A stretch of DNA of 64,000 nucleotides, taken from the NCBI GenBank assembly GCA_965197585.1, contig OZ240215.1:2272001-2336000 (forward strand), written 5' to 3'. The notes beneath the pieces were generated by a model. It searched no databases. It was given only the letters and a program-made list of their open reading frames with translations, and was not told where the DNA came from. This document shows positions 1-64,000 of this stretch, piece by piece (the first letter of the stretch is position 1; the number at the start of each line of letters is the position of its first letter). The DNA comes from Dehalococcoidia bacterium. GTDB lineage: Bacteria; Chloroflexota; Dehalococcoidia; Plut-88900. Both the position numbers and the translations under genes were made by a program.

Positions 1-485
1 TAATACCTACCCTCGTGGTCGACACCGTCCTCAGTCCAGAGTCGGGTGATCACTTCCATCTGCTCATCCGTGACCCGAGCCCTGCGTTTGTGATGCTCCT
101 CCACCCCCGCCATTTTGAAGTCCCCCGGTGACCATCCCATGCACATCCCCGGTATCAGCCTCCCCCCGGATATCACGTCGATGGTCGAGAGGTTCTTGGC
201 CCAGAAATAGGGCGGGAGCAGCGGTAGGATGAGCGAATGGATCCCGAGACGCAGGTTTTTCGTGACTGCAAAGAGGGAGGGAAGTAAAGCCAGTGGGTCG
301 AACAGGTGGTGACTGCTGAACTGATCGAACATAGGGGCATGGGGCAGGGTCATGTGATATGGGAATCCGGCGGAGTAATACCCCAGCCGGTCCAGCTGCT
401 TCACCACATCCGACAGCGAGTCCAGTGTTGGCGGCGTTGCGCCCCACCCGTACAAATACGCGCTGAACCTGCTTATGTCACCCAT
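1..485 (-). CDS. LLM-class (luciferase-like) flavin/F420-dependent oxidoreductase, partial (runs off left edge)
   Basis: Manual translation from ATG at 485: MGDISRFSAYLYGWG...FDPLALLPSLFAVTKNLRLG...AKNLSTIDVISGGRLIPGMCMGW...EQMEVITRLWTEDGVDHEGRY, typical LLM motifs; not in the ORF track because it is truncated. Confidence 0.85.
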   Translation of the reverse strand, partial: MGDISRFSAYLYGWGATPPTLDSLSDVVKQLDRLGYYSAGFPYHMTLPHAPMFDQFSSHHLFDPLALLPSLFAVTKNLRLGIHSLILPLLPPYFWAKNLSTIDVISGGRLIPGMCMGWSPGDFKMAGVEEHHKRRARVTDEQMEVITRLWTEDGVDHEGRY

Positions 486-689
486 GTACTAAGCCCATAT
501 CCTTTCTCGGAAGGAACTACCCTCACATAACTCGTATTGGAGGGGCTGGGGCCGCTCGTGCTGTCGAAGATCCGCCGAGGCGGGAGGCTCTCGAAGTATG
601 AGCGGGGGGAGTCTTATACCCTCTCCCTTGACGGGAGAGCGTGATCCCCAATATATACGGCCATTGTTCTTCAGGGAAGGAAAGGTCCC

Positions 690-893
690 CTACGCCCTCG
701 CCTTCATCCTCTCCGACAGCATCTCCCCGCCCATGGCCCAGTGCTCGCCTGCCGTCTCGGTGATGATAACGTGAACGGACTCCGCCGAGGGTGTGCCCGC
801 TATGTTAACCATGGCGTCGGTCATAGCCTTGACCAGGTCCGATTTCTGAGTCTCGCTCCGGCCTGGCAGCATCTCTACTCTGACTATAGGCAT
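690..893 (-). CDS. 4-oxalocrotonate tautomerase family protein
   Basis: 67 aa, Pro after initiator Met (MPIVRVEMLPGRSETQK), C-terminal HWAMGG. Confidence 0.9.
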   Translation of the reverse strand: MPIVRVEMLPGRSETQKSDLVKAMTDAMVNIAGTPSAESVHVIITETAGEHWAMGGEMLSERMKARA

Positions 894-967
894 ATCCGTA
901 CTCCTTGATGTGATGGGACCTTCAATACCGGGAACGGGGAGATATTATCAGGATGAGTCGGATGACG

Positions 968-2341
968 CTACCGAGGCGGCAGTGCAAACGGAAACGCCAC
1001 AGATGGGTTCCTGTCCAACAGCCGACGCCATAACGACTGTCCCATCTCCTCCGCCCGCGCCACGATATCCTCCTCATCGATGGTCAGCAGCTTCCCATCT
1101 CGCATCAGCCAATGCCCGTCCACCATTACCGCTTCCACGTCGTCCGCCTGCCCGTTGTGTATGTACGCCGACACAATCCGGTGGTTCGGCGCCAGGTGAG
1201 GCCTGAACGTGTCTATCATGAACAGGTCGGCCTTCTTACCCACCTCCAGGCTCCCCACCTGGTCCCCGAGCCCCAAGGCACGGGCGCTCCCCATAGTCCC
1301 CCACTCCAATACCTGCTCAGGCTGCGGCGACATCGGTGTGTGCCGGCGCACCCTCTCGGCGAACAGCCCGGTCCTCAACACGTGGAGCATGTTCTCGTCC
1401 ATGTTGTCCGACCCCATTCCGATGTTGGAACCCGCCTCTTCCAATTCCCTGGCCGGGGCCGCCGCCCCTCGTCGTGCGGCAATGGCCGGGTTGAACGACA
1501 CATTCGTCCGCGTCTGCCCCATCAACGCTATCTCCGAATCATCCAGGTAGCGACAGTGTGCAGCAACCACCCTCGGGCCCAAGGCGCCGTTAACGTACAG
1601 GTACTGGGTCGGCCTCACCCCCCTTGTACGCATCACCGCCTGTATTTCGTCGTAGCTTTCGCTCAAATGCACCGTCATCCCAATGTCGTACTGGTCTGCT
1701 ACCCGGCGGCACTCCTGCAACAGCTCTGGCGAGCAGTATTCGGGAGTAGACGGGGAAGTCATGCACGTCACCCGACCCTCGGCTCCGTCATTCCAACCCT
1801 CGATCAGATCAACACTCTTCCGCATCCCTTCGTCCGCCTTGGCCGGGATGAAGCTGTACTCGCTCCTTCGCACCAGCTCCATATCCACGTCCTCGACATA
1901 CTCCGCCAGCGCCATCCTCATCCCCGTGTCGGCGAGACTTTGCGCGTAGTTCGCTATGTCCTTCTCGATCTCCAGCACGCATGTCGCCCCACTCCGGATC
2001 GACTCTATAACCCCGAGAACGGCAAAAACGTTGTCTTCCTCTTTGCCCATCAATGACCGGGTGTCCTCGGGGAACCTGAGTGTTGTAGGAAATCCCGTAT
2101 CCTCCAGGATTCCCCGATTGATAGTCTTCAGAAGATGAGTGTGGGCGTTAATCAGCCCCGGAAACACCGCCTTTCTTCGACCATCCACCACCTCCGCCCC
2201 AGGGAACCGCGCCCCTACCTCTTCCGAGTTTCCCAGCGCGGCAATCTTCCCATCCTCAATCGCAATCGCCTTATCGTGAAGAATGGTCCTACCAGGCCCC
2301 CCCGTCACAATAGTCGTATTCTTGATTACCGTCGCCGTCAT
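968..2341 (-). CDS. Metal-dependent amidohydrolase (MtaD/deaminase-like)
   Basis: PGLINAHTH, VHLSES, AAHC, GMGSDN, GSLEVGKKADL motifs. Confidence 0.88.
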   Translation of the reverse strand: MTATVIKNTTIVTGGPGRTILHDKAIAIEDGKIAALGNSEEVGARFPGAEVVDGRRKAVFPGLINAHTHLLKTINRGILEDTGFPTTLRFPEDTRSLMGKEEDNVFAVLGVIESIRSGATCVLEIEKDIANYAQSLADTGMRMALAEYVEDVDMELVRRSEYSFIPAKADEGMRKSVDLIEGWNDGAEGRVTCMTSPSTPEYCSPELLQECRRVADQYDIGMTVHLSESYDEIQAVMRTRGVRPTQYLYVNGALGPRVVAAHCRYLDDSEIALMGQTRTNVSFNPAIAARRGAAAPARELEEAGSNIGMGSDNMDENMLHVLRTGLFAERVRRHTPMSPQPEQVLEWGTMGSARALGLGDQVGSLEVGKKADLFMIDTFRPHLAPNHRIVSAYIHNGQADDVEAVMVDGHWLMRDGKLLTIDEEDIVARAEEMGQSLWRRLLDRNPSVAFPFALPPR

Positions 2342-2417
2342 TTCAGAGTTCCTTGTGATCCGAATGCCTGCTCCCTAACACCACGCGTACCCAGTCGGGC
2401 TATAATAACCCCAACCC

Positions 2418-3140
2418 ATGATCAACAACAGATGGTCCAAACTTTCCGCCGCCTTACTCCTCGCCCTCATCCTTGTTGCCACAGCCGCCTGCGCCACGCC
2501 CGTTGCCGTCGAAGAAACCCCACCCTCCACCTCCGAGCCGACGCAAGAAGTCCCACTCCCCACCCCCAAGCCAACGGTTCAGCCCACCCCCACCCCCCTA
2601 CCGACAGTGACACCGGCGCCGGACCCCACTGCCGAGCAGGATCCATCCACTAGGCTCGGCATTAAGGAAACCCCCAACCCAGACGGCCTCCCCATCGGCT
2701 CTGAGATCGGCTACCTCGCCCCCGACTTCCGCCTGGAGACTGAGCATGGTGACATAGTAGTCCTTAGTGATTTCCGTGGCCGGCCCGTCTTCATCAACTT
2801 CTTCGCCGTCTGGTGTGGCCCCTGCCGCTTCGAAATGCCGGAGATCGAGAGTATCTACAACTCTCTCGGGGACGACTTGGTGGTGCTTACGGTGGATGTC
2901 CGGGAATCGTCGGAGAGGGTCAAAGCCTACAAGGAGTTGCTGGGACTAACCATGCCGACGGTCATGGACACCCACCGGCAGGTCGCCACCGCCTACCAGG
3001 TCCCCGGCCTGCCCTGGACCTACATCCTGGACGATACGGGCGTGGTCCGGCACATAAAGTTCGGCGCATTCCTCAGCAGGGAAGAGATAATCGCCGCCCT
3101 CGGCACGGTCGGCATCGCCGAAGAGTCGGACTCCGGCTAA
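2418..3140 (+). CDS. TlpA/ResA-like thiol-disulfide redoxin lipoprotein
   Basis: Signal peptide/lipobox (ATAAC), Pro/Thr linker, APDF and NFFAVWCGPC motifs. Confidence 0.88.
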   Translation: MINNRWSKLSAALLLALILVATAACATPVAVEETPPSTSEPTQEVPLPTPKPTVQPTPTPLPTVTPAPDPTAEQDPSTRLGIKETPNPDGLPIGSEIGYLAPDFRLETEHGDIVVLSDFRGRPVFINFFAVWCGPCRFEMPEIESIYNSLGDDLVVLTVDVRESSERVKAYKELLGLTMPTVMDTHRQVATAYQVPGLPWTYILDDTGVVRHIKFGAFLSREEIIAALGTVGIAEESDSG

Positions 3141-3433
3141 ACTACACTCGGCTCGGCGAATCTTTCTACCTTGATCTCCTTGACCCTGTCCCGGGCCTGC
3201 CACAGATCGTAGGCCATCTGCATTCCCAGCCAGGTCTCCGGCGTAGAGCCAAACGCCTTCGAAAATCGGATCGCCATGTCCACCGACACCCCAGCCCTTC
3301 CATTAATCACGTTTGAAAGCGCCTGGCGAGTTACACCCAATCCATTAGCCGCCTTAGTCACCGTCAGCCCCAACGGCTCCAAGCACTCATATTTGACTAT
3401 CTCTCCCGGGTGGCATGGGTTTGCCATAGGCAT
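3137..3433 (-). CDS. higA: HigA-family HTH antitoxin (no adjacent toxin)
   Basis: HPGEI...LGVTRQALSNVINGRAGVSVDMAIRFSKAFG...WLGMQMAYDLW. Confidence 0.85.
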   Translation of the reverse strand: MPMANPCHPGEIVKYECLEPLGLTVTKAANGLGVTRQALSNVINGRAGVSVDMAIRFSKAFGSTPETWLGMQMAYDLWQARDRVKEIKVERFAEPSVV

Positions 3434-3460
3434 AATCTCACCTCGTAATTGACCCCTAGC

Positions 3461-4102
3461 CTACACCACCACCGCCCCCGACACCACATACACCGGATCA
3501 CAGTAAATCCCGAGCCTCGGACTGATATCCCTCGCCTCCGGCTCCCCCCACCCTCCCGACCGGCGGAAATACGCCCCCACCAGCCGCCCTCGGTCTTCAT
3601 CCGAAAGCGCCTTCCATATCGCCGTCGCCTTTGTCGGGAACATCCGGTTCGAAAAGATCACGTGGAACCGGGCCCCTGGCTTCAAGACCCGGGCCACCTC
3701 CTCAAACACTAGTTCCGGCTTGGTCATGTACTGCACTGATACCGTCAATATCGCCGCGTCTAACGTGTCGTCTCGGAAAGGCAGTGTGGGGTTGGCGTTC
3801 AAATCGTGGACTAAGGCATCGTCGAGTTGCGGATTCTCCCGCATCTCCACTGCATTAAGACCCAGCCCCACCACCTTCCCCCTCGGCTGGCTTTCAGGGA
3901 GATGCGACCGCCAACTGCTCATCAGGTCCAATATCACCCCTCCCGAGGGCAGCGCCCCCGACAGGTACTCCCTAATCGCCTCAATAGCGAACTGATCGAT
4001 GTGGACTACCAGCCGTGGCTCGGCATAGAACACGGCATCCGGCCTCTCGTCGTCCCTGCGAAAGTGTTCAGGCCGGAATGGGGACTCAGGTTGCTCTGGC
4101 AT
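3461..4102 (-). CDS. Class I SAM-dependent methyltransferase
   Basis: FYAEPRLVVHID, ILDLMSSWRSHLP, GLGLNAVEM, SVQY, FSNRMFPTKA. Confidence 0.85.
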   Translation of the reverse strand: MPEQPESPFRPEHFRRDDERPDAVFYAEPRLVVHIDQFAIEAIREYLSGALPSGGVILDLMSSWRSHLPESQPRGKVVGLGLNAVEMRENPQLDDALVHDLNANPTLPFRDDTLDAAILTVSVQYMTKPELVFEEVARVLKPGARFHVIFSNRMFPTKATAIWKALSDEDRGRLVGAYFRRSGGWGEPEARDISPRLGIYCDPVYVVSGAVVV

Positions 4103-4140
4103 GACTGTTCAGGATTCTTCCCTTCCCATTTGGCCCGTCC

Positions 4141-5403
4141 TTAGCTCTCTATCGCTCGTCTCGGTTTCCGGAGCAGCACTGAGCTCAGGACTAGGGTCAG
4201 GGGCATGAATGACGTGTAGAGCAAAGCTTGCTGCAGGTCCCCGGTGGCCTCCTGGATAAATCCCACCATCAGGGGCCCGATAGCCGCTCCCAAGGATATC
4301 GCTATCCGCAGAAATGCCTGGCTCACGGCCACTTCTCTCGGCTTGATGTTGGGCAGATAGAACACCATGCCCATTATCACCGCAAAGAACGCCGAGAACA
4401 CTCCCTTGAGCATTGTTAAAAGGATCACCAGTCCCGCAGGCTCGGTGTAGAGCAGGAGCACGATTAGTACGCATTTGGCGACACCGCACACCGTCAGGAC
4501 AAGGGACCTGTGCCGGTTGAAAAACCCTATCGCGTTTACACCTATCGAGCTCGGTGCCGCCGCAACCGCCGAGACCCCTACCGCAACTCCCACCATTGTC
4601 CCGGAAAGGTGTAGCTCGGTCTCTGCCAAGGTCGGCCAGAACACACTGAAGGCCATCTCCGCCAGCACCGCTCCCAGCAACCCGATGCTGGCGTACCACA
4701 GCTCCCGGTATTTCAGGACGCTCTTCAGCGGCGTGCCTTCCTTGGAAGGCGCTCCTTTTCGCTCCTCCCCCGTCCCCCGGTTCCTGCCGAGAACCAGCCA
4801 GGCCAGGGTCAGAGCCAGGCACACGAAGCCCCACACGTTCAGCGCCCTTCTCCAGTCCCCTGTCCAGACCACGATCAGCGGTGTAAGGAACGACACGATC
4901 CCCATCATCAAGTCCACGCTTCCAACAAGGATGCCGTTTGTCATGGCCAGTTGGCGTCTGCTGGACCACTGCTGAATCAACAGCACCCTCGGGGCTTGCG
5001 TGAACATAGTGCCCAGTGCCAGGCACCCCCTCCCGAGGAGCAGCACCGCAAACACCGGGGCCCGAGCCTGTATGAAGACCGACCCCGCAACTAAAAACAG
5101 CGCGAAGGCAAGCATTCGCCGCGGCTTGAATCGGGAACTCCACGTATTTATGGGCATCACCAGCACCAGGTTGGTGATCAGCGACGAGGAACCTACCAGT
5201 CCCTGCATCGTCGGCGACAGCCCAAGCTCTTTGGAGATGTCCGGCAGCAGCAGTCCGATGAAGAAGAGCATCGCCATGGACGTGGAGACGCCCGAGGCCA
5301 TTGCCCCAATCACCACCCATCGGTAACGGGGGATCGCATCCTGGGCGGCGAGACGGTGCGGAGACGATTCTTGAGAGATGACTGCCATGGTTACGACAGC
5401 CAT
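4141..5403 (-). CDS. MFS transporter
   Basis: About 12 hydrophobic segments over 420 aa. Confidence 0.8.
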   Translation of the reverse strand: MAVVTMAVISQESSPHRLAAQDAIPRYRWVVIGAMASGVSTSMAMLFFIGLLLPDISKELGLSPTMQGLVGSSSLITNLVLVMPINTWSSRFKPRRMLAFALFLVAGSVFIQARAPVFAVLLLGRGCLALGTMFTQAPRVLLIQQWSSRRQLAMTNGILVGSVDLMMGIVSFLTPLIVVWTGDWRRALNVWGFVCLALTLAWLVLGRNRGTGEERKGAPSKEGTPLKSVLKYRELWYASIGLLGAVLAEMAFSVFWPTLAETELHLSGTMVGVAVGVSAVAAAPSSIGVNAIGFFNRHRSLVLTVCGVAKCVLIVLLLYTEPAGLVILLTMLKGVFSAFFAVIMGMVFYLPNIKPREVAVSQAFLRIAISLGAAIGPLMVGFIQEATGDLQQALLYTSFMPLTLVLSSVLLRKPRRAIES

Positions 5404-5417
5404 TATAGGGGCAGCGG

Positions 5418-6671
5418 CTAGATGACCCCCGACTCCCGCATCTCGGTAACCTCATCCCAGTCGTACCCGCAGACCTCGGTAAGCACCTCTTCGGTGTGCT
5501 GCCCGAACTCCGGGGCCCCAGTACCGACCTTTGCCGGAGTCTTGGAGAATTTGATTGGCGGTCCCGTGGTCTTGGTAGTCCCCATGGTCGGGTGTTCAGT
5601 GTCTACCACGTACTCGTTGGCCAACGCTTGGGGGTCCTTCGCAGCCTCCGCAATCGTATTCACCAGCGTGTAGACGAACTTCACCTTCTTCTGCACGAAC
5701 AGGTCAGCCCACGCCGGTCTCGGCCTCGCTGCAAATGTCTCAATCAGAATGTCTCTGAATGCCGCCGCATTCTCCAGTCTGCCGGCCAGAGTGTTGAACC
5801 GCGGGTCGTCTACTAGCGCACCCAGCTCCAGCACGGAGCAGAACTCCTCCCAGACCCGTTCCGGATGAGGCTCGTTCAGCATTATCCACTGACCGTCGGC
5901 GCACCGGTACCAGTTGACGAACGGGTCCAACGACGCACGGCTCGATGTCCCAAAGGTGGCGTCGTTTTTCCAGAGGTACATGTGGTAGTTGTCGTGCTGC
6001 AGGTGAATGGCGCTCCCTAGCATCGAGGCTTCCACCGCCTGCCCCACCCCCTGCCTCTCCCTGGCAATCAGTGCCGCCATGATCCCGTAGGCCAGCATGG
6101 TCGCGCCCATCTGGTCGAAAGTCCCTCCCCCAACAATCAATGGCTCCCCGCCCTCGGCATTACCCATTCGGAACATGTAGCCGCTGTGCGCCTGTATCGA
6201 GGAATCGTACCCGTGCTTGTTCGCCAGCGGACCCCGAGTGCCGTAGGCCGTGTTGATCGCCCATATCAGCTTGGGGTTTATGGCCGAAAGGGCCTCGTAG
6301 TCCACGCCCAGCCGCTCAACCACGTCCATGGTGAAGTTGGTGAAGAAAACGTCGGCCTTGGAGATAAGCCGGCGGAGAACTTCCTTCCCCTGGGCGCTCT
6401 TCAAGTTTAGGGTTATGGCCCGCTTGCCGCGGTTCACCATCTCAAACCACAGGGCCCGGCCGCCAGGGATCTCCAGGTTGTGCCCGAAGGCCTGCGTCAC
6501 CCCCCTGCTCGGATCTCCGGTCACGGGTTGCTCTATCTTGATCACGTCCGCCCCCAGGTCTCCGAGCATGTATCCCGCGCCCCCACCGTTGTGCCAGACG
6601 GCCAGTTCAATAACCCTTATTCCGGACAGGGGCCCCATGGGTCGCGCCTCTTCTCCATTCGCCGATTCCAT
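5418..6671 (-). CDS. CaiB/BaiF family CoA-transferase (class III)
   Basis: GPLSGIRVIEL, LGADVIKIE, NRGKR, C-terminal APEFGQHTEEVL. Confidence 0.92.
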   Translation of the reverse strand: MESANGEEARPMGPLSGIRVIELAVWHNGGGAGYMLGDLGADVIKIEQPVTGDPSRGVTQAFGHNLEIPGGRALWFEMVNRGKRAITLNLKSAQGKEVLRRLISKADVFFTNFTMDVVERLGVDYEALSAINPKLIWAINTAYGTRGPLANKHGYDSSIQAHSGYMFRMGNAEGGEPLIVGGGTFDQMGATMLAYGIMAALIARERQGVGQAVEASMLGSAIHLQHDNYHMYLWKNDATFGTSSRASLDPFVNWYRCADGQWIMLNEPHPERVWEEFCSVLELGALVDDPRFNTLAGRLENAAAFRDILIETFAARPRPAWADLFVQKKVKFVYTLVNTIAEAAKDPQALANEYVVDTEHPTMGTTKTTGPPIKFSKTPAKVGTGAPEFGQHTEEVLTEVCGYDWDEVTEMRESGVI

Positions 6672-6822
6672 GTTGCGCCCCTTTTCCGTCTACTAAAAAT
6701 TGCCCGGAATGATAGACCTACCCCTATCTTTCGGCAACATTCGAAATTCGACCCAGCCCGGTATTGCGCGCGAACCGCAATTGCATTTATATTGGAATTA
6801 CACTCAGAAAGGAGGTGATCAA

Positions 6823-6867
6823 TTGGATATTGATGATAGACGGACTTGTGAGGTGTCTGTAACGTAA
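6823..6867 (+). CDS. Putative 14-aa small peptide (MDIDDRRTCEVSVT)
   Basis: Near-perfect SD AGAAAGGAGGTGAT before TTG at 6823; upstream TTGCGC-N18-TATATT promoter-like pair. Confidence 0.35.
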   Translation: MDIDDRRTCEVSVT

Positions 6868-7019
6868 ACGGTTTGACACGTAGGGGGCGTCCCCCTGGGT
6901 TCCGTTTGCGGAATCCGTGCAGACGCCGGGCCCCGAAGCTCCCGGGTTGTCCACCGGGACGGCCATAGGCCGAAGTGCTTCGGGGCTTTCTCTTTCCCCC
7001 ACTTCCCCACCCCCCACAA

Positions 7020-7092
7020 GTCATTCCGGGCTCCGAACCTGAATCCAGAGGGGGGCCGCTCATCCTGAGCTGAGTCGAAGGGTCGAGCGGGA
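7020..7092. repeat. REP-like composite palindromic repeat (GTCATTCCGG...GAATCC plus CCGCTCATCCTGAGC..GTCGAAGG)
   Basis: Near-identical copies at ~14797-14875 and ~58114-58196; related units at ~551-608 and ~52871-53045. Confidence 0.75.
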
Positions 7093-7133
7093 GTGGCACG
7101 CCATTGCTTTGTGAAAACAATCTATTGAGGTGC

Positions 7134-7934
7134 TCACCCCCTCCCCGCCGACACCAGCCTCTCCACCCTCTCCCGGTCCACGGGATTCGAAACCACCCCA
7201 CCCACCTTCACGCTCGTCCCCACTATCACCCCGTCCGCCCATTCCAGGTAAGCCCCGATATTCCCCTCCGTCACCCCGCTCCCGGCCAGCACTGGCGTCC
7301 CCTCAGGCACCGCCTCCTTTACCGCCCTTAAGTCCGACAAGTCTGCCTCCTCCCCCGTGAATGGCCCAGTCACAATCAAGGCATCGGCTAGTCCTCTGTA
7401 AATCGACGCCTTCGCCGCGTCCCGGATATCCTGCTCGCCGAGAGGAACGGCGTGCTTTACCAACACGTCGGCCAGCAGCTTCACGTCCGCCCCCAGCACC
7501 GACCGCCGTCTAACCGTCTCTGCTGCGCCACCTTCGATAATCCCCTGATCGGTAACCATCACGCCCGTGTGCACGTTCACCCGGATGAACTCTCCCCCCG
7601 TGGCATAGGCCAGCCCGAGGGCCGCTATCGGGTCGTTACGAAGCACATTCACCCCAAAGGGCACGTCAATGCTCTTGGCAACTCTGTCGATGACGACGGC
7701 CATCGCTGCAACGGCCTCAGGCGGCACCGGGCCCGTCAGAAAAGGAACGTCCCCGAAATTTTCGAATATCACGGCATTTACACCGCCCCGGGCCAGGGCT
7801 TCGGCATCCCGCATGGCATGTCCCACTACCTCGTCAAGGTCACCCTGCCAACCGGGACTACCCGGCAGCGCCGGCAGGTGAACCACCCCGATAATCTCCT
7901 TACGGATTTCTGTTCCCTCGCTTAATACAGGCAT
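7134..7934 (-). CDS. BtpA/SgcQ family protein
   Basis: IIGVVHLPALPGSP, ENFGDVPF, GVNVLRND, ADVLVKHA; start reassigned to ATG at 7934 because the upstream extension in the ORF track is repeat-derived. Confidence 0.9.
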   Translation of the reverse strand: MPVLSEGTEIRKEIIGVVHLPALPGSPGWQGDLDEVVGHAMRDAEALARGGVNAVIFENFGDVPFLTGPVPPEAVAAMAVVIDRVAKSIDVPFGVNVLRNDPIAALGLAYATGGEFIRVNVHTGVMVTDQGIIEGGAAETVRRRSVLGADVKLLADVLVKHAVPLGEQDIRDAAKASIYRGLADALIVTGPFTGEEADLSDLRAVKEAVPEGTPVLAGSGVTEGNIGAYLEWADGVIVGTSVKVGGVVSNPVDRERVERLVSAGRG

Positions 7935-8199
7935 GGCTCCTCCCTCCCAAAGGCTATCCCGCCCCCATACTTTTGCACAACCCTCCCCCCATCCACCCCC
8001 TCCATCATTCCGGCCGCCGAGAGCCAGAATCCATCCCCATCCCCTTCTACCCAATACTGAACTAGAGGCAGAGGTTGGCGCAGAAGCGCCAACCTCTGCC
8101 TCTGTTCTTATCTCCCCCTCTCCCTTAGGGCCTTCAAGGGAGAGGGGGACAAAGGGGGTGAGGGTTCCTCGGTGGGGTTGGGGCGGTGTCTCCCCAAAA

Positions 8200-8243
8200 G
8201 TGACACGAACCCCTTGACTAAAGCAAAACATCTGTACTATATT
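8200..8243 (+). promoter_or_regulatory. Sigma70-type promoter with LexA-like box (element A)
   Basis: TTGACT(8214)-N18-TATATT(8238); AAAAC-ATCT-GTACT at 8225-8238; same layout as at 27713-27757 and 33307-33351. Confidence 0.6.
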
Positions 8244-8249
8244 GCTCAC

Positions 8250-9147
8250 CAGGCCCGACTCCCCAACGTCGGCCCTATCCAAGGAAAGGATCAGGACTCC
8301 CATGAGTCGCACCAGCCTACATACGCCCCGTCGTAACCGAGCGGTATGGGACCGCTCGGCCACCGACACGCGCCTCCTCACCTACCCCTTTCCACCCACC
8401 GTCCCCCTACACTTCCCCCACTTCAAGCGCTGCCCCAGGGCCCAACGCCTGCGCCCCGGCAGCGATCAACCACTGTTCCGTTCCCAGCATGGAAGGTTCC
8501 CGGACAAAAAACGGCTTGCCCTTTCCAAGGGCTCCTGCCAAGTGCGCGCTGCACTCAACCGGCGCACCACCCTCGCCCCCTCGGGCGACGCCCACGAGCA
8601 CGGCGTCAAGTTGCTCACCAGGGCCATCGTGCCCAGAGACTCCACCGTCGTTGCCTTCGGAGAGGCCATCCCACACAGCGGCGGCAGAGAGTCCACGCCC
8701 CCATATCTCCGTATGGCCGGGCACTTCTGGTGGTCGAGACTGCCCCACACCGAGACTATCTCGCGTCTCCTCCACGTCCTCTCAGAAGCACGGGGCTGTC
8801 GCAAAGCCGGCGTCGATGTGGAACATCCGCGGTCGCGGACATCACCCATCGGTACAGGCGTCGCCGTCTTCCTGCGCAACCGTCCGGGACCTTCCATCCC
8901 CCCCTCCTCCCCTTTTCTCCGTCTTTCCTGCGGAGGCAGGAATCCATCCCCGGAAGGGCAGGGGCCCCGCTCCTCGGGACGTACCCTCCCCTACCCCTCC
9001 CTCCCACTTGTCCACTTCCCCAGTAGGGACGACCGGCCAGTCGCCCAGGGTGTGGACGCCCCGAATGGGGTGTCCACACCCCTCCCCCGACCCAAGAAAG
9101 GAACCACCCACTAGCCCACACCCACACACCCTTCCCCCACAACTGAA
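8250..9147 (+). ncRNA. Candidate large structured ncRNA, copy A (divergent, REPs inserted in the 3' tail)
   Basis: Long-range helix 8489-8505 with 8882-8897, many hairpins, tail CCCCACAACTGAA at 9135-9147; no credible protein. Confidence 0.5.
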
Positions 9148-9242
9148 CCCCAACCCTCTTTTGTTGCCCGGCCCAACGTCTGGTAGAATCATCTCCACAC
9201 CCATGTCCCCGGATGCAGATCTTTAGCGAGGGGTTAGGCGCT

Positions 9243-10529
9243 ATGGTAGTAACTACACGAAAAGAACGACAGATTCCGGCCGTCCACATCCCCGATGTCC
9301 AGGACGAGTCCTATGGCGCAACGCAAATAGGCCCCTTTGACTACGTTCCCAAGGTCGGGTTCCGTGAGTACTGGTACCCCTGCGTCTGGACCAAGGAAGT
9401 GGGTCGCAAGCCCAAGAACATCAAGATGCTCGGGGATGAACTCGTCCTGTTCCGGGGCAAGAACAGCAAGATTGTTGCCCTCAACGAATGGTGCCCCCAC
9501 CGCGGCGCCCGACTCTCCCGAGGCTTCTGCGAGTTCGAAGGGACCGTCACCTGTCCCTACCACGGCTACACTTTCGACGAGACGGGTAAGTGCGTCGCCG
9601 GCCTCATTGAGAGCACCGAGTCCCCCCTGGTCAACAAGATGCGCACCCGTGTCTATCCCACCGCTGAGTGGAATGGTATCGTCCTGGTCTGGATGGGCGA
9701 GACCGACCCCGTTCCCTTCGAAGAGGACCTCCCTTACGAGTTCTCCGACTCGACCCTCACCGGCCGCAAGTACACCAGGGTCAAGACGTGGGAGACCAAC
9801 TGGACCGAACCCATGAACCAGGGCATCGACTACCATGAGTTCTACCTCCACCGCGGCCTCAACTTCTGGCGATTCGTCGATTACCGCTTACCCTTCTGGC
9901 GGCCCAAGTCCGTCTCCACCGGCGGCACCGAGATCGTCTCCGAAGGCGAGGACAACATCTGGGTCAAGACCGCCGAGGCCAAGTTCGGTCACGCCGAATA
10001 CCCGGGCCTTGGCAAATGGCCTCGAAAGACCTGGTGGCGCAAGCTCTCCGCACCCAAGACACCCAACGCAGGAATGATCGCCACCGCCACGGGAGAAAAG
10101 GCCTGGGCCACCTACAACCACAACCTCCAGCTCCCAACCAAGATCAGGGTTTGCATCGGCAGCTTGGTGCACCTGAGATGGGGCGTCCCCGTCGACGAGC
10201 AAAACACCCGGGTCTGGACTTTCACCGTCTGCAAGACTCCCAAGACCTTCCTCGGAAAGTTCTGGATGGACGTCTGGTACTACCTCTGGAACAAGCCCGC
10301 CCGGGTCGTCGCCATCAACGAAAAAGAAGACCTCATCGTCTTCAAGACCGAGCACATCAACCTGGAGCGCCCCCAGAAGCTCGGCCTCCTCGACAGGGGC
10401 CTGATCCTCTTCCGCCGAAACTTGGCCAAGCGCTCCCGAGACTTCCAGCGCCTCGGCGGCGCCCGAGGTTGCCTAAAACAGGAACCGGACCCCGCAATGG
10501 TCCGGAAGTGGGCGCGTAACCACCGCTAG
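9243..10529 (+). CDS. Rieske non-heme iron oxygenase, alpha subunit
   Basis: CPHRGA...CPYHGY Rieske motif; NQGIDYHEFYLH mononuclear Fe site. Confidence 0.9.
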   Translation: MVVTTRKERQIPAVHIPDVQDESYGATQIGPFDYVPKVGFREYWYPCVWTKEVGRKPKNIKMLGDELVLFRGKNSKIVALNEWCPHRGARLSRGFCEFEGTVTCPYHGYTFDETGKCVAGLIESTESPLVNKMRTRVYPTAEWNGIVLVWMGETDPVPFEEDLPYEFSDSTLTGRKYTRVKTWETNWTEPMNQGIDYHEFYLHRGLNFWRFVDYRLPFWRPKSVSTGGTEIVSEGEDNIWVKTAEAKFGHAEYPGLGKWPRKTWWRKLSAPKTPNAGMIATATGEKAWATYNHNLQLPTKIRVCIGSLVHLRWGVPVDEQNTRVWTFTVCKTPKTFLGKFWMDVWYYLWNKPARVVAINEKEDLIVFKTEHINLERPQKLGLLDRGLILFRRNLAKRSRDFQRLGGARGCLKQEPDPAMVRKWARNHR

Positions 10530-10554
10530 CCCCACCTCTCCTCCCCTAAGAGTC

Positions 10555-10592
10555 AAACCCGGGAATGCTTGAAGCATTCCCGGGTTTCTTTT
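10555..10592 (+). terminator. Intrinsic terminator-like hairpin
   Basis: AAACCCGGGAATGC-TTGAA-GCATTCCCGGGTTT followed by CTTTT. Confidence 0.7.
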
Positions 10593-10653
10593 TCCTCTCT
10601 GGTAACCCTGGAGGCCCCACTCCCACCCCGCCGGTGTTAGGATTGCCCGCATC

Positions 10654-11895
10654 ATGGCACAAGCAGTCCCGCGGATTGCCAATTCGCTCCAAAGCCCCAT
10701 TTACGGATGGGTAGTTATCCTCACCTGGATGGCAATCCACATGTGGGGGTATCTGGTGATGGAGACCCTGGGCCTTTTCCTGCCATCCATGCGTGAGGAG
10801 CTTAATCTCACCCCCGTCCGGGAAGGCCTCCTCGGAGCAGCGCCCCAGCTGACGGTCCTCATTTTGTCCATCCCTTTCGGGCTCTACCTTTCCCGCTTTC
10901 CCCCCAAACTGCTCACCCTGGTCTCCATTGTTGGAGCAGTCTGCGTCATCTTCTTTCAGGCTTGGGCCCCCGTCTACGGCTTCGTCCTGCTGGCGAGATT
11001 ACTATACGGCCTCTCCATAACCCTAAGAGAACCCGCCCGGACCCTGCTCCTCAGGATGTGGATACGGCCCCGGCAGATTCTGATTGCCAACGCCTCTATT
11101 GAGCTGCTCTGGGGCATCGGCGCTGCGTTATTTATCCTCATACCGGTCATCCTGAAGGCTCTGGACGACGATTGGCGCAAGACTATGCAGGTCCTCGGCT
11201 ATGCAACCATTGCTTTAGCCGTGGTCTGGTTCGTCGTAGGTAGAGAGCGTCCCATGCCCGACGCCGAGACCGAAAGAGAAAGTAAGGAGCCCGTATCCAT
11301 CAGGAGCGCCCTTCGCTACAAGGAGCTGTGGCTCTTGGCCATCGGATTGGTGGGAGTCGAGATGACCTTTTCCTCCTTTGCCACCTTCTGGCCCAGCCAC
11401 ATGAAAGACACATACGGCATTGATATCCAGACTTCGGCCCTGATCTGGGCCATCGGCGGCATGGTTGCCGGTCCCTCCGGCCTGGGCATCAACCTTATGG
11501 TCAACAAGACTGGTAAGCGTAGAACGGCTCTGCGTGTGGGCGGAGCGTTGATTTCTGTGACTACCGTAGCCCTACTCTATTCCGGGTCTTTCCCGGTCCT
11601 GGTGGTCTTATCACTGCTACACGGCCTCAGCTTCACTTTCTTCCCGGTGATATTCACCATACCCTTCCAATTGAAGGGCATCCGGACCCGGGAGATCGCC
11701 GTGGCAATGGGATTCTTAAGGACGGCTTTGATGGTGGGAGCTATGAGCGGCCCCATAGCGGCGGGGGTGCTTCACGAAATCTCCGACGACCGGCGCCTTG
11801 CACTGACCATCGTGGGTATGGCCGGAGTAACACTGACCATCGCTGCCTTCTTCCTCCCCGCCGAATGGGACCGCCGCCCCCGAGAGCTGGTCTGA
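10654..11895 (+). CDS. MFS transporter (paralog of 4141-5403)
   Basis: About 12 TM segments; ALRYKELW, FATFWP and REIAVA motifs shared with the 4141-5403 MFS. Confidence 0.8.
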   Translation: MAQAVPRIANSLQSPIYGWVVILTWMAIHMWGYLVMETLGLFLPSMREELNLTPVREGLLGAAPQLTVLILSIPFGLYLSRFPPKLLTLVSIVGAVCVIFFQAWAPVYGFVLLARLLYGLSITLREPARTLLLRMWIRPRQILIANASIELLWGIGAALFILIPVILKALDDDWRKTMQVLGYATIALAVVWFVVGRERPMPDAETERESKEPVSIRSALRYKELWLLAIGLVGVEMTFSSFATFWPSHMKDTYGIDIQTSALIWAIGGMVAGPSGLGINLMVNKTGKRRTALRVGGALISVTTVALLYSGSFPVLVVLSLLHGLSFTFFPVIFTIPFQLKGIRTREIAVAMGFLRTALMVGAMSGPIAAGVLHEISDDRRLALTIVGMAGVTLTIAAFFLPAEWDRRPRELV

Positions 11896-11907
11896 CCGGC
11901 ACTTGGC

Positions 11908-13110
11908 TTAGTAGGTCCGCCCCTTCCACCCCCCGCCCCTTCTCATCCAGGACCTCCGCGCCGAGTCCACAGTTATCAGCGTGTACAGAAGACCGGCCGT
12001 AGGCAGAAGTAGTCCCCAACAACGGTTCAGCCCGTACCACTTCAACATCGGCGTGTTTATCGCCGACATTAGCCCCCACCCCCCCACCCCCGAGACCAAC
12101 AACACCCACGTCGGTGTATCCCATACTCCCACGGCAGCTAAACCTATCCCTGCGCCAAACGCTGCCGGAGGTCCGAGATATAGCCACACCATCCCCAAAA
12201 TCGTACCCGCCAACAGGATCGGCGAGCGACGTAGCTGTACGTAAGCCGTCCTCGCTACCATGTCCCAAATGCCTCTGAGTCCGTCATAGGGCCGGATGCT
12301 TTGCACCTCCTGGCTCATCCCCAACCACAATCTCCCCCGACCCTCGGGCCCGCGTACCAACCGAGCAAGAGTGCAGTCGTCGATTATCGCGTCCCTCATC
12401 GATTCAAAACCCCCGCCCCCCACCAAGCGTGCCTTCCTAACCAGCACACATCCCCCCGCCGCAGCTGCCGTACTCTTCTCGTGATCGTTCACCCAGCGAA
12501 ATGGATATAGCTTCCCGAAGAAGAACACGAAGGCCGGTATCAGAACCTTGTCCCAGAAGGTAGACACATGCAGCTTCGCCATCACCGAGACCATATCCAA
12601 CCTCTCCTCCTCCGCCCGCGCCACTAAAGAAACCAATACATCCGGTGAGTGCGCTATATCCGCGTCGGTGAACCAGAAATATTCATGGTCGACTGTCTTT
12701 GCCTCCTCGACACCCTGCTGCAGGGCCCAAACCTTCCCCGCCCACCCCTCAGGTCTTTCTCTACCCATCACCACTTTGAGGGAAAAGCCTTTGTCGGCTT
12801 CTCTGGCGGCGGCCTTTGCGATATCAGCAGTTCTATCCGAGCTCCGGTCGTCGACTAGATATACCGACACGCGCCCCGGGTAGCGTTGCCCAAGGACTGT
12901 TGGAATTGTTTGACCAATGACCTCGGTCTCATTCCGGGCTGGTATTACCGCCACGACCCCCGGCCATGGACCACCTTCCTTGGCTTTTGGAAGTTCTAGC
13001 CGTTGGTCCGTCGCCCAGAATCGGCCCCTGAAAAACGTCAGCCAGCCCCAGGCAAGAAATGCGGAAACCGATAGGCCGACCCCAACCCACACTCCGACTT
13101 CCATACTCAT
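11908..13110 (-). CDS. GT2 glycosyltransferase, hopene-associated HpnB-like
   Basis: VIPARNE, VDDRSSD, GWAGKVWAL, TDADI, AAAAGGC, IIDDC, C-terminal GGGWKGRTY. Confidence 0.8.
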   Translation of the reverse strand: MSMEVGVWVGVGLSVSAFLAWGWLTFFRGRFWATDQRLELPKAKEGGPWPGVVAVIPARNETEVIGQTIPTVLGQRYPGRVSVYLVDDRSSDRTADIAKAAAREADKGFSLKVVMGRERPEGWAGKVWALQQGVEEAKTVDHEYFWFTDADIAHSPDVLVSLVARAEEERLDMVSVMAKLHVSTFWDKVLIPAFVFFFGKLYPFRWVNDHEKSTAAAAGGCVLVRKARLVGGGGFESMRDAIIDDCTLARLVRGPEGRGRLWLGMSQEVQSIRPYDGLRGIWDMVARTAYVQLRRSPILLAGTILGMVWLYLGPPAAFGAGIGLAAVGVWDTPTWVLLVSGVGGWGLMSAINTPMLKWYGLNRCWGLLLPTAGLLYTLITVDSARRSWMRRGGGWKGRTY

Positions 13111-13141
13111 CGGCCTAGTTTAGCGCAGCAGATGACTGGGG

Positions 13142-13426
13142 CTAGTCCGGCACACCGTCGAAGGAGGCCATCTTGTCCAGGTAGTGCTGGGGGTCCGACG
13201 TGGAAGGCGAGTTTTTGAACGCCTCGTCGACCATCTTGTCGTACTTCGGGTCGAGTTCCGCCATCTTCGTCTCGGCAGACTTGTGAAAGGCGAAGGTAGA
13301 AAACCGCCGCTCCGCTCCCGGGTCCCCACACCCCTCGCAAGCCACCTTTTCAGGCGGTGAAAAGTTGCGCCAATAACGGCTGGTCACCTGCTGACACCCG
13401 AGGCACTTGTATTCGTACAGTGGCAT
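13142..13426 (-). CDS. FmdB-family zinc-ribbon protein
   Basis: MPLYEYKCxxC...CxxCG. Confidence 0.85.
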   Translation of the reverse strand: MPLYEYKCLGCQQVTSRYWRNFSPPEKVACEGCGDPGAERRFSTFAFHKSAETKMAELDPKYDKMVDEAFKNSPSTSDPQHYLDKMASFDGVPD

Positions 13427-13435
13427 AGGGTCTAC

Positions 13436-13882
13436 CTAAGCGGCGAAGACTGTCTCCACCTGTTCAGATGCGTCGAAATAGGCTTGGAACGAAAGGTGAT
13501 ATCGAAGAAAAGATTGCCGCAAAAAGTCATCCTTGACCCGCAGAATCCCACCCTCCCGCGTCAGGTCAAGAGTGTTCAGGCTATGCTCTCCATCTGCCCC
13601 GCCGTTGGACTTGATGTTGCTTAGCAGCTCCCGCCACCCCTCCGGCGACATCTCCAGGTAGAAGTCCAAGTCCGCCAGTCCCTCGACACCAATGTCGGAC
13701 ACTTCCTCGCAGGAAAACGCCTCGAACTTCAGGGAGAAGGCCTTCTCTCCTACCTTCACGCCCATGTTCGCATCGCAATTGCCCAGGGCCCGGAACTCCT
13801 TGCTCCGGTTCACAGTCTCCTTGACCTCCTCGAACCACTCTACGGACGGAAAAACAGGCATCTTAACCTCTCCTCTGCTCAC
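13436..13882 (-). CDS. Hypothetical protein, possibly SCP2-like lipid-binding fold
   Basis: FPSVEWF N-terminus and size resemble SCP2-like proteins; weak. Confidence 0.5.
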   Translation of the reverse strand: MSRGEVKMPVFPSVEWFEEVKETVNRSKEFRALGNCDANMGVKVGEKAFSLKFEAFSCEEVSDIGVEGLADLDFYLEMSPEGWRELLSNIKSNGGADGEHSLNTLDLTREGGILRVKDDFLRQSFLRYHLSFQAYFDASEQVETVFAA

Positions 13883-13994
13883 GATGTTAAGTGTCCGATT
13901 CTCGGGGTGTCAACCGCACCCGGCCCCGTAGGCAGGTGACAACAGATACGGGGCCTGTTAGATTTCTCTCAAGCCGCATAGGAAAACCGCCGTC

Positions 13995-14368
13995 ATGCTC
14001 AACGCAATGTCCAGGAGGCCCTGGAGAAAGACCTCATCATCGATATCACAACCACCGGCAGAAAGAGCGGCGACGCCCGCCCTGTCGAGATCTGGTTCCA
14101 TAACCTGGACGGCATCCTCTACATTTCCGGCCTGCTCTTGCCCGGGTCCCGGTCTTGGTATGCCAATATCCTCAACGACCCTCGATTTACCTTCCATCTC
14201 AAAGGGACGACAAAAGCCGACCTCCCCGCCCTCGCTACTCCGATAACCGACGCCATGGAAAGACACAGAGTCTTGGAGCGGATATGCGATAACTTGGGTG
14301 AGCCGCAACTTCTCGAAGCCCGAGTTGCTGAATCCCCCTTGATAAAAGTCGACCTCGAAGCCGGATAA
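13995..14368 (+). pseudogene. Frameshifted nitroreductase/deazaflavin-dependent oxidoreductase paralog
   Basis: Homologous to 14427-14795 but with a 1-nt loss after codon 3 (ATG CTC AAC GC AAT GTC CAG vs ATG CTC GAC CCC AAA GTC CAA). Confidence 0.7.
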
Positions 14369-14426
14369 GCTCTTACTTCAAACCGAATCGGCTGGACCGT
14401 TGCCCCCGCATAGGAGAACCGACGTC

Positions 14427-14795
14427 ATGCTCGACCCCAAAGTCCAAGAGGCCCTGGAAAAAGACCTCATCATCGATATCACCACCACCGGCAGAAAGAG
14501 CGGCGACGCCCGCCGGGTTGAGATCTGGTTCCATAACCTGGACGGCATCCTCTACATTACCGGCCTCCCCGGCACCCGAGGCTGGTACGCCAACATCCTC
14601 GTCGACCCCCGCATGTCCTTTCACCTCAAAGAGACTGCCGTCGCCGACCTCCCCGCCCTCGCCACCCCCATCACCGATCCTAATGAAAAGCGCAGAATCA
14701 TTCATGCCATCTGCTCCAAACAGGATACCCTGGACCAGCTGGATGCCCGCGTCGCCGGCGCCCCTCTCATCAAGGTTGACCTCAAAGCCGTCTAG
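14427..14795 (+). CDS. Nitroreductase family deazaflavin (F420)-dependent oxidoreductase-like protein
   Basis: ITTTGRKSG...EIWF...WYANI..DP motif; SD AGGAG upstream. Confidence 0.8.
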   Translation: MLDPKVQEALEKDLIIDITTTGRKSGDARRVEIWFHNLDGILYITGLPGTRGWYANILVDPRMSFHLKETAVADLPALATPITDPNEKRRIIHAICSKQDTLDQLDARVAGAPLIKVDLKAV

Positions 14796-14996
14796 CGTCA
14801 CTCCGGCCCCCGAACCGGAATCCAGAGGGGTGGGGCCGCTCATCCTGAGCAGAGTCGAAGGGTCGAGCGGGGGGGCGCGCACGCCGGCCTTGCTAAGTAC
14901 GAGCCGCCTGAAGCACTCACTAGTTTGACCCCACACCCCCATCACCGATAGCATAAAGCCGCGCCTCGACCCCAATACGAGGGAGGAACACCCCCC

Positions 14997-16163
14997 ATGC
15001 CGGGACCCGTCATAGACATAGACAGCCACATTTGGGAAAACCTGCCCCTAATGGCCGAGTATCTGGATCCAAAATACCGGGATTTGGCCCTATCTATCGA
15101 AGTCGACAAGCGCGGCCTGGAATACATGAGCGTCGAGGGCCGTATGCCCCATAACCTCTTCCTCAGGGAAGGCCGCTTCGGTCGCATGGCCGCGGGCAAG
15201 TCCATCGAGGAGAAGAGGGACCTCTACTTGAAGCCGGGAGCCGTGACCTATGAGCAGGGCCTCATCAACGTTCCCGCCTCCCACCAACCCGGCCCCCGAG
15301 TCCACGTCCTCGATCAGGAAGGCATCGACACCTCATTCATCTACCCGACCCTCGGCCTCCACTGGGAAACCGACGTTCAAGACACCAAAGTCGCCGCCGC
15401 CTACGCCCGTGCCTACAACGAATACGTCTTCGACTTCTGTAGCGACTTCCCAGACCGCCTCAAGCCCATCGCCCACATCACCCTCCTGGACATAGAGCAA
15501 GGCACCGCAGAGCTGCGCCGGGTTGCGGAGAGAGGTGTAACCGCCGCACTCATAAGTGGCTTCCCCCTGAACGGCCGCTCCTACGGAGACCCGGCCTTCG
15601 ACCCCTTCTGGGCAGCCGTTGAAGAGCTTCAAATACCCGTGACTCTGCACGTTGTCGGCGGGCTCTACCCCTTCTACAACCCGAACTTCCCGAACACCAC
15701 GCTCAATGACCTCCCCGACTCCGATATCTGGTATTTCGTGCTTCAAGAACCCCCCGCCGTTCACCTCGGCTTCGGCAGCATGATCGCCGGACGCGTCTTT
15801 GATAGGTTCCCCGACCTCAAGGTCGTGCTCCTGGAGACGGGCAGCGCGTGGATGCTCTACTGGTTCGAGAGAATGGACGGCATACTCGACGCCTTCCCCG
15901 GGACCAACGAGATGTCGATGTACCCCAGTGAGTATTTCAAGCGGCAGGTCTGGACCTCCATGGACCCCGACGAAGAGCTCGCCCCCCTGGTGGTCGAGAG
16001 GTTCGGTTCTAACAAATTCATGTGGGGCGCCGACTTTCCTCACTCGGAAGGCATGCTCGGTGCCGTCGATGAGTTGCGAGAGAGCCTGAAACCCCTCCCC
16101 CCCGACGCCCAGGCCAACATTCTGGGCCTCAACGCCATAGACCTCTATCACCTCACATCCTGA
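14997..16163 (+). CDS. Amidohydrolase_2 family protein
   Basis: IDIDSH, YPTLG, DPFWAAVEEL..PVTLH, RFPDLKVVLLETG, WGADFPHSEG. Confidence 0.88.
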   Translation: MPGPVIDIDSHIWENLPLMAEYLDPKYRDLALSIEVDKRGLEYMSVEGRMPHNLFLREGRFGRMAAGKSIEEKRDLYLKPGAVTYEQGLINVPASHQPGPRVHVLDQEGIDTSFIYPTLGLHWETDVQDTKVAAAYARAYNEYVFDFCSDFPDRLKPIAHITLLDIEQGTAELRRVAERGVTAALISGFPLNGRSYGDPAFDPFWAAVEELQIPVTLHVVGGLYPFYNPNFPNTTLNDLPDSDIWYFVLQEPPAVHLGFGSMIAGRVFDRFPDLKVVLLETGSAWMLYWFERMDGILDAFPGTNEMSMYPSEYFKRQVWTSMDPDEELAPLVVERFGSNKFMWGADFPHSEGMLGAVDELRESLKPLPPDAQANILGLNAIDLYHLTS

Positions 16164-16199
16164 CCAAGCCCGTCCTCTCCCCCGTAGGGGCAGGTCTCG

Positions 16200-16331
16200 G
16201 AGCCTGTCTCATAAGTCCGTTAAACACAGCCCGATTGGATATTCTTGACCAATGCGACGGGTGCCGTAGGCACGAATCCAAGTCGTAAAAAAGCGAGAAG
16301 TGGGGCGTGGGGCGACTTTTGAGACAGGCTC
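16200..16331. mobile_element. 132-bp MITE with IS1182-type terminal inverted repeats, copy 1
   Basis: GAGCCTGTCTCA...TGAGACAGGCTC, flanked by 4-bp direct repeat CTCG. Confidence 0.85.
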
Positions 16332-16533
16332 CTCGTGACTGCCTTCCCCTCCCATCCTCCCGCCCCCCAACCGGTCGAAGATGCTGTAAGTGTGCCTTTG
16401 ACGTGCGCCGAGCCGTGAATCCATCCCCTCGTAGGGGCCGTTCGCGAACCGCCCGACTCCCCCCACCTCATCTCCCAACATTCGTTCTTGCCACGCTAGG
16501 ACCCCATCCCCTCCGCCGTAGGGACAGGTCTTG

Positions 16534-16665
16534 GAGCCTGTCTCATAAGTCCGTTAAACACAGCTCAATTGGATATTCTTGACCAGTGCGACGGGTGCCG
16601 TATGCACGAATCCAAGTCGTAAAAAAGCGAGAAGTGGGGCGTGGTGCGACTTTTGAGACAAGCTC
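16534..16665. mobile_element. 132-bp MITE with IS1182-type terminal inverted repeats, copy 2
   Basis: Near-identical to copy 1; 4-bp direct repeat CTTG. Confidence 0.85.
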
Positions 16666-17024
16666 CTTGTGCCTGCCCTCCCGCTTATGAGCAAACCTTG
16701 TACTCACCCTCTCCTCATTTGACTATCCCCATACTGCTCCATATAATCCAATACCAGAACTAGCGTCATTGGCCGTAGCAGAAAGGTGACCCCGGATCCC
16801 AGTGCCGAGTCCTGAACAGACGCCCCGAATCACTGTCCCCTCCCTCCTCCTCCCCACCTTTCCCGGCCTGATGAGCTACTTAGGCAGCACGTACCGTCCC
16901 TGGGTGTTCGCTCCTATCCTGGAGGTGAATTATGGACGATCCATAACGGCAATTGAGCCGCCTGGGGGAAGATGCGTGCATTTTCCTGACACTGCTACTA
17001 TCACTTTGGAGGAGAATTCTAAGT

Positions 17025-18344
17025 ATGAGACACACAACCTCGTTATATAGGAAAAAGAGGGGGCTGGCATTGGGTCTTGTGTCCCTCGCCTTGGTCGCGC
17101 TGCTAATTGTTGCAGCTTGCGGCGAGTCCGCCACCGCCACCCCCGAGCCCGCGGTCACCGACCCTACACCCGAGCCCACAGCGGCTATGGACGAAGCCAC
17201 CGCAGAACCGGGTACAACCCTCAGACCCGTGAGCGAGTGGACCGTGGATAACCCCGGCACCTTTGCAGAGATTGAGGCGGCCCTTGAAAACCACCGCGGC
17301 GAGAGCTTCTCCTTCGCCACTTGGGGCGGCGCCTACCAGGAGATGCAGAGGCTGGCCTTCTTCGTGCCCTTTTCGGAGAAATTCGGCATAGAGATTATCG
17401 AAGACGGACCTCCTGACTACGCCAAGGTGCGGGCCATGGCCCATACTGGAAACGTCACTTGGGACATCGTCGATGGCTCCGGCCAGGCCGGTGTCACCAT
17501 GGGTCTCGAAGGCGTCCTCGAAGAGCTGGACGAGTCCATCATCGACAAGCGTGACCTCTTCCCCCACATCAGGGATGCTCCCTGGATCGGTGGCGGCGGC
17601 TCTGCCTACTCCATGGTGCTGCTCTACAGCAAAGACACCTACCCGGACGGTGGTGCTCAACCCTCCAGGTGGGCAGACTACCTGGATGACGACAAGTTCC
17701 CCGGACTTCGGGGCATGATCCCCAACGACTGGAACTGGAAGCACATGGTCCGCTGGGCCCACTTGGCCACCAACCCCTCCCTGCTCGACACGGAAGAGGG
17801 TAGAGCTTCCCTCTCCGCAATGAGCCCGGAAGAACTGGACGTGTCATGGCAAATAATCGAGGAACAACTCGTCCCGGCCATCGACCTCTATACCCCAGGC
17901 AGCAACGACTGCATCCTCTTCCTCGAATCCGGCGAAGTTGACATCTGCCAGACCGACAACGGTTTCGCCTACGATGCACTGGCCAATGCCGGTCACAACA
18001 TTGCCATTTGCTGGGAATGCGGCCACGACGTCCTGACGGACAACTGGTGGATCATAAGGGGAATCAAGGAGCAGGACCCCGTTAAGTGGGAGCTCCTAAA
18101 CCTCTTCTTCGCCTGGACCCAGGACCCGGAGATCGCAGCTAGCCAGGCCCTCTACCAGCCCTACGGGCCTACGAACCTCAAGTCCGCTCCCTTCCTCTCA
18201 GCGCCTGAATTCGACGCTCACAGGGACTACCTGTCCACCGCAGACGCCAACCTTCCCTACGCCATCCTCATGGACGAGGCGTCGGATGGAGTGATTGGTG
18301 GAGCCCAGGCAGATCTCTGGTTTGAAGCGCAAGGCAAGAATTAA
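17025..18344 (+). CDS. ABC-type extracellular solute-binding lipoprotein (PotD/PotF-like), paralog 1
   Basis: Lipobox IVAAC, ATWGGAYQE, WDIVD, KFPGLRG, PYGPTN. Confidence 0.85.
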   Translation: MRHTTSLYRKKRGLALGLVSLALVALLIVAACGESATATPEPAVTDPTPEPTAAMDEATAEPGTTLRPVSEWTVDNPGTFAEIEAALENHRGESFSFATWGGAYQEMQRLAFFVPFSEKFGIEIIEDGPPDYAKVRAMAHTGNVTWDIVDGSGQAGVTMGLEGVLEELDESIIDKRDLFPHIRDAPWIGGGGSAYSMVLLYSKDTYPDGGAQPSRWADYLDDDKFPGLRGMIPNDWNWKHMVRWAHLATNPSLLDTEEGRASLSAMSPEELDVSWQIIEEQLVPAIDLYTPGSNDCILFLESGEVDICQTDNGFAYDALANAGHNIAICWECGHDVLTDNWWIIRGIKEQDPVKWELLNLFFAWTQDPEIAASQALYQPYGPTNLKSAPFLSAPEFDAHRDYLSTADANLPYAILMDEASDGVIGGAQADLWFEAQGKN

Positions 18345-18368
18345 ATAGTTGCAGGCAAGCCAAAAGTC

Positions 18369-18396
18369 GGGGGGCCGGTCGCATGACCGGCCCCCC
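18369..18396. terminator. GC hairpin after SBP paralog 1 (also at 19919-19946 and 21488-21515)
   Basis: GGGGGCCGGTC-N4-GACCGGCCCCC after each paralog. Confidence 0.7.
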
Positions 18397-18577
18397 TCAA
18401 TAGTAAATCATCCATTTGGGGCTCACTTTGCCCCGTTGGTTCTCAGCAAGGGCGTAGCCACGCCTCGACACCCACCCCTTTCGGGAGGCAGCTTATAAAT
18501 TATCCATAGCGGCAGACAAGCTATCTGGAGGAAGCGCCCAGCCCTTCCGAAAGTATCGGTTAGCATTAGCTGAGAGG

Positions 18578-19895
18578 CAAAAAAAAGACACATTCCGTTC
18601 CCGTCTACAGAAGAAAGAGATGGTTGGCCCTTGGGCTTTTGTCCCTCGCCCTTGTTGCCATGCTTACCGTCGTGGCTTGCGGCTAGTCCGCCACGGCTAC
18701 TCCTGACGCAGATGAGGCAATGCCCGAGCCTACGCCAACAGCGATGATGGAAGAGCCCGATGAACCATCCACCAGCCTGCGCCCCATAAGCGAATGGACC
18801 GTCGACAATCCCGGCACCCATGAAGAAGTAGTGGCAGCTCTGGCCGCCCACCGCGGCGGCAGCTTCACCTTCGCATCCTGGGGATCCGCCTACCAGGCCA
18901 TGCAGCGCCAGGCATTCCTGATCCCCTTTGCCACAGAGTTCGGCGTCGAGATTATCGAAGATGGCCCTCCCGACTACGCCAAGGTAAGGGCCATGGCCCA
19001 CACTGGCAACATAACCTGGGACATCATTGACGGCTCCGGTCAGGCTTCAATCACAATGGGCCTGGAGGGAGTCCTGGAAGAGCTCAACTTGGCCATCGTG
19101 GATAAGACAGATCTATTCCCCCACATCCGTGACGCCCCCTGGATCGGCGGCGGAGGTTCCGCCTTCTCCCACATGGTAATGTGGAGCAAGGACACCTACG
19201 GTGACGACGGTCCCAAGACCATGGCCGATGCTTTTGACAAGGAGAAGTTCCCCGGACGCAGGGGCATCTTCTCCCAGGATTGGGCCTGGAAGCACCGCGT
19301 ACGCTTCGGACTACTCATCGATGACCCTACCCTCCTCGACACCGAAGAGGGCAGAGCTAGCCTCTCCGCCATGAGCCCCGAGGAGCTTGAAAGAGCTTGG
19401 CAAGTCGTCGAAGAACGAATGATTCCCAATACCGACGTCTTCTTCGCCGGCGCCAGCGACTGCCCGGCCCTCATTCAGTCCGGCGAGCTGGACGTCTGCG
19501 AGACTGACAACGGAATCGGCTTCGACTCCGTCGTGAACACTGACCTTAACGCCCACCTTTGTTGGGAGTGCGGCCACGATGTGCTGACCGACAACTGGTG
19601 GTCCCCCAGGGGCCTCGCCGAACAGGAACCCGAGCGATGGGAGCTCATCAACCTCTTCTTCGCTTGGTCGCAGCACCCTGAGATCGCCGCAAGTCAGGCG
19701 CTCTACCAACCCTACGGCCCCACTAACCTGAAGTCGGGTCCCTTCCTCGCAGCGCCGGAATTCGACACTCACCGGCCCTACCTGCCCACCGCCGACGCCA
19801 ACCTCCCCTACGCCATCCTCATGGATGAGGCCTCAGACGGCATGATCGGTGGAGCACAAGCAGATATCTGGTTCGAAGTTCAGGGCAAGAATTAA
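18578..19895 (+). pseudogene. Solute-binding paralog 2 with lost start codon and amber stop just after the lipobox; intact ORF 18720-19895
   Basis: TGC GGC TAG at 18684-18686 versus TGC GGC GAG in the paralogs; no ATG at the homologous start. Confidence 0.7.
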
Positions 19896-20152
19896 ACAGT
19901 TCTAGGTAAGCCAAAAGTGGGGGGCCGGTCATACGACCGGCCCCCCGCAATAGTTACTCGCACCTTGGGTTCTCGCCCTCTCTAGACCGGCCTTTAGAAA
20001 GACCACAGCCGTTCCCGGCCATGTTACCCGTTCTGGAGGTAGCTTATGAATCATTCGTAGCGGCCGATAAGCCGCCTGCAGGAAGACCTGCATCGCTTCC
20101 TGAGAATTTGATTAGCGTGGGCTTTGACTAGCAGTGGAGGAGAGGTTTGACT

Positions 20153-21463
20153 ATGAAGTATCTGACCCCAATATATGGAAGTAAGAAATGGCTGGTTCTC
20201 GGGCTCCTATCCTTGGCCCTCGTCGCACTCCTGATCGTTGCCGCCTGCGGCGAGTCCGCCACCGCAACCCCGGAGCCGGAGGATGCAATGCCCGAGCCTA
20301 CGCAGACAGCGCTGATGGAGGGAGAGCCGGATGAACCATCCACCGGTCTGCGCCCCATAACCGAATGGACCGCCGACAACCCCGGCACCCATGAAGAGGT
20401 GGTAGCAGCCCTGGCGGCCCACCGCGGCGGCAGCTTCACCTTCGCATCCTGGGGATCGGCCTACCAAGCTATGCAGCGCCAGGCATTCTTGGTCCCCTTC
20501 GCCACGGAGTTCGGCGTCGAGATTGTCGAGGACGGCCCCCCGGACTACGCCAAGGTCAGGGCCATGGCCCACACGGGCAACATCACCTGGGACATCATCG
20601 ACGGCTCCGGCCAGGCTTCCATCACCATGGGCCTCGAAGGAGTCCTCGAAGAGCTCAACCCGGCCATCGTGGACAAAAGTGACCTATTCCCCCACATAAG
20701 GGACGCCCCTTGGATCGGCGGCGGCGGCTCCGCCTTCTCCCATTTGTTCATTTGGAGCACGGATACCTACGGCGATAACGGACCCAAGACCATGGCCGAC
20801 ATCTTCGATGTGGAAAAGTTCCCCGGCCGACGCGGATTGGTTGGTGCAGACTGGGCTTGGAAGCACAGAGTCCGCTTCGCACTGCTAGTGGATGATCCCA
20901 CTCTCTTGGATACGGAAGAGGGCCGCGCATCCCTCTCGGCTATGAGTCCCGAGCAGCTCGACAAGGCGTGGCAGATAACCAGCGACCGAATAATCCCCGT
21001 TACTGACGTGATTTTCCCAAGTGTCGAGTGCACGGCGTTGATCAGTTCGGGTGATGTGGACATCTGCGAGACCGACAACGGTGTAGGCTTTGACGCTATT
21101 GTAAACGGCGGTCTAAACGGGCATCTCTGCTGGGAGTGCGGTCACGACGTGCTGACCGACAACTGGTGGTCCCCCAGGGGGCTGGCAGAGCAGGAGCCCG
21201 AGAGATGGGAACTGATCAACCTGTTCTTCGCATGGGCCCAGCATCCGGAAATCGCGGCCAGCCAGGCCCTCTACCAGCCTTACGGGCCTACGAACCTAAA
21301 GTCCGCTCCCTTCCTCGCAGCGCCTGAATACGACGCCCACAGGCCCTACCTGCCTACCGCAGACGCTAACCTCCCCTACGCCATCCTCATGGATGAGGCG
21401 GCGGATGGAGCTATAGGCGGAGCGCAAGCAGAGATCTGGTTTGAGGTTCAGGGCAAGAACTAA
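20153..21463 (+). CDS. ABC-type extracellular solute-binding lipoprotein, paralog 3
   Basis: Highly similar to paralogs 1 and 2; lipobox IVAAC. Confidence 0.85.
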   Translation: MKYLTPIYGSKKWLVLGLLSLALVALLIVAACGESATATPEPEDAMPEPTQTALMEGEPDEPSTGLRPITEWTADNPGTHEEVVAALAAHRGGSFTFASWGSAYQAMQRQAFLVPFATEFGVEIVEDGPPDYAKVRAMAHTGNITWDIIDGSGQASITMGLEGVLEELNPAIVDKSDLFPHIRDAPWIGGGGSAFSHLFIWSTDTYGDNGPKTMADIFDVEKFPGRRGLVGADWAWKHRVRFALLVDDPTLLDTEEGRASLSAMSPEQLDKAWQITSDRIIPVTDVIFPSVECTALISSGDVDICETDNGVGFDAIVNGGLNGHLCWECGHDVLTDNWWSPRGLAEQEPERWELINLFFAWAQHPEIAASQALYQPYGPTNLKSAPFLAAPEYDAHRPYLPTADANLPYAILMDEAADGAIGGAQAEIWFEVQGKN

Positions 21464-21535
21464 AGAGTTTTAGGCAAGCCGAAAAAGAGGGGGCCGGTCG
21501 TACGACCGGCCCCCTTGCTTTTACCTTCCAAAAAA

Positions 21536-23593
21536 TCAGATTGCCCTCGCCTTGTCTCTCCCTCGCTCCAAATGCACTAGCAGAAGGCTCAAGTCCGAAG
21601 TCCCCACCCCCGGCACCCGAGACGCCTGCCCCACCGTCAACGGCAGAAACTTGCTCAGGTTATCCCGAGCCTCGTTGGATAGGCCCCGCACCTCGTCGTA
21701 GGCAACACCACTGGGTATCGGGCGCTGCTCCAGCTTGCGGATCCGATCTACTTCCCGATTCTGTCTCGCTATATAGTCCCGGTACTTGGCCTCTATCTCC
21801 ACCTGGCTCCTGCACTCCTCATCCAACTCCCGGTCTCCGAGCCCAAGAGCCAGGGCGGTGTCATAATCGACCTCCGGGCGCCGTAGAAACTCCAAAGTCG
21901 TCACCGCTTTCCGAACGGGCGCCAACCCCCGACTCTCCAAGTGCGCATCCATACTCCCGTCCTGCGGCAAATACGTCCCACCCAACCTACCCAGTTCCCG
22001 TGCGACTCTCTCTCGCTTCTCCTCCACCATCCCGTATTGTTCTGCGCTTAGAAGGCCAACCTCATACCCGATGGGAGCGAGCCTCTGGTCGGCGTTGTCC
22101 TGCCTCAGAAGCAGCCGGTGCTCGGCCCGAGACGTGAGCATCCTGTACGGCTCGAAGTGGTCCCGGGTCACGAGGTCGTCGATCATCACACCCAGGTACG
22201 CCTGGTCTCGACGCAGAATCAGGGGCGCGCGCCCCTTGACATTCAACGCGGCGTTTATCCCTGCCACTATCCCCTGCCCCGCCGCCTCCTCGTACCCCGA
22301 GGTCCCGCACACCTGTCCCGCCAGGAACAGGTTGGGCACCGGTTTCGACTCCATCGTGGCATTGATCTGGTCTGTCAGGACAAAGTCGTATTCGATCGCG
22401 TATCCGGGCTTCAGTATCTCGGCCCGCTCCAACCCCGCTATCGACCTAACGAACGCCTCCTGCACGTCCTCCGGCAGGCTGGTGTTTGCACCTTGAAGGT
22501 ACACCTCGTTAGTCTCCCAGCCTTCAGGTTCTAGGAACAACCCGTGGGAGTCCTTGTGGGCAAACCGCACTACCTTGTCCTCGATGGACGGGCAGTACCG
22601 TGGCCCGACCCCCTCTATAGACCCGTTGAACATAGGGGCCCTGTCCAGGTTCGCTGTTATCACCGCGTGAGTCTTCGGGTTCGTGCTGACCAGGTAGCAG
22701 GCCATCTGTGGCCGCCACCCCGACTCCGGACCCCGAGGGTAGACCGGGTTCGGCGTCGGGAAGCTCAGGTTATCATCGTCACATCCCCAGAAGCTGAAGT
22801 GAAGTGGAGTCGGGCTTCCCGGCTGAATCCGCGCCTTTCCGAAATTGATGCTCCGGGCATCGAGCCTCGGCGGAGTTCCCGTCTTATGCCTCCCCAACTC
22901 AAACCCAAGATTTCTCAGAGACCTCGATATCTCCGTAGCTGCCGGCTCTCCCGCCCGACCCCCCGTGTACGCCCTCTCCCCCATGATGATCTTCCCAGCC
23001 AGAGACGTCCCCGTCGTCAGAATAACGGTCTTCCCCAAGAAGTCCTCCCCCGCCTTCGTCTCCAGCCTAATCACCCCACCCCTCCCAGCACTCCCGCTCT
23101 CTATCCTCGTGTCAGTCCGAGCCCCTCCTTTCATGTCATTCCGAGGCTCCGCGCTGAAAGTCCGCCGAGGCGGGAGGAATCTAGGACTTGCCCCGACACC
23201 TACCTCTATGGGAACAATCCCCGTAACCAACGCCTCCCGAATAGTCAGCCCCTCCTGCCGCTCCAACGTCTTCCGCATCCCACTCGCATAAAGACGCTTG
23301 TCCGATTGCGCCCGAAGGGCCTGCACCGCAGGCCCTTTGCCCGTGTTCAGCATCCGGATCTGTATGAAGGTCTTATCTGTGTTGCGCCCCATCTCACCAC
23401 CCAGCGCATCAACCTCCCGAGCCAAGTGTCCCTTCGCCGGCCCCCCGATGGACGGGTTGCATGGCATGAGAGCAATATGGTCCAGCTTCATCGTCAAGAC
23501 CAACGTCTCGCATCCCATCCGAGCCGCAGCCAACGCCGCCTCGCACCCCGCGTGGCCCGCCCCGATAACTATTACGTCGTACACCTTCACCAT
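21536..23593 (-). CDS. mnmG: tRNA uridine-5-carboxymethylaminomethyl(34) synthesis enzyme MnmG
   Basis: YDVIVIGAGHAGCEAA, MPCNPSIGG, KTGTPPR, GPRYCPSIEDK, GYEEAAGQG. Confidence 0.97.
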   Translation of the reverse strand: MVKVYDVIVIGAGHAGCEAALAAARMGCETLVLTMKLDHIALMPCNPSIGGPAKGHLAREVDALGGEMGRNTDKTFIQIRMLNTGKGPAVQALRAQSDKRLYASGMRKTLERQEGLTIREALVTGIVPIEVGVGASPRFLPPRRTFSAEPRNDMKGGARTDTRIESGSAGRGGVIRLETKAGEDFLGKTVILTTGTSLAGKIIMGERAYTGGRAGEPAATEISRSLRNLGFELGRHKTGTPPRLDARSINFGKARIQPGSPTPLHFSFWGCDDDNLSFPTPNPVYPRGPESGWRPQMACYLVSTNPKTHAVITANLDRAPMFNGSIEGVGPRYCPSIEDKVVRFAHKDSHGLFLEPEGWETNEVYLQGANTSLPEDVQEAFVRSIAGLERAEILKPGYAIEYDFVLTDQINATMESKPVPNLFLAGQVCGTSGYEEAAGQGIVAGINAALNVKGRAPLILRRDQAYLGVMIDDLVTRDHFEPYRMLTSRAEHRLLLRQDNADQRLAPIGYEVGLLSAEQYGMVEEKRERVARELGRLGGTYLPQDGSMDAHLESRGLAPVRKAVTTLEFLRRPEVDYDTALALGLGDRELDEECRSQVEIEAKYRDYIARQNREVDRIRKLEQRPIPSGVAYDEVRGLSNEARDNLSKFLPLTVGQASRVPGVGTSDLSLLLVHLERGRDKARAI

Positions 23594-23704
23594 TTCACCG
23601 CCAATCTTAATCGTCCTACTCCCCCCTCGGTCAAGAGTAGGTCGGCAATCGTGTTGATCCTCTCATAGGACGGGCGAGTATGGCAGATGGTGTAAAATGA
23701 CGAT

Positions 23705-23971
23705 ATGACATGGGAGGAGTCGGGGCTTCAGTACACCCGACACGCCCGTCGGGCCATGGAAGAGCGCATGATCCAGGTAAAATAGGTTGAGGAGACTATA
23801 TCCACACCCGATATGCGTTCAAACGACCCAGGGGATGATGAACTTGAGCGTTTCTTTAAGCGCATTCCCGAATTCGACAACAGGGTCTTGCGAGCAGTTG
23901 TGAACACTCGCGAATCCCCTTGGCGTGTAGTAAGCGCTTTCTTTGATAGTGGAATGAGGAACAGAATATGA
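23705..23971 (+). pseudogene. DUF4258-like putative toxin with internal amber stop
   Basis: Manual translation YTRHARRAMEERMIQVK*VEETI...NRVLRAVVN...VVSAFFD; TAG at 23783; ATGA overlap with the DUF2283 gene. Confidence 0.7.
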
Positions 23972-24168
23972 AGCTATATGTCGACAAGGAAGCCGACGCC
24001 CTTTACTTGCGCCTGGACGATTCGGACATACTCGAATCTGAAGAAGTCTCGGCAGGCGTTGTTCTTGACTACAACAAATCTAAGGATGTTGTGGGAGTTG
24101 AGATGCTGTACCTCTCAAAACGCTCGCCCAAACTCAACCTGTCCACCCTTCAATTCGAGACGGTATAA
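23968..24168 (+). CDS. DUF2283 domain protein (putative antitoxin)
   Basis: MKLYVDKEADALYLRL...GVVLDY...VVGVEML. Confidence 0.85.
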   Translation: MKLYVDKEADALYLRLDDSDILESEEVSAGVVLDYNKSKDVVGVEMLYLSKRSPKLNLSTLQFETV

Positions 24169-24248
24169 AGGCGGCCCGGGAACCGTAAAGGTGGGTGGGG
24201 CTACCCCCCAGTAAATCTCACCCTCAGACTCTGCCGTATAATTTCCTC

Positions 24249-25382
24249 ATGACAATCCAAACCTCGCCCGCTCAAAAGACAGCGTCGGCCGCAACCTCGG
24301 CGACCCGAAAGTCCACAGTCGCAGCCGTATTCACCACACCCGAGACCGTTTTGGACGACTACGTCCGCCTCGCCGAGCTGGCGGGCATGGAAGACCACCT
24401 CCCCAAGGACCTCCCCACCCTTCTGAAGATCAACATCTCCTGGCAATACTACTACCCCGCCTGCTCCACCCCACCCTGGCAGATAGAGGGCGCCGTCAAG
24501 GCCCTCCAGTCAAGCGGCTACACCGACCTCATCGCCGCACACAACGGCACCGTGGTCGTCGACGCCCGGGAAGGTGAGGTCCGTAACAAGCAGAAGGTCG
24601 TCACCGACAAGTACAACCTCCCAAACATGCACCTTGAGGAAGATCCCGTCCGCTGGATCGAGTACCGGCCCAAGGCCAAGATGCTCGCCCTCGACGAAAT
24701 CTTCCCCGACGGAATCCAGATCCCCGAGCCCTTCATCGGCAAAAATGTAGTCCAGCTGCCCACCATGAAGACCCACGTCTTCACCAGGATGACCGGAGCC
24801 ATGAAAAACGCCTTCGGTGGGCTGCTGAACAGGAAGCGCCACTACACCCACTCCGTCATCCACGAGACCCTTGTCGACCTCCTGGCAATCCAGAAAGAGA
24901 TACATCCCGGTATCTTCGCAATGATGGACGGCTCCTTCGCCGGAGACGGCCCCGGCCCCCGAGCCATGAGGTGGCACGTCAAGAACCTGCTATTGGCCAG
25001 CGCCGATCAGGTGGCGATTGACGCCGTGGCCGCACGGCTCATGGGCTTCGACCCCATGTCCATCAAGTTCATACGCCTAGCCCATGACGCAGGATTGGGG
25101 TGCGGAGACCCGAGGGAGATAGAGATCGCGGGAGAAGACCTGTCAGGTGTGAACTGGGGGTTCAGTGGGTCGGAGAACACCTTTGCCAGCAGGGGCCAAA
25201 AGCTGATTTACTGGGGTCCTCTCAAGCCCTTGGAGAAGCTGTTGCTTCGCTCGCCCATGGTCCCTTGGGCCTACCTGGCCTCGAACCTGTACCACAATGT
25301 CTTCTGGATGAACCTAATCGGGAAGCGTCGCATCAGGGAGGCAATGAAGACAGGCTGGGGCAAGCTGTTCCAGAGCTATTGA
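24249..25382 (+). CDS. DUF362 domain Fe-S-related protein
   Basis: LLKINISW, LPTMKTH...TGAMKNAFG, DQVAIDAVAARLMG. Confidence 0.8.
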   Translation: MTIQTSPAQKTASAATSATRKSTVAAVFTTPETVLDDYVRLAELAGMEDHLPKDLPTLLKINISWQYYYPACSTPPWQIEGAVKALQSSGYTDLIAAHNGTVVVDAREGEVRNKQKVVTDKYNLPNMHLEEDPVRWIEYRPKAKMLALDEIFPDGIQIPEPFIGKNVVQLPTMKTHVFTRMTGAMKNAFGGLLNRKRHYTHSVIHETLVDLLAIQKEIHPGIFAMMDGSFAGDGPGPRAMRWHVKNLLLASADQVAIDAVAARLMGFDPMSIKFIRLAHDAGLGCGDPREIEIAGEDLSGVNWGFSGSENTFASRGQKLIYWGPLKPLEKLLLRSPMVPWAYLASNLYHNVFWMNLIGKRRIREAMKTGWGKLFQSY

Positions 25383-25690
25383 GCGCTGCTGCCGCCCTCT
25401 TCCTCGTCGAAGTCCTCGTCGCTGAACACACCGATCTCCCGGCCCTGGTACACCGCGACTATGAAGTCCCCCCGAGACGCGTCCGCCGTCATAACTAGTT
25501 CCTCGTCGATTGTGTCGATGAGCTCTTGTACGCCTTCCTGGGTTATGTTCTCGAGTACGCAGAGCGTAGCGTGTACCACGCTGGTACCAAAGTGCAGATC
25601 GACCCGTCCCGCCGAGCTTTCGTCGTCAATGATCGTATACGTCTCGGAGTGCGGGGTGCGGCATTCTCTTTCGAAGCGGTAGGGGGCCAT
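25376..25690 (-). CDS. Hypothetical acidic protein
   Basis: 104-aa ORF directly downstream of proA with plausible composition. Confidence 0.7.
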   Translation of the reverse strand: MAPYRFERECRTPHSETYTIIDDESSAGRVDLHFGTSVVHATLCVLENITQEGVQELIDTIDEELVMTADASRGDFIVAVYQGREIGVFSDEDFDEEEGGSSAQ

Positions 25691-25711
25691 GTGCGGTGTT
25701 TCCTCTCTGGT

Positions 25712-26989
25712 CTAGGGCCGGACGTGACCGCGGCCCAGAATTATCCACTTGTAGGAAGTCATCTCCCGGAGCCCCATCGGGCCCCGAGCGTGCATCTTCT
25801 GCGTGCTGATCCCCACCTCCGCCCCGAGGCCGAACTGGCCGCCGTCAGTGAAGCGGGTGCTGGCATTTACAAATACAGCCGCCGCGTCCACCTCGTCGAG
25901 AAATCTCTGGGCCGCCGAGTAGTCCTCGGTTATTATCGCCTCTGAATGCCCCGACCCATAGGTCTCTACGTGGTTCAGGGCCTCGTCCAGCCCATCGACA
26001 ACTTTGACCGAAGCGACCAGGGCAAGAAACTCCGTACCCCAGTCGGATTCTGTTGCGGGGACTGACCGGGCCTCGGGCACGCTCTGGAGCAGGTCGAGGG
26101 CCCTTTCGTCGCACCGTATCTCTACGCCCTTCTCGCTCCAGGCGCGGGCGATTCGAGGTAAGTATTCGTGGGCGACGGCTGAGTGCACGATGAGGGTGTC
26201 CAGGGCGTTGCAGGTGGAGGGGCGTTGTACCTTGGCATTGTAGGCTATGGCCACCGCACTGTCCAGATTGGCCGACTTGTCCACATACGTGTGGCACACC
26301 CCCACCCCACCCTCGACAACCGGCATCGAAGCATTCTCACCTACGTAGCGTATGAACTGCTCACTGCCCCTGGGCACCAGCAGATCGATCAGCCCCTTCA
26401 TGCCGAGCATCTCGCCGACCAGGGACCTGTCAGTCGACTCGACGAACTGAACAGCCTCCCCCGGCCCCCCGGCCTCCACGAGGCTTTCCCTCACGATTGA
26501 GGAGAGGATTAGGTTAGACCTGATGGCCTCCTTGCCGCCCCTCAGCAGCACCGCGTTCCCCGACTTGAGACACAGGCACGATATGTCTATGGTGACATTC
26601 GGGCGGCTTTCATATATTGCCCCGATCAGACCCAATGGCACTCGCCTCTTCCCGACCTGCAGCCCATTGGGCAGCGTCCTCATGTCAAAGGTCTCACCGA
26701 CAGGGTCGGGCAGCACGGCAATGCCCTCAACGTCCGCAGCGAGAGCTTGAATCCGCTCGGGCGTAAGCAAAAGCCTGTCCAAAAGGGACTCGGACAGCCC
26801 GGTCGCGACACCCGTCTCGCAGTCCTGACGGTTGGCCGAGACAATATCCTCCTGCTTTTCGAGGAGGGCTCGCGCTATGTTCCTCAGGGCCCGGTCCTTC
26901 ACCGCACCGCTCGCCCGACCCAACTCCCGCCCCGCCCCCCGAGCCGCCAAAGCCTGCACCCTAAGGTCTTGTTTAACACTCGTAGTCAT
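25712..26989 (-). CDS. proA: Gamma-glutamyl phosphate reductase
   Basis: VPLGLIGAIYESRPNVT, CNALDTL, NASTRFTDG, QKMHARGPMGL. Confidence 0.97.
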   Translation of the reverse strand: MTTSVKQDLRVQALAARGAGRELGRASGAVKDRALRNIARALLEKQEDIVSANRQDCETGVATGLSESLLDRLLLTPERIQALAADVEGIAVLPDPVGETFDMRTLPNGLQVGKRRVPLGLIGAIYESRPNVTIDISCLCLKSGNAVLLRGGKEAIRSNLILSSIVRESLVEAGGPGEAVQFVESTDRSLVGEMLGMKGLIDLLVPRGSEQFIRYVGENASMPVVEGGVGVCHTYVDKSANLDSAVAIAYNAKVQRPSTCNALDTLIVHSAVAHEYLPRIARAWSEKGVEIRCDERALDLLQSVPEARSVPATESDWGTEFLALVASVKVVDGLDEALNHVETYGSGHSEAIITEDYSAAQRFLDEVDAAAVFVNASTRFTDGGQFGLGAEVGISTQKMHARGPMGLREMTSYKWIILGRGHVRP

Positions 26990-27065
26990 TGCTCTCCTAT
27001 TATCAGGACTTGACCGCCGAGGGGCAAGAACGTGTACTCGTTCGGTAGATTAGTGACACACCGGG

Positions 27066-27706
27066 TTTTATTCAGTTGTGGGGTTTTGGTTTCCGTTTTG
27101 TCTGTTGGGAGGAGGTTGGCGATGGAAGACGCCCATTTGGCAGAGCTGCTTGTACGTGGACTTGCAGCCAGTATGCCCTGATGCTAGATGGTATACACGG
27201 ACAATTCTCGGGCCAGACGTCCGGCAGAGGCTCCTTATGGGGGCTGTATGCCCGTGGGGACACGTCGGGGCCAGGGATCTAGCTGTGCGAGGCCCCACAG
27301 CCTAACTAATAGTGTCCAAGTTCGCCGGAAAAGGACAGGAGCGAATATCCTCCGGGCACCCCCGCGCCGCAGCGCCAGTCTCCAGCAATGCGGCCCGACG
27401 TTCGAGACGGTTCTCCATGGGGGTTAGGCGGTCCGCGGAGCGTATGCTCTGGTCACCCTTGATGCAATCTCCCGTACAGGGAGCGGGGTGGGAGCGTGAA
27501 GGCCAGGGCGTCTTTCCATCGCCTGGGGATCAGGGAAGGGGGCACGGGACCCGTGGGATGAGGAGATGGCGTCGGTCGCTTGTGCCGCGGGCCTGCGCGA
27601 GGGCCGTTGGGATGGGCTTGGACGTTGAGTCCTCTGGTGGGTCGAGTGTGGGCTTCCCTAGTTTTTAGTTCCTCCTTAAGGTAGTTGGGTTAGGTAGTCT
27701 AGACCT
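27066..27706 (-). ncRNA. Candidate large structured ncRNA, copy B
   Basis: About 200 nt of leader clearly homologous to copy C; helix 27523-27506 with 27134-27118; conserved tail. Confidence 0.6.
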
Positions 27707-27712
27707 GGCTAC

Positions 27713-27757
27713 AATATAGAACATAAGTACTTATAATGTCAAGGGGGTGATGTCACC
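27713..27757 (-). promoter_or_regulatory. Sigma70-type promoter with LexA-like box (element B)
   Basis: TTGACA(27742)-N18-TATATT; AGAAC-ATAA-GTACT at 27718-27731. Confidence 0.65.
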
Positions 27758-27774
27758 CCTCTATGTGAACGGGA

Positions 27775-27966
27775 TCAAACGGCCCGACCCAACGTAAATC
27801 TCTCTCCGAAGGCGTCTCCTATGACGGGTTGGAATAGCTGACGACTAGCCAGACCTAAGCAACTCCCCTTCAAACCACCTCTTCGCACCCTCCTAACCCA
27901 CCTCCTCCCCACCCCCCGAGCCGCCAAAGCCTGCGCCCTAAGGTCTTGTTTAACGCTGGTAGTCAT
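27775..27966 (-). pseudogene. Duplicated 5' fragment of proA
   Basis: 27912-27966 matches 26935-26989 with 3 mismatches; translates MTTSVKQDLRAQALAARG. Confidence 0.85.
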
Positions 27967-27975
27967 AACAGCCCA

Positions 27976-28716
27976 TCATTTGTCTTGCATACTATCGATC
28001 AGCATTCTCAATTTGCTGTCTAAAGCATCGGGGCCGAACCAGTTCGGATCGTCTTGGATGAGTACTGTAGGAGTGCGCGGGATTACATTATCGGAAGCAA
28101 TAGTGAACGGCAAGCACAAGCGCCAATCATCATACGAATTCCTTATGAGCTCCTTTTCAGTGCTGACCTTGTAATACGTCTTAATCCATGCAACGGCCTC
28201 TGGTTTATCAATCAACTGCAACCCGGGTTGCAGAGATTTACCCATAAACAAGGAGTTGGACACATTGCAAAGCAACAGGTCAAATTCCCCTACCAAATAT
28301 CTATCGTTGGTAGTTGATTGGAGTCCCAGGTTGCTGCGAGACTTGTGACACTTGACTTTGAAATGAGCACTTGGGATATTCCTCGTTTCTACTCGGAAAC
28401 TCCCTCGAACAGCATTCTTAGTTTCAACCTTTAGGCGGATACCTGTCCGTCTAAAGGTAATGCTAACATCCTCATCGCTTTTGCCTGGCTGAGGATTAAG
28501 GTTCAGTTTATCGACACTCCATTCCCTAGGGTTAAGCGTATGTTTAAGAAATGCCGCCCCAACGTACTCAGTTGCCTTGCCCCTAATCATCGGAAGAACT
28601 TTTTGGTCTTCCAAGATGTCAAGTAAGTTTTCACGGGGAATATTGTACGTATCACAATACTCCTTAATGTTTCGGTAGACGCGTAAAGCTTCGTCTTGTT
28701 CGGCTTCCTCAACCAT
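27976..28716 (-). CDS. Putative type II restriction endonuclease, PD-(D/E)XK-like
   Basis: GKATE...DEDV...KVETKN catalytic-like spacing; overlaps the methylase stop; lower GC. Confidence 0.6.
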   Translation of the reverse strand: MVEEAEQDEALRVYRNIKEYCDTYNIPRENLLDILEDQKVLPMIRGKATEYVGAAFLKHTLNPREWSVDKLNLNPQPGKSDEDVSITFRRTGIRLKVETKNAVRGSFRVETRNIPSAHFKVKCHKSRSNLGLQSTTNDRYLVGEFDLLLCNVSNSLFMGKSLQPGLQLIDKPEAVAWIKTYYKVSTEKELIRNSYDDWRLCLPFTIASDNVIPRTPTVLIQDDPNWFGPDALDSKLRMLIDSMQDK

Positions 28717-29614
28717 AGTAGTTTCGGATAAAGAGTTCCCGTCCTTGGTATCTAGCTCTCTTGAATCCGTCCTTCATGTTCACTCCATTCCTCTGATCAT
28801 CTGTGCGATTGATAGTGTAGTTCCACTGTTGTCCCCTAATGTCCATAGCCCATCGGTAAAGGCGCCTCACCTCCGGGTGGTCATCATATGTCAAGAGAAA
28901 CTGGAGTCGATCAGAGTGCCGTCTTAGACATGCGGAGAGCCGCTCGTGGTCAATGAAGTTGAAGGTGCAGTTATAAAATTTCTGCTGGTCTGCGTTGAAG
29001 TAAGGAGGGTCCACAAACACAAAGCAACCCGAGGGCAATGCATTGAAGACTTGCTCAAAATCAAAGGATTGGAGATGTACTTCTTGAAGCTTATCCGACA
29101 CAGTACGCAGGTGGGGAGGCCAGTTTTCAGGACGCATCGAATATTTGTTTCCGAATCCCCAGTAACAGTTCTCTGGTCGCATGATTCCGCTATATGAAAT
29201 GCGATTCAGGTAGTACCATCGAAAGGCACGCTCCAAATTGGTTCCGGGCTTGTAATGGTTCTTGTAGTAATTATGCAGCTCTTTGGCCGCTGGTATGCCC
29301 TTAAGTAAAGATATTAGACCTTCTACGTTATCCCGGATGTGTATGAGCGTATTCATTACTTCTTCGTCGAGATCGTTTAGAAGGTTCCATGCTGCTTTGG
29401 TCTTTGCGAAGAATATGGACGCACCGCCCGCAAATGGTTCGCAATAATGGGAATGAGGAGGAATGAAGTCCAGGATTAGACGTCGTGCATAGAATTTTCC
29501 TCCTGGATAGCGGAATGGGGAGTTGGACTTCCCAGAGCGGGGAGCGCAGGTAGAGCCAAGAAACTTGACCGGCAAGACACCCTGTAATGCACTATTGGGT
29601 GACTCAGCAGGCAT
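28709..29614 (-). CDS. Dam-family (D12 class) N6-adenine DNA methyltransferase
   Basis: FRYPGGK, YCEPFAGGAS, NDLD, FVDPPY, ELFIRNY. Confidence 0.92.
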   Translation of the reverse strand: MPAESPNSALQGVLPVKFLGSTCAPRSGKSNSPFRYPGGKFYARRLILDFIPPHSHYCEPFAGGASIFFAKTKAAWNLLNDLDEEVMNTLIHIRDNVEGLISLLKGIPAAKELHNYYKNHYKPGTNLERAFRWYYLNRISYSGIMRPENCYWGFGNKYSMRPENWPPHLRTVSDKLQEVHLQSFDFEQVFNALPSGCFVFVDPPYFNADQQKFYNCTFNFIDHERLSACLRRHSDRLQFLLTYDDHPEVRRLYRWAMDIRGQQWNYTINRTDDQRNGVNMKDGFKRARYQGRELFIRNYYG

Positions 29615-29738
29615 TTTTTCTCCTTAAATGCAGATCCAATTCGTCAACTAAGCCCAGATCTGCAACCGCGTCAGTAATATAACATGACGGGCTTAAATCA
29701 TTCAGCGCTCGCTCGGAGAATTTCTTGCACTCCCACCC

Positions 29739-30902
29739 CTACAACAACACCAAATTATCCCTATGCACCAGCTCCGCCCCGTACTCATACCCGAGAACTT
29801 CTATGATCTCCCCCGACTGCCGACCCGCTATCGCCTTCGCATCCCCCGCACCATAGTTCGTCAGCCCGCAGGCAATCCGGTTCCCGACCCCGTCCAGGAT
29901 GATAAGCACGTCTCCCCGCTCAAAGCTCCCCGACACCTCCACGACACCCGCAGGCAGCAGGCTCTTACCACCCCTCCTTAGCGCTGACACCGCACCCCCA
30001 TCCACCCGCACCGCCCCTCGGGAGTTCAGCCCGCTAAGCATCCACCGCTTCCGGCTCTCCATCTTTGTCGTCTGGCTGGGGAAGAACGTGCCCAGTCCCT
30101 CGCCGCTGGCCAGGCGGGGTATCACGTCCTCCATCCGACCCTTGGCAATCACCACGTCCACCCCTGATGTCGTAGCCAGGCTCGCTGCCTGCAGCTTCGT
30201 CACCATCCCCCCGACCGCCTCCGCGCTCTTAGTACCTTGGGCCAGAGACGTAATAGATTCATCGATCGCCTCCACCCTGGAAATGAGCTTCGCATCTGGG
30301 TCGAGGCTCGGGTCCGATGTGTACAACCCCGCCACGTCCGAAAGGATCATCAGCAGGTCCGCGTCCACCAGGTTCGCCACCATCGCCGATAGATTGTCGT
30401 TGTCCCCGAACCGGGTCCCTTTGATCTCCTCCACAGCGACAACATCGTTCTCGTTGACGATTGGCTGCACCCCGAGCTCCAGCAAGGTGTTGAGAGTGTT
30501 CCGCACGTTCAGATACCCCAGCCTGTCCGACAAATCCCCCCTCGACACCAAAGCCTGCGCCACCGTTATCCCGTGCTCCCCGAACAGCCTGTCGTAAGCT
30601 TGCATCAACCTTCCCTGCCCAACCGACGCCAGCACCTGCTTTAGCGGGACACCCCTATGCTCCGGCACCCGGCCCAGAATCTCCCTCCCAGACGCCATCG
30701 CCCCCGAGGACACCAGCACCACCTCCATACCTTCCCGCCTGATCGCCGCTATCTGCCCAACTAGCGAGGCCATACACCCCAGGTCGAGGCCTCGGTCGGG
30801 CCCCGCAAGCAGGTTGCTGCCCAGTTTCACTACTACCCGACGGTATGCGATTGAGACATTACGCCCGCGGCCGGATGTTGAGTTGTCGTTGGACTTAGCC
30901 AT
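29739..30902 (-). CDS. proB: Glutamate 5-kinase with PUA domain
   Basis: VVVKLGSN, VSSGA, NENDVV, FGDNDNLSA, GGMVTKL; exact start uncertain. Confidence 0.96.
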   Translation of the reverse strand: MAKSNDNSTSGRGRNVSIAYRRVVVKLGSNLLAGPDRGLDLGCMASLVGQIAAIRREGMEVVLVSSGAMASGREILGRVPEHRGVPLKQVLASVGQGRLMQAYDRLFGEHGITVAQALVSRGDLSDRLGYLNVRNTLNTLLELGVQPIVNENDVVAVEEIKGTRFGDNDNLSAMVANLVDADLLMILSDVAGLYTSDPSLDPDAKLISRVEAIDESITSLAQGTKSAEAVGGMVTKLQAASLATTSGVDVVIAKGRMEDVIPRLASGEGLGTFFPSQTTKMESRKRWMLSGLNSRGAVRVDGGAVSALRRGGKSLLPAGVVEVSGSFERGDVLIILDGVGNRIACGLTNYGAGDAKAIAGRQSGEIIEVLGYEYGAELVHRDNLVLL

Positions 30903-31010
30903 ATGCGGTTGAAGCAGGGAGGCGAGTATATCACCCACCCATCAAAGCGGTGGTGGGAAAGAGCGCAGCCCTTTCCCACCACACACCATGTCTACTCTCA
31001 AGACGTGTTC

Positions 31011-31889
31011 CTACTTCCCGTTGGCCCCATCCTCATCGGCGCTGGCGGCCAGGTTCATAAATGGCTTGAGAACGTTGGTGAACTCCATCGGGAAAATGAA
31101 CTTGGTGGAGGGGCTGGCCCCAATCTCCTTCAACGTTTCGAAGTACTGGAGGCTCATCGTCTTCGCATCTACATCCTGGGCTACCTTATATATCTGGTCC
31201 AGTGCATTGCTGAATCCCTCGGCATTCAGGATCGCCGCCTGCCTATTGCCCTCAGCCTTCAAAATCTCCGCCTGTCTCTGCCCCTCGGCATTGAGAATTG
31301 CAGCCTGCTTCTGGCCCTCCGCTACGGTGATGTTGGCCTCTTTCTGGCCGTCCGCCTCGGTGACTACGGCTCGGCGTTCCCGCTCAGCGGCCATCTGCCG
31401 GTTCATGGCGTGCTGGATCTCGGCGGGCGGGTCGATCTCCCGGATCTCAACAGCCGTCACCTTCACGCCCCAGCGGCTGGTGACTTCATCCAGCTTGACC
31501 CGGAGGACCTGGTTGATCTCTTCCCTCTTCGCGAGCACGTCATCCAGGGGGATGTCACCAATTACGGCCCTTAGGGTCGTCGTCGCCATACCTACTATCG
31601 CGGCGCGGAAGTCCTGGACCTCAATGACCGACTTCTCTGCCTCATGGTCCACTACCTTGTAGTAGATCAGGAAGTCGATTCCTATAGGGGCGTTGTCCTT
31701 CGTTATGTTGGTCTGCCTCGCCACGTCAATCACGTCTTCTCGAAGATCGACCTTCTGGAAGCTGTCTATGAACGGTATCAGGAGCCGCAGACCCGCGCCC
31801 TTCAACCCGAAGAACTTCCCCAGCCTGAAGGGGACCATCCTTTCATACTGCTTTACGATGATTACTGGAAACAATACCGGTGTCGCCAT
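31011..31889 (-). CDS. SPFH/band 7 domain protein
   Basis: FRLGK, ITKDN, WGVKVTAVEI, QMAAERERRA; downstream of nfeD-like gene. Confidence 0.9.
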   Translation of the reverse strand: MATPVLFPVIIVKQYERMVPFRLGKFFGLKGAGLRLLIPFIDSFQKVDLREDVIDVARQTNITKDNAPIGIDFLIYYKVVDHEAEKSVIEVQDFRAAIVGMATTTLRAVIGDIPLDDVLAKREEINQVLRVKLDEVTSRWGVKVTAVEIREIDPPAEIQHAMNRQMAAERERRAVVTEADGQKEANITVAEGQKQAAILNAEGQRQAEILKAEGNRQAAILNAEGFSNALDQIYKVAQDVDAKTMSLQYFETLKEIGASPSTKFIFPMEFTNVLKPFMNLAASADEDGANGK

Positions 31890-31907
31890 TTAAGGCTCCT
31901 TTCTAAT

Positions 31908-33239
31908 TCACGCCTTGCGGACTTTGATAGTCAGACCGTCGACTTCGACCACCTCCACCTTATCACCCACCCCTATTGACCCCTCCCCCGACGACACCGC
32001 ACTCCACGTCTCGCTTTTCAGCTGCACGTTCCCCACGGGGTTCAACTCCGAGAGCACTTGTCCCGTCTGCCCGATAAGTAGCTCCACACTCGAGGCATAT
32101 TTCAGCTTTCGCGTCCTTACCATCGCCCCGACGATCACCAGCGCAAAGAACGCCATCATCCCTGAGAGTATGGCCACGAGCCAGAAACTGATCCTGAGCA
32201 CCGGGGCCCCCGGCCAGTCCGGCTCCCCAACCGAGAATAGCAGCAGCGCCCCCAGCACGAACGCGATCACTCCCCCCACCCCCAGGAACCCTATCCCCGG
32301 AACCTGGATCTCCAGGAAGATTAGGATGGCTGCCAGGCCCAGCAGCACCACGCCCGCCCAGTTGAACGGCATCGCGCCAAGGGCCACCAGCCCTACGATT
32401 AGCGCCAGCGCCCCGACAACTCCGGGAACGATCAGCCCCGGGTTGAGAAGCTCCACGAAGAGGCCTATTGCCCCAAACGTCAGGAGTAGACCAATAACGT
32501 TCGGGTGAGCGACGAAGGAGAAGAACTTCTCAGCAAGGTTCATCTCCACCTCCCGCTCCACTAGCCCCTCGGTCCGCATCGTAACCGTCCCTAACGCCGT
32601 CTCCGTCTCACGTCCCTCCAGCTGTTCAAGCAAGTCCTGTACGTCCACAGCCACGAAATCTACTAAGCCAACTTCCACCGCCACAGACGCCGTATAGGCC
32701 TCTGCTTCCGTGATCGTCTTGGTCAGGGCTTCCTTGTCGCGGCCTCGCTTCTCTGCAATGCCCTCGGCCATAGCTACGGTTATGTTGATGGCCTTTTCGG
32801 ATAAAGTATCGGGCAGGTCTTCTCCGTCCGCTGCCACCGGCGAAGCCGCCCCGATGGACGTGCCCTCGGCCATCACCGCAAAGTTAGCCGCCGCCGTGAC
32901 AAACGTCCCTGCCGAGGCCGCAAAGGCGCCAGGTGGATAGACATACACCGCCACAGGCACTTCCGCCCCAAGCAGCCTCTCCACTATGTTCTCCGTGGAG
33001 GAAAGCGACCCCCCCGGCGTGTCCAGCTTGATGACCACCAGCGCCGCCCCGTCGACCTCCGCCATCTCGATGCCGCGGGAAAAATACCGCTCCGCGTTTG
33101 GGCTTATATCCCCATCGTAGGTGAGTACGTAGACTTGCTCTTCCGGGCTCTGGGCATAGGCGGGACTAAGCAGCAACGCCAGCCCTGCAACTAACATCGC
33201 CACCCCGAGTAACAGCCTTACCCACCTAAACGCCGCCAT
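31908..33239 (-). CDS. nfeD: NfeD-family membrane serine protease (long form)
   Basis: LDTPGG, AASAG, IGAASPV, TM region and C-terminal OB fold; classic NfeD-SPFH pair. Confidence 0.88.
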   Translation of the reverse strand: MAAFRWVRLLLGVAMLVAGLALLLSPAYAQSPEEQVYVLTYDGDISPNAERYFSRGIEMAEVDGAALVVIKLDTPGGSLSSTENIVERLLGAEVPVAVYVYPPGAFAASAGTFVTAAANFAVMAEGTSIGAASPVAADGEDLPDTLSEKAINITVAMAEGIAEKRGRDKEALTKTITEAEAYTASVAVEVGLVDFVAVDVQDLLEQLEGRETETALGTVTMRTEGLVEREVEMNLAEKFFSFVAHPNVIGLLLTFGAIGLFVELLNPGLIVPGVVGALALIVGLVALGAMPFNWAGVVLLGLAAILIFLEIQVPGIGFLGVGGVIAFVLGALLLFSVGEPDWPGAPVLRISFWLVAILSGMMAFFALVIVGAMVRTRKLKYASSVELLIGQTGQVLSELNPVGNVQLKSETWSAVSSGEGSIGVGDKVEVVEVDGLTIKVRKA

Positions 33240-33306
33240 ATTGACAATTATACATCCCCTCCCCACTTCCGTAGGTACGACCGGCCGGTCGCCTTCCTCG
33301 ATAGGA

Positions 33307-33351
33307 GTGACACCAACCCCCTTGACCTTAGATGAACATTCGTGCTAATCT
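33307..33351 (+). promoter_or_regulatory. Sigma70-type promoter with LexA-like box (element C)
   Basis: TTGACC(33322)-N18-TAATCT(33346); TGAAC-ATTC-GTGCT at 33333-33346. Confidence 0.6.
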
Positions 33352-33357
33352 CCTCAC

Positions 33358-34026
33358 CGTTCGAACACCAACCTAACTATCTCAAGGAGGAACCAAAAAC
33401 CCAGGGAAGCCCACCCGACCCATCCGAGGACTCAACGTCCAAGCCCATCCCAATGGCCCTCCCGCGGCCTGCGGCTCAAGCAAACGCCGCCATCTCCTCA
33501 TCCCATCGGGTCCCGTGCCCCTTCCCTGACCCCCAGGCGATGGAAAGACACTCTGGTTCGTTAAGTTCCATGTGAAGCTCCTTACGGAGAAGCCGCTCCT
33601 TCGAGCGGAATAGCGGTCGGATAGGCCCGGCGCCGAGGCCCTCTCGGTACACCGTCCGCTTAATCAAGCCGGGAGCCGGTGGTCTACGCGCTCCGGGTCG
33701 CACCGGCAAACTTGAACACACTACGCCTGCAGAGGCCCGGCATCGGACGCTGGACGGACCTCCTTGCCGCCCTATAGCGGTGCAGCCAACCCTCGGAGTC
33801 GGGCTCGGACCTGCTGGCCCTGAAGGTCCCTGCCCATGTCCAGCGTATGCAGGGCCACAGGCCGCAGCAGCGGCAGGCGGCTTTAGTCCGCCGTAGTCGG
33901 GCCGGCGCCCTCACCCCGGGGCGTCGGAACACCCGAAGCACATGAACGGGGACAGCGTCCAGCCAGTGTCTTCCATCGCCAAACCCTTCCAAATAAGAAC
34001 CAAAATCCAACCCACAACCGAATAAA
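33358..34026 (+). ncRNA. Candidate large structured ncRNA, copy C
   Basis: Leader homologous to copy B; helix 33536-33556 with 33963-33980; tail CCCACAACCGAATAAA at 34011-34026. Confidence 0.6.
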
Positions 34027-34172
34027 GGCCCTTGCCTGCCCCTGACGTGCCGGACTAGTACATTATGTTGCCTAATTGCCTGGAAAATGATACTATGTTC
34101 GTGCCTGAAGTGAAGGTTTTCTACGCTTCACTTCAGTTACCTTGACCCGTCCGTCAAGACCTCGTTTCCCAC

Positions 34173-34856
34173 ATGCCCATAGTAGGTATAACCGCATCCA
34201 GGAAAGCCAAAGGGGCCCGATATATAAGGGTCTTGGAGAAAGTCGGCGCTGAACCCATCATCCTCCGCCCTGATCCCGACGCCAACCTCCCTTCTATCCT
34301 CGATAGCGTAGACGGCCTTCTCCTGTCCGGCGGCGAAGACATAGACCCGCACTACTACGAAGAACCCTTCCTGGACGCGACCCCCGACAAAGAACGGGAT
34401 GCCTTCGAATTGCCCCTGCTGAAAGAAGCTCTGAAGCGGGATATGCCAGTATTCGGCGTCTGCCGTGGCATGGAGGCCCTGAACGTCGTGATGGGCGGCA
34501 AACTGACCCGCAAAATCAAAGGACACCGCTCCCCAGACTTGGTCAAGTCCGTGTTCCACGACGTATACGTGGCGCCCGGCAGCCGCCTGGGTGCGATCTT
34601 CGGCGGCGCCCCTATTCTGCGTGTCAACAGCAGGCACCACCAGGGATTCACCCAGTTCCAGAAGGCCCCCGGCCTCCTGGCCTCCGCCTACGTCCTTGAC
34701 GGCGACCTGATAGAGGCCGTGGAGTCCCTTTCCCACACTTGGGTTTTCGGAGTCCAGTGGCACCCCGAAAGAGAGTCCGAAAACCACCCCAAAAACCTGA
34801 ACCTGTTCCACGCCCTCGCCGAGGCCGCGGAAAGGTTCTCCAGTATCACCGTCTAG
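34173..34856 (+). CDS. Gamma-glutamyl-gamma-aminobutyrate hydrolase family (peptidase C26)
   Basis: DGLLLSGGEDIDP, GVCRGM, NSRHHQG, GVQWHPE. Confidence 0.9.
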   Translation: MPIVGITASRKAKGARYIRVLEKVGAEPIILRPDPDANLPSILDSVDGLLLSGGEDIDPHYYEEPFLDATPDKERDAFELPLLKEALKRDMPVFGVCRGMEALNVVMGGKLTRKIKGHRSPDLVKSVFHDVYVAPGSRLGAIFGGAPILRVNSRHHQGFTQFQKAPGLLASAYVLDGDLIEAVESLSHTWVFGVQWHPERESENHPKNLNLFHALAEAAERFSSITV

Positions 34857-34865
34857 AGGTCTACG

Positions 34866-37346
34866 ATGGTAACCGACATCGGAAAAATCAGGCCTATCAA
34901 AATCGAAGACGAGATGCGGGGCTCTTACCTCGACTACGCGATGAGCGTCATCGTGTCCCGGGCCCTGCCTGATGTGCGCGACGGACTGAAACCCGTCCAT
35001 CGCCGGATCCTCTACGCCATGAACGACCTCCACCTCAACCCCAACAGCGCCTACAAGAAGAGCGCTCGTATCGTCGGTGAGGTCCTCGGTAAATACCACC
35101 CCCACAGCGACAGCCCCGTTTATGATGCTATGGTCCGCATGGCGCAGGAATTCTCCATGCGCTACATGCTCGTCGACGGGCAGGGCAACTTCGGCAGCGT
35201 CGACAACGACCCCCCCGCAGCCATGCGATACACTGAAGCCCGCCTAGCCCAGGTCGCCACCGAGATGCTTGCCGACATCGACATGGAGACCGTCGACTTC
35301 ACGCCCAATTTCGACGACAGCCTCAGCGAACCCACCGTTCTGCCCGCACGGATCCCCAGCCTCCTTATGAACGGAAGTTCCGGCATCGCCGTCGGTATGG
35401 CTACCAACATCCCGCCCCACAATCTCGGCGAGCTGTGCGACGCCCTCGTCAAGCTCATCGACGACCCAGACACCTCCATCGACGACCTTATGGATAGCGT
35501 CCACGGCCCCGACTTCCCCACCCGCGCCGAGATCTGGGGCCGAGAGGGTATCCGCAACGCCTACACCACCGGCCGCGGCAAGATCATAGTTCGCGCCAAG
35601 GCCGACATCGTAGAGACCAATAAGGGCAAACGCAGTCAGATTATCGTCACCGAGCTTCCCTTTCAGCTCAACAAGGCGTCCCTCGTTGAAAAGATCGCCG
35701 ACCTCGTCCGGGACCGCCGGATCGAGGGCATTACCGAGATACGAGACGAGTCGGACCGCGAAGGCCTACGGGTGGTCATCGAGCTTCGAAAGGACCAGTA
35801 CCCGGACGTGGTGCTCAACAACCTCTACCAGAACACCCCGATGCAGTCCTCCTATTTCATCAACATGCTCGCCCTAGTGGACGGCGCACCCCGTGTAATC
35901 GGCCTGAAGTCCGCCCTGGAGAGCTTCATCGACTTCCGGCGGGAAGTCATAGTCAGGCGCTCCCGCTTCGAGCTGCGCAAGGCTCGGGAGCGGGCTCACA
36001 TCCTGGAGGGCTTCAAGATCGCCCTCGACAACCTGGATGCCATAATCGCCACAATCCGCCAGTCCCCGACCGTCGAGGACGCCCGCACCAACTTGGTCCA
36101 GTTCTTCAACTTGACCCAGGTCCAGGCACAGGCCATCCTCGACATGCAGTTGCGCCGAATTGCCCAGCTCGAACGCCAGAAGATCGACGAGGAATACGCC
36201 GACACCATCAAGAAGATCAACTACCTCGAAGACCTGCTGGATAACCCCCGCAAAGTCATGTTCCTCATCAGGGACGATGTGCTGGAGATAAAAGCCAAGT
36301 ACGCCGACCCCCGCCGCACCGTAATCATCGATGAGGAAGCCGGCGCCTTCACCAACGAGGACCTCATACCCCATCAGGAAGTCGTCGTGACCCTGAGTCA
36401 CGGCGGCTACGTCAAGCGCATGCCCAAGGAGACCTACCGTGTCCAAAGGCGCGGTGGAAGGGGTGTCGCCGGCATGGAGACCCGCGGCGACGATGTGGTG
36501 CAGAACATGATGCTCGCCGACACCCACGACATCCTCCTGTTCTTCACCAACAAGGGCCGGGTCACATCCATCAAGTGCCATAGGGTTCCCCCCGCCCAAT
36601 CCCGCACCGCCAAGGGACTGCACGTCAACAATCTGATTAACATGGAGCCGGGCGAAATGATCACCGCCCCCATCCAGGTGAAGGACTTCGAGGCTGGGGG
36701 TTACATACTCATGGCCAGCCGAGGCGGCGAGATCAAGAAGACGCCGCTTGAGGCCTTCGCCAATATCCGCAGCAACGGTCTGAAGGCATTCTCCTTGGAG
36801 CCCGGAGACGAGCTCGTATCTGCAACGCTAGCCACCGATGAAGATGATTACATCATCATCACCAAGCTGGGCCAGGCTCTGATGGCCAACGTCGGACTGC
36901 TGCGCAGCGCCTCCCGAGGCAGTGGTGGCGTACGAGGCATAAAGCTGCAAGGCCGGGACGAGGCCATTGCAATGGACCTTGTTCTTGCCGATCATCACCT
37001 CATAGTCATGTCCATAAACGGGGTCGGCAAGCTGACACGTCTCGATTCTCATCACGTTCAGAAACGCGGTGGAACGGGAGTGCTGTGGTTTAAGGTGACA
37101 GATAAGTCAGGGCCCTTGGTTGCAGCCATGGTCGTGAACCGGGCTCACGAACTGATGGTCATATCCGAACAGGGCACGGTATTCCGCACCATGTTGAAGG
37201 AGATCCGCGTTCTGAGCCGAATCACCCAGGGAGTGAACATCATGAAGCCCGACACAGGCGACAGTGTCGCCTCTCTTGCCTGCTCCGAGGGCCAGAGCGA
37301 ACAGCTCAACGGGGCCGGGTCCAACGGCCACATCCCGTCGAAGTAG
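34866..37346 (+). CDS. gyrA: DNA gyrase subunit A
   Basis: [30 protein letters not shown], GyrA-box QRRGGRG. Confidence 0.97.
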
Positions 37347-37356
37347 AGGGAACATA

Positions 37357-38046
37357 ATGAAACTGATATTCATCCACGGGGCCGGCGGCTCGCCCCAGTC
37401 CTACTACTACCAGACCCGCCACTTCGAAGGGTCCGAGGCCGTCGCCCTTCCCGGCCACCCCGAAGGCACCCCCTGTAAGACCATCCCCGCCTACGCCGAA
37501 TGGCTACGAGGCTACATCTGGGGCAAAGGCTACGAGGATGTGGTCCTCTGCGGCCACTCCATGGGTGGCGGCATCACCCTGCAGTACGCCATCAACTATC
37601 CCGATGAGCTTAAGGGCATCATCACCATCGGCAGCGGCGCGCGCCTCCGCGTTCACCCCGCTTACCTCGCCGAAGATCAGGAAGGCATCAGGGACCCCGG
37701 ACCGTGGAACCAGGCCGCCGTCGACGGCGCTGCCGACTACACTCCCGAGGTCCGGGAAATCGTTACCCGTGAGAAGCTGGAGGTCGGCCCCGCAGTCGCC
37801 TACAACGACATGACTGCCTGCGACCAGTTCGACATCATGGACCGTGTCTCGGAGATCAAGCTACCGACCCTCGCCATTTGCGGCACCGAAGACGTGATGA
37901 CCCCCGTGGTCTATTCCAAGTATCTGGAAAAGAACCTCGCCAACTGCCGCACCGTCATCATTGAAGGCGCAACCCACAGCGTACTCCTCGAACGCCCCGA
38001 CATAGTCAACCCCGCCATCGCAGAGTTCATCTCGGGCCTGGGGTAG
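37357..38046 (+). CDS. Alpha/beta hydrolase
   Basis: FIHGAGG, GHSMGG, G.ED, GATH. Confidence 0.88.
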   Translation: MKLIFIHGAGGSPQSYYYQTRHFEGSEAVALPGHPEGTPCKTIPAYAEWLRGYIWGKGYEDVVLCGHSMGGGITLQYAINYPDELKGIITIGSGARLRVHPAYLAEDQEGIRDPGPWNQAAVDGAADYTPEVREIVTREKLEVGPAVAYNDMTACDQFDIMDRVSEIKLPTLAICGTEDVMTPVVYSKYLEKNLANCRTVIIEGATHSVLLERPDIVNPAIAEFISGLG

Positions 38047-38089
38047 CCAGGACTCCAGCTATGGGTAGAATGACGGGTTTATACTAAGA

Positions 38090-38473
38090 TTGGGTGACTT
38101 GGACAAGTCCCGAGAGGGATTGGGTCTGGGTCTGTTTATTGTGATTTCCCTGACCTGTCTCGGTTTAGTGATTTGGCATGAGGCAACGGATGGCGAAACG
38201 GGAGGAGTGTTGAGCGCACTGCTATCCGTACTGGAGCGGATGGCAGCGGTTCTTGTAACCTTGAGTTTGACCATATATGCCTCTGTGGAGGGAGCTGCAA
38301 TGCTGTACGAAAAATATGCCAAGAGGCGCTTTCAGGAAGGGAAGCAAAAGGGAGAAGCAGAGCGTGACAGGGAATGGATGTCGTGGATGGAACGCCGGGA
38401 GGAAGCCTTAGCATCCGGTGAACCTTTTGACGAACCCTCACCCGCGGAGAAACCCTCCAAGAATGGACAGTAA
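38090..38473 (+). CDS. Hypothetical membrane protein
   Basis: Two hydrophobic segments followed by a charged tail ending GEPFDEPSP. Confidence 0.6.
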   Translation: MGDLDKSREGLGLGLFIVISLTCLGLVIWHEATDGETGGVLSALLSVLERMAAVLVTLSLTIYASVEGAAMLYEKYAKRRFQEGKQKGEAERDREWMSWMERREEALASGEPFDEPSPAEKPSKNGQ

Positions 38474-38497
38474 TCCCCTTTCACTGGAATCGCATAG

Positions 38498-38755
38498 ATG
38501 ACGTATCCGGCAATTATCGAAGGCGGGGGAGACGATTACGGCATTGTATTCCCGGACCTGCCCGGAATAGTGGCCATGGGAGACACGCTCGACCAAGTCG
38601 TCCAGAACGCCGAGGAAGCCCTCCGAGACTATGCCATCGAGTCAGAGAGAGATGGCCTTCCACTGGCTACTCCCAGTTCATCCGAAGACGTAGAAGTGCC
38701 TTCTAACTGTACCCTTACGTCTATTCTATTGGTTCGTTCGTCCACTTTGGCCTAG
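38498..38755 (+). CDS. HicB-family antitoxin (no adjacent HicA)
   Basis: YPAIIE...YGIVFPDLPG...GDTLDQ...AEEAL. Confidence 0.85.
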   Translation: MTYPAIIEGGGDDYGIVFPDLPGIVAMGDTLDQVVQNAEEALRDYAIESERDGLPLATPSSSEDVEVPSNCTLTSILLVRSSTLA

Positions 38756-38877
38756 TCTTGGACCAGGTGGCCTGCACCCCCTTAATGATTCCGGCGCCCG
38801 AGCCTGCACACGAAGTACGTCCTAGCCACCCCCTCGTCAGGACATTTGGATAGTCAATTCATGGAATGTGGCTGTGA

Positions 38878-41046
38878 CTACCCCCTCCTCATCCACCTCG
38901 GCGCCCACCAGTTCAAGTCCCCCAGCACCTTCATCAGCGACGGCACCAGCAGAGCCCTCACCACCGTGCTGTCGAGGAATATAGCCAGCGCAATTCCCAG
39001 CCCCAGCGCCTTGATGATTATGATGTCCCCAAACGTGAACGACCCCGCGACCAGTATTAGCACCAGGGCCGCACTCGTTATGATCCGACCCGTCTTCTCC
39101 AAACCCAATGCCACACTGGACGCATTGTCCCCCGACTCATCGTAAATCTCCTTGATACGCGTCAGCAGAAACACCTCGTAGTCCATGGAGAGGCCAAACA
39201 GGATGGTGAACAGGAGGATGGGGATGGTTGCTTCAAGGAACCCCGTCGAGGTGAAGTTGAGCAGCCCCTCCAGGTGCCCCTGCTGGAAGATGAACACCAG
39301 TGCCCCGTAGCTGGCGAACACGCTCATGCCGTTCATAACCAGCGCCTTCAACGGTATCACCACAGACCTGAAAAGAACGGCCAATACGATGTATACCGAG
39401 ACCGTCACCAACACAAGGGCCCACGGGAAGGCGTCGTACATGGCGTCAACCGCATCCATCAAGCTGGCCGTCGCCCCCGACACCAGGAACTCTCCTTCTC
39501 CCTCGTACGCCCGAAGGCTCCGCACCGTGTCACGCGCCTCCTCCGAGTTCATCTCGTAGACGGTGTAGATGCTGACCATCGTGACCCGGCCGCCGCCAAA
39601 CTCTTCCAGCACAGAGGCCAGCTCCGGCGAGGCCCTTGCCTCTGCGCTTGCGTACAGGGCCTGATACTGCTCCACCGTCCACCCGGGCCCGCCATCAACG
39701 ATGCTCTCCAACCGGGTCACGCCCGGAAGTTCCCTTGCCATCTGTGAGTACCTATGGAGCGCAGCCAAGTTATCCGGGTTAACGACTTCCTCCTCGAACC
39801 GGGCCGCAACCAGTATCGGTACAAGTGCCCCTTCCCCAAACTCCTCTGATACCTTCTCCCACCCTTGCCTCGACTCCGCCTCCTCGGGCAGAACGCTGGC
39901 CCACGGGATACCCAGCTTCACCTGCAGGAACGGGATTCCCAACGCCAACAGCACTACAATCACTGGGACCATCACCAGCAGCGGACGTCGGATGACCCAC
40001 GAGGCCAGGGTTCTCCAGAACCGGCCGTTCCGGTATAGGCGCTCTGGAAGTATGGGCAACGCGTCAATCCGCCTCCCGATCACCGACAACAGCGCCGGCA
40101 CCAACGTGAGCGCCACCACCACCGACGCCGCAATCACCACCATCCCCCCAATCCCGATCGACCTCAGCATCGATAGCTCGAATATGAGCAAGCCCATAAG
40201 CCCCAGGGCCGTCGTAATCCCCGAAAAGAGGATCGCCCTCCCCGCAGTCGCCACCGTCACCGCCACACTTTCCTCCACGCCTCTATCCGACAGTTCCTCC
40301 CGATACCTGCTCACCATCAACAGTGAGTAGTCGATGGCTGCCCCCACCCCCAGCAGAGTCGCCGTGTTCATCGCAAAGACCGACATCGGGGTCACGAGTC
40401 CCAGCAAGTAGATAACCGCTAACGTGATCCCGAGTCCCATCGCCCCGATTGCTATGGGCGCTGCTACCGATACCACAGTCCGAAAGATTAGAAGCAGGAC
40501 CAGCGCCACCACCGGGAAGGTGATGATTTCCGCGCGCCTGAGGTCCCGGCCCGTGTATTCGTTGATGTCCGAAAAGATCGCCGAGCCCCCGGTTACCCAC
40601 ACATCCAGCTCCACCTCGGGTATCGACGCCCGGATTTTCGGCACCTCGTCGAGCACGTCGTCCAATGGAATGTCCAACCCGGCAATGGCGAATGTGGTTC
40701 GCCCATCGGGTGAGACCAAGTTCGTGTTGCCCGTCGCGAAGAAGCTATCGACCCTGGCTACACCCGGATAACCGCCAACGGCGGAAAGAACGGTCTGGGC
40801 GCGTGCCTCATAGACAGGGTCTTGTACGGTGAGGCTATCGTGGGATAAGACCAGGATGATTACGGCCTCGTTGAGGATGCCTTCCTCTTCGAGGATCTGG
40901 AAAGCCTGCCGAGCCTCGGTATCCTGCTCCCCAAACCCCGACGTAAGCACGGTACCTACCCTTGGGGCCAACACCCCAACCCCGGCAAGTACAACCACCC
41001 AAAACGCAATGACAAGCCAGCGGTATCTGTATGTCCAACGGCCCAA
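38878..41046 (-). CDS. MMPL family (RND superfamily) transporter
   Basis: Two MMPL repeats; GAAIDYSLLMVSRYREE, GLSMDYEVFLLTRIKE, NWWAP. Confidence 0.9.
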   Translation of the reverse strand: MGRWTYRYRWLVIAFWVVVLAGVGVLAPRVGTVLTSGFGEQDTEARQAFQILEEEGILNEAVIILVLSHDSLTVQDPVYEARAQTVLSAVGGYPGVARVDSFFATGNTNLVSPDGRTTFAIAGLDIPLDDVLDEVPKIRASIPEVELDVWVTGGSAIFSDINEYTGRDLRRAEIITFPVVALVLLLIFRTVVSVAAPIAIGAMGLGITLAVIYLLGLVTPMSVFAMNTATLLGVGAAIDYSLLMVSRYREELSDRGVEESVAVTVATAGRAILFSGITTALGLMGLLIFELSMLRSIGIGGMVVIAASVVVALTLVPALLSVIGRRIDALPILPERLYRNGRFWRTLASWVIRRPLLVMVPVIVVLLALGIPFLQVKLGIPWASVLPEEAESRQGWEKVSEEFGEGALVPILVAARFEEEVVNPDNLAALHRYSQMARELPGVTRLESIVDGGPGWTVEQYQALYASAEARASPELASVLEEFGGGRVTMVSIYTVYEMNSEEARDTVRSLRAYEGEGEFLVSGATASLMDAVDAMYDAFPWALVLVTVSVYIVLAVLFRSVVIPLKALVMNGMSVFASYGALVFIFQQGHLEGLLNFTSTGFLEATIPILLFTILFGLSMDYEVFLLTRIKEIYDESGDNASSVALGLEKTGRIITSAALVLILVAGSFTFGDIIIIKALGLGIALAIFLDSTVVRALLVPSLMKVLGDLNWWAPRWMRRG

Positions 41047-41268
41047 ACGGTAGAAGAAGGAAGTATGGATATCGCGGGCCAGGATTACACCTCCGGGGGT
41101 TACGCATTCGAATTATATCAATGCCCCCTCCCCCCGACCCAAATAATTGCGGCATATGCTGTAGAGCAGCATCTGCCGCAACCCAATAAACAGGGCGGAT
41201 GGGGGAACCAAATCGTCGCTCTGGGATGGAAGTGAGCAGGGGCTTGCCCCATGCCCTAGAATTTAAGC

Positions 41269-42417
41269 ATGCGATCCAGGCCCGATATTGAGTACGTCGC
41301 AGATTCCGACGCCCTGCAACGCATCACCAACGATATACTTCGCAGCCCCTTCGTCAGCGTCGACACCGAGTCCAACGGCTTCTTCCGCTATCCCGAACGC
41401 GTCTGCCTCGTCCAGATGGCCACCGACACCGGCTGCTACCTGGTAGACCCCCTTGCCGTAGATATTGCCGAACTCCTTGGCAGCATTCTCCATGACCCTT
41501 CCATCAAGAAGATCCTACACAGTGGAGATAACGACATCCGTACGCTCGACAGGGAATGGGGCCTCACCATCGTCAATCTCTACGATACCTCCATCGGGGC
41601 AAGGTTTCTCGGGCTGGAGAAGCTGGGTCTCGGCAATGTCGCCGAGGAGGTCATCGGGCTAAAGTTGGCCAAGGACAAGCGTCTCCAACGCGCCGATTGG
41701 GGCCTGAGACCCCTGTCTGATGAGGCCCTGGAATATGCCGCCTCCGACGTGTTGCACCTCAAACGGCTCATGGATGAGCTCGTCCGCCGCACCGACGCCC
41801 TCGGGCGCAGCGAGTGGGTCGAAGAAGAGTGCCGCCGCTTCGAGGATGTGCGCTACTCCCCTCCCGACGAACCACAGAGAGCTTTCATATCCATCAAGGG
41901 AAACTCAGGGCTGGACGGCAGGGGCTTGGCCATACTACGTGAGCTGGCCGTTTTCCGTGAGTCTGCGGCGCTCAAGTTGGGCCGCCCGACATTCCGCGTC
42001 ATGCCAGACCAAGCCCTGGCGGCGATAGCCCAGGACCCGAATGCCGACCTGAAGAGCATCTCGGGAATTGGGCAATACGGGGTACGTCGGTACGGCAAGG
42101 CAATAGCCAAGGCGGTGGCCAAAGGCATGGCGTCTGAGCCCGTGGATCGACGTGCCTTCCGAAAACCCTCCCCCCCGAGGCCATCCCACGAGCAGATGTC
42201 CAACCTCAAACAGCTCAAAGTCTGGCGCTCTGCGCAGGCAAAGGAGTTGTCACTGGACCAGTCGCTTATATGGCCCGCCGACAGCCTGGATAGACTGGCT
42301 CGCGGCCCCTCAACACTCGACGAAGAAATGCATGCCCCCGAAGTGCGCCGATGGCAAGTCTCCCGATTCGCCGAATCCTTGCACCACACCGCCAAACGCC
42401 TCCACCCAACCGGCTAA
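41269..42417 (+). CDS. rnd: Ribonuclease D (DEDD exonuclease plus HRDC)
   Basis: VDTES, LVQMA, KILHS, YDT, DWGLRPLS, YAASDV. Confidence 0.88.
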   Translation: MRSRPDIEYVADSDALQRITNDILRSPFVSVDTESNGFFRYPERVCLVQMATDTGCYLVDPLAVDIAELLGSILHDPSIKKILHSGDNDIRTLDREWGLTIVNLYDTSIGARFLGLEKLGLGNVAEEVIGLKLAKDKRLQRADWGLRPLSDEALEYAASDVLHLKRLMDELVRRTDALGRSEWVEEECRRFEDVRYSPPDEPQRAFISIKGNSGLDGRGLAILRELAVFRESAALKLGRPTFRVMPDQALAAIAQDPNADLKSISGIGQYGVRRYGKAIAKAVAKGMASEPVDRRAFRKPSPPRPSHEQMSNLKQLKVWRSAQAKELSLDQSLIWPADSLDRLARGPSTLDEEMHAPEVRRWQVSRFAESLHHTAKRLHPTG

Positions 42418-42535
42418 CCCAAAATGGCCAATTCTGCCCTTGATTCACCAGATGGAGGTAATCCGCCAACATGCTAGAATCAACCCCCTCCGAGTGCACA
42501 CTGGGTAGAGAGGTCTCGCACGTTAAGATTTGGAA

Positions 42536-44557
42536 ATGAAAGCGGATATCTCAATTTCGACGCTGAATTCTGCCGACGCGGATTCTGTTGACCAACTTAT
42601 GAAGCGTAATAGCAATACGCTTGGCTTCCTTCCTTTAGTTGTTATTGAGGATCACCTCAACAAGAGGTCGGTATTGGGAGCCAAGGATTTGGACGGCCAA
42701 CTGCTTGGTTACCTTTTATACGCGGCCTATCCAAACCGTTTCCGCATTGCCCATCTCTGCGTCTCGCGTGAGACCAGGGGTCAGGGCCTTGCGGGGAGGC
42801 TAATAGAGGCTCTGATTGAGACCGCAACAACACAGACGATTATCACACTTAGCTGCCGCAATGATTTCGAGGCCCATAAAATGTGGCCAAAGCTCGGGTT
42901 CGCCGCATTGTACGAGAAGGCTGGTAGATCTAAGGAAGGCCTTCCCCTAACCGTGTGGCGTCGTATTATTGCGCTCGATAATCAACTTGGCCTCTTTCAG
43001 GCAAATGTATCAGATGAGGTACTAGATGTCATAATCGACGCCCAGATATTTTTCGACTTCGATGCCCCTCTCAGCGAGCATGCACAGCCTTCCAAAACAC
43101 TGCTGTCAGACTTCTTTATCGATTCGATCAATCTTTGGATAACCGATGAGTTGTTAACCGAAATCAGTCGTAACGACAACCCGGAGGGCCGTGACAATCG
43201 CAGATCGAGGGCCTACGAGTTTCCTGAAGTGAAGTATGATCCTCAGTACTTGGAGTACTTTGTGGAGTTGTTGAAGGGCATTCTACCGAATAGTAATCCA
43301 AGTCAGATGTCAGACATATATCATCTTGCTAAGGCAGCATCCTCCGATGTTCATGTCTTCATTACCAGGGATAATCTCTTATTGAACAAGGCCGAACAAA
43401 TCCACGCGTTGGTAAACGTGGAAGTCATTTCTCCAACTGCCTTGATTCTTAGGGCACGCGAACTTTCCGAGAAGCAAACCCCAGTGCCTGATCGAGTTGC
43501 CGGACTTGGCTTGGAATGGAGACACCTTAACTCGAGTGACTTCACCGCATTCCCATTCCAAAGATTCCTTCTTCAAGGAGAAAAACTAAATCAATTACGA
43601 CAAAGATTGGGTTATCTGTTAGCCAGTCAATCGTCCGATGAATTGGAAGTGCTTTGGGCTCAGAATGAGCCGGTTGCCTTTCGGATTTTGAAAGCGGATG
43701 GGTCAAACTCCCTTATTTTGTCATTGGGTAGAGTTGAAAACTCTAGAGATCAGTCGCTGCTTGGAGGCTTCCTAGTTTCGGATGTCGTTTACAGGGCGAT
43801 GCGCAAAGGTTTGAGCATGGTTAAGGTTAAGGCCGATGCACTCCCACGAAACCTAATCCACAACCTTTCCTATATGGGTTTTATTGAGTGCAACGGTGAC
43901 TTTTTGAGATTTTGCTTTGCCCAGTATTTGGATCGTGAGGATGCTCTAACCGAAATCGGCAATTTGGCTCCTGCAGCTGTGGAATCCTACCAAAGTATTT
44001 CGGCTTCTGAGTTTGACTGCCATTGCTCGCCCCTATTGTCCAACGTGAATCAGAATTGCTCCCTGGTGCCGATTCGGCAGAGATATGCACTTAACCTCTT
44101 CGATAGAGCATTGTCAGCACAAGGCTTATTCGGGGGCGACGAGAACCTACTTATGCGATGGAGCAACATTTACTATCGAAGAAACAATCGTCAGAAAATG
44201 TTTCAGGCACCTGGACGCATCCTCTGGTATGTAAGTGGAACCAGGAAAGCCATTGTAGCTGTATCACATCTTGACGAAGTCGTAATAGATATCCCAAAAG
44301 AGCTCTTTCGTAGGTTTAGAAAAATTGGCACGTTAGCATGGGAGGATCTTTACGAGCTCTGTGATGGTGATGTCTCTAAAAGGCTTATGGCTTTGCGGTT
44401 TTCTCACACCTTTCCATTACAGACAGAGGTTCCTCTAAAAGAAATAAAGAGGGTGTTTAATGACGATGGATTTGGCGTATCAGTACAAGGGCCAATCAGG
44501 GTGCCTTGCAGCAGTCTCAGAAGGCTATATCAACTAGGATATCCTGGGAGACAATGA
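42536..44557 (+). CDS. Multidomain GNAT acetyltransferase-PIN protein with PUA/ASCH-like C-terminus
   Basis: N-terminal GNAT (HLCVS..RGQGLAG); PIN-like IIDAQ..TDELLTE..SDIYHLA..FITRD; C-terminal ILWYVS; low GC. Confidence 0.75.
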   Translation: MKADISISTLNSADADSVDQLMKRNSNTLGFLPLVVIEDHLNKRSVLGAKDLDGQLLGYLLYAAYPNRFRIAHLCVSRETRGQGLAGRLIEALIETATTQTIITLSCRNDFEAHKMWPKLGFAALYEKAGRSKEGLPLTVWRRIIALDNQLGLFQANVSDEVLDVIIDAQIFFDFDAPLSEHAQPSKTLLSDFFIDSINLWITDELLTEISRNDNPEGRDNRRSRAYEFPEVKYDPQYLEYFVELLKGILPNSNPSQMSDIYHLAKAASSDVHVFITRDNLLLNKAEQIHALVNVEVISPTALILRARELSEKQTPVPDRVAGLGLEWRHLNSSDFTAFPFQRFLLQGEKLNQLRQRLGYLLASQSSDELEVLWAQNEPVAFRILKADGSNSLILSLGRVENSRDQSLLGGFLVSDVVYRAMRKGLSMVKVKADALPRNLIHNLSYMGFIECNGDFLRFCFAQYLDREDALTEIGNLAPAAVESYQSISASEFDCHCSPLLSNVNQNCSLVPIRQRYALNLFDRALSAQGLFGGDENLLMRWSNIYYRRNNRQKMFQAPGRILWYVSGTRKAIVAVSHLDEVVIDIPKELFRRFRKIGTLAWEDLYELCDGDVSKRLMALRFSHTFPLQTEVPLKEIKRVFNDDGFGVSVQGPIRVPCSSLRRLYQLGYPGRQ

Positions 44558-45021
44558 ATTCACTATCAAAGTCTCTTTTGCTGTCAGTAAAACCGCAATA
44601 TTCTGAATTGATTTTCGCTGGGCGCAAGAGGGCTGAATTAAGGCGAACTAGCCCACCGGATATGGAGAGTCGTGAGGCGTTTATTTATGTCACTAGTCCT
44701 GTGATGCAGCTTACCGGCGGATTCCATGTCGACGAAGTACTAGCCGGAACTCCAGAAGAGGTATGGAGCAAGGTGGCTCACTACGCTGGCGTTCCTAAGT
44801 CAGAATTCGATGCATATTACGCGGGGCGGTCAGTTGCCTATGCTCTAAAGATCACTGAAGTATGGCAATATGAGCATCCGGTCAGGTTGGCTGAATTGAG
44901 GGACAGGTTCGATAACTTCGTGGTTCCCCAGTCCTGGCGATATGTGACGCCTGAAGAACAAACTTCTTTCAAGGAAATGCAGCGAATCTCTTGTGCTTCA
45001 AACCATTACAGGGGACTGTGA
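44554..45021 (+). CDS. ASCH domain protein
   Basis: LLLSVKPQYSELIFAGRKRAELRR, IYVTSP, PQSWRY; ATGA overlap with upstream gene. Confidence 0.85.
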   Translation: MNSLSKSLLLSVKPQYSELIFAGRKRAELRRTSPPDMESREAFIYVTSPVMQLTGGFHVDEVLAGTPEEVWSKVAHYAGVPKSEFDAYYAGRSVAYALKITEVWQYEHPVRLAELRDRFDNFVVPQSWRYVTPEEQTSFKEMQRISCASNHYRGL

Positions 45022-45881
45022 ATGGAGCCCAAATTCTCCAATATCTTCGTAATCGAATACCCCCGATTCAGAGCGTAGAAGTGAATCCCTTCCACCCCGT
45101 TAGCCTTCAAATCGGCAATTTGAGCAGTGGCCAACTCGATTCCCAGCTCCCGCACCGCATTATCATCCTCTCCGAGCTTGTCCAGCCGACCATCAATCTC
45201 CCGGGGGATGGCTGAGCCACACAGCGCCGTGAACCGGCGTATCTGAGCACCGGTCAGGATCGGTAACACCCCGGCAATCACAGGCACTCCTATCCCCGAC
45301 CCCCGCGCCATCTCCAAAAACCGGTAGAAGTCCGAGTTATCGAAGAACAACTGGGTTATCAGGTACTCAGCTCCCCCGTCCACCTTGCGCTTCACGTACT
45401 CTATGTCCGTGCGAAGGTCCGGGGCCTCCGGATGGCCTTCCGGGTAGCACGCCGCAGCGAGACCGAAGTCGAAGTTGCTGCGTATGTGCCTGAGCAGGTC
45501 GGTCGCGTGTGGAAACCCGTTCTCAACGGGCGAGAAAGCATCCTGCCCCCGAGGCGGATCGCCGCGCAGTGCAATCACGTTCTCGATACCCCCGGCCTCG
45601 TATCGAGCCAGAACTTGGTGGACCTCGTCCCGAGACTGGGCAGAGCAGGTAACGTGTGCCATGACCAGCAGCCGCTCCTCCTCCTTGATCCGCAGCGCCA
45701 GCTCCTCAGTCATGGTCTTCGTCGATCCACCCGCCCCGTAAGTCATCGACACGAAGTCGGGCGAGAAGCGTTTGAGGTTCTTAATTGTCCTGTAGAGAGA
45801 GGTCACTCCGGCGGGTGTCTTGGGAGGGAAGAACTCGAACGAGAGGGTGGGTCGGGTGGAGAGGATGTCGATAATCTTCAT
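45006..45881 (-). CDS. metF: Methylenetetrahydrofolate reductase
   Basis: SFEFFPPKT, TYGAGGS, ALRGDPP, YPEGHP, ITQLFF, HFYALN. Confidence 0.96.
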   Translation of the reverse strand: MKIIDILSTRPTLSFEFFPPKTPAGVTSLYRTIKNLKRFSPDFVSMTYGAGGSTKTMTEELALRIKEEERLLVMAHVTCSAQSRDEVHQVLARYEAGGIENVIALRGDPPRGQDAFSPVENGFPHATDLLRHIRSNFDFGLAAACYPEGHPEAPDLRTDIEYVKRKVDGGAEYLITQLFFDNSDFYRFLEMARGSGIGVPVIAGVLPILTGAQIRRFTALCGSAIPREIDGRLDKLGEDDNAVRELGIELATAQIADLKANGVEGIHFYALNRGYSITKILENLGSIHSPL

Positions 45882-45907
45882 GCGGGCCGTTGCCCCTACT
45901 CGCTTTT

Positions 45908-46528
45908 CTAGCTGGTAACGACCGCGATGTCGTATTCCAAGCCCGCGTGGTTAAACCATCGGGCTAGGTAGTGAGCGAAGCTGCGTCGCACCACAACGTC
46001 GTAGGTCGGCCTATCGTCAACTTGAATGATCAGGGCGTTGGACTTGGCTATGTGGCTCTGGGCGCACTGCCCGGCCCCGAACGCCCGAGGGTGTAGGTCC
46101 AACGGGCATCCCTTGTTCAGCAGATCCCTCGCCCGTGCCCCGCGCAACCTGATGATCGTCTGTCCGCCCGATATATCATTCACCGAAACATGTAGCGCCG
46201 TCAGCGCCTCTTGCAACTTGGCGGCAAGCCCATCTTTAACATCGGGGGGAGAGACTACTAGCCATTCATCGGGCCCCAGCCATGCAATTAACATATCCCC
46301 GACCCGCGACACCGTGTTGGGCTCAATCGGCGCCCGAGCCCCAATAACACGCTCGACTCCGGCCTGAAACGCCTCGTCGGTCCCATCTCCTCGCAGATTG
46401 ACGTGCCCCCAAAAGGCTCGTTCCCCCATCTCGACGCCCCGCGATTCGTCGGCCTCAACGGGCGGGTGGTCGGCAAGGAACTCCACCAGGGGAGACCCCC
46501 GGCGCATTTCACTGGATTCGCTAGACAT
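45908..46528 (-). CDS. soxG: Sarcosine oxidase subunit gamma
   Basis: WLGPDEWL, CPLDLHP, RRSFA; operon position. Confidence 0.9.
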   Translation of the reverse strand: MSSESSEMRRGSPLVEFLADHPPVEADESRGVEMGERAFWGHVNLRGDGTDEAFQAGVERVIGARAPIEPNTVSRVGDMLIAWLGPDEWLVVSPPDVKDGLAAKLQEALTALHVSVNDISGGQTIIRLRGARARDLLNKGCPLDLHPRAFGAGQCAQSHIAKSNALIIQVDDRPTYDVVVRRSFAHYLARWFNHAGLEYDIAVVTS

Positions 46529-49500
46529 TCTGCCGCTCGTTCTTCGGGTCGTAGAACACAGGATTGGTTACCCTCGCCGTTATCGAATTGCCGTCGTGGA
46601 GCGGTATGTACACCCGTTGCCCCATTCGCGCTTTGCCTCCCTTGACCAGCGCCAAGGCGACAGGATGCCCAAGAGATGCGCTGTAATAGCTCGAAGTCAC
46701 GTGCCCTATCATCTTGATCGGGATCGGGCCCCGAGGATCTTCCACTATTTGCGCCCCGTCCGGTATCACCCTGACCGGATACTCCGATTTCAGCCCCACA
46801 AGTTGCTTCCTGTCCTTCCTCACAATGTCCGGCCGGGACAGCGACCTCTTCCCCAAAAAGTCCTTCCGTTTCGACACCAGCCAGTCCAGCCCAAGGTCCG
46901 ATGGTGTCACCGTCCCGTCCGTGTCCTGCCCGACGATTATGAACGCCTTTTCCGCTCGGAGAATGTGCATCGTCTCAGTGCCATAGGGCGTGATCCCGAA
47001 CTCCGCCCCCGCCTCCATCACCGACTCCCAGACGTGGAGCCCGTAGTCCGCGGGCACGTTTATCTCGAACGTGAGCTCGCCGCTGAAGCTGATGCGGAAC
47101 ACCCGCGCCCGCACCCCGGCCACGGTTCCCTCCCTGAACGACAGGAACGGGAAGGCCTCGCGGGAAAATTCAATGTCGCTGCATATCTTGGCCACCGTGT
47201 CCCGGGCCTTCGGCCCGACAACGGACATCGTAGACCACTGATCGGTGACGGAAGTGAGATATACTTGCAGTTCAGGCCATTCGGTCTGCTGCCACTGTTC
47301 CAGCCAGGACATGACGTTGGCCGCACCACCGGTGGTGGTGAACATATGAAAGCGTCCTGGGGATATGCGGGCGGAGACGCCGTCGTCCATCACCATTCCA
47401 TCCTCCCCGAGCATCAACCCATATCGCGCACGGCCCTCCCCGAGCTTCAGCCAGTTGTTGGAATAGACCCGGTTCAGGAATTCCGCCGCGTCCGGCCCCC
47501 GAACGTCGATCTTCCCCAGCGTCGACTGGTCCAATATAGCCACGGCATGCCGAGCGGAGAGGCATTCCCGGTTCAACGCATCCTGCATCGACTCCCCAGG
47601 TTTCGGGTAATACCACGGTCTCTTCCACTGCCCCACGTTCTCGAACAGAGCTCCGTGGGCCACGTGCCAGGGATGAATCGCCGTCTTTCGCACGGCGTCC
47701 AGCATCTCCCCGACTTCCCCACCCGCAATCGCCCCGAAGGTAACCGGCGCATAGGGCTGCCGAAACGTAACTCCCCCCACTTCGGTAATGTCCTTGCCGA
47801 GGTAGTCGGCCAGCACCCCCATCCCGATTACGTTGCCCAGCTTCCCCTGGTCGGTCCCGAACCCGAGCGTCGTGTACCGGTTCAGCAGCGGCACTGAGTC
47901 ATAGCCCTCTTTGGCGGCCAGTACCACGTCACCCGCGCTCACGTCCTCTTGCAGGTCGATGAACTGCTTGTGTTCGTGAACGGGGTCCTTGCGTGAAGGC
48001 GCCAACCAGACGGTCTTGGGCGGCTCTTCCGTCACGTCGTCGGTTGCCGGAAGCGGGGTCTGCACAACGCCATCCCCGAAACCCGCCCCCCGAGCCGCCC
48101 CCGCACCCGCGGCTAACCCGTCGCCAATGCACGATGCCAGGTCGAAAGCCCCTGCACACGCCCCGACGCTCCTCTCCCGCTGCACCGATTCACCCGGCAC
48201 GAACGCTCCCCGGTTCTCGTCGAATCGTACCTTTCCACCCGACTGTGAGTGAAGGTGTACCGTCGGGTTCCACCCCCCGGAAACCGCAAGTAGATCGCAG
48301 TCTAAGGTCTTCGCATTCCCCCGCACTCCCGTGCCCCTCTGGTCCAAGTCCATGATCACCACACCCTTCACCTTCTTCACACCCTTAACATCCACAATGG
48401 CATGGCTTCCAATAACATGGATTCCCTTGTCCCTAACGAGGGCAGGCAGCGCACCCTGTGGGTTGGGACGGAGGTCTACCACCGCCCTGATTTCCGCGCC
48501 TGCGTCGGCCAGGTCCAGCGCAGTGCGATATCCACTGTCGTTGTTCGTGAACAGTACTGCCCTGCGTCCTGGAAGGACGGCATAACGATTGATGTAGCTC
48601 GACACAGCAGAGGTGAGCATCACCCCCGGCACGTCGTTGTTGGGAAATATCAACGGTCTCTCGAAAGAGCCCGCGGCTATTACAACCTGTTTTGCCCGGA
48701 CCCTCCAGATGCGCTCGTTGGGGTGGTGGGGATGGGAAGCAGCCTGCTCCGGGGTGAAAGACTGAGCTATCGCAAGGAAATTGTGATCGTAATACCCGAA
48801 CACCGAGCTCCGAGGCATCAACTTCACTTCCGGCATCTCCGAAAGTTTCCTGACAGCATCCTCAATCCATTGTTGGGCAGGCAGTCCATCTATCGTTCGA
48901 CGAGAAGACAAAAGACTCCCTCCGAACTCGGCGCCGTCGTCGGCCAATATGACCCGAGCCCCCGTCGCTCCCGCCTCCAGCGCCGCCGCGAGGCCCGACG
49001 GCCCTCCCCCGGCAATCAGAACGTCGCAATGAGCGTTCATCCGGTCGTATTTGTCGGGGTCCGGGGCCCGAGGTGATTCCCCAAGTCCCGCGGCCTTGCG
49101 AATGATCCCTTCATATGTCTTCCACATACTGTGGGGCCACATGAACGTCTTGTAATAGAAGCCGGGAGGCAGGAATCGGGTCAGCTTGCTGTTAATGGCG
49201 GCGAAGTCATGATTCACACTGGGCCAGCAGTTGACGCTCTTCAGTACCATGCCATCGGAGAGTTGCACCTCCGTAGCCCGGAGGTTGGGAGTTGTGCGCG
49301 CTCCCGTGCCGGCCTGCAGCAGTGCGTTCGGCTCCTCCAGCCCCGCCCCCACGATCCCCCGAGGCCGGTGATACTTGAAGCTCCGCCCGACGAGGTGCAC
49401 TCCATTGGCCAGCAGCGCCGACGCCGCAGTGTCGCCTTCGTAACCGCGGTAAGTGCGCCCATTGAATACGAAGGTCAGCGGCCTGTCCCGGTTGATACGG

Positions 49501-49544
49501 CCCCCGCTATCAAGGCGGAAAGGTTGAGGCTTATTGCGAGCCAT
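46521..49544 (-). CDS. soxA: Sarcosine oxidase subunit alpha
   Basis: GRSFKYHRPRG, GFYYKTFMWP, GQWKRPWYY, DQSTLGKI, C-terminal GcvT-like domain. Confidence 0.95.
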   Translation of the reverse strand: MARNKPQPFRLDSGGRINRDRPLTFVFNGRTYRGYEGDTAASALLANGVHLVGRSFKYHRPRGIVGAGLEEPNALLQAGTGARTTPNLRATEVQLSDGMVLKSVNCWPSVNHDFAAINSKLTRFLPPGFYYKTFMWPHSMWKTYEGIIRKAAGLGESPRAPDPDKYDRMNAHCDVLIAGGGPSGLAAALEAGATGARVILADDGAEFGGSLLSSRRTIDGLPAQQWIEDAVRKLSEMPEVKLMPRSSVFGYYDHNFLAIAQSFTPEQAASHPHHPNERIWRVRAKQVVIAAGSFERPLIFPNNDVPGVMLTSAVSSYINRYAVLPGRRAVLFTNNDSGYRTALDLADAGAEIRAVVDLRPNPQGALPALVRDKGIHVIGSHAIVDVKGVKKVKGVVIMDLDQRGTGVRGNAKTLDCDLLAVSGGWNPTVHLHSQSGGKVRFDENRGAFVPGESVQRERSVGACAGAFDLASCIGDGLAAGAGAARGAGFGDGVVQTPLPATDDVTEEPPKTVWLAPSRKDPVHEHKQFIDLQEDVSAGDVVLAAKEGYDSVPLLNRYTTLGFGTDQGKLGNVIGMGVLADYLGKDITEVGGVTFRQPYAPVTFGAIAGGEVGEMLDAVRKTAIHPWHVAHGALFENVGQWKRPWYYPKPGESMQDALNRECLSARHAVAILDQSTLGKIDVRGPDAAEFLNRVYSNNWLKLGEGRARYGLMLGEDGMVMDDGVSARISPGRFHMFTTTGGAANVMSWLEQWQQTEWPELQVYLTSVTDQWSTMSVVGPKARDTVAKICSDIEFSREAFPFLSFREGTVAGVRARVFRISFSGELTFEINVPADYGLHVWESVMEAGAEFGITPYGTETMHILRAEKAFIIVGQDTDGTVTPSDLGLDWLVSKRKDFLGKRSLSRPDIVRKDRKQLVGLKSEYPVRVIPDGAQIVEDPRGPIPIKMIGHVTSSYYSASLGHPVALALVKGGKARMGQRVYIPLHDGNSITARVTNPVFYDPKNERQNV

Positions 49545-49833
49545 CCTGCTCCTGTCTCCCCTCCCCCGGCGGTTGTTCACCCGTCTTGTACACCGACTTG
49601 ATTACGTAGCTGACCGTATCCCTCTCTGCGTTAAACCAGCGCCGGCACCCGGCGCTGTGCATCCATCTCTCCCGGTAGAGACCGCTGGTGTTGGTCTGCC
49701 CAAACAGGTAATGACTCCATTCCTCGTCGGAAAGCTCGTTCGGGGCCAGGGGCCGAGCTATGTGCGCCTCTCCGCCATAGGAGAACTCGGTCTCTTCCCG
49801 GGGTCCGCAATATGGGCATTCTATGTAAAACAT
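49531..49833 (-). CDS. soxD: Sarcosine oxidase subunit delta
   Basis: IECPYCGPREETEF, ERWMHSAGCRRWFN. Confidence 0.92.
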   Translation of the reverse strand: MFYIECPYCGPREETEFSYGGEAHIARPLAPNELSDEEWSHYLFGQTNTSGLYRERWMHSAGCRRWFNAERDTVSYVIKSVYKTGEQPPGEGRQEQDGSQ

Positions 49834-49849
49834 GATCGTGTCCCGATTC

Positions 49850-51100
49850 TCAGTGCGCCACCGCCGCTGCCCCGTGCTCATCGATAAGCTCTCCCGTGAC
49901 GAACCTGTCCAGCGTAAAGGGAGCATTCAGTTCGTGGGGCTGGTCCTGAGCGATCGTGTGCGCATATACCCACCCCGACCCCGGCGTTGACTTGAAACCG
50001 CCCGTGCCCCAGCCACAGTTCACGTACAGCCCCTTCACCGGAGTCTTCCCGATAATCGGGCTGGCGTCGGGGCAGATGTCCACTGCCCCACCCCAGTGTC
50101 TCAGAAGCCGCAATCGGCTGAATATCGGGAACATCTCCACCACAGCCTCGACAGTCTCCTCCACGACCGAGTAGCTGCCCCTCATCCCGTAGCCGCTATA
50201 TGAGTCAATTCCCGCGCCTATGATCAGTTCCCCCTTGTCGGTCTGGCTGACATAGGCGTGTACGGCGTTGGACATTACAACGCTATCGATGATCGGCTTG
50301 ATCGGCTCCGAGACCAGGGCCTGCAAAGGGTGCGTGGATATGGGAAGCCGGATACCCGCCATGTCGGCGAGAACGGTGGTGTTGCCCGCTACGGCCAGGG
50401 CCACCTTCCCAGCCTTTATCACACCCCGAGTCGTATCGACCCCCGTGACCTCTCCATTGGTGACCTGAATGCCGGTCACTTCGCAGTTCTGGATGATGTC
50501 GATGCCCCGCGCGTCCGCCGCCCGAGCGTATCCCCAGGCCACCGCATCATGCCGCGCCGTCCCTCCCCTCTTCTGGTACGAGGCCCCCAGCACGGGATAC
50601 CGTATGTCCGGCGAGGTGTTGAGGACCGGCACCAGCTCAGCGACTTGGCGCGTATCCAGAAGCTCGGCGTCAATGCCATTCAGCTTGTTGGAGTTGACCC
50701 TCCGCGCCGTGTCTCTAAGCTCCTGCAGGTTGTGGCACAGGTTTAGCACACCTCGTTGGCTGAACATCAGGTTGAAGTTCAACTCCTGGCTCAGTCCCTC
50801 CCAAAGCTTCATCGCGTGCTCGTATAGGAAGGAGGTCTCGTCCCACAGGTAGTTGGACCGGACTATCGTCGTGTTCCTCCCTACACTCCCGCCCCCCAGG
50901 TACCCCTTCTCGACCACTGCCACATCCGTAATCCCGTGATTCTTGGCCAGGTAATATGCGGTTGCCAGCCCGTGTCCCCCCGCGCCCACTATTACAACGT
51001 CGTAGCGCTCTTTAGGCTGAGGGCTGCGCCACACCCGAGGCCAGTTCTCGTGGTGGCTGAACGAGTTGCGTATCAGGTTTAGGAAAGAATAGTTCTTCAT
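49850..51100 (-). CDS. soxB: Sarcosine oxidase subunit beta
   Basis: [43 protein letters not shown]; start at MKNYSF. Confidence 0.95.
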
Positions 51101-51359
51101 ATACGAATGCCAAATCCGCGCGGAGAGCAGACGCGATGATATTTGTACACCATTCCCAATGTCAATCAACCGAAGTGTTATCTGTAAATATCCGACAGCG
51201 CCTGTCATCCTCTCCGCAATGGTGTTTGTAGGCCGAGGCTCAGGTGAGGCCGGTGGAAGTAGTGGCGGTGGGGAAACTCCTCTCGCGACGTAATGAAACC
51301 TCGTGGCGTTTCCAACATTCACTGAAACTAGTACTATATGTTTTATGAGAAACGCTGCC

Positions 51360-52397
51360 ATGCAACTTCGCAAACTATCCAATGGGCTGAAGGCCGCGTA
51401 CCGTGGGTCAAACGTCGCCGGTCGCGTGCAGCACTTCGATGGATGGCTCGATAGAGCGTCTGCCAATGATGCCGATGCCAAGGACTACGACCACGCCGCA
51501 ACCGTCAAGGAATACTACGACCTTTGCAGCGAGTTCATGGTGTTCGGTTGGGGCGAATCCCTGCACTTCGCTCCGCTATCGCACAAGGAGAGTGTGGAAG
51601 ACTCCAAGATCCGGCATCAGCGACTCATGATAGCCAAGCTGGAACTGCGCGAGGGGATGACGGTGGTCGATGTCGGTTGCGGGATCGGCGGCCCGATGCG
51701 CAATGTCGTCCGTGAGTCCGGTGTCAGGGTCCTCGGGGTCAACAGCAATGAAATCCAGCTGGACAAGGCGAAATCGTTGACCTCCGAGGCGGGTCTCGAC
51801 CACATGGTCGACTACCTTGCTTGCAGCTTCATGGACATGGGCGCCATCGCGGACGGCACGTTCGACCGCGCCTACGCTATCGAATCAACCTGCCATGCGC
51901 CGGACAAGGCGGGCGCGTTCGCCGAGATATACCGCGTGCTGAAACCCGGGGCCCTCTTTTGGGGCCAGGAAATGTGCATGACGGACAAGTTCGACCCCAA
52001 CGATAATCGTCACCGGGCTATCAAGCGGGACTTGATGCGTGGCATCGCGCTCAAGGATATCGCGACCATGAGCGAGGTGAACCGAGCCCTCGAAAAGGTT
52101 GGATTTTCTGTCGTCGAGGGGAAGAACCGGGCCATTGATGAGAACATTCTGATCACGCCGTGGTATCAGCCCATGGAGACGCGGCGCAGGACCCTGAACA
52201 ACGGTCTCCGTAGGACCCCCCTCGGCCGCAAGGTGTTCATCGGGGCATCCAGGCTGGCCGAGGCGCTGAGAGTGTTCCCGAAAGGCTCTACGGATGTGGT
52301 CGGACTGCTTGATCGGACCGCCAACGCCTGTGTCGCGGGCGGCAGGGCCGGAATCTTCACGCCATTGTACTGCTTCCTGGCTCGCAAACCCCTTTAG
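51360..52397 (+). CDS. Sterol C-24 methyltransferase-like (ERG6/SMT family) SAM methyltransferase
   Basis: YYD...[46 protein letters not shown], the hallmark SMT regions. Confidence 0.85.
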
Positions 52398-52540
52398 CGA
52401 AGTGTTGTACGTAAATATTCGACAGTCGCTGTCCTCCTCTCCCCAGCGGCGGTTGTAGACCGAGGCTCGGGTGAGGGTGGCGGGGCCGGAAACTCTTGCA
52501 TGGCCGTCCCCCAACCACCCAGGCGCAACGCCGGCCCCCT

Positions 52541-52870
52541 CTAGCTTACGGCTCGACCTAACCCCTGTCGTGAATCCGTACCCCACACCCCCAACAATGC
52601 CATGCGGTGGTATGCCGACGTTCCCGTCCGACCTACGTTGATGTCAACTCCCATCTCTACCCGGTCCTCCCGGTCCAGTGCATCGACGAACTCCACCACT
52701 AACCGCACAGGATGATCCTTCAGAGCCATCTCATCCAGGGTCGGAGGCAGCACCCACACCTGCTATCGGCCCATCGGGCGCAGTGGCATCTCGAATAACC
52801 GCCACTCGGAACTTCTCACCTCCAAGTTTACCCTGATGCATAAACCCCCACTCCCTATTGAGACAGGCTC
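52541..52870 (-). mobile_element. IS1182-family transposase remnant with one terminal inverted repeat
   Basis: MPLRPMGR*QVWVLPPTLDE...DHPVRLV.EFVDALD...AYH; TIR GAGCCTGTCTCAA at 52870-52858. Confidence 0.8.
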
Positions 52871-52901
52871 AGCCGCTCGCCCTGTCGAAGATGCGCCGAG
52901 G

Positions 52902-53044
52902 CGTGAGCCCCGTCGAAGGGTCTCAAGAGTGGAATGGGCGGGGCTCCCTCCCTCAAACAGCCTTCCGTAGGGGCGGGGTATTCCGCTCGCCCTGAGCCCC
53001 GTCGAAGGGTCTCAAGAGCGGAATGGGCAGGGCTTCCTCCCTCA
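52902..53044. repeat. Tandem duplicated REP-like units
   Basis: TGAGCCCCGTCGAAGGGTCTCAAGAG(T/C)GGAATGGGC..GGCT.CCTCCCTCA occurs twice. Confidence 0.7.
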
Positions 53045-53151
53045 TATGGCCCTCGTACAAGCAATTCCCGAATCGCCCTCCCCCCTCCCCTATTGAAAAC
53101 CCCTCACCCTTCCCATTACCATAGCCCCACCCCTCACCCAAGGAGCGACCT

Positions 53152-54726
53152 ATGGCCGGATTCACATGGGAAGCCGCCCGAACCAAGCTCGTCGAGGCCC
53201 GGGAGCGCGCTCTACAACTCGGCGGCCCCGATTCCGTCGCCCGCCAGCGCGCCGCTGGACGCTGGACCATCCGCGAGCGCATCGACCACATCACCGACCC
53301 CCGTTCCTTCCTCGAAGTCGGCACCGTAGCCGTCCATGAGCGCTTCGACCCCGACGGTAACCGCCTTCCGGACACCGCATCCGGCTACGTTATGGGTCTC
53401 GGACAGATCGATGGCCGGGACGTGGCGGTCGGTGGAGAGGACTTCACCGTCGAAGGCGGTGTAATTGACACCCAACATGACCGACTCAAGGGCGGCATGG
53501 CCGGCTTCATTGAGGAACTCGCCCACGAATATCGCATCCCCCTGGTCATGCTCATGGAAGGCGTCGGAGGCGGTGTTGGCTGGGAGGCTCACCAGGGCCA
53601 CGCTCCCCTCGTCAGCGGCCACAAAATCGACGTTTCCTACAAGCTAATGGGAGAGGTCCCGGTAATGGCCGCAGCCATGGGCGCCTGCGCAGGGGTCACC
53701 GGCGCCCGACTCGCCGTCTCCCACTTCAGTGTCATGACCAAGGCCGCCTGCATCTTCGCCGGCGGCCCTCCCCTTGTCGAGCGGGCCTTGGGTCACCGCA
53801 TCGACAAGTTCGAGTTGGGCGGAGCCGAGGTCCACGCAGTCATCTCCGGTGTGGTAGACAACATCGCCGAGGACGACGCCGACGCCATACGCCAGATCAA
53901 GACCGTTCTCAGCTACCTCCCCCAAAACGTCTGGGAGATGCCTCCCTACGTACCCACCGACGACCCCCCTGACCGCCAGGACGAGGTCCTCCTCGAAATC
54001 ATGCCCGAGGACCAAAAGGCCGCCTTCGACGTACGGGACATCATCGAGGTCGTTGCCGACCGCGGCTCCTTCTTCGAAATAGGCGGCCACCGCGCACCGG
54101 CCTTCGTATGCGGCTTCGCCCGTTTCGGAGGCTACCCCGTCGGCATTCTCGCCAACAATCCCATGCACCTCGGCGGTGCCCTCGACGGCCCGGGCTCCGA
54201 GAAGAAGACTCGCTTCATAGACTTCTGCGACACCTTCCACATGCCCATGATCTACTTCGTAGACGTCCCCGGCTTCATGATCGGCCCCGACGCCGAGAGG
54301 GAGGGCACTCTCCGCAAAGGGATGCGCGCTCTCCAGGCCCTCCATGACGCCAACGTTCCCATGGTCTCCGTGTATCTGCACAAGTGCTACGGCATGGCCG
54401 GCCTCGCCACGGGCAACGCCAGCCGCCTGAACCTCCGCCTCGCATGGCCCACCGCCGAGTGGGGAGACATGCCCATCGAAGGCGGCGTCTTTTCAGCCCA
54501 CCGACGCCAGATCCAGGCATCAGACGACCCCGCCGCCTACATCGCCCAGATCGAGGACCGCATGCGTAAGGCCGCATCCCCCTGGAAGACCGCCGAGGCC
54601 TTCGGTGTAGAGGAGATGATCGACCCGACCGAGACCCGCGGTATCATCATCCGCTTCCTCAAAGCCGCACAGGGTGTTGTCAAACAAACCCTCGGCTCTA
54701 ACCCCAGATACGGAGCCCGCCTCTAA
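53152..54726 (+). CDS. Acyl-CoA carboxylase carboxyltransferase (beta) subunit
   Basis: RERI..D..SFLE, DFTVEGG, GGPPLV, VDVPGFMIG..AE. Confidence 0.9.
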   Translation: MAGFTWEAARTKLVEARERALQLGGPDSVARQRAAGRWTIRERIDHITDPRSFLEVGTVAVHERFDPDGNRLPDTASGYVMGLGQIDGRDVAVGGEDFTVEGGVIDTQHDRLKGGMAGFIEELAHEYRIPLVMLMEGVGGGVGWEAHQGHAPLVSGHKIDVSYKLMGEVPVMAAAMGACAGVTGARLAVSHFSVMTKAACIFAGGPPLVERALGHRIDKFELGGAEVHAVISGVVDNIAEDDADAIRQIKTVLSYLPQNVWEMPPYVPTDDPPDRQDEVLLEIMPEDQKAAFDVRDIIEVVADRGSFFEIGGHRAPAFVCGFARFGGYPVGILANNPMHLGGALDGPGSEKKTRFIDFCDTFHMPMIYFVDVPGFMIGPDAEREGTLRKGMRALQALHDANVPMVSVYLHKCYGMAGLATGNASRLNLRLAWPTAEWGDMPIEGGVFSAHRRQIQASDDPAAYIAQIEDRMRKAASPWKTAEAFGVEEMIDPTETRGIIIRFLKAAQGVVKQTLGSNPRYGARL

Positions 54727-54729
54727 CCT

Positions 54730-55953
54730 ATGGACTCTCCTACCACCCCCCAATCGTCAAACGAGGGCCGCACTCTCCTTGCCACAACCACGGTCGCCGG
54801 CCACGGGCTCAAGCACCTCTATGCCGCCGCCTTCATGATCGTCCTCCCGGAGATCAAGGCCAGCCTCATGCTGTCCAACCTCGCCGCCGGCGCCCTGGTC
54901 ACTGCACGAGACGTCTCTGCCGGGGTCTCCACAATGCCCTCCGGCTTCCTCGCCGACCGCTTCAGCGGCAAGTGGGCCATAATCCTCACCATTTCCTTGG
55001 CCTTTATAGCTGTTGGCTACCTCGCAGCCGGTGCTGTGGAGAGATATTTCGCTGTCGCCATTTCCATCGTTCTTTTCGGCATCGGCGTATCCCTCTGGCA
55101 TCCCTCCGCCATCGCTTCCCTGTCGGCCCGATTCCCAACCAGGATTGGTTTTGCTATCTCCCTCCACGGGTCGGGAGGGTCCGCAGGCGAGATCCTCGGA
55201 CCTCTCATAGCCGGCGCCTTGCTTCTGCTCATCTCCTGGCCCCAACTCTTTCAACTCAGCTTCATCCCCGCAGCCCTCGCCGCCGTATTGGTGTGGTTTG
55301 CTCTCAGGAATCTCAAGGGCCAACAGGGTGTCACCTCCCTCAGGGAGTATTTCGCCACCTCCGGCGTTCTGCTGAAGAACCGGGCCTTTATCGCCGTGAT
55401 CGTCCTCTCGGGCTTTCGCTCTATGAGCAATCACGTCATCACGACCTTCGTCCCCATCTACCTCCGAGAAGACCTCGAGTTTTCCTCCCTCGAAGTCGGG
55501 ATCTACGCATCGCTCCTGCAGGCCATAGGCATAGTTACACACCCCCTTATGGGGTACATTTCCGACAAGTACGGCCGAAAGATCGCCCTTGTCCCGGGCA
55601 TGATATTCTTCGGGCTCCTCTGCATCGCCCTCGCCTACGCCTCCGAGGGCCCCCAATTGATCCTAACCATCATCGCTATCGGCGCGGTGATGTTCACTTT
55701 CCACCACATCTTCGTCGCCTACGCCATAGACCTCTCTCCCCCCGGCGTCCACGGCACCTCCGTGGCCCTCGTCTACACCGGTTCCATGTTATTCGGAGGT
55801 ATCGGTGCGATCCTCGGCGGCCTCCTCGCCGACGAAGTCTCCCTCCCGTCGACCTTTATCTTCGCCGGCATAGTCGTCATAGCTGCCGCATTCCTGCTGA
55901 TCTTCGTCCCAACCCGCGACAACACGGAATCCGCGCCCATAGCCCGCGCATAG
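54730..55953 (+). CDS. MFS transporter
   Basis: GFLADRF, WHP, SDKYGRK; about 12 TM segments. Confidence 0.85.
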   Translation: MDSPTTPQSSNEGRTLLATTTVAGHGLKHLYAAAFMIVLPEIKASLMLSNLAAGALVTARDVSAGVSTMPSGFLADRFSGKWAIILTISLAFIAVGYLAAGAVERYFAVAISIVLFGIGVSLWHPSAIASLSARFPTRIGFAISLHGSGGSAGEILGPLIAGALLLLISWPQLFQLSFIPAALAAVLVWFALRNLKGQQGVTSLREYFATSGVLLKNRAFIAVIVLSGFRSMSNHVITTFVPIYLREDLEFSSLEVGIYASLLQAIGIVTHPLMGYISDKYGRKIALVPGMIFFGLLCIALAYASEGPQLILTIIAIGAVMFTFHHIFVAYAIDLSPPGVHGTSVALVYTGSMLFGGIGAILGGLLADEVSLPSTFIFAGIVVIAAAFLLIFVPTRDNTESAPIARA

Positions 55954-55994
55954 TGAACGGAGGCTCTATACCTCCTTAAACGGAGGTGTTGACG

Positions 55995-57197
55995 ATGGAC
56001 CCCTCCACCCAGCCCCCCACTCGCGAACCAGGCCCTAAACTGCTGGCGTTCACCATGGTCACGGGCCACGGGCTCAAACACCTGTACAGCGCTGCCTTTT
56101 CGGTCGTCTTTCCCGAGATCAAGGTCGGGCTGGGGCTTAGCAACCTCGCCGCGGGAGCCCTCGTCATGTCCCGGGACGTCAGCAGCGGCGCGGCCGCAAT
56201 GCCCGGCGGCTTCATCGCCGACCGCTACAGCAGCAAGCGGCCGCTGTTTCTGTTGGCGGCCATTATGCTGGTTGCCCTCGGCTACTTGGCCTCCGGGTCA
56301 CTGCAGACGTACTACGCCATAGCTTTGGCTGTGATTCTGGTCGGCGTGGGCACTTCCATGTGGCACCCTACGGCTATAGCAGCGCTATCCGCACGTTTCC
56401 CTGCAAGAAGAGGCTTGGCCCTCACTATGCACAGGGCAGGGGCCAGTGTGGGAGAGGTGCTGGGCCCCTTGGTGGCTGGAGGGCTCCTCTCAGTCATCCT
56501 GTGGCCTCGGCTTCTCCAGTACAGCTTCTTCCCGGCTGCCCTCGCCGCGATTGTCATATGGCTCGCCCTCCGAGGCCTGAAAGGCCAGCAGGGCGCCGCA
56601 TCGAGCAAAGAATATTTCTCAGCCGTTGTGCCGCTGTTCAAGAACCGGCGTCTAATGGCCGTGTTGGCACTGTGCGGCGTAGTAAGCATGGGCGACTACG
56701 CCATGGTAACCTTCCTGCCGATATATCTTAGGGAACACCTCGAGTTTTCGACCTTCAAAGTTGGCGTGTACATCTCACTCCTGCATACCGTCGGCATAGC
56801 GACACATCCGATCATGGGATTCGTATCGGACCGGTTCGGTCGCAAGTCGGTGCTCGTGCCTGAACTGACAATCTTCGGCCTCCTCTGCGTAGCCTTGGCC
56901 TACGCCGACCCAGGGATTCAACTGCTCCTTACCATTATTGCCATCGCCGCGGTCACCTTCACCTACCTCCCAATTTTCGTCGCCACAGCCATTGACCTGT
57001 CGCCCCCCGGAGTTCACGGCACAACCGTTGGCCTGGTCTATACGGCGTCCATGGCGATCGGCGCATTCGGAGCCGTGATAGGCGGCCTCATCGCCGACCA
57101 CATATCAATACAGTCCACTTTCGTATTCTCCGGAATTACCATCGTGGCCTCCGCCCTGGTCCTAATCATCATCCCCACCCGCTCTCAAGAAACCTAG
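55995..57197 (+). CDS. MFS transporter (tandem paralog of previous gene)
   Basis: Shares GHGLKHLY, WHP and AIDLSPPGVHGT with 54730-55953. Confidence 0.85.
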   Translation: MDPSTQPPTREPGPKLLAFTMVTGHGLKHLYSAAFSVVFPEIKVGLGLSNLAAGALVMSRDVSSGAAAMPGGFIADRYSSKRPLFLLAAIMLVALGYLASGSLQTYYAIALAVILVGVGTSMWHPTAIAALSARFPARRGLALTMHRAGASVGEVLGPLVAGGLLSVILWPRLLQYSFFPAALAAIVIWLALRGLKGQQGAASSKEYFSAVVPLFKNRRLMAVLALCGVVSMGDYAMVTFLPIYLREHLEFSTFKVGVYISLLHTVGIATHPIMGFVSDRFGRKSVLVPELTIFGLLCVALAYADPGIQLLLTIIAIAAVTFTYLPIFVATAIDLSPPGVHGTTVGLVYTASMAIGAFGAVIGGLIADHISIQSTFVFSGITIVASALVLIIIPTRSQET

Positions 57198-57344
57198 ACC
57201 CCGCATATCCCGTCATTCCCGTGCCCCGACACGGGAATCCAGAACAACAGCCCGCATCAGTTAAGCCAACCGACTTTTCGACCCCAAAGACTCCTACGCG
57301 TTTATGCTAAAATCGCCCCACACCACCCCCAACGGAGATGCACC

Positions 57345-58055
57345 ATGACCACCGACACCTTCTGGGCAGACCTGAGAGAAGAAATCCAAAGCGAAGCCGT
57401 CGTCAATCACCCCATCTACATCGACCTGGTCAACGGCGTCCTTAAGCCAAACACCCTCGCCGAGCTCTGCGCCCAGCTTAAGCACACCGTAGAAGAGGGC
57501 ATCTCCTCCCTGTCTCTCATCATCCCCCAAGCCCCGAGACACACCCGCATGGAACTCGCCGAAAACCTGTTCGGCGAGTTGACCGGCACTCCTGATGTCC
57601 CTTCTCACTGGGAGTTAGCCATTCGGGCCGGAGCCGCCGCCGGATTCTCGGAAGAGGACGTCGACGCACGCCCCATGATCCCAGAGACCAAGGTCTACCC
57701 CGACACCGTCTCCGCCTACGCCATGCGCGGCAGGTGGGTGGAAGCTCTCAGCTTCGTATCGATGGGCATCGAGGATATGTTCACCGAGTTCTGCGACGGC
57801 GTCACTAAGGGCCTCATCGACAAATACGGCTACACCGAAGCACAGGCCTCATACTTCGCCGTACACGTCGGCGCCGACGAGGTCCACGCTGAGACCGGCT
57901 GGAGCACCGCCGCCGCTCATGCCACCACCCCCGAGCAAAAGGCCTCCGTACGACGCGCAGCCCTTGAAGGCCGTAACATGTGGTGGAACATGTACTCCGC
58001 CGTCTACAAGATGGGCGAAGGCAAAGAAGCCCGGACGCTCAGGATGGACGCCTAG
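57345..58055 (+). CDS. Heme-oxygenase-like diiron enzyme (PqqC/TenA/CADD superfamily)
   Basis: ENLFGE...SHWEL, GIE, YFAVHVGADEVHAE metal-ligand pattern. Confidence 0.8.
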   Translation: MTTDTFWADLREEIQSEAVVNHPIYIDLVNGVLKPNTLAELCAQLKHTVEEGISSLSLIIPQAPRHTRMELAENLFGELTGTPDVPSHWELAIRAGAAAGFSEEDVDARPMIPETKVYPDTVSAYAMRGRWVEALSFVSMGIEDMFTEFCDGVTKGLIDKYGYTEAQASYFAVHVGADEVHAETGWSTAAAHATTPEQKASVRRAALEGRNMWWNMYSAVYKMGEGKEARTLRMDA

Positions 58056-58302
58056 CCGCTTCCGTACGCCTTCCCCCTGCCACTCCCGAGGGGAGCCTGT
58101 CCGCCTAAGGCGGATCATTCCGGCTTTCGGCGGCCGGAATCCATCCCTGAGGTGGGGCCGCTCACCCTGAGCACCGTCGAAGGGTCGAGCGGGGGCGGCC
58201 CCAGACAGCTAATCCGTCGTGGTCGTCTACCGACTCTCAACCGAGTCCCTTATCCCCCGTCATTCCGAGGCCCTGCGAGGAAGCTGCGGCATACGTCTCA
58301 CC

Positions 58303-61300
58303 CTACCCCACCCCGCGCACCCTCCGACCCGGCCTACCAACCACCGACGCCCCCAACACCTCCAACTTCGCACTCCTCGGCAAAGCCGACCTCTCATTCA
58401 ACCTGCCCCCCTCCACCGACGCCACCGCAACCCCGTTCTGGTACACCACCAGGTTTCCCATCGCCGCCGGCACCCGGGCCCCGGGGCTGATAATCCCCAC
58501 CAGGTTCAACGGATCGCACGCCGACACCTGTACATACCGCCCAGACCCCTCCTGCTTCCGCGTCGAGCGCAACATTTCAATGGCTTCAGGTAGTGCGAAC
58601 TGCTCCCCCACGTGCCCAGATATGAACCTGCCCCCCCTGATCTTCCCCTGAGCCTCGGCCTGCCGGTATATTCTCACTAGCTCTCGCCACGGCGGCGCCA
58701 TCGGCTCCCGGGCCAGCATCTCGTAGAACACCACCCCATATCGGCGGAGCAGTTGGAACGCCCTCCCCGTCACCGACGTCTCGCCATCCCCCAACGGTTG
58801 CAGCAGGGACCAACGGGTCGTCGAAGGCCGATTCCTCGCCCTCCTTCGCAATCGGGTGCTGCGGCGCATACTCGGGGGCGGGCCATTGTTCACATGCCGC
58901 AGGGGCGTGAATCCGTCCGCCGTGGCCCGGCCCGCCGCCACCAGTTGCCACAGACCGTCCTTCACCTCCGAAGGCAGCCGCTTGCTCAGCTTGGCAATGT
59001 CCGACTGGAATGAGGCCCCGCGCTTCGTGAGAACGTTCAGGATATCCCGAGCCGCGCCACCCAGACCCTCATCATCCTCGGGAGTCGGGTCCACCAGCCA
59101 ATCTAGGTTTTCCCGAAGCCCCAGCGTTATCGGCCCGTTCCTCGTTAGTCCCACCTTGGATATGGGCTGATCGGGCATATGCCTGCGTTGTGTCATCCGG
59201 CCCCACACCACCTCCCCCCCAAAGCACAGGTCATCCAGCATCGTAGGCTCGAATCCCGCCACTCGAGCCTTCAGCAAATGCGGTTCCCAAGCTCCCGCCG
59301 CCGCCTCGAATCCCTGCAGCTGCTCGATAACCTCGATCAGCCCCGACACCCCGCTCAACATCCTGTCCGGCTCCACGTGCTGCCAGCGCAACAGGAACCG
59401 CATGAACACTGACTCCGAGACCGGCTCGATCTCCCTCCTCAGCCTCGATACCGTCGCCCTATGTATCCGGGCCAGGATACGCCTGTCACAGTATTCCTCG
59501 CCGGTAGCCCCCGGCCTGAACGACCCCCTCAACACCTGCCCCTCCGATTCCAGCTGCGCCAAGGCGGCCTTTACCGTCCCCTCCGGCAGTGCCAGCATCT
59601 CCCCGATCTCCTTGGCAGTCTGTGGCCCCGATACCTCTGTCCTGCCCCTGACCAACCTCACCGCCGCCTCCCCGGGATCTGCATCCGTGTCGCTCAGGAA
59701 ACGTTCCGGTGGTCTTGGATACAGGTCCGCTTCCGGGTATGCGGGCATCACTTCCCGTACCGTCTCGACCGCCACCCACGCCCGTGACCCATCCGCCCTC
59801 CTAAACGTCGTCACCCTCCCCGATTCCAACAGCTCTTCCAACCACTCTTTAACGACTCCCCCATCCCCACCTCCATACCTCACCGCAATCTCACCATCCG
59901 AGATCTGCCCGACGCTCAATAGCAGGTCGTGCATCTCGTCGGAGTCCCGGGCCGGTGGCCACGCATCCTCCGCCGCAGCAGCTATCGCCTCCGGGTCCAG
60001 GGAGCCCAGGTCTCGGGAGTCCTCCGGCAGTGCCCGCCTCAGCGATACCGCCCTGGACCTCCGCTCCTCCAGCGGGGCGTCGTCCAGAAAGGCGTAGGGC
60101 ATCGCATTCAATATCTGGTGGGAAAACACCGAGGGCTGAGGCGTGTCCCGTGCGAACACCTCCACCGCTCCCCGCTCTATGTCTCCCAGCAGCCGTGTCA
60201 ACTCTTTCAGGTCCATAGCCTCTGTCAGGCAGTCCCGCACCGTCTCAAATACCAGTGGGTGGTCCGGCACCTCGATATCGGCTGTCGGCGCGTTGTCCTG
60301 GCATTGCACCTGCGCCGGAAACACCGACGCCAAAAGGTCGTCGGACCTCATCCGCACCAGCGGAGCCGGCACCTTCTTTCCACCGGAGAACTTGATAATT
60401 GCCAAGGCCCGAGTAGCGTTCCAACGCCATCTCGTCTGGAACAGGGGCGCCTGTAGCGCCGCCTGCGTCAATACCTTCTCGACGTTCTTGGCGCTCAGAT
60501 AGCTGAACAGCTCCTCCAGGGGGAACGACAAATTCGGCCCCAACGAGAAGTTGATCCCGTCGTCCGTCGCCGCCGCCTGTAATTCGAAGTCGAAGCTGCG
60601 GCATATCTGCTTCCGCAGCGCCATCCCCCAGGCCCGGTTCACCCGCGCCCCGAGCGGCGAATGTATCACCACCTGCGTCCCACCCGACTCATCAAAGAAC
60701 CGCTCGGCGTATATCTTGTTCCCCGAAGGTACGCCACCGAGTACCCGCCTCCCCTCATCTACGTATTCGACCACCTGCCGGGCCGCCTCCCCTCCCACCC
60801 CCGACTGATCCGTCACCCACCCTTCCGCCTTGCCATTGTCTCCCAGCCGTTCCTCAATTCCGCCGCGCAGTTCCGTAATCTCCTCCGAAAGCTCCAATGT
60901 CCGACCCGGCGCCTCTCCTAACCAGAAAGGAATCGATGGCGGCAGTCCTTGGGCATCCTCCACCCGTACCCGCCCACTCTCCACCCTGCGGATACGCCAC
61001 GGCGTGTTGCCCAGCAAGAATATGTCGCCGGCCATACTCTCTATTGCGAAGTCTTCATTGACCGTCCCTACGAAAACACCTTCGGGGTCTGCCACAACGT
61101 CATAGTCTGCCGTATCAGGGATCGCTCCCCCGCTAGTCAATGCCGGTATCCGAGCCCCTCGCCTGCCCTTCAACTTACCCCCCACCCCATCCCTATGCAG
61201 GTGCGCCGTCCTCCTCCCTTCCCTCGGGGCCACCCCCTCGGCCAACATCTTCACCACCTCGTCATACTTCTTCCTCGGCAGGTCCCTGTACGGATAGGCT

Positions 61301-62616
61301 CTGCGGACCACCTCAAAGAGTTCGTCTTCGTCCCACTCCTCCGCCACGCATCCGGCTACTATCTGCTGGGCTAGCACGTCCAGCGGCCAGGACGGGATTG
61401 ACAGGGTGTCCAGGTTCTGTCGGCGCACGGCTCTAGCCAGGGCGATGCACTCCACCAGTTCGTCCCGGGTCAACGGGAACATCCGGCCCTTGGGCGTTCC
61501 CTTGATCGTGTGCCCGGAGCGCCCCACCCTTTGCATCAGCAACCCGATAGACCGCGGCGACCCTATCTGACAGACCAGGTCCACCAGCCCCACGTCGATG
61601 CCCAATTCCAGAGAGGCTGTGGCCACGCATATCTTCGTCTTGCCCGTTTTCAAGGCTTGCTCCGTCTGGAACCGCCTCTCCCGCGACATACTGCCATGGT
61701 GGGCCGCTATCGCCTCTTCCCCGAGCCGCTCCGTTAGCTGATGCGCCACTCTTTCCACCAACCGACGCGTGTTGACGAAGACCAGCGTAGTCTCGTGCCC
61801 CTCGGCCAGTTCCACCACCCTGTCCAGCGTCTCTGTCCACAGCTCGTGGCTCGCAATCGGGCCCAACTCCGAACCCGGCATCTCGATAGCTAGGTCAATT
61901 TTCCGGGCGTGCCCGGCATTTACTATCAGGCAGTCGGGATTACTCTTTTCATCAATATGAGCGTTTCCGACCAGGAACCGAGCCACCTCTTCTATCGGCC
62001 TCTGAGTCGCCGAAAGCCCGATCCTGGTCACCGGGCCCTCGGCCAGTGCACACAGCCGCTCCATCGAAAGGCTCAGGTGTGACCCTCTCTTGTCGTCAGC
62101 CACCGCGTGAATCTCGTCGACGATTAGCGTCTTCACCCCCCTCAACCCCTGCCTTCCGCTCTTGGACGTCAGCAAGATGTACAGTGACTCGGGTGTCGTG
62201 ATAAGGATATGCGGCGGCCTCTTGGCCATGCTCTGCCGCTGCGAGGCCTTCGTGTCCCCCGTCCTCAGCCCCACCCGGATCTCCGGCGCCGCTATCCCCA
62301 TCTCCTCCGCTCTCGCCGTTATCTCCGCGAGCGGGCCCGCCAGGTTCCTTTCGATGTCGTTAGAAAGCGCCTTCAACGGGGAGACGTACACGATCTGCGT
62401 CACGTCCTCCAGCCCCGAGTCGAGCCCTTCCCATATCAGATCGTCGATGCACTTCAGGAATGCAGCCAGCGTTTTACCCGACCCCGTCGGCGCCGAGATC
62501 AACGTGTGCTTCCCTTGCGCTATCGACTCCCAGCCCTGCACCTGGGCCTCCGTCGGCCCCTCAAACTTCTCCTCGAACCAAGCCTTTACAACTGGATGAA
62601 AAACACCTGTTCCCAT
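58303..62616 (-). CDS. lhr: Lhr-family DEAD/DEAH-box helicase
   Basis: APTGSGKT, SPLKALSND, TTPESL, DEIH, GLSAT, SLELGID, QRVGRSGH, C-terminal winged-helix extension. Confidence 0.9.
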   Translation of the reverse strand: MGTGVFHPVVKAWFEEKFEGPTEAQVQGWESIAQGKHTLISAPTGSGKTLAAFLKCIDDLIWEGLDSGLEDVTQIVYVSPLKALSNDIERNLAGPLAEITARAEEMGIAAPEIRVGLRTGDTKASQRQSMAKRPPHILITTPESLYILLTSKSGRQGLRGVKTLIVDEIHAVADDKRGSHLSLSMERLCALAEGPVTRIGLSATQRPIEEVARFLVGNAHIDEKSNPDCLIVNAGHARKIDLAIEMPGSELGPIASHELWTETLDRVVELAEGHETTLVFVNTRRLVERVAHQLTERLGEEAIAAHHGSMSRERRFQTEQALKTGKTKICVATASLELGIDVGLVDLVCQIGSPRSIGLLMQRVGRSGHTIKGTPKGRMFPLTRDELVECIALARAVRRQNLDTLSIPSWPLDVLAQQIVAGCVAEEWDEDELFEVVRRAYPYRDLPRKKYDEVVKMLAEGVAPREGRRTAHLHRDGVGGKLKGRRGARIPALTSGGAIPDTADYDVVADPEGVFVGTVNEDFAIESMAGDIFLLGNTPWRIRRVESGRVRVEDAQGLPPSIPFWLGEAPGRTLELSEEITELRGGIEERLGDNGKAEGWVTDQSGVGGEAARQVVEYVDEGRRVLGGVPSGNKIYAERFFDESGGTQVVIHSPLGARVNRAWGMALRKQICRSFDFELQAAATDDGINFSLGPNLSFPLEELFSYLSAKNVEKVLTQAALQAPLFQTRWRWNATRALAIIKFSGGKKVPAPLVRMRSDDLLASVFPAQVQCQDNAPTADIEVPDHPLVFETVRDCLTEAMDLKELTRLLGDIERGAVEVFARDTPQPSVFSHQILNAMPYAFLDDAPLEERRSRAVSLRRALPEDSRDLGSLDPEAIAAAAEDAWPPARDSDEMHDLLLSVGQISDGEIAVRYGGGDGGVVKEWLEELLESGRVTTFRRADGSRAWVAVETVREVMPAYPEADLYPRPPERFLSDTDADPGEAAVRLVRGRTEVSGPQTAKEIGEMLALPEGTVKAALAQLESEGQVLRGSFRPGATGEEYCDRRILARIHRATVSRLRREIEPVSESVFMRFLLRWQHVEPDRMLSGVSGLIEVIEQLQGFEAAAGAWEPHLLKARVAGFEPTMLDDLCFGGEVVWGRMTQRRHMPDQPISKVGLTRNGPITLGLRENLDWLVDPTPEDDEGLGGAARDILNVLTKRGASFQSDIAKLSKRLPSEVKDGLWQLVAAGRATADGFTPLRHVNNGPPPSMRRSTRLRRRARNRPSTTRWSLLQPLGDGETSVTGRAFQLLRRYGVVFYEMLAREPMAPPWRELVRIYRQAEAQGKIRGGRFISGHVGEQFALPEAIEMLRSTRKQEGSGRYVQVSACDPLNLVGIISPGARVPAAMGNLVVYQNGVAVASVEGGRLNERSALPRSAKLEVLGASVVGRPGRRVRGVG

Positions 62617-62702
62617 ACCCGAATGTTACCACACCCCACCCTATCCACACCCCATAATTTTGACCAACTGTGTACTATAGTTTACAATCATCACTTACAA
62701 CA

Positions 62703-62999
62703 ATGACCTTACGGATAGTCCAAAGCACTACGTTCGAAAGATGGCTTGGCAGGCTAAGAGACAAGAGAGCGATAGCCAGAATAAAACTAAGATTGTCGGC
62801 GGTATCCGACGGCAATTTCGGCGATATGAGGTACGTAGGCAATGGAGTAATTGAGCTTCGCATTCACTATGGACCAGGCTATCGGCTTTACCTGGTCCGT
62901 AAAGGTGATGAAGTCATCGTACTGCTTTGCGGTGGTGATAAGTCCACTCAACAGCGGGACATAAACCGAGCTCACGAATTGGCCAGCGAATGGAGGTAG
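62703..62999 (+). CDS. RelE/ParE-family addiction module toxin
   Basis: FERWL..LRD..A..RI..RL...GNFGD...ELRIHYGPGYRLY..LLCGGDKSTQ. Confidence 0.9.
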   Translation: MTLRIVQSTTFERWLGRLRDKRAIARIKLRLSAVSDGNFGDMRYVGNGVIELRIHYGPGYRLYLVRKGDEVIVLLCGGDKSTQQRDINRAHELASEWR

Positions 63000-63001
63000 G
63001 T

Positions 63002-63391
63002 ATGAAACTGCCAAAGGGATACACCGTATGGGATGTCACTAATTATCTTCAAACAGAGGAAGATATCAGGATTTACATAGATGTCGCGTGTGAAGATGAT
63101 CCCGGTGATGGCTCCCTGATCCGTTCTGCCTTGCAAGACGTTACCCGAGCCCAAAACATGACCGGGCTCGCCCGACAGGTCGGCATGAGCAGGGCCGGCC
63201 TTTATAAAACCCTCTCGCCCAACGGCAACCCCAGCTTCGCCACCATAATGCACCTCACCCGAGCCTTGGGCATGCAGGTCGTCATTCGTCCCATGCCCAC
63301 CGAGAAATCCCCTCACCCCGACTCCGAAGAGGAGACCTCCCCCGCCAACCTCGAGACTCCATCAACACAGGCTAAATCTCCTGTCGGATAA
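63002..63391 (+). CDS. Addiction module antidote (HTH)
   Basis: WDVTNYL...MTGLARQVGMSRAGLYKTLSPNGNPSFATI. Confidence 0.88.
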   Translation: MKLPKGYTVWDVTNYLQTEEDIRIYIDVACEDDPGDGSLIRSALQDVTRAQNMTGLARQVGMSRAGLYKTLSPNGNPSFATIMHLTRALGMQVVIRPMPTEKSPHPDSEEETSPANLETPSTQAKSPVG

Positions 63392-63456
63392 TCTCCCATA
63401 GCTGACTGCATCCAGCTGATGTCGTAGCCCATACCCACTTGTGCTACGATTCCCCC

Positions 63457-64000
63457 ATGGACAACCCCATCGTAATTATCATCATCGACGGCTTTGACCC
63501 CGAGTACCTCCAAGCCTGCAACACCCCTAACATCGACGAGGTGTGCGCCAAGGGTTTCCTGAAAATCGGCCGCTCCATGATGCCGTCCGTCACCAACGTC
63601 AACAACGTCTCCCTCGTCACCGGCCTCTATCCCGAGTCCCACGGCATCAACTGCAACTACTGGCTCGACACCGACACCGGCCTTGAGACCTATATGGAGT
63701 CCGCCGACTTCATCCTCGCCGAGACCCTCTTCCAGAAGGCCGCATCGCTCGGGAAGCGCACCTTGATGGTCTCCTCCAAGGACAAGCTCCGCACCCTCAT
63801 CGGGGCTCACGCAACCGTCGGCTTCTCCTCGGAGCAGCCCCTTGAAGAGGTCGTCTCCGCCCTCGGCCCCCCACCCCCCATCTACTCCCTCGAAGTCAAC
63901 GGCTGGATAGTCCAGGCCGCCGATCACTTAATGTCCAAGAACCCCTTCGACGTCGTATACATCGCCACTACCGACTACGCGATGCACACCTTTCCCCCCG
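63457..64000 (+). CDS. Alkaline phosphatase superfamily, phosphonoacetate hydrolase-like, partial (runs off right edge)
   Basis: Manual translation MDNPIVIIIIDGFDPEYL...MPSVTNVNNVSLVTG..PESHGI..NY...TTDYAMH. Confidence 0.8.
   Translation, partial: MDNPIVIIIIDGFDPEYLQACNTPNIDEVCAKGFLKIGRSMMPSVTNVNNVSLVTGLYPESHGINCNYWLDTDTGLETYMESADFILAETLFQKAASLGKRTLMVSSKDKLRTLIGAHATVGFSSEQPLEEVVSALGPPPPIYSLEVNGWIVQAADHLMSKNPFDVVYIATTDYAMHTFPP

What the first reader, a model, noticed from the sequence alone, without database searches (positions are those of the whole stretch)
27118..27523. Long-range closing helix with compensatory changes in all three elements, resembling a processing or circularisation stem
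Seen: B has GGCGATGGAAAGACGCCC pairing with GGGCGTCTTCCATCGCC. C has GGCGATGGAAAGACACTCTGG (33536-33556) pairing with CCAGTGTCTTCCATCGCC (33963-33980). A has ATGGAAGGTTCCCGGAC (8489-8505) pairing with GTCCGGGACCTTCCAT (8882-8897). The ATGGAA/TTCCAT part is invariant, while the inner pairs change on both arms together, and each 5' arm carries an unpaired base. The enclosed cores have similar lengths but little sequence identity. Established: such stems flank RNase III-processed rRNAs and retron msr-msd (a1/a2). Inference: a ~400-nt mature RNA could be excised, circularised or reverse transcribed from a precursor. No reverse transcriptase gene is present in this window.
Basis: partly seen in the sequence, partly recalled or inferred. 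Interest (0 to 1): 0.78.

Follow-up and report, generated by a model that had tools for sequence, protein, structure and literature searches.

The report
Seventy-copy transcribed repeat with clamp helix
The three long-range helices belong to a roughly 70-copy, protein-free, promoter-carrying repeat that sits in front of host genes in one uncultured Dehalococcoidia genus and appears to encode a new structured RNA whose ends are clamped by the helix.

Summary
A, B and C are three members of a repeat family. The 3.43-Mb genome holds 57 copies with the B/C-type leader and 13 A-type places. All 8 other genomes of the genus carry dozens of copies. No copy was found in 32 genomes (leader DNA) or 116 genomes (core RNA model) outside the genus.

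Each copy has the same layout:
- a sigma70-like promoter;
- a ~180-nt C-rich, unstructured, highly conserved leader with an orphan Shine-Dalgarno box;
- the closing helix, with 10 near-invariant pairs (GGCGATGGAA) plus covarying inner pairs;
- a 300-550-nt non-coding core with covariation-supported helices;
- an A/C-rich tail without a terminator;
- usually a co-oriented host gene.

Copies are present or absent between species. Where they are orthologous, they change 4-8 times more slowly than neighbouring third codon positions.

The closed genome has no reverse transcriptase, so the retron analogy fails. No core is ever found inverted, so an invertible DNA switch is unlikely. RNase III cutting and circularisation remain untested.

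My best reading is a portable transcribed leader module whose helix clamps an autonomous RNA domain. What the core does is unknown. No Rfam family matches it, and I found nothing about it in print.

The parts
33275..34061 (+). Element C, whole insert as defined by comparison with empty sites in two other species
   Evidence: In G003 and G001, the gap between the NfeD gene and the amidotransferase gene carries about 115 nt of other sequence where G000 has these ~790 nt. There is no target-site duplication.
33322..33351 (+). C promoter-like site, TTGACC-18-TAATCT (8 of 12, one of the two weakest in the family)
   Evidence: The family consensus is TTGACN-17/18-TATATT or TATTAT.
33356..33535 (+). 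C leader: C-rich, with no conserved structure, an orphan AAGGAGG at 33385-33391 and C3-tract runs
   Evidence: Only 2.8% of columns vary among three orthologues.
33536..33556 (+). C 5' arm of the closing helix (one bulged A)
33557..33959 (+). C core, a non-coding multi-helix domain. The central part, 33666-33799, is the seed of covariance model R1.
33960..33980 (+). C 3' arm of the closing helix
   Evidence: Position 33967 covaries with 33550.
33981..34061 (+). C tail: A/C-rich, with no terminator. It is followed by the native promoter region and the amidotransferase-gyrA genes (34173 onward).
27028..27784 (-). Element B as a whole. The right end is set by comparison with the native proA upstream region of other species. 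The left end is where similarity to paralogues stops.
   Evidence: B is present at this locus in G000 and G002 only, of 9 genomes.
27713..27742 (-). B promoter-like site, TTGACA-18-TATATT (11 of 12)
27524..27706 (-). B leader
27506..27523 (-). B 5' arm (GGCGATGGAAAGACGCCC on the minus strand, one bulged A)
27135..27505 (-). B core (core family 0)
   Evidence: Its 95%-identical paralogue is hit by model R1.
27118..27134 (-). B 3' arm
27028..27117 (-). B tail, followed by the native proA promoter-like site (27027-26999) and proA (26989-25712)
8214..8243 (+). A promoter-like site, TTGACT-18-TATATT (10 of 12)
8250..8488 (+). A leader (a second leader type, shared with about 12 other places in the genome)
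8489..8897 (+). A arms (8489-8505 and 8882-8897) and core. The core is related to the cores with GGTCC-type arms.

Best explanation
A, B and C are copies of one genus-specific, protein-free repeat of about 0.8 kb. I read it as a portable transcribed leader module.

Proposed mechanism:
1. The element's own sigma70-type promoter makes an RNA. It starts with a ~180-nt C-rich, unstructured leader whose sequence is conserved. About 30 nt from the 5' end, the leader carries a Shine-Dalgarno box with no start codon. This may act as a 30S-binding 5' stabiliser of the STAB-SD kind.
2. The closing helix follows. It has 10 near-invariant pairs plus 5-7 covarying pairs, and often one bulged base. It clamps a 300-550-nt multi-helix core so that the core folds as a self-contained domain at any of ~70 loci.
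3. An A/C-rich tail without a terminator lets transcription run into the co-oriented host gene.
4. The clamp is the natural target for a double-strand-specific nuclease. Cutting there would free the core and give the host mRNA a new 5' end.

Shown here: the family and its layout, covariation in the helix and core, the promoter motif, the absence of coding, slow change at orthologous loci, and presence/absence between species.

Inferred, not shown: transcription itself, read-through, any cleavage, any effect on the host gene, and what the core does.
For: Family size and range:
- The genome holds 57 B/C-type copies and 13 A-type places.
- All 8 other genomes of the genus have dozens of leader matches. 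None of 32 genomes outside the genus has one.
- The core model R1 is found only in the genus: 4 of 4 sampled genomes plus the window's own, and 0 of 116 others in the class.

Strand and transcription signals:
- A promoter-like site scoring at least 9 of 12 lies 208-247 nt before the 5' arm in 55 of 57 copies. A reverse-strand site in the tail occurs in 3 of 57.
- The next long ORF downstream is co-oriented in 44 of 57 copies (p = 5e-5). Of 20 such ORFs checked, 19 have Pfam domains.
- A terminator-like site follows the element in 1 of 57 copies.

Non-coding nature:
- No ORF is conserved, substitutions show no 3-base periodicity, and indels are mostly not multiples of 3.

Structure:
- C-type cores have 91 predicted pairs, with 95.7% of cells paired. 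Eighteen pairs change on both sides, against 8.3 in shuffles (0 of 500 shuffles reach this) and 3-7 in slid controls.
- In the cross-family alignment, 19 of 27 pairs change on both sides, against 11.1 in shuffles (0 of 500).
- The helix has pair probability about 0.8 to 1.0 in full-transcript folds.

Leader:
- AAGGAGG is present in 131 of 133 leaders, with no start codon after it in 130 of 131.
- The leader has no conserved secondary structure.

Selection:
- At the C locus, 3.2% of element columns vary, against 19-22% of third codon positions in the flanking genes.
- At the B locus, the core varies at 1.7% and the tail at 1.0%, against 14.0% of third codon positions.

Other:
- B and C both sit upstream of retained native promoters.
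- The genome encodes RNase III and Rho.
Against: - No read-level RNA evidence was available. The two metatranscriptome runs are held as contigs only and do not show the element transcribed.
- Structure alone does not fix the strand. Both strands fold about equally well.
- In helices predicted on both strands, G.U outnumbers A.C on the promoter strand in families 0 and 3 (11:3 and 10:2 pairs). In family 5 the ratio is reversed, 5:20.
- In the clamp's outer 10 pairs, the excess is modest: 26 G.U cells against 14 A.C cells.
- The alignment was fitted to the model's structure, which favours that structure.
- The clamp has a median of 15 pairs with a bulge, which is short for a classical RNase III site.
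- The native promoters are kept downstream of B and C, so the host genes need not depend on the element.
- A C-rich template strand that is G-rich, with runs of G3 tracts in 107 of 133 leaders, could hinder rather than help transcription.
- Slow change at orthologous loci could also come from gene conversion among copies or from recent transfer.
- The means of spread is unknown.
Confidence: 0.55

Rival explanations
1. The element is a family of genes for a trans-acting stable RNA. The precursor is cut in the clamp helix, and the ~400-nt core accumulates as the functional product, in linear form or circularised by RtcB. Leader and tail would then only be processing flanks.
For: - The clamp helix is kept in all copies.
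- The core is structured, with conserved unpaired motifs such as GGCAAACTTGGACA and GTGCAGCCAACCC.
- The genome encodes RNase III and one RtcB.
- Downstream genes are functionally unrelated, so the core class does not track gene function.
Against: - The best-conserved part is the leader, not the core.
- With ~70 copies, a trans-acting product should relax selection on each copy. Yet orthologous copies change 4-8 times more slowly than third codon positions.
- The strong co-orientation with the next gene and the lack of terminators fit a cis role better.
- No data on RNA ends or junctions were available.
Confidence: 0.2
2. The arms act as DNA: terminal inverted repeats of a nested MITE, the recombination sites of an invertible switch, or a hairpin in single-stranded DNA.
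For: - The arms are 15-17-bp inverted repeats flanking 300-550 bp, the size range of invertons and MITEs.
- Copies are gained and lost between species.
- Recombination within the repeats could homogenise the two arms without any RNA being involved.
Against: - None of 133 distinct cores from 9 genomes lies in the opposite orientation to its leader.
- The inverted repeats are internal, 180-260 nt inside the conserved left end.
- No leader was found without a core.
- There are no direct repeats next to the arms, and none at the C insertion.
- The core's internal helices covary as in an RNA.
- No Y1 transposase or TnpB is found, and no longer protein-coding version flanked by the same arms exists.
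Confidence: 0.08
3. The element is a purely selfish or neutral repeat. The helix and the core structure are relics of the mechanism of spread and do nothing for the host or its genes.
For: - It has many copies, is limited to one genus, and is mosaic and modular.
- It is present or absent between species.
- Downstream genes show no shared function.
Against: - Orthologous copies change as slowly as first and second codon positions.
- Promoter boxes are kept in 55 of 57 copies.
- Compensatory changes occur between orthologues.
Confidence: 0.1
4. The element is retron-like or otherwise a template for reverse transcription, with the arms playing the part of a1/a2.
For: Inverted repeats flank a structured non-coding RNA that has its own promoter.
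Against: - No RVT_1 match is found anywhere in the closed genome, although the same search rings in 3 control genomes.
- The genes after the elements are ordinary metabolic and housekeeping genes.
- The ~400-nt core is far longer than a retron msr-msd (size recalled, not from a call).
Confidence: 0.02

Closest known systems
Correia repeat enclosed elements (CREE) of Neisseria
   Same: Both are many-copy intergenic repeats with inverted repeats that can carry promoters. Transcribed CREE form a hairpin that RNase III binds or cuts, and CREE alter expression of the adjacent gene (abstract of PMC2649163, seen in the listing).
   Different: CREE are recalled to be about 100-155 bp, with the inverted repeats at their ends and a target duplication. 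Here the element is ~0.8 kb, and the inverted repeats are internal and enclose a 300-550-nt covarying multi-helix core. There is a long conserved leader. No duplication is seen at the one insertion compared with an empty site. There is no sequence relation.
Modular and mosaic small repeats (pneumococcal BOX, enterobacterial BIME/REP, ERIC)
   Same: Both are intergenic and built from modules in varying combinations. Optional upstream and downstream modules are seen, and a REP-like palindrome lies at the edge of C. Both are transcribed with neighbouring genes. PMC3049150 and PMC3184786 were seen as abstracts only.
   Different: Those repeats are tens to ~200 bp (recalled) and form simple hairpins. 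None is known to me to carry a conserved promoter together with a 400-nt structured core.
Processing stems flanking rRNAs (RNase III)
   Same: In both, a long-range helix forms between sequences on either side of a large structured RNA and brings its ends together.
   Different: rRNA stems are longer (recalled). They flank a universal RNA in a few operons, not ~70 dispersed units. Cleavage has not been shown here, and the helix has a median of 15 pairs.
Retron msr-msd
   Same: Both have a promoter, a structured non-coding RNA and flanking inverted repeats.
   Different: There is no reverse transcriptase in the genome. No RT gene follows the element, and the RNA is much larger.
Large ornate bacterial RNAs and element-borne guide RNAs (GOLLD, ROOL, OLE, HEARO/omega RNA)
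   Same: Both are several hundred nucleotides long, with many helices and covariation. HEARO-type RNAs occur in many copies because they ride on mobile elements (recalled).
   Different: No Rfam family matches. Nothing scored at E up to 10 on B and C, and nothing relevant at E up to 1 on four other families. No IscB/TnpB-type gene is adjacent or present in the genome. The element occurs in one genus only.
STAB-SD 5' stabiliser of Bacillus cryIIIA mRNA
   Same: Both have a Shine-Dalgarno box near the 5' end of a transcript with no start codon behind it (here in 131 of 133 leaders).
   Different: The function here is only inferred. For the STAB-SD paper, I saw only its title in the reference list of PMC7509114. 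Its content is recalled.

Membership tests
Retron (msr-msd with RT) | A reverse transcriptase gene next to the non-coding RNA | tested here: not met
   No RVT_1 match in the whole closed genome. Neighbouring genes are proA, an amidotransferase with gyrA, and others.
Retron (msr-msd with RT) | Inverted repeats a1/a2 flanking the RNA | tested here: met
   The arms pair in 57 of 57 copies. This feature is not specific to retrons.
RNase III processing stem | A double-stranded stem of about two helical turns formed by the flanks of the mature RNA | tested here: inconclusive
   The helix has a median of 15 pairs (range 11-30), often with a bulge. RNase III is encoded in the genome.
RNase III processing stem | Cleavage within the stem, giving defined RNA ends | not testable with these tools
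   Only contigs of RNA runs could be laid, and they show no ends.
MITE (non-autonomous DNA transposon) | Inverted repeats at the very ends of the inserted unit | tested here: not met
   The conserved unit extends 250-470 nt to the left and 45-170 nt to the right of the arms. The insert defined by the empty site is 33275-34061, while the arms lie at 33536 and 33980.
MITE (non-autonomous DNA transposon) | A target-site duplication | tested here: not met
   At the C insertion, about 115 nt were replaced without any duplication. The 75-nt repeat near B belongs to the junction of the restriction-modification island.
MITE (non-autonomous DNA transposon) | A related autonomous element with a transposase | tested here: inconclusive
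   No Y1_Tnp or TnpB is found. No longer unit flanked by the same arms exists: the one candidate lies inside coding sequence. Other transposase families were not searched.
Invertible DNA switch (inverton) | The segment is found in both orientations | tested here: not met
   No minus-strand similarity between any of 133 distinct cores from 9 genomes. Read-level heterogeneity was not tested.
Riboswitch or other gene-specific cis-regulatory leader | The RNA class goes with a class of downstream genes | tested here: not met
   Amidohydrolase genes follow four different core families. The downstream genes include transporters, oxidoreductases, tRNA synthetases, proA and an amidotransferase with gyrA.
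Any Rfam family | A covariance-model match | tested here: not met
   Nothing on A, B or C at gathering score. Nothing but one chance-level microRNA match at E up to 10 on 26900-34200. Only chance-level matches on five loci that hold four other core families.
Transcribed interspersed repeats of the CREE/BOX kind | Many intergenic copies, gained and lost between relatives | tested here: met
Transcribed interspersed repeats of the CREE/BOX kind | Transcribed with, and affecting, the neighbouring gene | not testable with these tools
   The promoter motif, the co-orientation and the lack of terminators are consistent with this, but no expression data were available.

The most novel reading that the evidence does not exclude
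The cores are a new class of large structured RNA, in two superfamilies, that is itself the payload of a protein-less mobile element. In this reading the RNA is excised at the clamp helix and may be circular. It would either direct or catalyse the copying of its own locus using host enzymes, or act as a ~70-gene family of trans-acting RNAs. The conserved C-rich leader would be the handle read by an unknown genus-specific factor.
Probability: 0.15. Interest if true: 0.9.

Novelty: new variant of a known kind. Interest (0 to 1): 0.68.

Why it matters
If the reading holds, about 2% of a 3.4-Mb genome (roughly 70 copies of 0.8 kb) consists of one transcribed non-coding module. It places the same promoter, leader and structured RNA in front of unrelated genes such as proA, the gyrA operon, tRNA synthetase genes and transporter genes. 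That would be a bacterial example of a repeat wiring many genes to one control input. It would also be a new large structured RNA class outside Rfam, found in an uncultured lineage.

The family has hundreds of diverged copies in nine genomes. That makes it an unusually rich data set for solving an RNA structure by covariation and for asking how a protein-free element spreads.

Tried and rejected
- Protein coding: ORFs starting at the ATGGAA of either arm are short or not conserved. Core family 5 has long forward ORFs in some copies, but they are broken in others. No codon periodicity is seen, and indels shift the frame.
- Inverton: no core is inverted.
- Long target duplication: only 2 of 57 copies have flanking direct repeats of about 70 nt or more. 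One is a shared module. The other, at B, goes with the restriction-modification island. The sequence just upstream of proA is the native promoter region found in five other species.
- Autonomous version: a genome-wide search for the same arms 150-6000 nt apart outside known copies gave one pair, matching 15 of 20. It lies inside two coding regions and is a chance match.
- Cores derived from genes: the inner cores hit only other copies of the family and some 30-60-nt motifs.
- Strand from energy or covariation: not decisive.
- Expression: two metatranscriptome runs hold 14-15% of the sampled words. Once laid, they cover the flanking genes of a ~90-95% identical relative, and little of the B and C cores. 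They are contigs, depth cannot rank regions, and DNA carry-over cannot be excluded. They therefore give no evidence for or against transcription. The contig that skips 26927-27903 is read as the B-less arrangement seen in G003, not as splicing.
- Terminator at the end of the element: found in 1 of 57 copies.
- Conserved leader structure: none.
- Wider distribution: the leader 28-mer occurs in 0 viral contigs and in 1 metagenome contig.
- Literature: four searches found no description of such an element in Dehalococcoidia or Chloroflexota (as listings; for Correia elements). Supplements were not consulted.

Full report
**Observation.** The arms quoted for A (8489-8505 and 8882-8897) and C (33536-33556 and 33963-33980) are in the window as written. 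B's strings are the minus-strand reading of 27506-27523 and 27118-27134. A repeat search shows that B is an inverted copy of C. About 145 nt next to B's right arm (27503-27648) matches the reverse complement of the sequence before C's left arm (33412-33556) at 82-91%, and the sequences beyond the other arms also match. In each of the three elements, the arm next to this shared leader has one extra base.

**Scale.** The 801 nt around C gave 45 matches in the window's own closed 3.43-Mb genome. Local BLAST with the B and C leaders gave 61 sites. Of these, 57 are full leaders and 4 share only the promoter-proximal ~45 nt; those 4 are A-type copies.
- All 57 full copies have a 3' arm complementary to the 5' arm, 325-553 nt downstream.
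- The A-type leader and core occur at 13 places, all with the helix ATGGAAGG..CCGGAC / GTCCGG..CCTTCCAT.
- The leader is found in all 8 other genomes of the genus, with 40-81 first-look candidates each. It is found in none of 32 genomes of other genera of the family and class.
- Named records with the leader 28-mer are all uncultured 'Dehalococcoidia bacterium' MAGs.
- The 28-mer occurs in no viral contig and in one metagenome contig.

**Anatomy.** An alignment of the 57 copies gives the following layout.
- *Promoter.* The consensus is TTGACN, 17-18 nt, then TATATT or TATTAT. A site scoring at least 9 of 12 lies 208-247 nt before the 5' arm in 55 of 57 copies, and 48 score at least 10. A comparable site on the other strand of the tail occurs in 3 of 57. 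The tool scan finds the sites of B (11 of 12) and A (10 of 12). C's is weak, at 8 of 12.
- *Leader.* It is 44% C and 20% G, and it is the best-conserved part. It has no conserved secondary structure (RNAalifold -2.3 kcal/mol on 133 leaders). It contains AAGGAGG in 131 of 133 leaders, about 154 nt before the arm, with no start codon behind it in 130 of 131. It contains four or more C3 tracts in 107 of 133 leaders, against 24 in shuffled leaders.
- *Tail.* It is 33% A, 36% C and 18% G. A terminator-like site follows in 1 of 57 copies.
- *Downstream gene.* The next long ORF is co-oriented in 44 of 57 copies by a crude ORF call (binomial p = 5e-5). Of 20 such ORFs, 19 have Pfam domains. Their functions are unrelated: transporters, flavin oxidoreductases, four amidohydrolases, LeuRS, GluRS, FAD synthetase and others. 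In the window, B precedes proA, and C precedes an amidotransferase gene followed by gyrA.

**The helix.** I collected 133 distinct cores from nine genomes. The collecting filter required an arm match.
- In the outer ten pairs (GGCGATGGAA/TTCCATCGCC), 1261 of 1330 cells are Watson-Crick.
- The inner pairs are mainly GACGC(C) with (G)GCGTC (66 copies) or GGTCC with GGACC (38 copies).
- The median helix length is 15 pairs.
- The bulge is in the 5' arm in 50 cores and in the 3' arm in 2.
- Between orthologues of C in three species, 33550 (A or G) and 33967 (T or C) change together.
- In folds of the predicted whole transcripts of A, B and C, the outer eight pairs have probability about 0.8 to 1.0.

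**The cores.**
- They are not coding. ORFs from either ATGGAA are short or not conserved. Variable columns are spread evenly over the three phases, and most indel runs are not multiples of three.
- They fall into about 13 sequence families.
- Profile searches join these families into two superfamilies that go with the two arm types. One superfamily contains both B and C. The other contains the A-like cores.
- For 15 C-type cores, RNAalifold predicts 91 pairs. Of the cells, 95.7% pair. Eighteen pairs change on both sides, against 8.3 in shuffles (0 of 500 reach the observed value) and 3-7 when partners are slid.
- A covariance model of the central 134 nt of the C type finds B-type and a third family's cores over its full length: 39 matches in 100 sources. 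On that alignment, which is fitted to the model, 19 of 27 pairs change on both sides, against 11.1 in shuffles (0 of 500).
- Conserved unpaired stretches lie between the helices.
- No Rfam family matches.
- The model finds nothing in 116 genomes of the class outside the genus.

**Strand.** The promoter and the gene orientation point to the C-rich strand. Structure alone does not decide.
- Energies and pair counts are alike on both strands. The forward strand has slightly better z-scores (C -4.5 against -3.3; B -3.2 against -2.9; A -3.6 against -2.5).
- In helices predicted on both strands, pairs with G.U outnumber pairs with A.C on the forward strand in families 0 and 3 (11:3 and 10:2).
- The reverse holds in family 5, at 5:20. 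I cannot explain this.

**Gain, loss and constraint.**
- B is present upstream of proA in 2 of 9 genomes of the genus. C is present upstream of the amidotransferase gene in 3 of 9.
- Against the empty sites of two species, C is a ~790-nt segment (33275-34061) that replaces about 115 nt, without a duplication. It lies upstream of the retained native promoter region.
- The 75-nt repeat of the proA start on the far side of B (27892-27966) is not a target duplication of B. The sequence just upstream of proA in this genome is the native promoter region shared with five species that lack B. The repeat sits where a low-GC restriction-modification island abuts proA in G003.
- A contig of one run joins 26926 to 27904, which is that B-less arrangement.
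- At orthologous loci the element changes slowly. At C, 3.2% of its columns vary, against 19-22% of third codon positions in the flanking genes. At B, the core varies at 1.7% and the tail at 1.0%, against 14.0%.

**What could act on it.**
- The closed genome (91.9% complete by marker genes) has no RVT_1, no Y1 transposase and no TnpB-type domain.
- It has RtcB, Rho and RNase III.
- No longer unit flanked by the same arms exists.

**Reading.** I take the element to be a portable transcribed leader module.
- It has its own promoter.
- Its leader is read by sequence, not by fold. The orphan Shine-Dalgarno box near the 5' end resembles the STAB-SD stabiliser. I saw only the title of that paper in a reference list; its content is recalled.
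- Its clamp helix makes the core fold the same way at every locus.
- Its unstructured tail runs into the host gene.
- Cutting of the clamp by RNase III, release or circularisation of the core, and any effect on the host gene are inferences.

Weighing the rivals:
- The slow change of each orthologous copy argues for a role at each locus rather than only a trans-acting product.
- The fixed orientation of all cores argues against a DNA switch.
- The absence of a reverse transcriptase argues against a retron.

**Comparison and novelty.** The nearest known things are transcribed interspersed repeats such as the Correia elements (abstract of PMC2649163). This element differs from them in size, in its internal rather than terminal inverted repeats, in its conserved promoter and leader, and in its covarying 400-nt core. 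Four searches of the paper library found no description of it.

Noticed in passing
window 27892-29614: A low-GC island (46-51% GC against ~60%) lies between proB and proA. It carries a D12-class adenine methyltransferase gene (28709-29614) and a 246-aa ORF with no Pfam match (27976-28716), probably a restriction-modification pair. It ends in a 75-nt copy of the proA start (27892-27966, 87% identical to 26915-26989). In G003 the island abuts proA directly. Other species lack it.
   Followed up: partly
window 6800-6994 (+): This is the only Rfam match in the window at gathering score: Ms_IGR-5, an actinobacterial sRNA family (54.8 bits, E 1.8e-9), here in a Chloroflexota genome. A 45-nt dispersed repeat lies just beside it (7049-7093).
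   Followed up: no
window 7049-7093, 14829-14873, 52976-53020, 58151-58195: A 45-nt dispersed repeat (..CCGCTCAYCCTGAGC....GTCGAAGGGTCGAGCGG..) occurs in four copies in the window at 64-93% identity. It is another small interspersed repeat family of this genome.
   Followed up: no
window 33283-33305 and about 9030-9050: A REP-like palindrome (..ACGACCGGCCGGTCGCC..) lies at the left edge of element C. A related copy lies downstream of A. This suggests that the elements sit in mosaics with other small repeats.
   Followed up: no
window 16953-21535: Three tandem paralogous units of ~1.56 kb (65-90% identical) are present. Each is followed by the same G+C-rich hairpin (GGGGGCCGGTC...GACCGGCCCCC at 18363-18395, 19913-19945 and 21482-21514).
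   Followed up: no
whole genome G000: GC skew is strongly negative (-0.1 to -0.2) from about 1.05 to 2.6 Mb and near zero or weakly positive elsewhere. Long ORFs show little strand bias. In the negative-skew stretch, 25 of 32 elements point the same way (+).
   Followed up: partly
G000 copies at 114710, 918997, 1397597, 1958568, 2370247, 2715447, 2828132 (core family 5): In this core family, 20 predicted pairs show A.C and 5 show G.U on the promoter strand. This is the opposite of families 0 and 3. The reverse strand also folds much better (-170 against -135 kcal/mol).
   Followed up: partly
G000:C1 about 2680050-2681015 (L002:450-1412, minus): One C-type copy (at 2681564, 87% identical to C over ~720 nt) lies 136 nt upstream of a co-oriented gene for an rve-type integrase/transposase. 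This is the only mobile-element gene among the 20 downstream genes checked.
   Followed up: no

What the first reader, a model, noticed from the sequence alone, without database searches (positions are those of the whole stretch)
33307..34026. Multi-copy family of long structured non-coding elements: candidate new large ncRNA (copies C here, B at 27066-27757 minus strand, A at 8200-9147)
Seen in the sequence: (1) B and C share a ~200-nt leader (AAGGAGGAAC.AAAAAC..AGGGAAGCCCA...GAGGACTCAACGTCCAAGCCCATCCCA...CGCCATCTCCTCATCCCA..GGGTCCCGTGCCC.TTCCCTGA.CCCCAGGCGATGGAAAGAC), closed by an AGGGAAG/CTTCCCT stem. (2) All three have a long-range helix enclosing a 370-410 nt hairpin-rich core. (3) An internal motif CCGGCRAACTTGRACAC occurs in B (27312-27328) and C (33703-33719); A has a weaker AAGTTGCTCAC. 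(4) All share a 3' tail CCACAACYGAA. (5) All have the same promoter layout. No ORF is conserved between copies; the ATG in the helix gives 11- and 31-codon ORFs in C and B. Inference: an independently transcribed, paralogous large ncRNA with conserved ends and a divergent core. I could not match it by eye to RNase P, tmRNA, SRP, 6S, group I intron or riboswitch signatures.
Basis: partly seen in the sequence, partly recalled or inferred. Interest (0 to 1): 0.92.

Follow-up and report, generated by a model that had tools for sequence, protein, structure and literature searches.

The report
Transcribed mobile repeats that target promoters
The three "RNA genes" belong to a family of about 70 jumping DNA elements per genome in a sponge-associated bacterium; each carries its own strong promoter, most make a folded non-coding RNA, and they land precisely on the promoters of host genes.

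Summary
The sequence features are real, but the family is much larger than three copies. The 176-nt leader of B and C occurs at 57 loci in this 3.43-Mb genome. It is found in 8 of 8 genomes of the genus and in 0 of 32 more distant relatives searched. No Rfam family matches.

B and C types are non-coding. They have a conserved promoter, a long-range helix in 57 of 57 copies, and sense-strand-only excess folding stability. RNA-library contigs match their cores.

They are also mobile DNA. Ends read TG...CA with imperfect inverted repeats. Relatives hold empty sites, with 12-bp and 7-bp target duplications lying on the -35 box of the downstream promoter. C and B themselves are absent from the same sites in relatives.

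A is a different thing. It has a Shine-Dalgarno sequence, an ATG and a 270-codon frame. That frame is kept open in 35 of 41 copies, yet it shows no codon-position bias and no predicted fold.

Verdict: a promoter-carrying, promoter-targeting, non-autonomous transposon family that makes a structured RNA. It is a new variant of a known kind. The function of the RNA is unproven.

The parts
33307..34026 (+). Copy C, a leader-type (L1) element of subfamily S6. It runs from the GTGACAC box (33307-33313), through -35 TTGACC (33322-33327) and -10 TAATCT (33346-33351), to the tail CCACAACCGAA (34012-34022).
   Evidence: The homology limits with paralogues are 33307-34025/34026. A profile built from the subfamily hits 33336-34037. 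C is absent at the same site in G003 and G001.
33385..33535 (+). Conserved leader of about 150-170 nt. It starts with the invariant AAGGAGGA and contains the AGGGAAG...CTTCCCT stem and a variable hairpin.
   Evidence: It occurs at 57 loci. Run lengths of the stem covary. Indels in the leader are not multiples of three.
33536..33549 (+). 5' strand of the long-range helix P1 (GGCGATGGAAAGAC).
33968..33980 (+). 3' strand of P1 (GTCTTCCATCGCC).
   Evidence: Over the 9 core pairs in 57 copies there are 487 Watson-Crick cells, 20 G-U cells and 6 other cells.
33550..33967 (+). Subfamily-specific core, including CCGGCAAACTTGAACAC at 33703-33719.
   Evidence: The copies cluster into subfamilies. The consensus fold of 28 S6 copies has 125 pairs, 97.9% paired, against 34-45% when the partners are slid. 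RNA-library contigs lie on 33427-33875.
34027..34096 (+). Degenerate right-end module (...CCGGACTAGTACA), followed by the host promoter that it abuts: -35 TTGCCT at 34068-34073 and -10 TACTAT at 34091-34096.
   Evidence: The same promoter, ATTATGTTGCC...TACTAT, is present at the empty sites of G003 and G001. The rule 'ACA-N5-TTG' is tested.
27033..27781 (-). Copy B, an L1 element of subfamily S1. It has a left inverted repeat (TGATCCCGTTCACATAGAGGGGTGACAT, 27781-27750) and a right end ...GTGTCACTAATCTACCGAACGAGTACA (ending at 27033).
   Evidence: B is 96% identical over 747 nt to a copy at G000:3361685-3362430. The two ends resemble each other: 109 of 5000 shuffles score as high. B is absent in G003 and G005.
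27896..27966 (-). Upstream duplicate of the first 71 nt of the downstream 425-codon ORF. It begins a 63-codon ORF remnant.
   Evidence: It is 90% identical to 26918-26989. G003 holds this stretch once, with both flanks contiguous.
26918..26989 (-). Downstream copy of the duplicated 71-72 nt, forming the 5' end of the intact ORF 25712-26989.
8190..9147 (+). Copy A, a member of the sister A-type family. It has the same promoter module (8190-8243) and the same tail, a different 5' region, and a core related to the S2 subfamily.
   Evidence: blastn hits are. The A-type promoters are listed. Copies at the same site in G002 and G005 are 78-88% identical, against 93-96% for the flanks.
8302..9114 (+). 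The 270-codon ORF of A, preceded by AAGGAAAGG. Paralogues have AAGGAGTCCC-ATG.
   Evidence: See for the open frame. 289 predicted proteins match it. It has no Pfam match. AlphaFold2 gives mean pLDDT 41.
8488..8505 (+). 5' strand of A's long-range helix (CATGGAAGGTTCCCGGAC); it pairs with 8882-8898.
   Evidence: Read.
8882..8898 (+). 3' strand of A's long-range helix (GTCCGGGACCTTCCATC).
   Evidence: Read.

Best explanation
B and C are members of a genus-specific family of non-autonomous transposable elements, 0.72-0.88 kb long, with about 57 copies in this genome.

Each element has TG...CA termini and imperfect inverted repeats of about 25 bp. The right end resembles the inverted repeat of a resident 20-copy insertion sequence whose transposase has an rve (DDE integrase) core. 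Calling that sequence IS481-like rests on my recollection.

Each element carries a consensus promoter with an upstream GTGACAC box. The same promoter type drives a tRNA-Met gene in this genome.

The promoter transcribes a non-coding RNA of about 650 nt. The RNA has four parts:
- a conserved leader of about 170 nt;
- a long-range helix (P1) that closes the core;
- a subfamily-specific, highly paired core of 320-520 nt;
- an unstructured C/A-rich tail.

Insertion is oriented and targeted. The right end lands 5 nt upstream of a host promoter's -35 hexamer. The 7-12 bp target duplication rebuilds that hexamer, so the downstream gene keeps its promoter and gains a strong co-directional promoter upstream.

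What is shown:
- copy number and distribution;
- the non-coding nature of the leader type;
- precise insertions with target duplications at -35 boxes;
- strand-specific excess folding stability;
- presence in RNA libraries.

What is inferred:
- a resident DDE transposase moves the elements in trans and picks -35 boxes because TTGACA resembles the TGACA in its own repeats;
- the RNA fold is under selection;
- transcription may run on into the downstream gene.

A belongs to a sister family with the same promoter and tail, but its transcript keeps a long frame open.
For: Copy number and range:
- There are 57 loci in the own genome, falling in 6 main subfamilies.
- The family matches in 8 of 8 genomes of the genus, 0 of 3 other genera of the family and 0 of 29 genomes of the same class.

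Mobility:
- Copy c06 is present in G000, G002 and G005. G003 and G001 have empty sites where the flanks overlap by 12 nt. That stretch, GTACA(G/T)GCTTTT, is duplicated at both ends of the element in G000.
- Copy c40 is absent in G003, with a 7-nt overlap (GCATTTG).
- C is absent in G003 and G001, which hold 114-115 nt where G000 holds 796 nt. B is absent in G003.
- Among 15 copies with both ends, a copy's own flanks align better with each other than with other copies' flanks (mean 14.4 against 10.8). Three of the 15 exceed the 99th percentile of mismatched pairs.
- The element's right end resembles the insertion sequence's inverted repeat: 8 of 5000 shuffles score as high. The transposase has rve domains.

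Targeting of promoters:
- Both empty sites read ...TTGACA or TTGGAC, then 17 nt, then TATAAT.
- TTGACA with at most 1 mismatch lies at +6 to +11 after the right end in 11 of 30 copies, against 0 of 420 control offsets.
- By flanking gene orientation the 57 copies are: divergent 29, tandem and co-oriented 14, tandem and anti-oriented 9, convergent 5. Genome-wide the classes are divergent 347, tandem 889 and convergent 271.

Non-coding nature:
- Stops occur in all three frames.
- Reading-frame offsets between paralogues are 34%, 33% and 33%.

RNA:
- The promoter is conserved in the alignment of all 57 copies, and the same promoter type precedes a tRNA-Met gene.
- The sense strand folds better than shuffles: z = -3.57 for C and -2.94 for B, with 0 of 20 shuffles as stable. 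The antisense strands give z = +0.10 and -1.37.
- P1 is present in 57 of 57 copies with class-specific compensation. Of 26 non-Watson-Crick cells in P1, 20 are G-U on the sense strand.
- Contigs from RNA libraries of two studies lie on the C core and on B.
Against: - Only 16 left-end and 25-30 right-end modules are recognisable among the 57 copies. The remaining copies carry other repeated modules upstream.
- The left end does not resemble the insertion sequence's repeat: 4325 of 5000 shuffles score as high. No autonomous element with both of these ends was found.
- The flanking duplications vary in length: 7, 12, possibly about 29 (c03) and 71 nt (B).
- The 'empty' c03 site in G003 already carries a right-end-like module.
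- At the sites of B and C the relatives differ by replacement or rearrangement, not by a clean insertion.
- Covariation is weak. In 30 leaders only 3 of 32 predicted pairs show a double change. A cross-subfamily alignment gave no better covariation than slid controls. The subfamily consensus structure was chosen by the same program that scored it.
- The RNA evidence is contigs only, so it gives no ends, no strand and no expression level.
Confidence: 0.65

Rival explanations
1. B and C belong to a host family of paralogous large structured ncRNAs with a cellular function of their own. Copies would arise by duplication, and their mobility would be incidental.
For: - The promoter is conserved and of the stable-RNA type.
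- P1 is present in 57 of 57 copies, with class-specific compensation and G-U-compatible variants.
- Only the sense strand has excess folding stability.
- RNA-library contigs lie on the elements.
- No Rfam family matches, so it would be new.
Against: - Copies are present or absent at the same site among close relatives, with target duplications.
- Some paralogues are up to 96% identical.
- The family is confined to one genus.
- A's copies at the same site are more diverged than their flanks: 78-88% against 93-96%.
- Cores differ at sites occupied in different genomes.
- Covariation in the conserved leader is scarce.
Confidence: 0.15
2. These are purely selfish or neutral DNA repeats. The promoter would be a relic of the parent insertion sequence. 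The 'helices' would be DNA-level inverted repeats, for example the ends of a nested MITE. The RNA would be a by-product without selected structure.
For: - Terminal inverted repeats, target duplications and subfamily structure are present.
- P1 could be read as a pair of 13-18 bp internal inverted repeats flanking a replaceable core.
- Leader covariation is weak.
- The cross-subfamily alignment shows no excess of compensatory pairs over slid controls.
Against: - DNA palindromes should stabilise both strands, yet only the sense strand exceeds its shuffles.
- In P1, 20 of 26 departures are G-U on the sense strand. They would be A-C on the other strand.
- The -35 and -10 boxes are kept across the alignment of all 57 copies while the spacer varies.
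Confidence: 0.13
3. The family is protein-coding. A-type units would encode a basic, disordered protein of 220-450 residues. B and C would be decayed or non-AUG versions of the same gene.
For: For the A type:
- The motif AAGGAGTCCC-ATG occurs 5-13 times per genome in 9 of 9 genomes, and 0 times in the reversed control.
- 35 of 41 copies have no stop in the first 600 nt of frame 0. Total stops in frames 0, 1 and 2 are 15, 239 and 120.
- 89% of aligned bases of 268 pairs keep the same frame.
- The position of the stop codon is conserved (...KGTAH).
- 289 ORF homologues are found in public assemblies.
Against: For B and C:
- Stops occur in every frame, and frame offsets between copies are random at 34%, 33% and 33%.

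For A:
- Substitutions are flat over the three codon positions: 7232, 7680 and 7334.
- The synonymous share is 0.308 against 0.27 expected by chance.
- There is no Pfam or NCBIfam family.
- AlphaFold2 gives mean pLDDT 41 with no secondary structure.
- Conserved 'peptide' motifs coincide with nucleotide palindromes and with the P1 strands.
Confidence: 0.05
4. The element is a cis-regulatory 5' leader, of riboswitch or T-box type, for the gene downstream.
For: The downstream gene is co-oriented in 43 of 57 copies. No intrinsic terminator follows C on its own strand.
Against: - The 20 downstream proteins scanned belong to unrelated families, including MMPL, MFS, arginase, Lgt, RibF and ZnuA.
- The downstream genes keep their own promoter between element and start codon.
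- The same genes lack the element in close relatives.
Confidence: 0.02

Closest known systems
QMITE1 of Coxiella burnetii (Wachter et al. 2018, PMC5896051; I read the abstract and outline only)
   Same: - It is a non-autonomous repeat family of about 50 copies per genome.
[quoted passage not shown]
- It is a source of non-coding RNAs.
- One section title says that copies encode basic peptides, which parallels the basic ORF of the A type.
   Different: - QMITE1 is 300-400 bp with 2-3 nt direct repeats, and it often overlaps ORFs.
- The present elements are 720-880 bp with 7-12 bp duplications.
- They have a conserved leader of about 170 nt, plus a helix that closes a replaceable core.
- They insert at a fixed distance from -35 boxes, in one orientation.
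MITEs derived from DDE insertion sequences with TG...CA ends. The IS3/IS481 group, its 'TGT' ends and its variable 4-15 bp direct repeats are recalled, not taken from any call.
   Same: - The termini read TG...CA, with imperfect inverted repeats.
- Target duplications vary in length.
- A resident multi-copy insertion sequence has an rve transposase, and its repeat resembles the element's right end.
   Different: - No autonomous parent with both ends was found.
- The left end does not match the insertion sequence's repeat.
- The element's interior shares nothing with the insertion sequence and is itself a transcription unit.
Large structured bacterial ncRNAs in Rfam, such as OLE, GOLLD, ROOL, HEARO and raiA. 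Their properties are recalled.
   Same: The length is 600-700 nt, the RNA is heavily base-paired and non-coding, and the function is unknown.
   Different: - No Rfam model matches, even at E up to 10.
- Those RNAs are conserved across wide taxa, mostly as one or a few copies.
- This family is confined to one genus, has about 57 copies and is mobile.
Leader and processing stem of rRNA operons. This is a 'works like' comparison only, and it is recalled.
   Same: A strong stable-RNA-type promoter, a conserved untranslated leader, and a long-range helix formed by sequences flanking a large structured RNA.
   Different: There is no sequence relation. Processing at P1 was not tested, and no antitermination motif was identified.

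Membership tests
Non-autonomous DNA transposon (MITE-like) | Many dispersed copies with subfamily structure | tested here: met
   There are 57 loci in 6 main subfamilies, and some pairs are up to 96% identical.
Non-autonomous DNA transposon (MITE-like) | Terminal inverted repeats | tested here: inconclusive
   Left-end and right-end modules are found at 16 and 25 places. In 12 of the 16 cases the two ends lie 707-853 nt apart. The left end resembles the reverse complement of the right end: 109 of 5000 shuffles score as high. Most of the 57 copies lack a recognisable left end.
Non-autonomous DNA transposon (MITE-like) | Target-site duplication next to an empty site in a relative | tested here: met
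   c06 has a 12-bp duplication, with empty sites in G003 and G001. c40 has a 7-bp duplication, with an empty site in G003.
Non-autonomous DNA transposon (MITE-like) | No transposase gene inside the element | tested here: met
   No frame is open in the leader-type copies. The one rve ORF inside copy c05 belongs to a separate nested insertion sequence with its own ends.
Non-autonomous DNA transposon (MITE-like) | An autonomous partner with the same ends | tested here: inconclusive
   The right end resembles the repeat of a 20-copy insertion sequence with an rve transposase: 8 of 5000 shuffles score as high. The left end does not (4325 of 5000).
Non-autonomous DNA transposon (MITE-like) | Small size, usually under about 0.6 kb (a recalled convention) | tested here: not met
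   The elements measure 707-853 nt between their ends.
Structured non-coding RNA gene | Own promoter, and a transcript | tested here: inconclusive
   The promoter is conserved in the alignment of all 57 copies. Contigs of RNA libraries from two studies lie on the C core and on B. Contigs show neither strand nor ends, and DNA carry-over cannot be excluded.
Structured non-coding RNA gene | No coding potential | tested here: met
   This holds for the leader type (B and C): there are stops in all frames, and frame offsets between copies are 34%, 33% and 33%. It does not hold for A.
Structured non-coding RNA gene | Structure conserved through covariation | tested here: inconclusive
   In favour:
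- P1 shows class-specific compensation, and 20 of its 26 non-Watson-Crick cells are G-U.
- Run lengths of the leader stem are concordant in 42 copies and discordant in 8.
- The S6 consensus has 14 compensatory pairs, against 3-8 in slid controls.

Against:
- Only 3 of 32 leader pairs show a double change.
- The cross-subfamily alignment shows no excess.

No R-scape test was possible.
Structured non-coding RNA gene | Folding stability beyond that expected from composition, on the transcribed strand | tested here: met
   z is -3.57 for C and -2.94 for B on the sense strand, against +0.10 and -1.37 on the antisense strand, with 20 shuffles each.
Any Rfam 15 family (OLE, GOLLD, ROOL, HEARO, group II intron, RNase P, tmRNA, 6S and others) | A covariance-model match at the gathering score | tested here: not met
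   There is no hit on A, B or C at gathering score. At E up to 10 the best hit is Chloroflexi-1 with 22 bits, against a cut-off of 80, and it lies on the wrong strand.
Protein-coding gene (A type only) | A ribosome-binding site, a start codon, and an ORF kept open with frame-preserving indels | tested here: met
   35 of 41 copies have no stop in frame 0, and 89% of aligned bases stay in frame.
Protein-coding gene (A type only) | Purifying selection on the amino-acid sequence, or a recognisable fold or family | tested here: not met
   Substitutions are flat over codon positions. The synonymous share is 0.308 against 0.27 expected. There is no Pfam match. Mean pLDDT is 41.
Cis-regulatory leader (riboswitch or T-box) | Association with one functional class of downstream genes | tested here: not met
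   The 20 downstream proteins scanned belong to unrelated families.

The most novel reading that the evidence does not exclude
The RNA is not a by-product. Under this reading, each element is a self-spreading 'promoter plus structured leader' cassette. Its conserved 170-nt leader and P1-closed core would let a long untranslated transcript escape termination or decay and run into the gene whose -35 box it has targeted. The genus would then have rewired some 40-60 promoters with one mobile RNA module. The A type would reach the same end by translating a frame that is kept open while its sequence is free to change. A weaker form of the same reading is that the roughly 57 RNAs are a new class of abundant, trans-acting large structured RNAs spread by transposition.
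Probability: 0.2. Interest if true: 0.75.

Novelty: new variant of a known kind. Interest (0 to 1): 0.55.

Why it matters
Promoter-bearing, transcribed MITE-like repeats are already known, for example QMITE1. This family adds three unusual things.

1. It inserts in one orientation at a fixed position on the -35 hexamer of host promoters, and the duplication restores that hexamer.
2. Its payload is a folded RNA of about 650 nt, with a leader more conserved than the core and a helix that brackets an exchangeable core.
3. Its sister lineage keeps a 220-450-codon frame open with no sign of selection on the encoded residues.

Together the two lineages make up roughly 1.5% of a 3.4-Mb symbiont genome. 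This is my arithmetic: about 57 copies of 0.7 kb plus about 14 copies of 0.95 kb.

If the RNA or the tandem promoter affects downstream genes, the elements are a major and rapidly changing layer of gene regulation in an uncultured sponge-associated Dehalococcoidia genus. If not, the family is still useful in three ways. It is a clean natural case of -35-box targeting by a transposon. It warns against calling multi-copy structured repeats 'new ncRNA classes'. It also warns against annotating the A-type frames as ordinary proteins.

Tried and rejected
Rfam. The search at gathering score over the whole window, and the searches at E up to 10 over C and B, gave nothing usable.

Coding reading of B and C. 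Long ORFs appear in several frames of many copies. They are not the same frame between copies and follow the C-rich composition, so this reading was rejected.

Cis-regulatory leader. Rejected, because the downstream genes are unrelated.

A transposase next to the elements.
- A supposed 422-residue protein found next to several elements had no family match. It proved to be the antisense frame of a 20-copy insertion sequence whose real ORF has rve domains.
- The rve ORF between the left end and the promoter of copy c05 is a single-copy nested insertion sequence with its own ends. It is not an autonomous form of the element.

Cross-subfamily consensus structure. A MAFFT alignment of 46 copies gave only 54 pairs and no excess of compensatory pairs over slid controls, so it is not usable.

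Gap-length test on A. 29 of 72 distinct gaps were multiples of three. This was uninformative because of the internal tandem repeats, and the frame-offset test replaced it.

Simple promoter and terminator scan. It did not call C's promoter, because C's -10 (TAATCT) falls below its rule. It found no terminator on C's strand.

RNA contigs. In runs X1-X3 many bins next to C and B had no cover. Contigs give no ends, strand or level. One 163-nt contig of X2 lies on 33984-34074, across the end of the tail. That is too little to claim read-through.

The c03 'empty' site. In G003 and G005 it already holds a right-end-like module. I therefore do not count it as a clean empty site.

B and C as simple insertions. 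B's site differs from G003 by 907 nt plus a 71-nt duplication, and from G005 by about 3 kb of unrelated DNA. C's site differs from G003 and G001 by replacement of 114-115 nt. These show absence in relatives, not the mechanism.

Literature. The searches found no description of this family. The terms used were:
- sponge, Dehalococcoidia, repeat, noncoding RNA;
- IS481, miniature inverted-repeat, promoter;
- Dehalococcoidia, sponge symbiont, transposable, intergenic repeat.
I saw listings only, apart from the abstract and outline of PMC5896051. Supplements were not consulted.

The cap on Python scripts was reached, so no further statistics could be run.
Full report
**What is there.** C matches its best paralogues exactly over 33307-34025/34026, and B over 27033-27777. 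The shared leader, the long-range helix, the CCGGCRAACTTGRACAC motif, the CCACAACYGAA tail and the common promoter layout are all present at the stated places.

**Size and range of the family.** blastn of the 176-nt leader of C finds 57 loci in the 3.43-Mb single-contig genome, at 74-95% identity. After the invariant AGGCGATGG the copies split by core into subfamilies of 12, 12, 10, 7, 6, 6, 2, 1 and 1. B is in S1 and C is in S6.

A profile built from S6 aligns over its full length to S3 and S5, and in part to S1. The cores are therefore distantly related rather than unrelated.

A belongs to a second family. It shares the 50-nt promoter module, the tail and an S2-like core piece, but it has a different 5' region.

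The leader type is found in 8 of 8 genomes of the same genus. It was not found in 3 other genera of the family, nor in 29 genomes of the same class. Record titles of the related genomes read 'MAG: Dehalococcoidia bacterium'. Runs that hold the sequence are labelled sponge metagenome.

No Rfam family matches at any threshold.

**B and C are not coding.**
- Every reading frame of the 57 cores carries stops; typical counts are 1-7 per frame.
- In 587 paralogue pairs the aligned bases fall in the three relative frames at 34%, 33% and 33%.
- The many long ORFs seen with permissive start codons lie in different frames in different copies. They reflect a strand with about 40% C and 17% T (composition, measured on A-type copies).

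**They have the hallmarks of an RNA gene.**
- The alignment of all 57 copies keeps a GTGACA(C/T) box, -35 TTGAC, a variable spacer and -10 TAnnnT.
- A strict pattern for this layout occurs 67 times in the genome. Fifty of these are in front of the leader and about 9 are in front of A-type units. One lies in front of a tRNA-Met gene.
- The presumed C transcript folds at -269.1 kcal/mol, against -241.9 ± 7.6 for shuffles (z = -3.57; 0 of 20 shuffles as stable). Its complement gives z = +0.10 (12 of 20).
- B gives z = -2.94 on the sense strand and -1.37 on the antisense strand.
- The long-range helix is present in 57 of 57 copies. Its variable extension changes in concert between subfamilies: GGAAGGTCC with GGACCTTCC, GGAAAGACGCCC with GGGCGTCTTCC, and GGAAGACGC with GCGTCTT(T/C)C.
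- A copy's own strands pair at -34.0 kcal/mol on average, against -28.1 for strands taken from other subfamilies.
- In the 9 invariant pairs, 20 of the 26 non-Watson-Crick cells are G-U on the sense strand.
Its G-run and C-run lengths are concordant in 42 copies and discordant in 8.
- Contigs from RNA libraries of two studies lie on C's subfamily-specific core (33427-33875, 90-99% alike) and on B.

The limits of this evidence are real.
- In 30 aligned leaders, only 3 of 32 predicted pairs show a double change.
- The S6 consensus has 125 pairs with 14 compensatory, against 3-8 in slid controls. It was chosen by the same program that scored it.
- A cross-subfamily alignment showed no excess of compensatory pairs.
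- Contigs give neither strand nor ends.

**They are mobile DNA.**

Ends. Sixteen copies start with TGATCCCGTTCACATAGAGGGGTGACAT, and 25-30 end with ...GTGTCACTAATCTACCGAACGAGTACA. In 12 cases the two ends lie 707-853 nt apart. The ends read TG...CA and are imperfect inverted repeats: 109 of 5000 shuffles score as high.

Filled and empty sites.
- Copy c06 is present in G000, G002 and G005. In G003 and G001 the two flanks overlap by 12 nt. The empty sites read ...GGCTGTACAGGCTTTTGACAC (G003) and ...ACCGTGCAGGTTTTTGACAC (G001), each followed, 17 nt after the -35 hexamer TTGACA, by TATAAT. In G000, GTACATGCTTTT stands at both ends of the 878-nt insert.
- Copy c40 is absent in G003, with a 7-nt overlap (GCATTTG). 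This again lies at a promoter: TTGGAC, then 17 nt, then TATAAT.
- Among 15 copies with both ends, a copy's own flanks align better with each other than with the flanks of other copies. Three exceed the 99th percentile and seven exceed the 90th.
- C is present in G002 and G005 at 97-98% identity. In G003 and G001 its place is taken by 114-115 nt, with both flanks conserved. C's degenerate right end again stands 5 nt before the host's TTGCCT -35 box.
- B is present in G002 and absent in G003 and G005. In G000 it lies between two copies of the first 71 nt of the downstream ORF, a stretch that G003 has only once.

**Targeting of promoters.** After the right end, TTG stands at +6 to +8 in 17 of 30 copies. 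TTGACA with at most 1 mismatch stands at +6 to +11 in 11 of 30 copies, against 0 of 420 control offsets.

By flanking gene orientation the 57 copies fall as follows: divergent 29, tandem and co-oriented 14, tandem and anti-oriented 9, convergent 5. On a crude map of ORFs of 150 or more codons, the genome's intergenic regions are divergent 347, tandem 889 and convergent 271.

The 20 downstream genes scanned are functionally unrelated. Many other neighbours belong to one expanded Amidohydro_2 family.

**Who moves them.** The genome holds about 20 copies, 89-99.8% identical, of a 1.06-1.1-kb insertion sequence. Its 320-residue ORF has rve, rve_2 and rve_3 domains. Its left repeat, TGTAAGTGTTAGGTAATTCGTTGACAGA, resembles the reverse complement of the element's right end: 8 of 5000 shuffles score as high. 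It does not resemble the left end (4325 of 5000).

I infer trans-mobilisation by this transposase or a related one. I also infer that -35 boxes are chosen because TTGACA resembles the TGACA in the repeats. Neither inference is shown. The IS481 label, and that family's variable duplication length, are recalled.

**A is different.** All A-type units carry AAGGAG-TCCC-ATGAGTCGCA. In A itself the upstream motif is AAGGAAAGG and the ATG is at 8302. The 20-nt motif occurs 5-13 times per genome in 9 of 9 genomes, and never in the reversed control.

Signs that the frame is kept:
- 35 of 41 copies, including 22 of 27 from the other genomes, have no stop in the first 600 nt of that frame.
- Total stops in frames 0, 1 and 2 are 15, 239 and 120.
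- 89% of aligned bases in 268 pairs stay in the same frame.
- 289 predicted proteins in public assemblies match it, none with a name or a Pfam domain.
- The stop codon is at a conserved place.

Signs that the protein sequence is not selected:
- Substitutions are flat over the codon positions (7232, 7680, 7334).
- The synonymous share is 0.308, against 0.27 expected by chance.
- AlphaFold2 predicts no structure: mean pLDDT 41, pTM 0.11.
- Conserved 'peptides' coincide with the P1 strands and with a palindromic repeat.

So the frame is kept open but the residues are not conserved. Whether this reflects a disordered basic protein, or translation needed for the RNA itself, is open.

**Comparison with known things.** The nearest described case I found is QMITE1 of Coxiella. 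It has about 50 copies, sigma-70 promoters, active transcription and sRNAs, and one section title mentions basic peptides (PMC5896051; abstract and outline only). The present family differs in five respects: size, the conserved leader, the helix-bracketed exchangeable core, oriented insertion on -35 boxes, and the frame-preserving sister lineage. It is not a member of any Rfam family.

**Verdict.** The best reading is a promoter-carrying, promoter-targeting, non-autonomous transposon family that is transcribed into a structured non-coding RNA (confidence 0.65). It is a new variant of a known kind. The function of the RNA, and the meaning of the A-type frame, remain to be shown.

Noticed in passing
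window 6800-6994 (+): This is the only Rfam hit at gathering score in the window: Ms_IGR-5 (RF02471), 54.8 bits against a cut-off of 45. That family is described for Actinobacteria, whereas this genome is a Dehalococcoidia MAG.
   Followed up: no
window 8113-8149, and at least 20 other places in G000: A 37-nt G+C-rich palindrome (TCTCCCCCTCTCCCTTAGGGCCTTCAAGGGAGAGGGGG) recurs at 95-100% identity. It is often part of a larger repeated module just upstream of the elements' promoters.
   Followed up: partly
Inside leaders and tails of many copies, e.g. L003 and L022 in alignment A2 columns 169-190; tails listed: A 22-nt mini-hairpin of the type YGGAACRTCCGCCTMWGGAGGA is inserted at three different positions in the leader and, singly or in tandem, in the tail between CCACAA and CTGAA. 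It looks like a separate tiny mobile or REP-like unit.
   Followed up: partly
window 33270-33298; also in tails and flanks of copies c02, c25, c32 and c54, and inside the A-type ORF (window about 9025-9045): Another small palindromic repeat, CGTAGG..CGACCGGCCGGTCGCC, recurs next to and inside the elements. In A-type units it is read as the conserved 'RDDRPVAQG' peptide.
   Followed up: no
L002:393-1490 (G000:C1:2679997-2681094), and about 20 other places in G000: An insertion sequence of 1.06-1.1 kb is present in about 20 copies, most of them 96-99.8% identical. It has a 320-residue rve-domain transposase and ends TGTAAGTG...CATCCACA. Its antisense strand carries a spurious ORF of 360-420 codons.
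   Followed up: yes
G000:C1:659332-660650 (inside copy c05): A single-copy insertion sequence with a 423-residue rve-domain ORF and its own inverted repeats is nested between the left end and the promoter of copy c05.
   Followed up: yes
window 42421-45028: About 2.6 kb is present here. The syntenic stretch holds only 75 nt in G005 and 860 nt in G002. The content was not examined.
   Followed up: no
G000:C1:1119956 and 2874405 (minus strand): Two further units have the same GTGACAC-box promoter but a different, mutually similar transcript start (CCGACTCGGGCCCGCA.AAGGGCCGG...). They may be another small RNA family.
   Followed up: no
Genes next to the elements, e.g. L099, L100, L101, L104, L106: At least 11 neighbours of the elements belong to one expanded paralogous family of Amidohydro_2 (PF04909) proteins, 24-67% identical to each other.
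   Followed up: partly
c06 and c40 sites in G005 and G002 (L169, L170, L182): At sites occupied in several genomes, the flanks and the leader match, but the core between them differs in length and sequence from the G000 copy. This suggests exchange of cores between copies.
   Followed up: no
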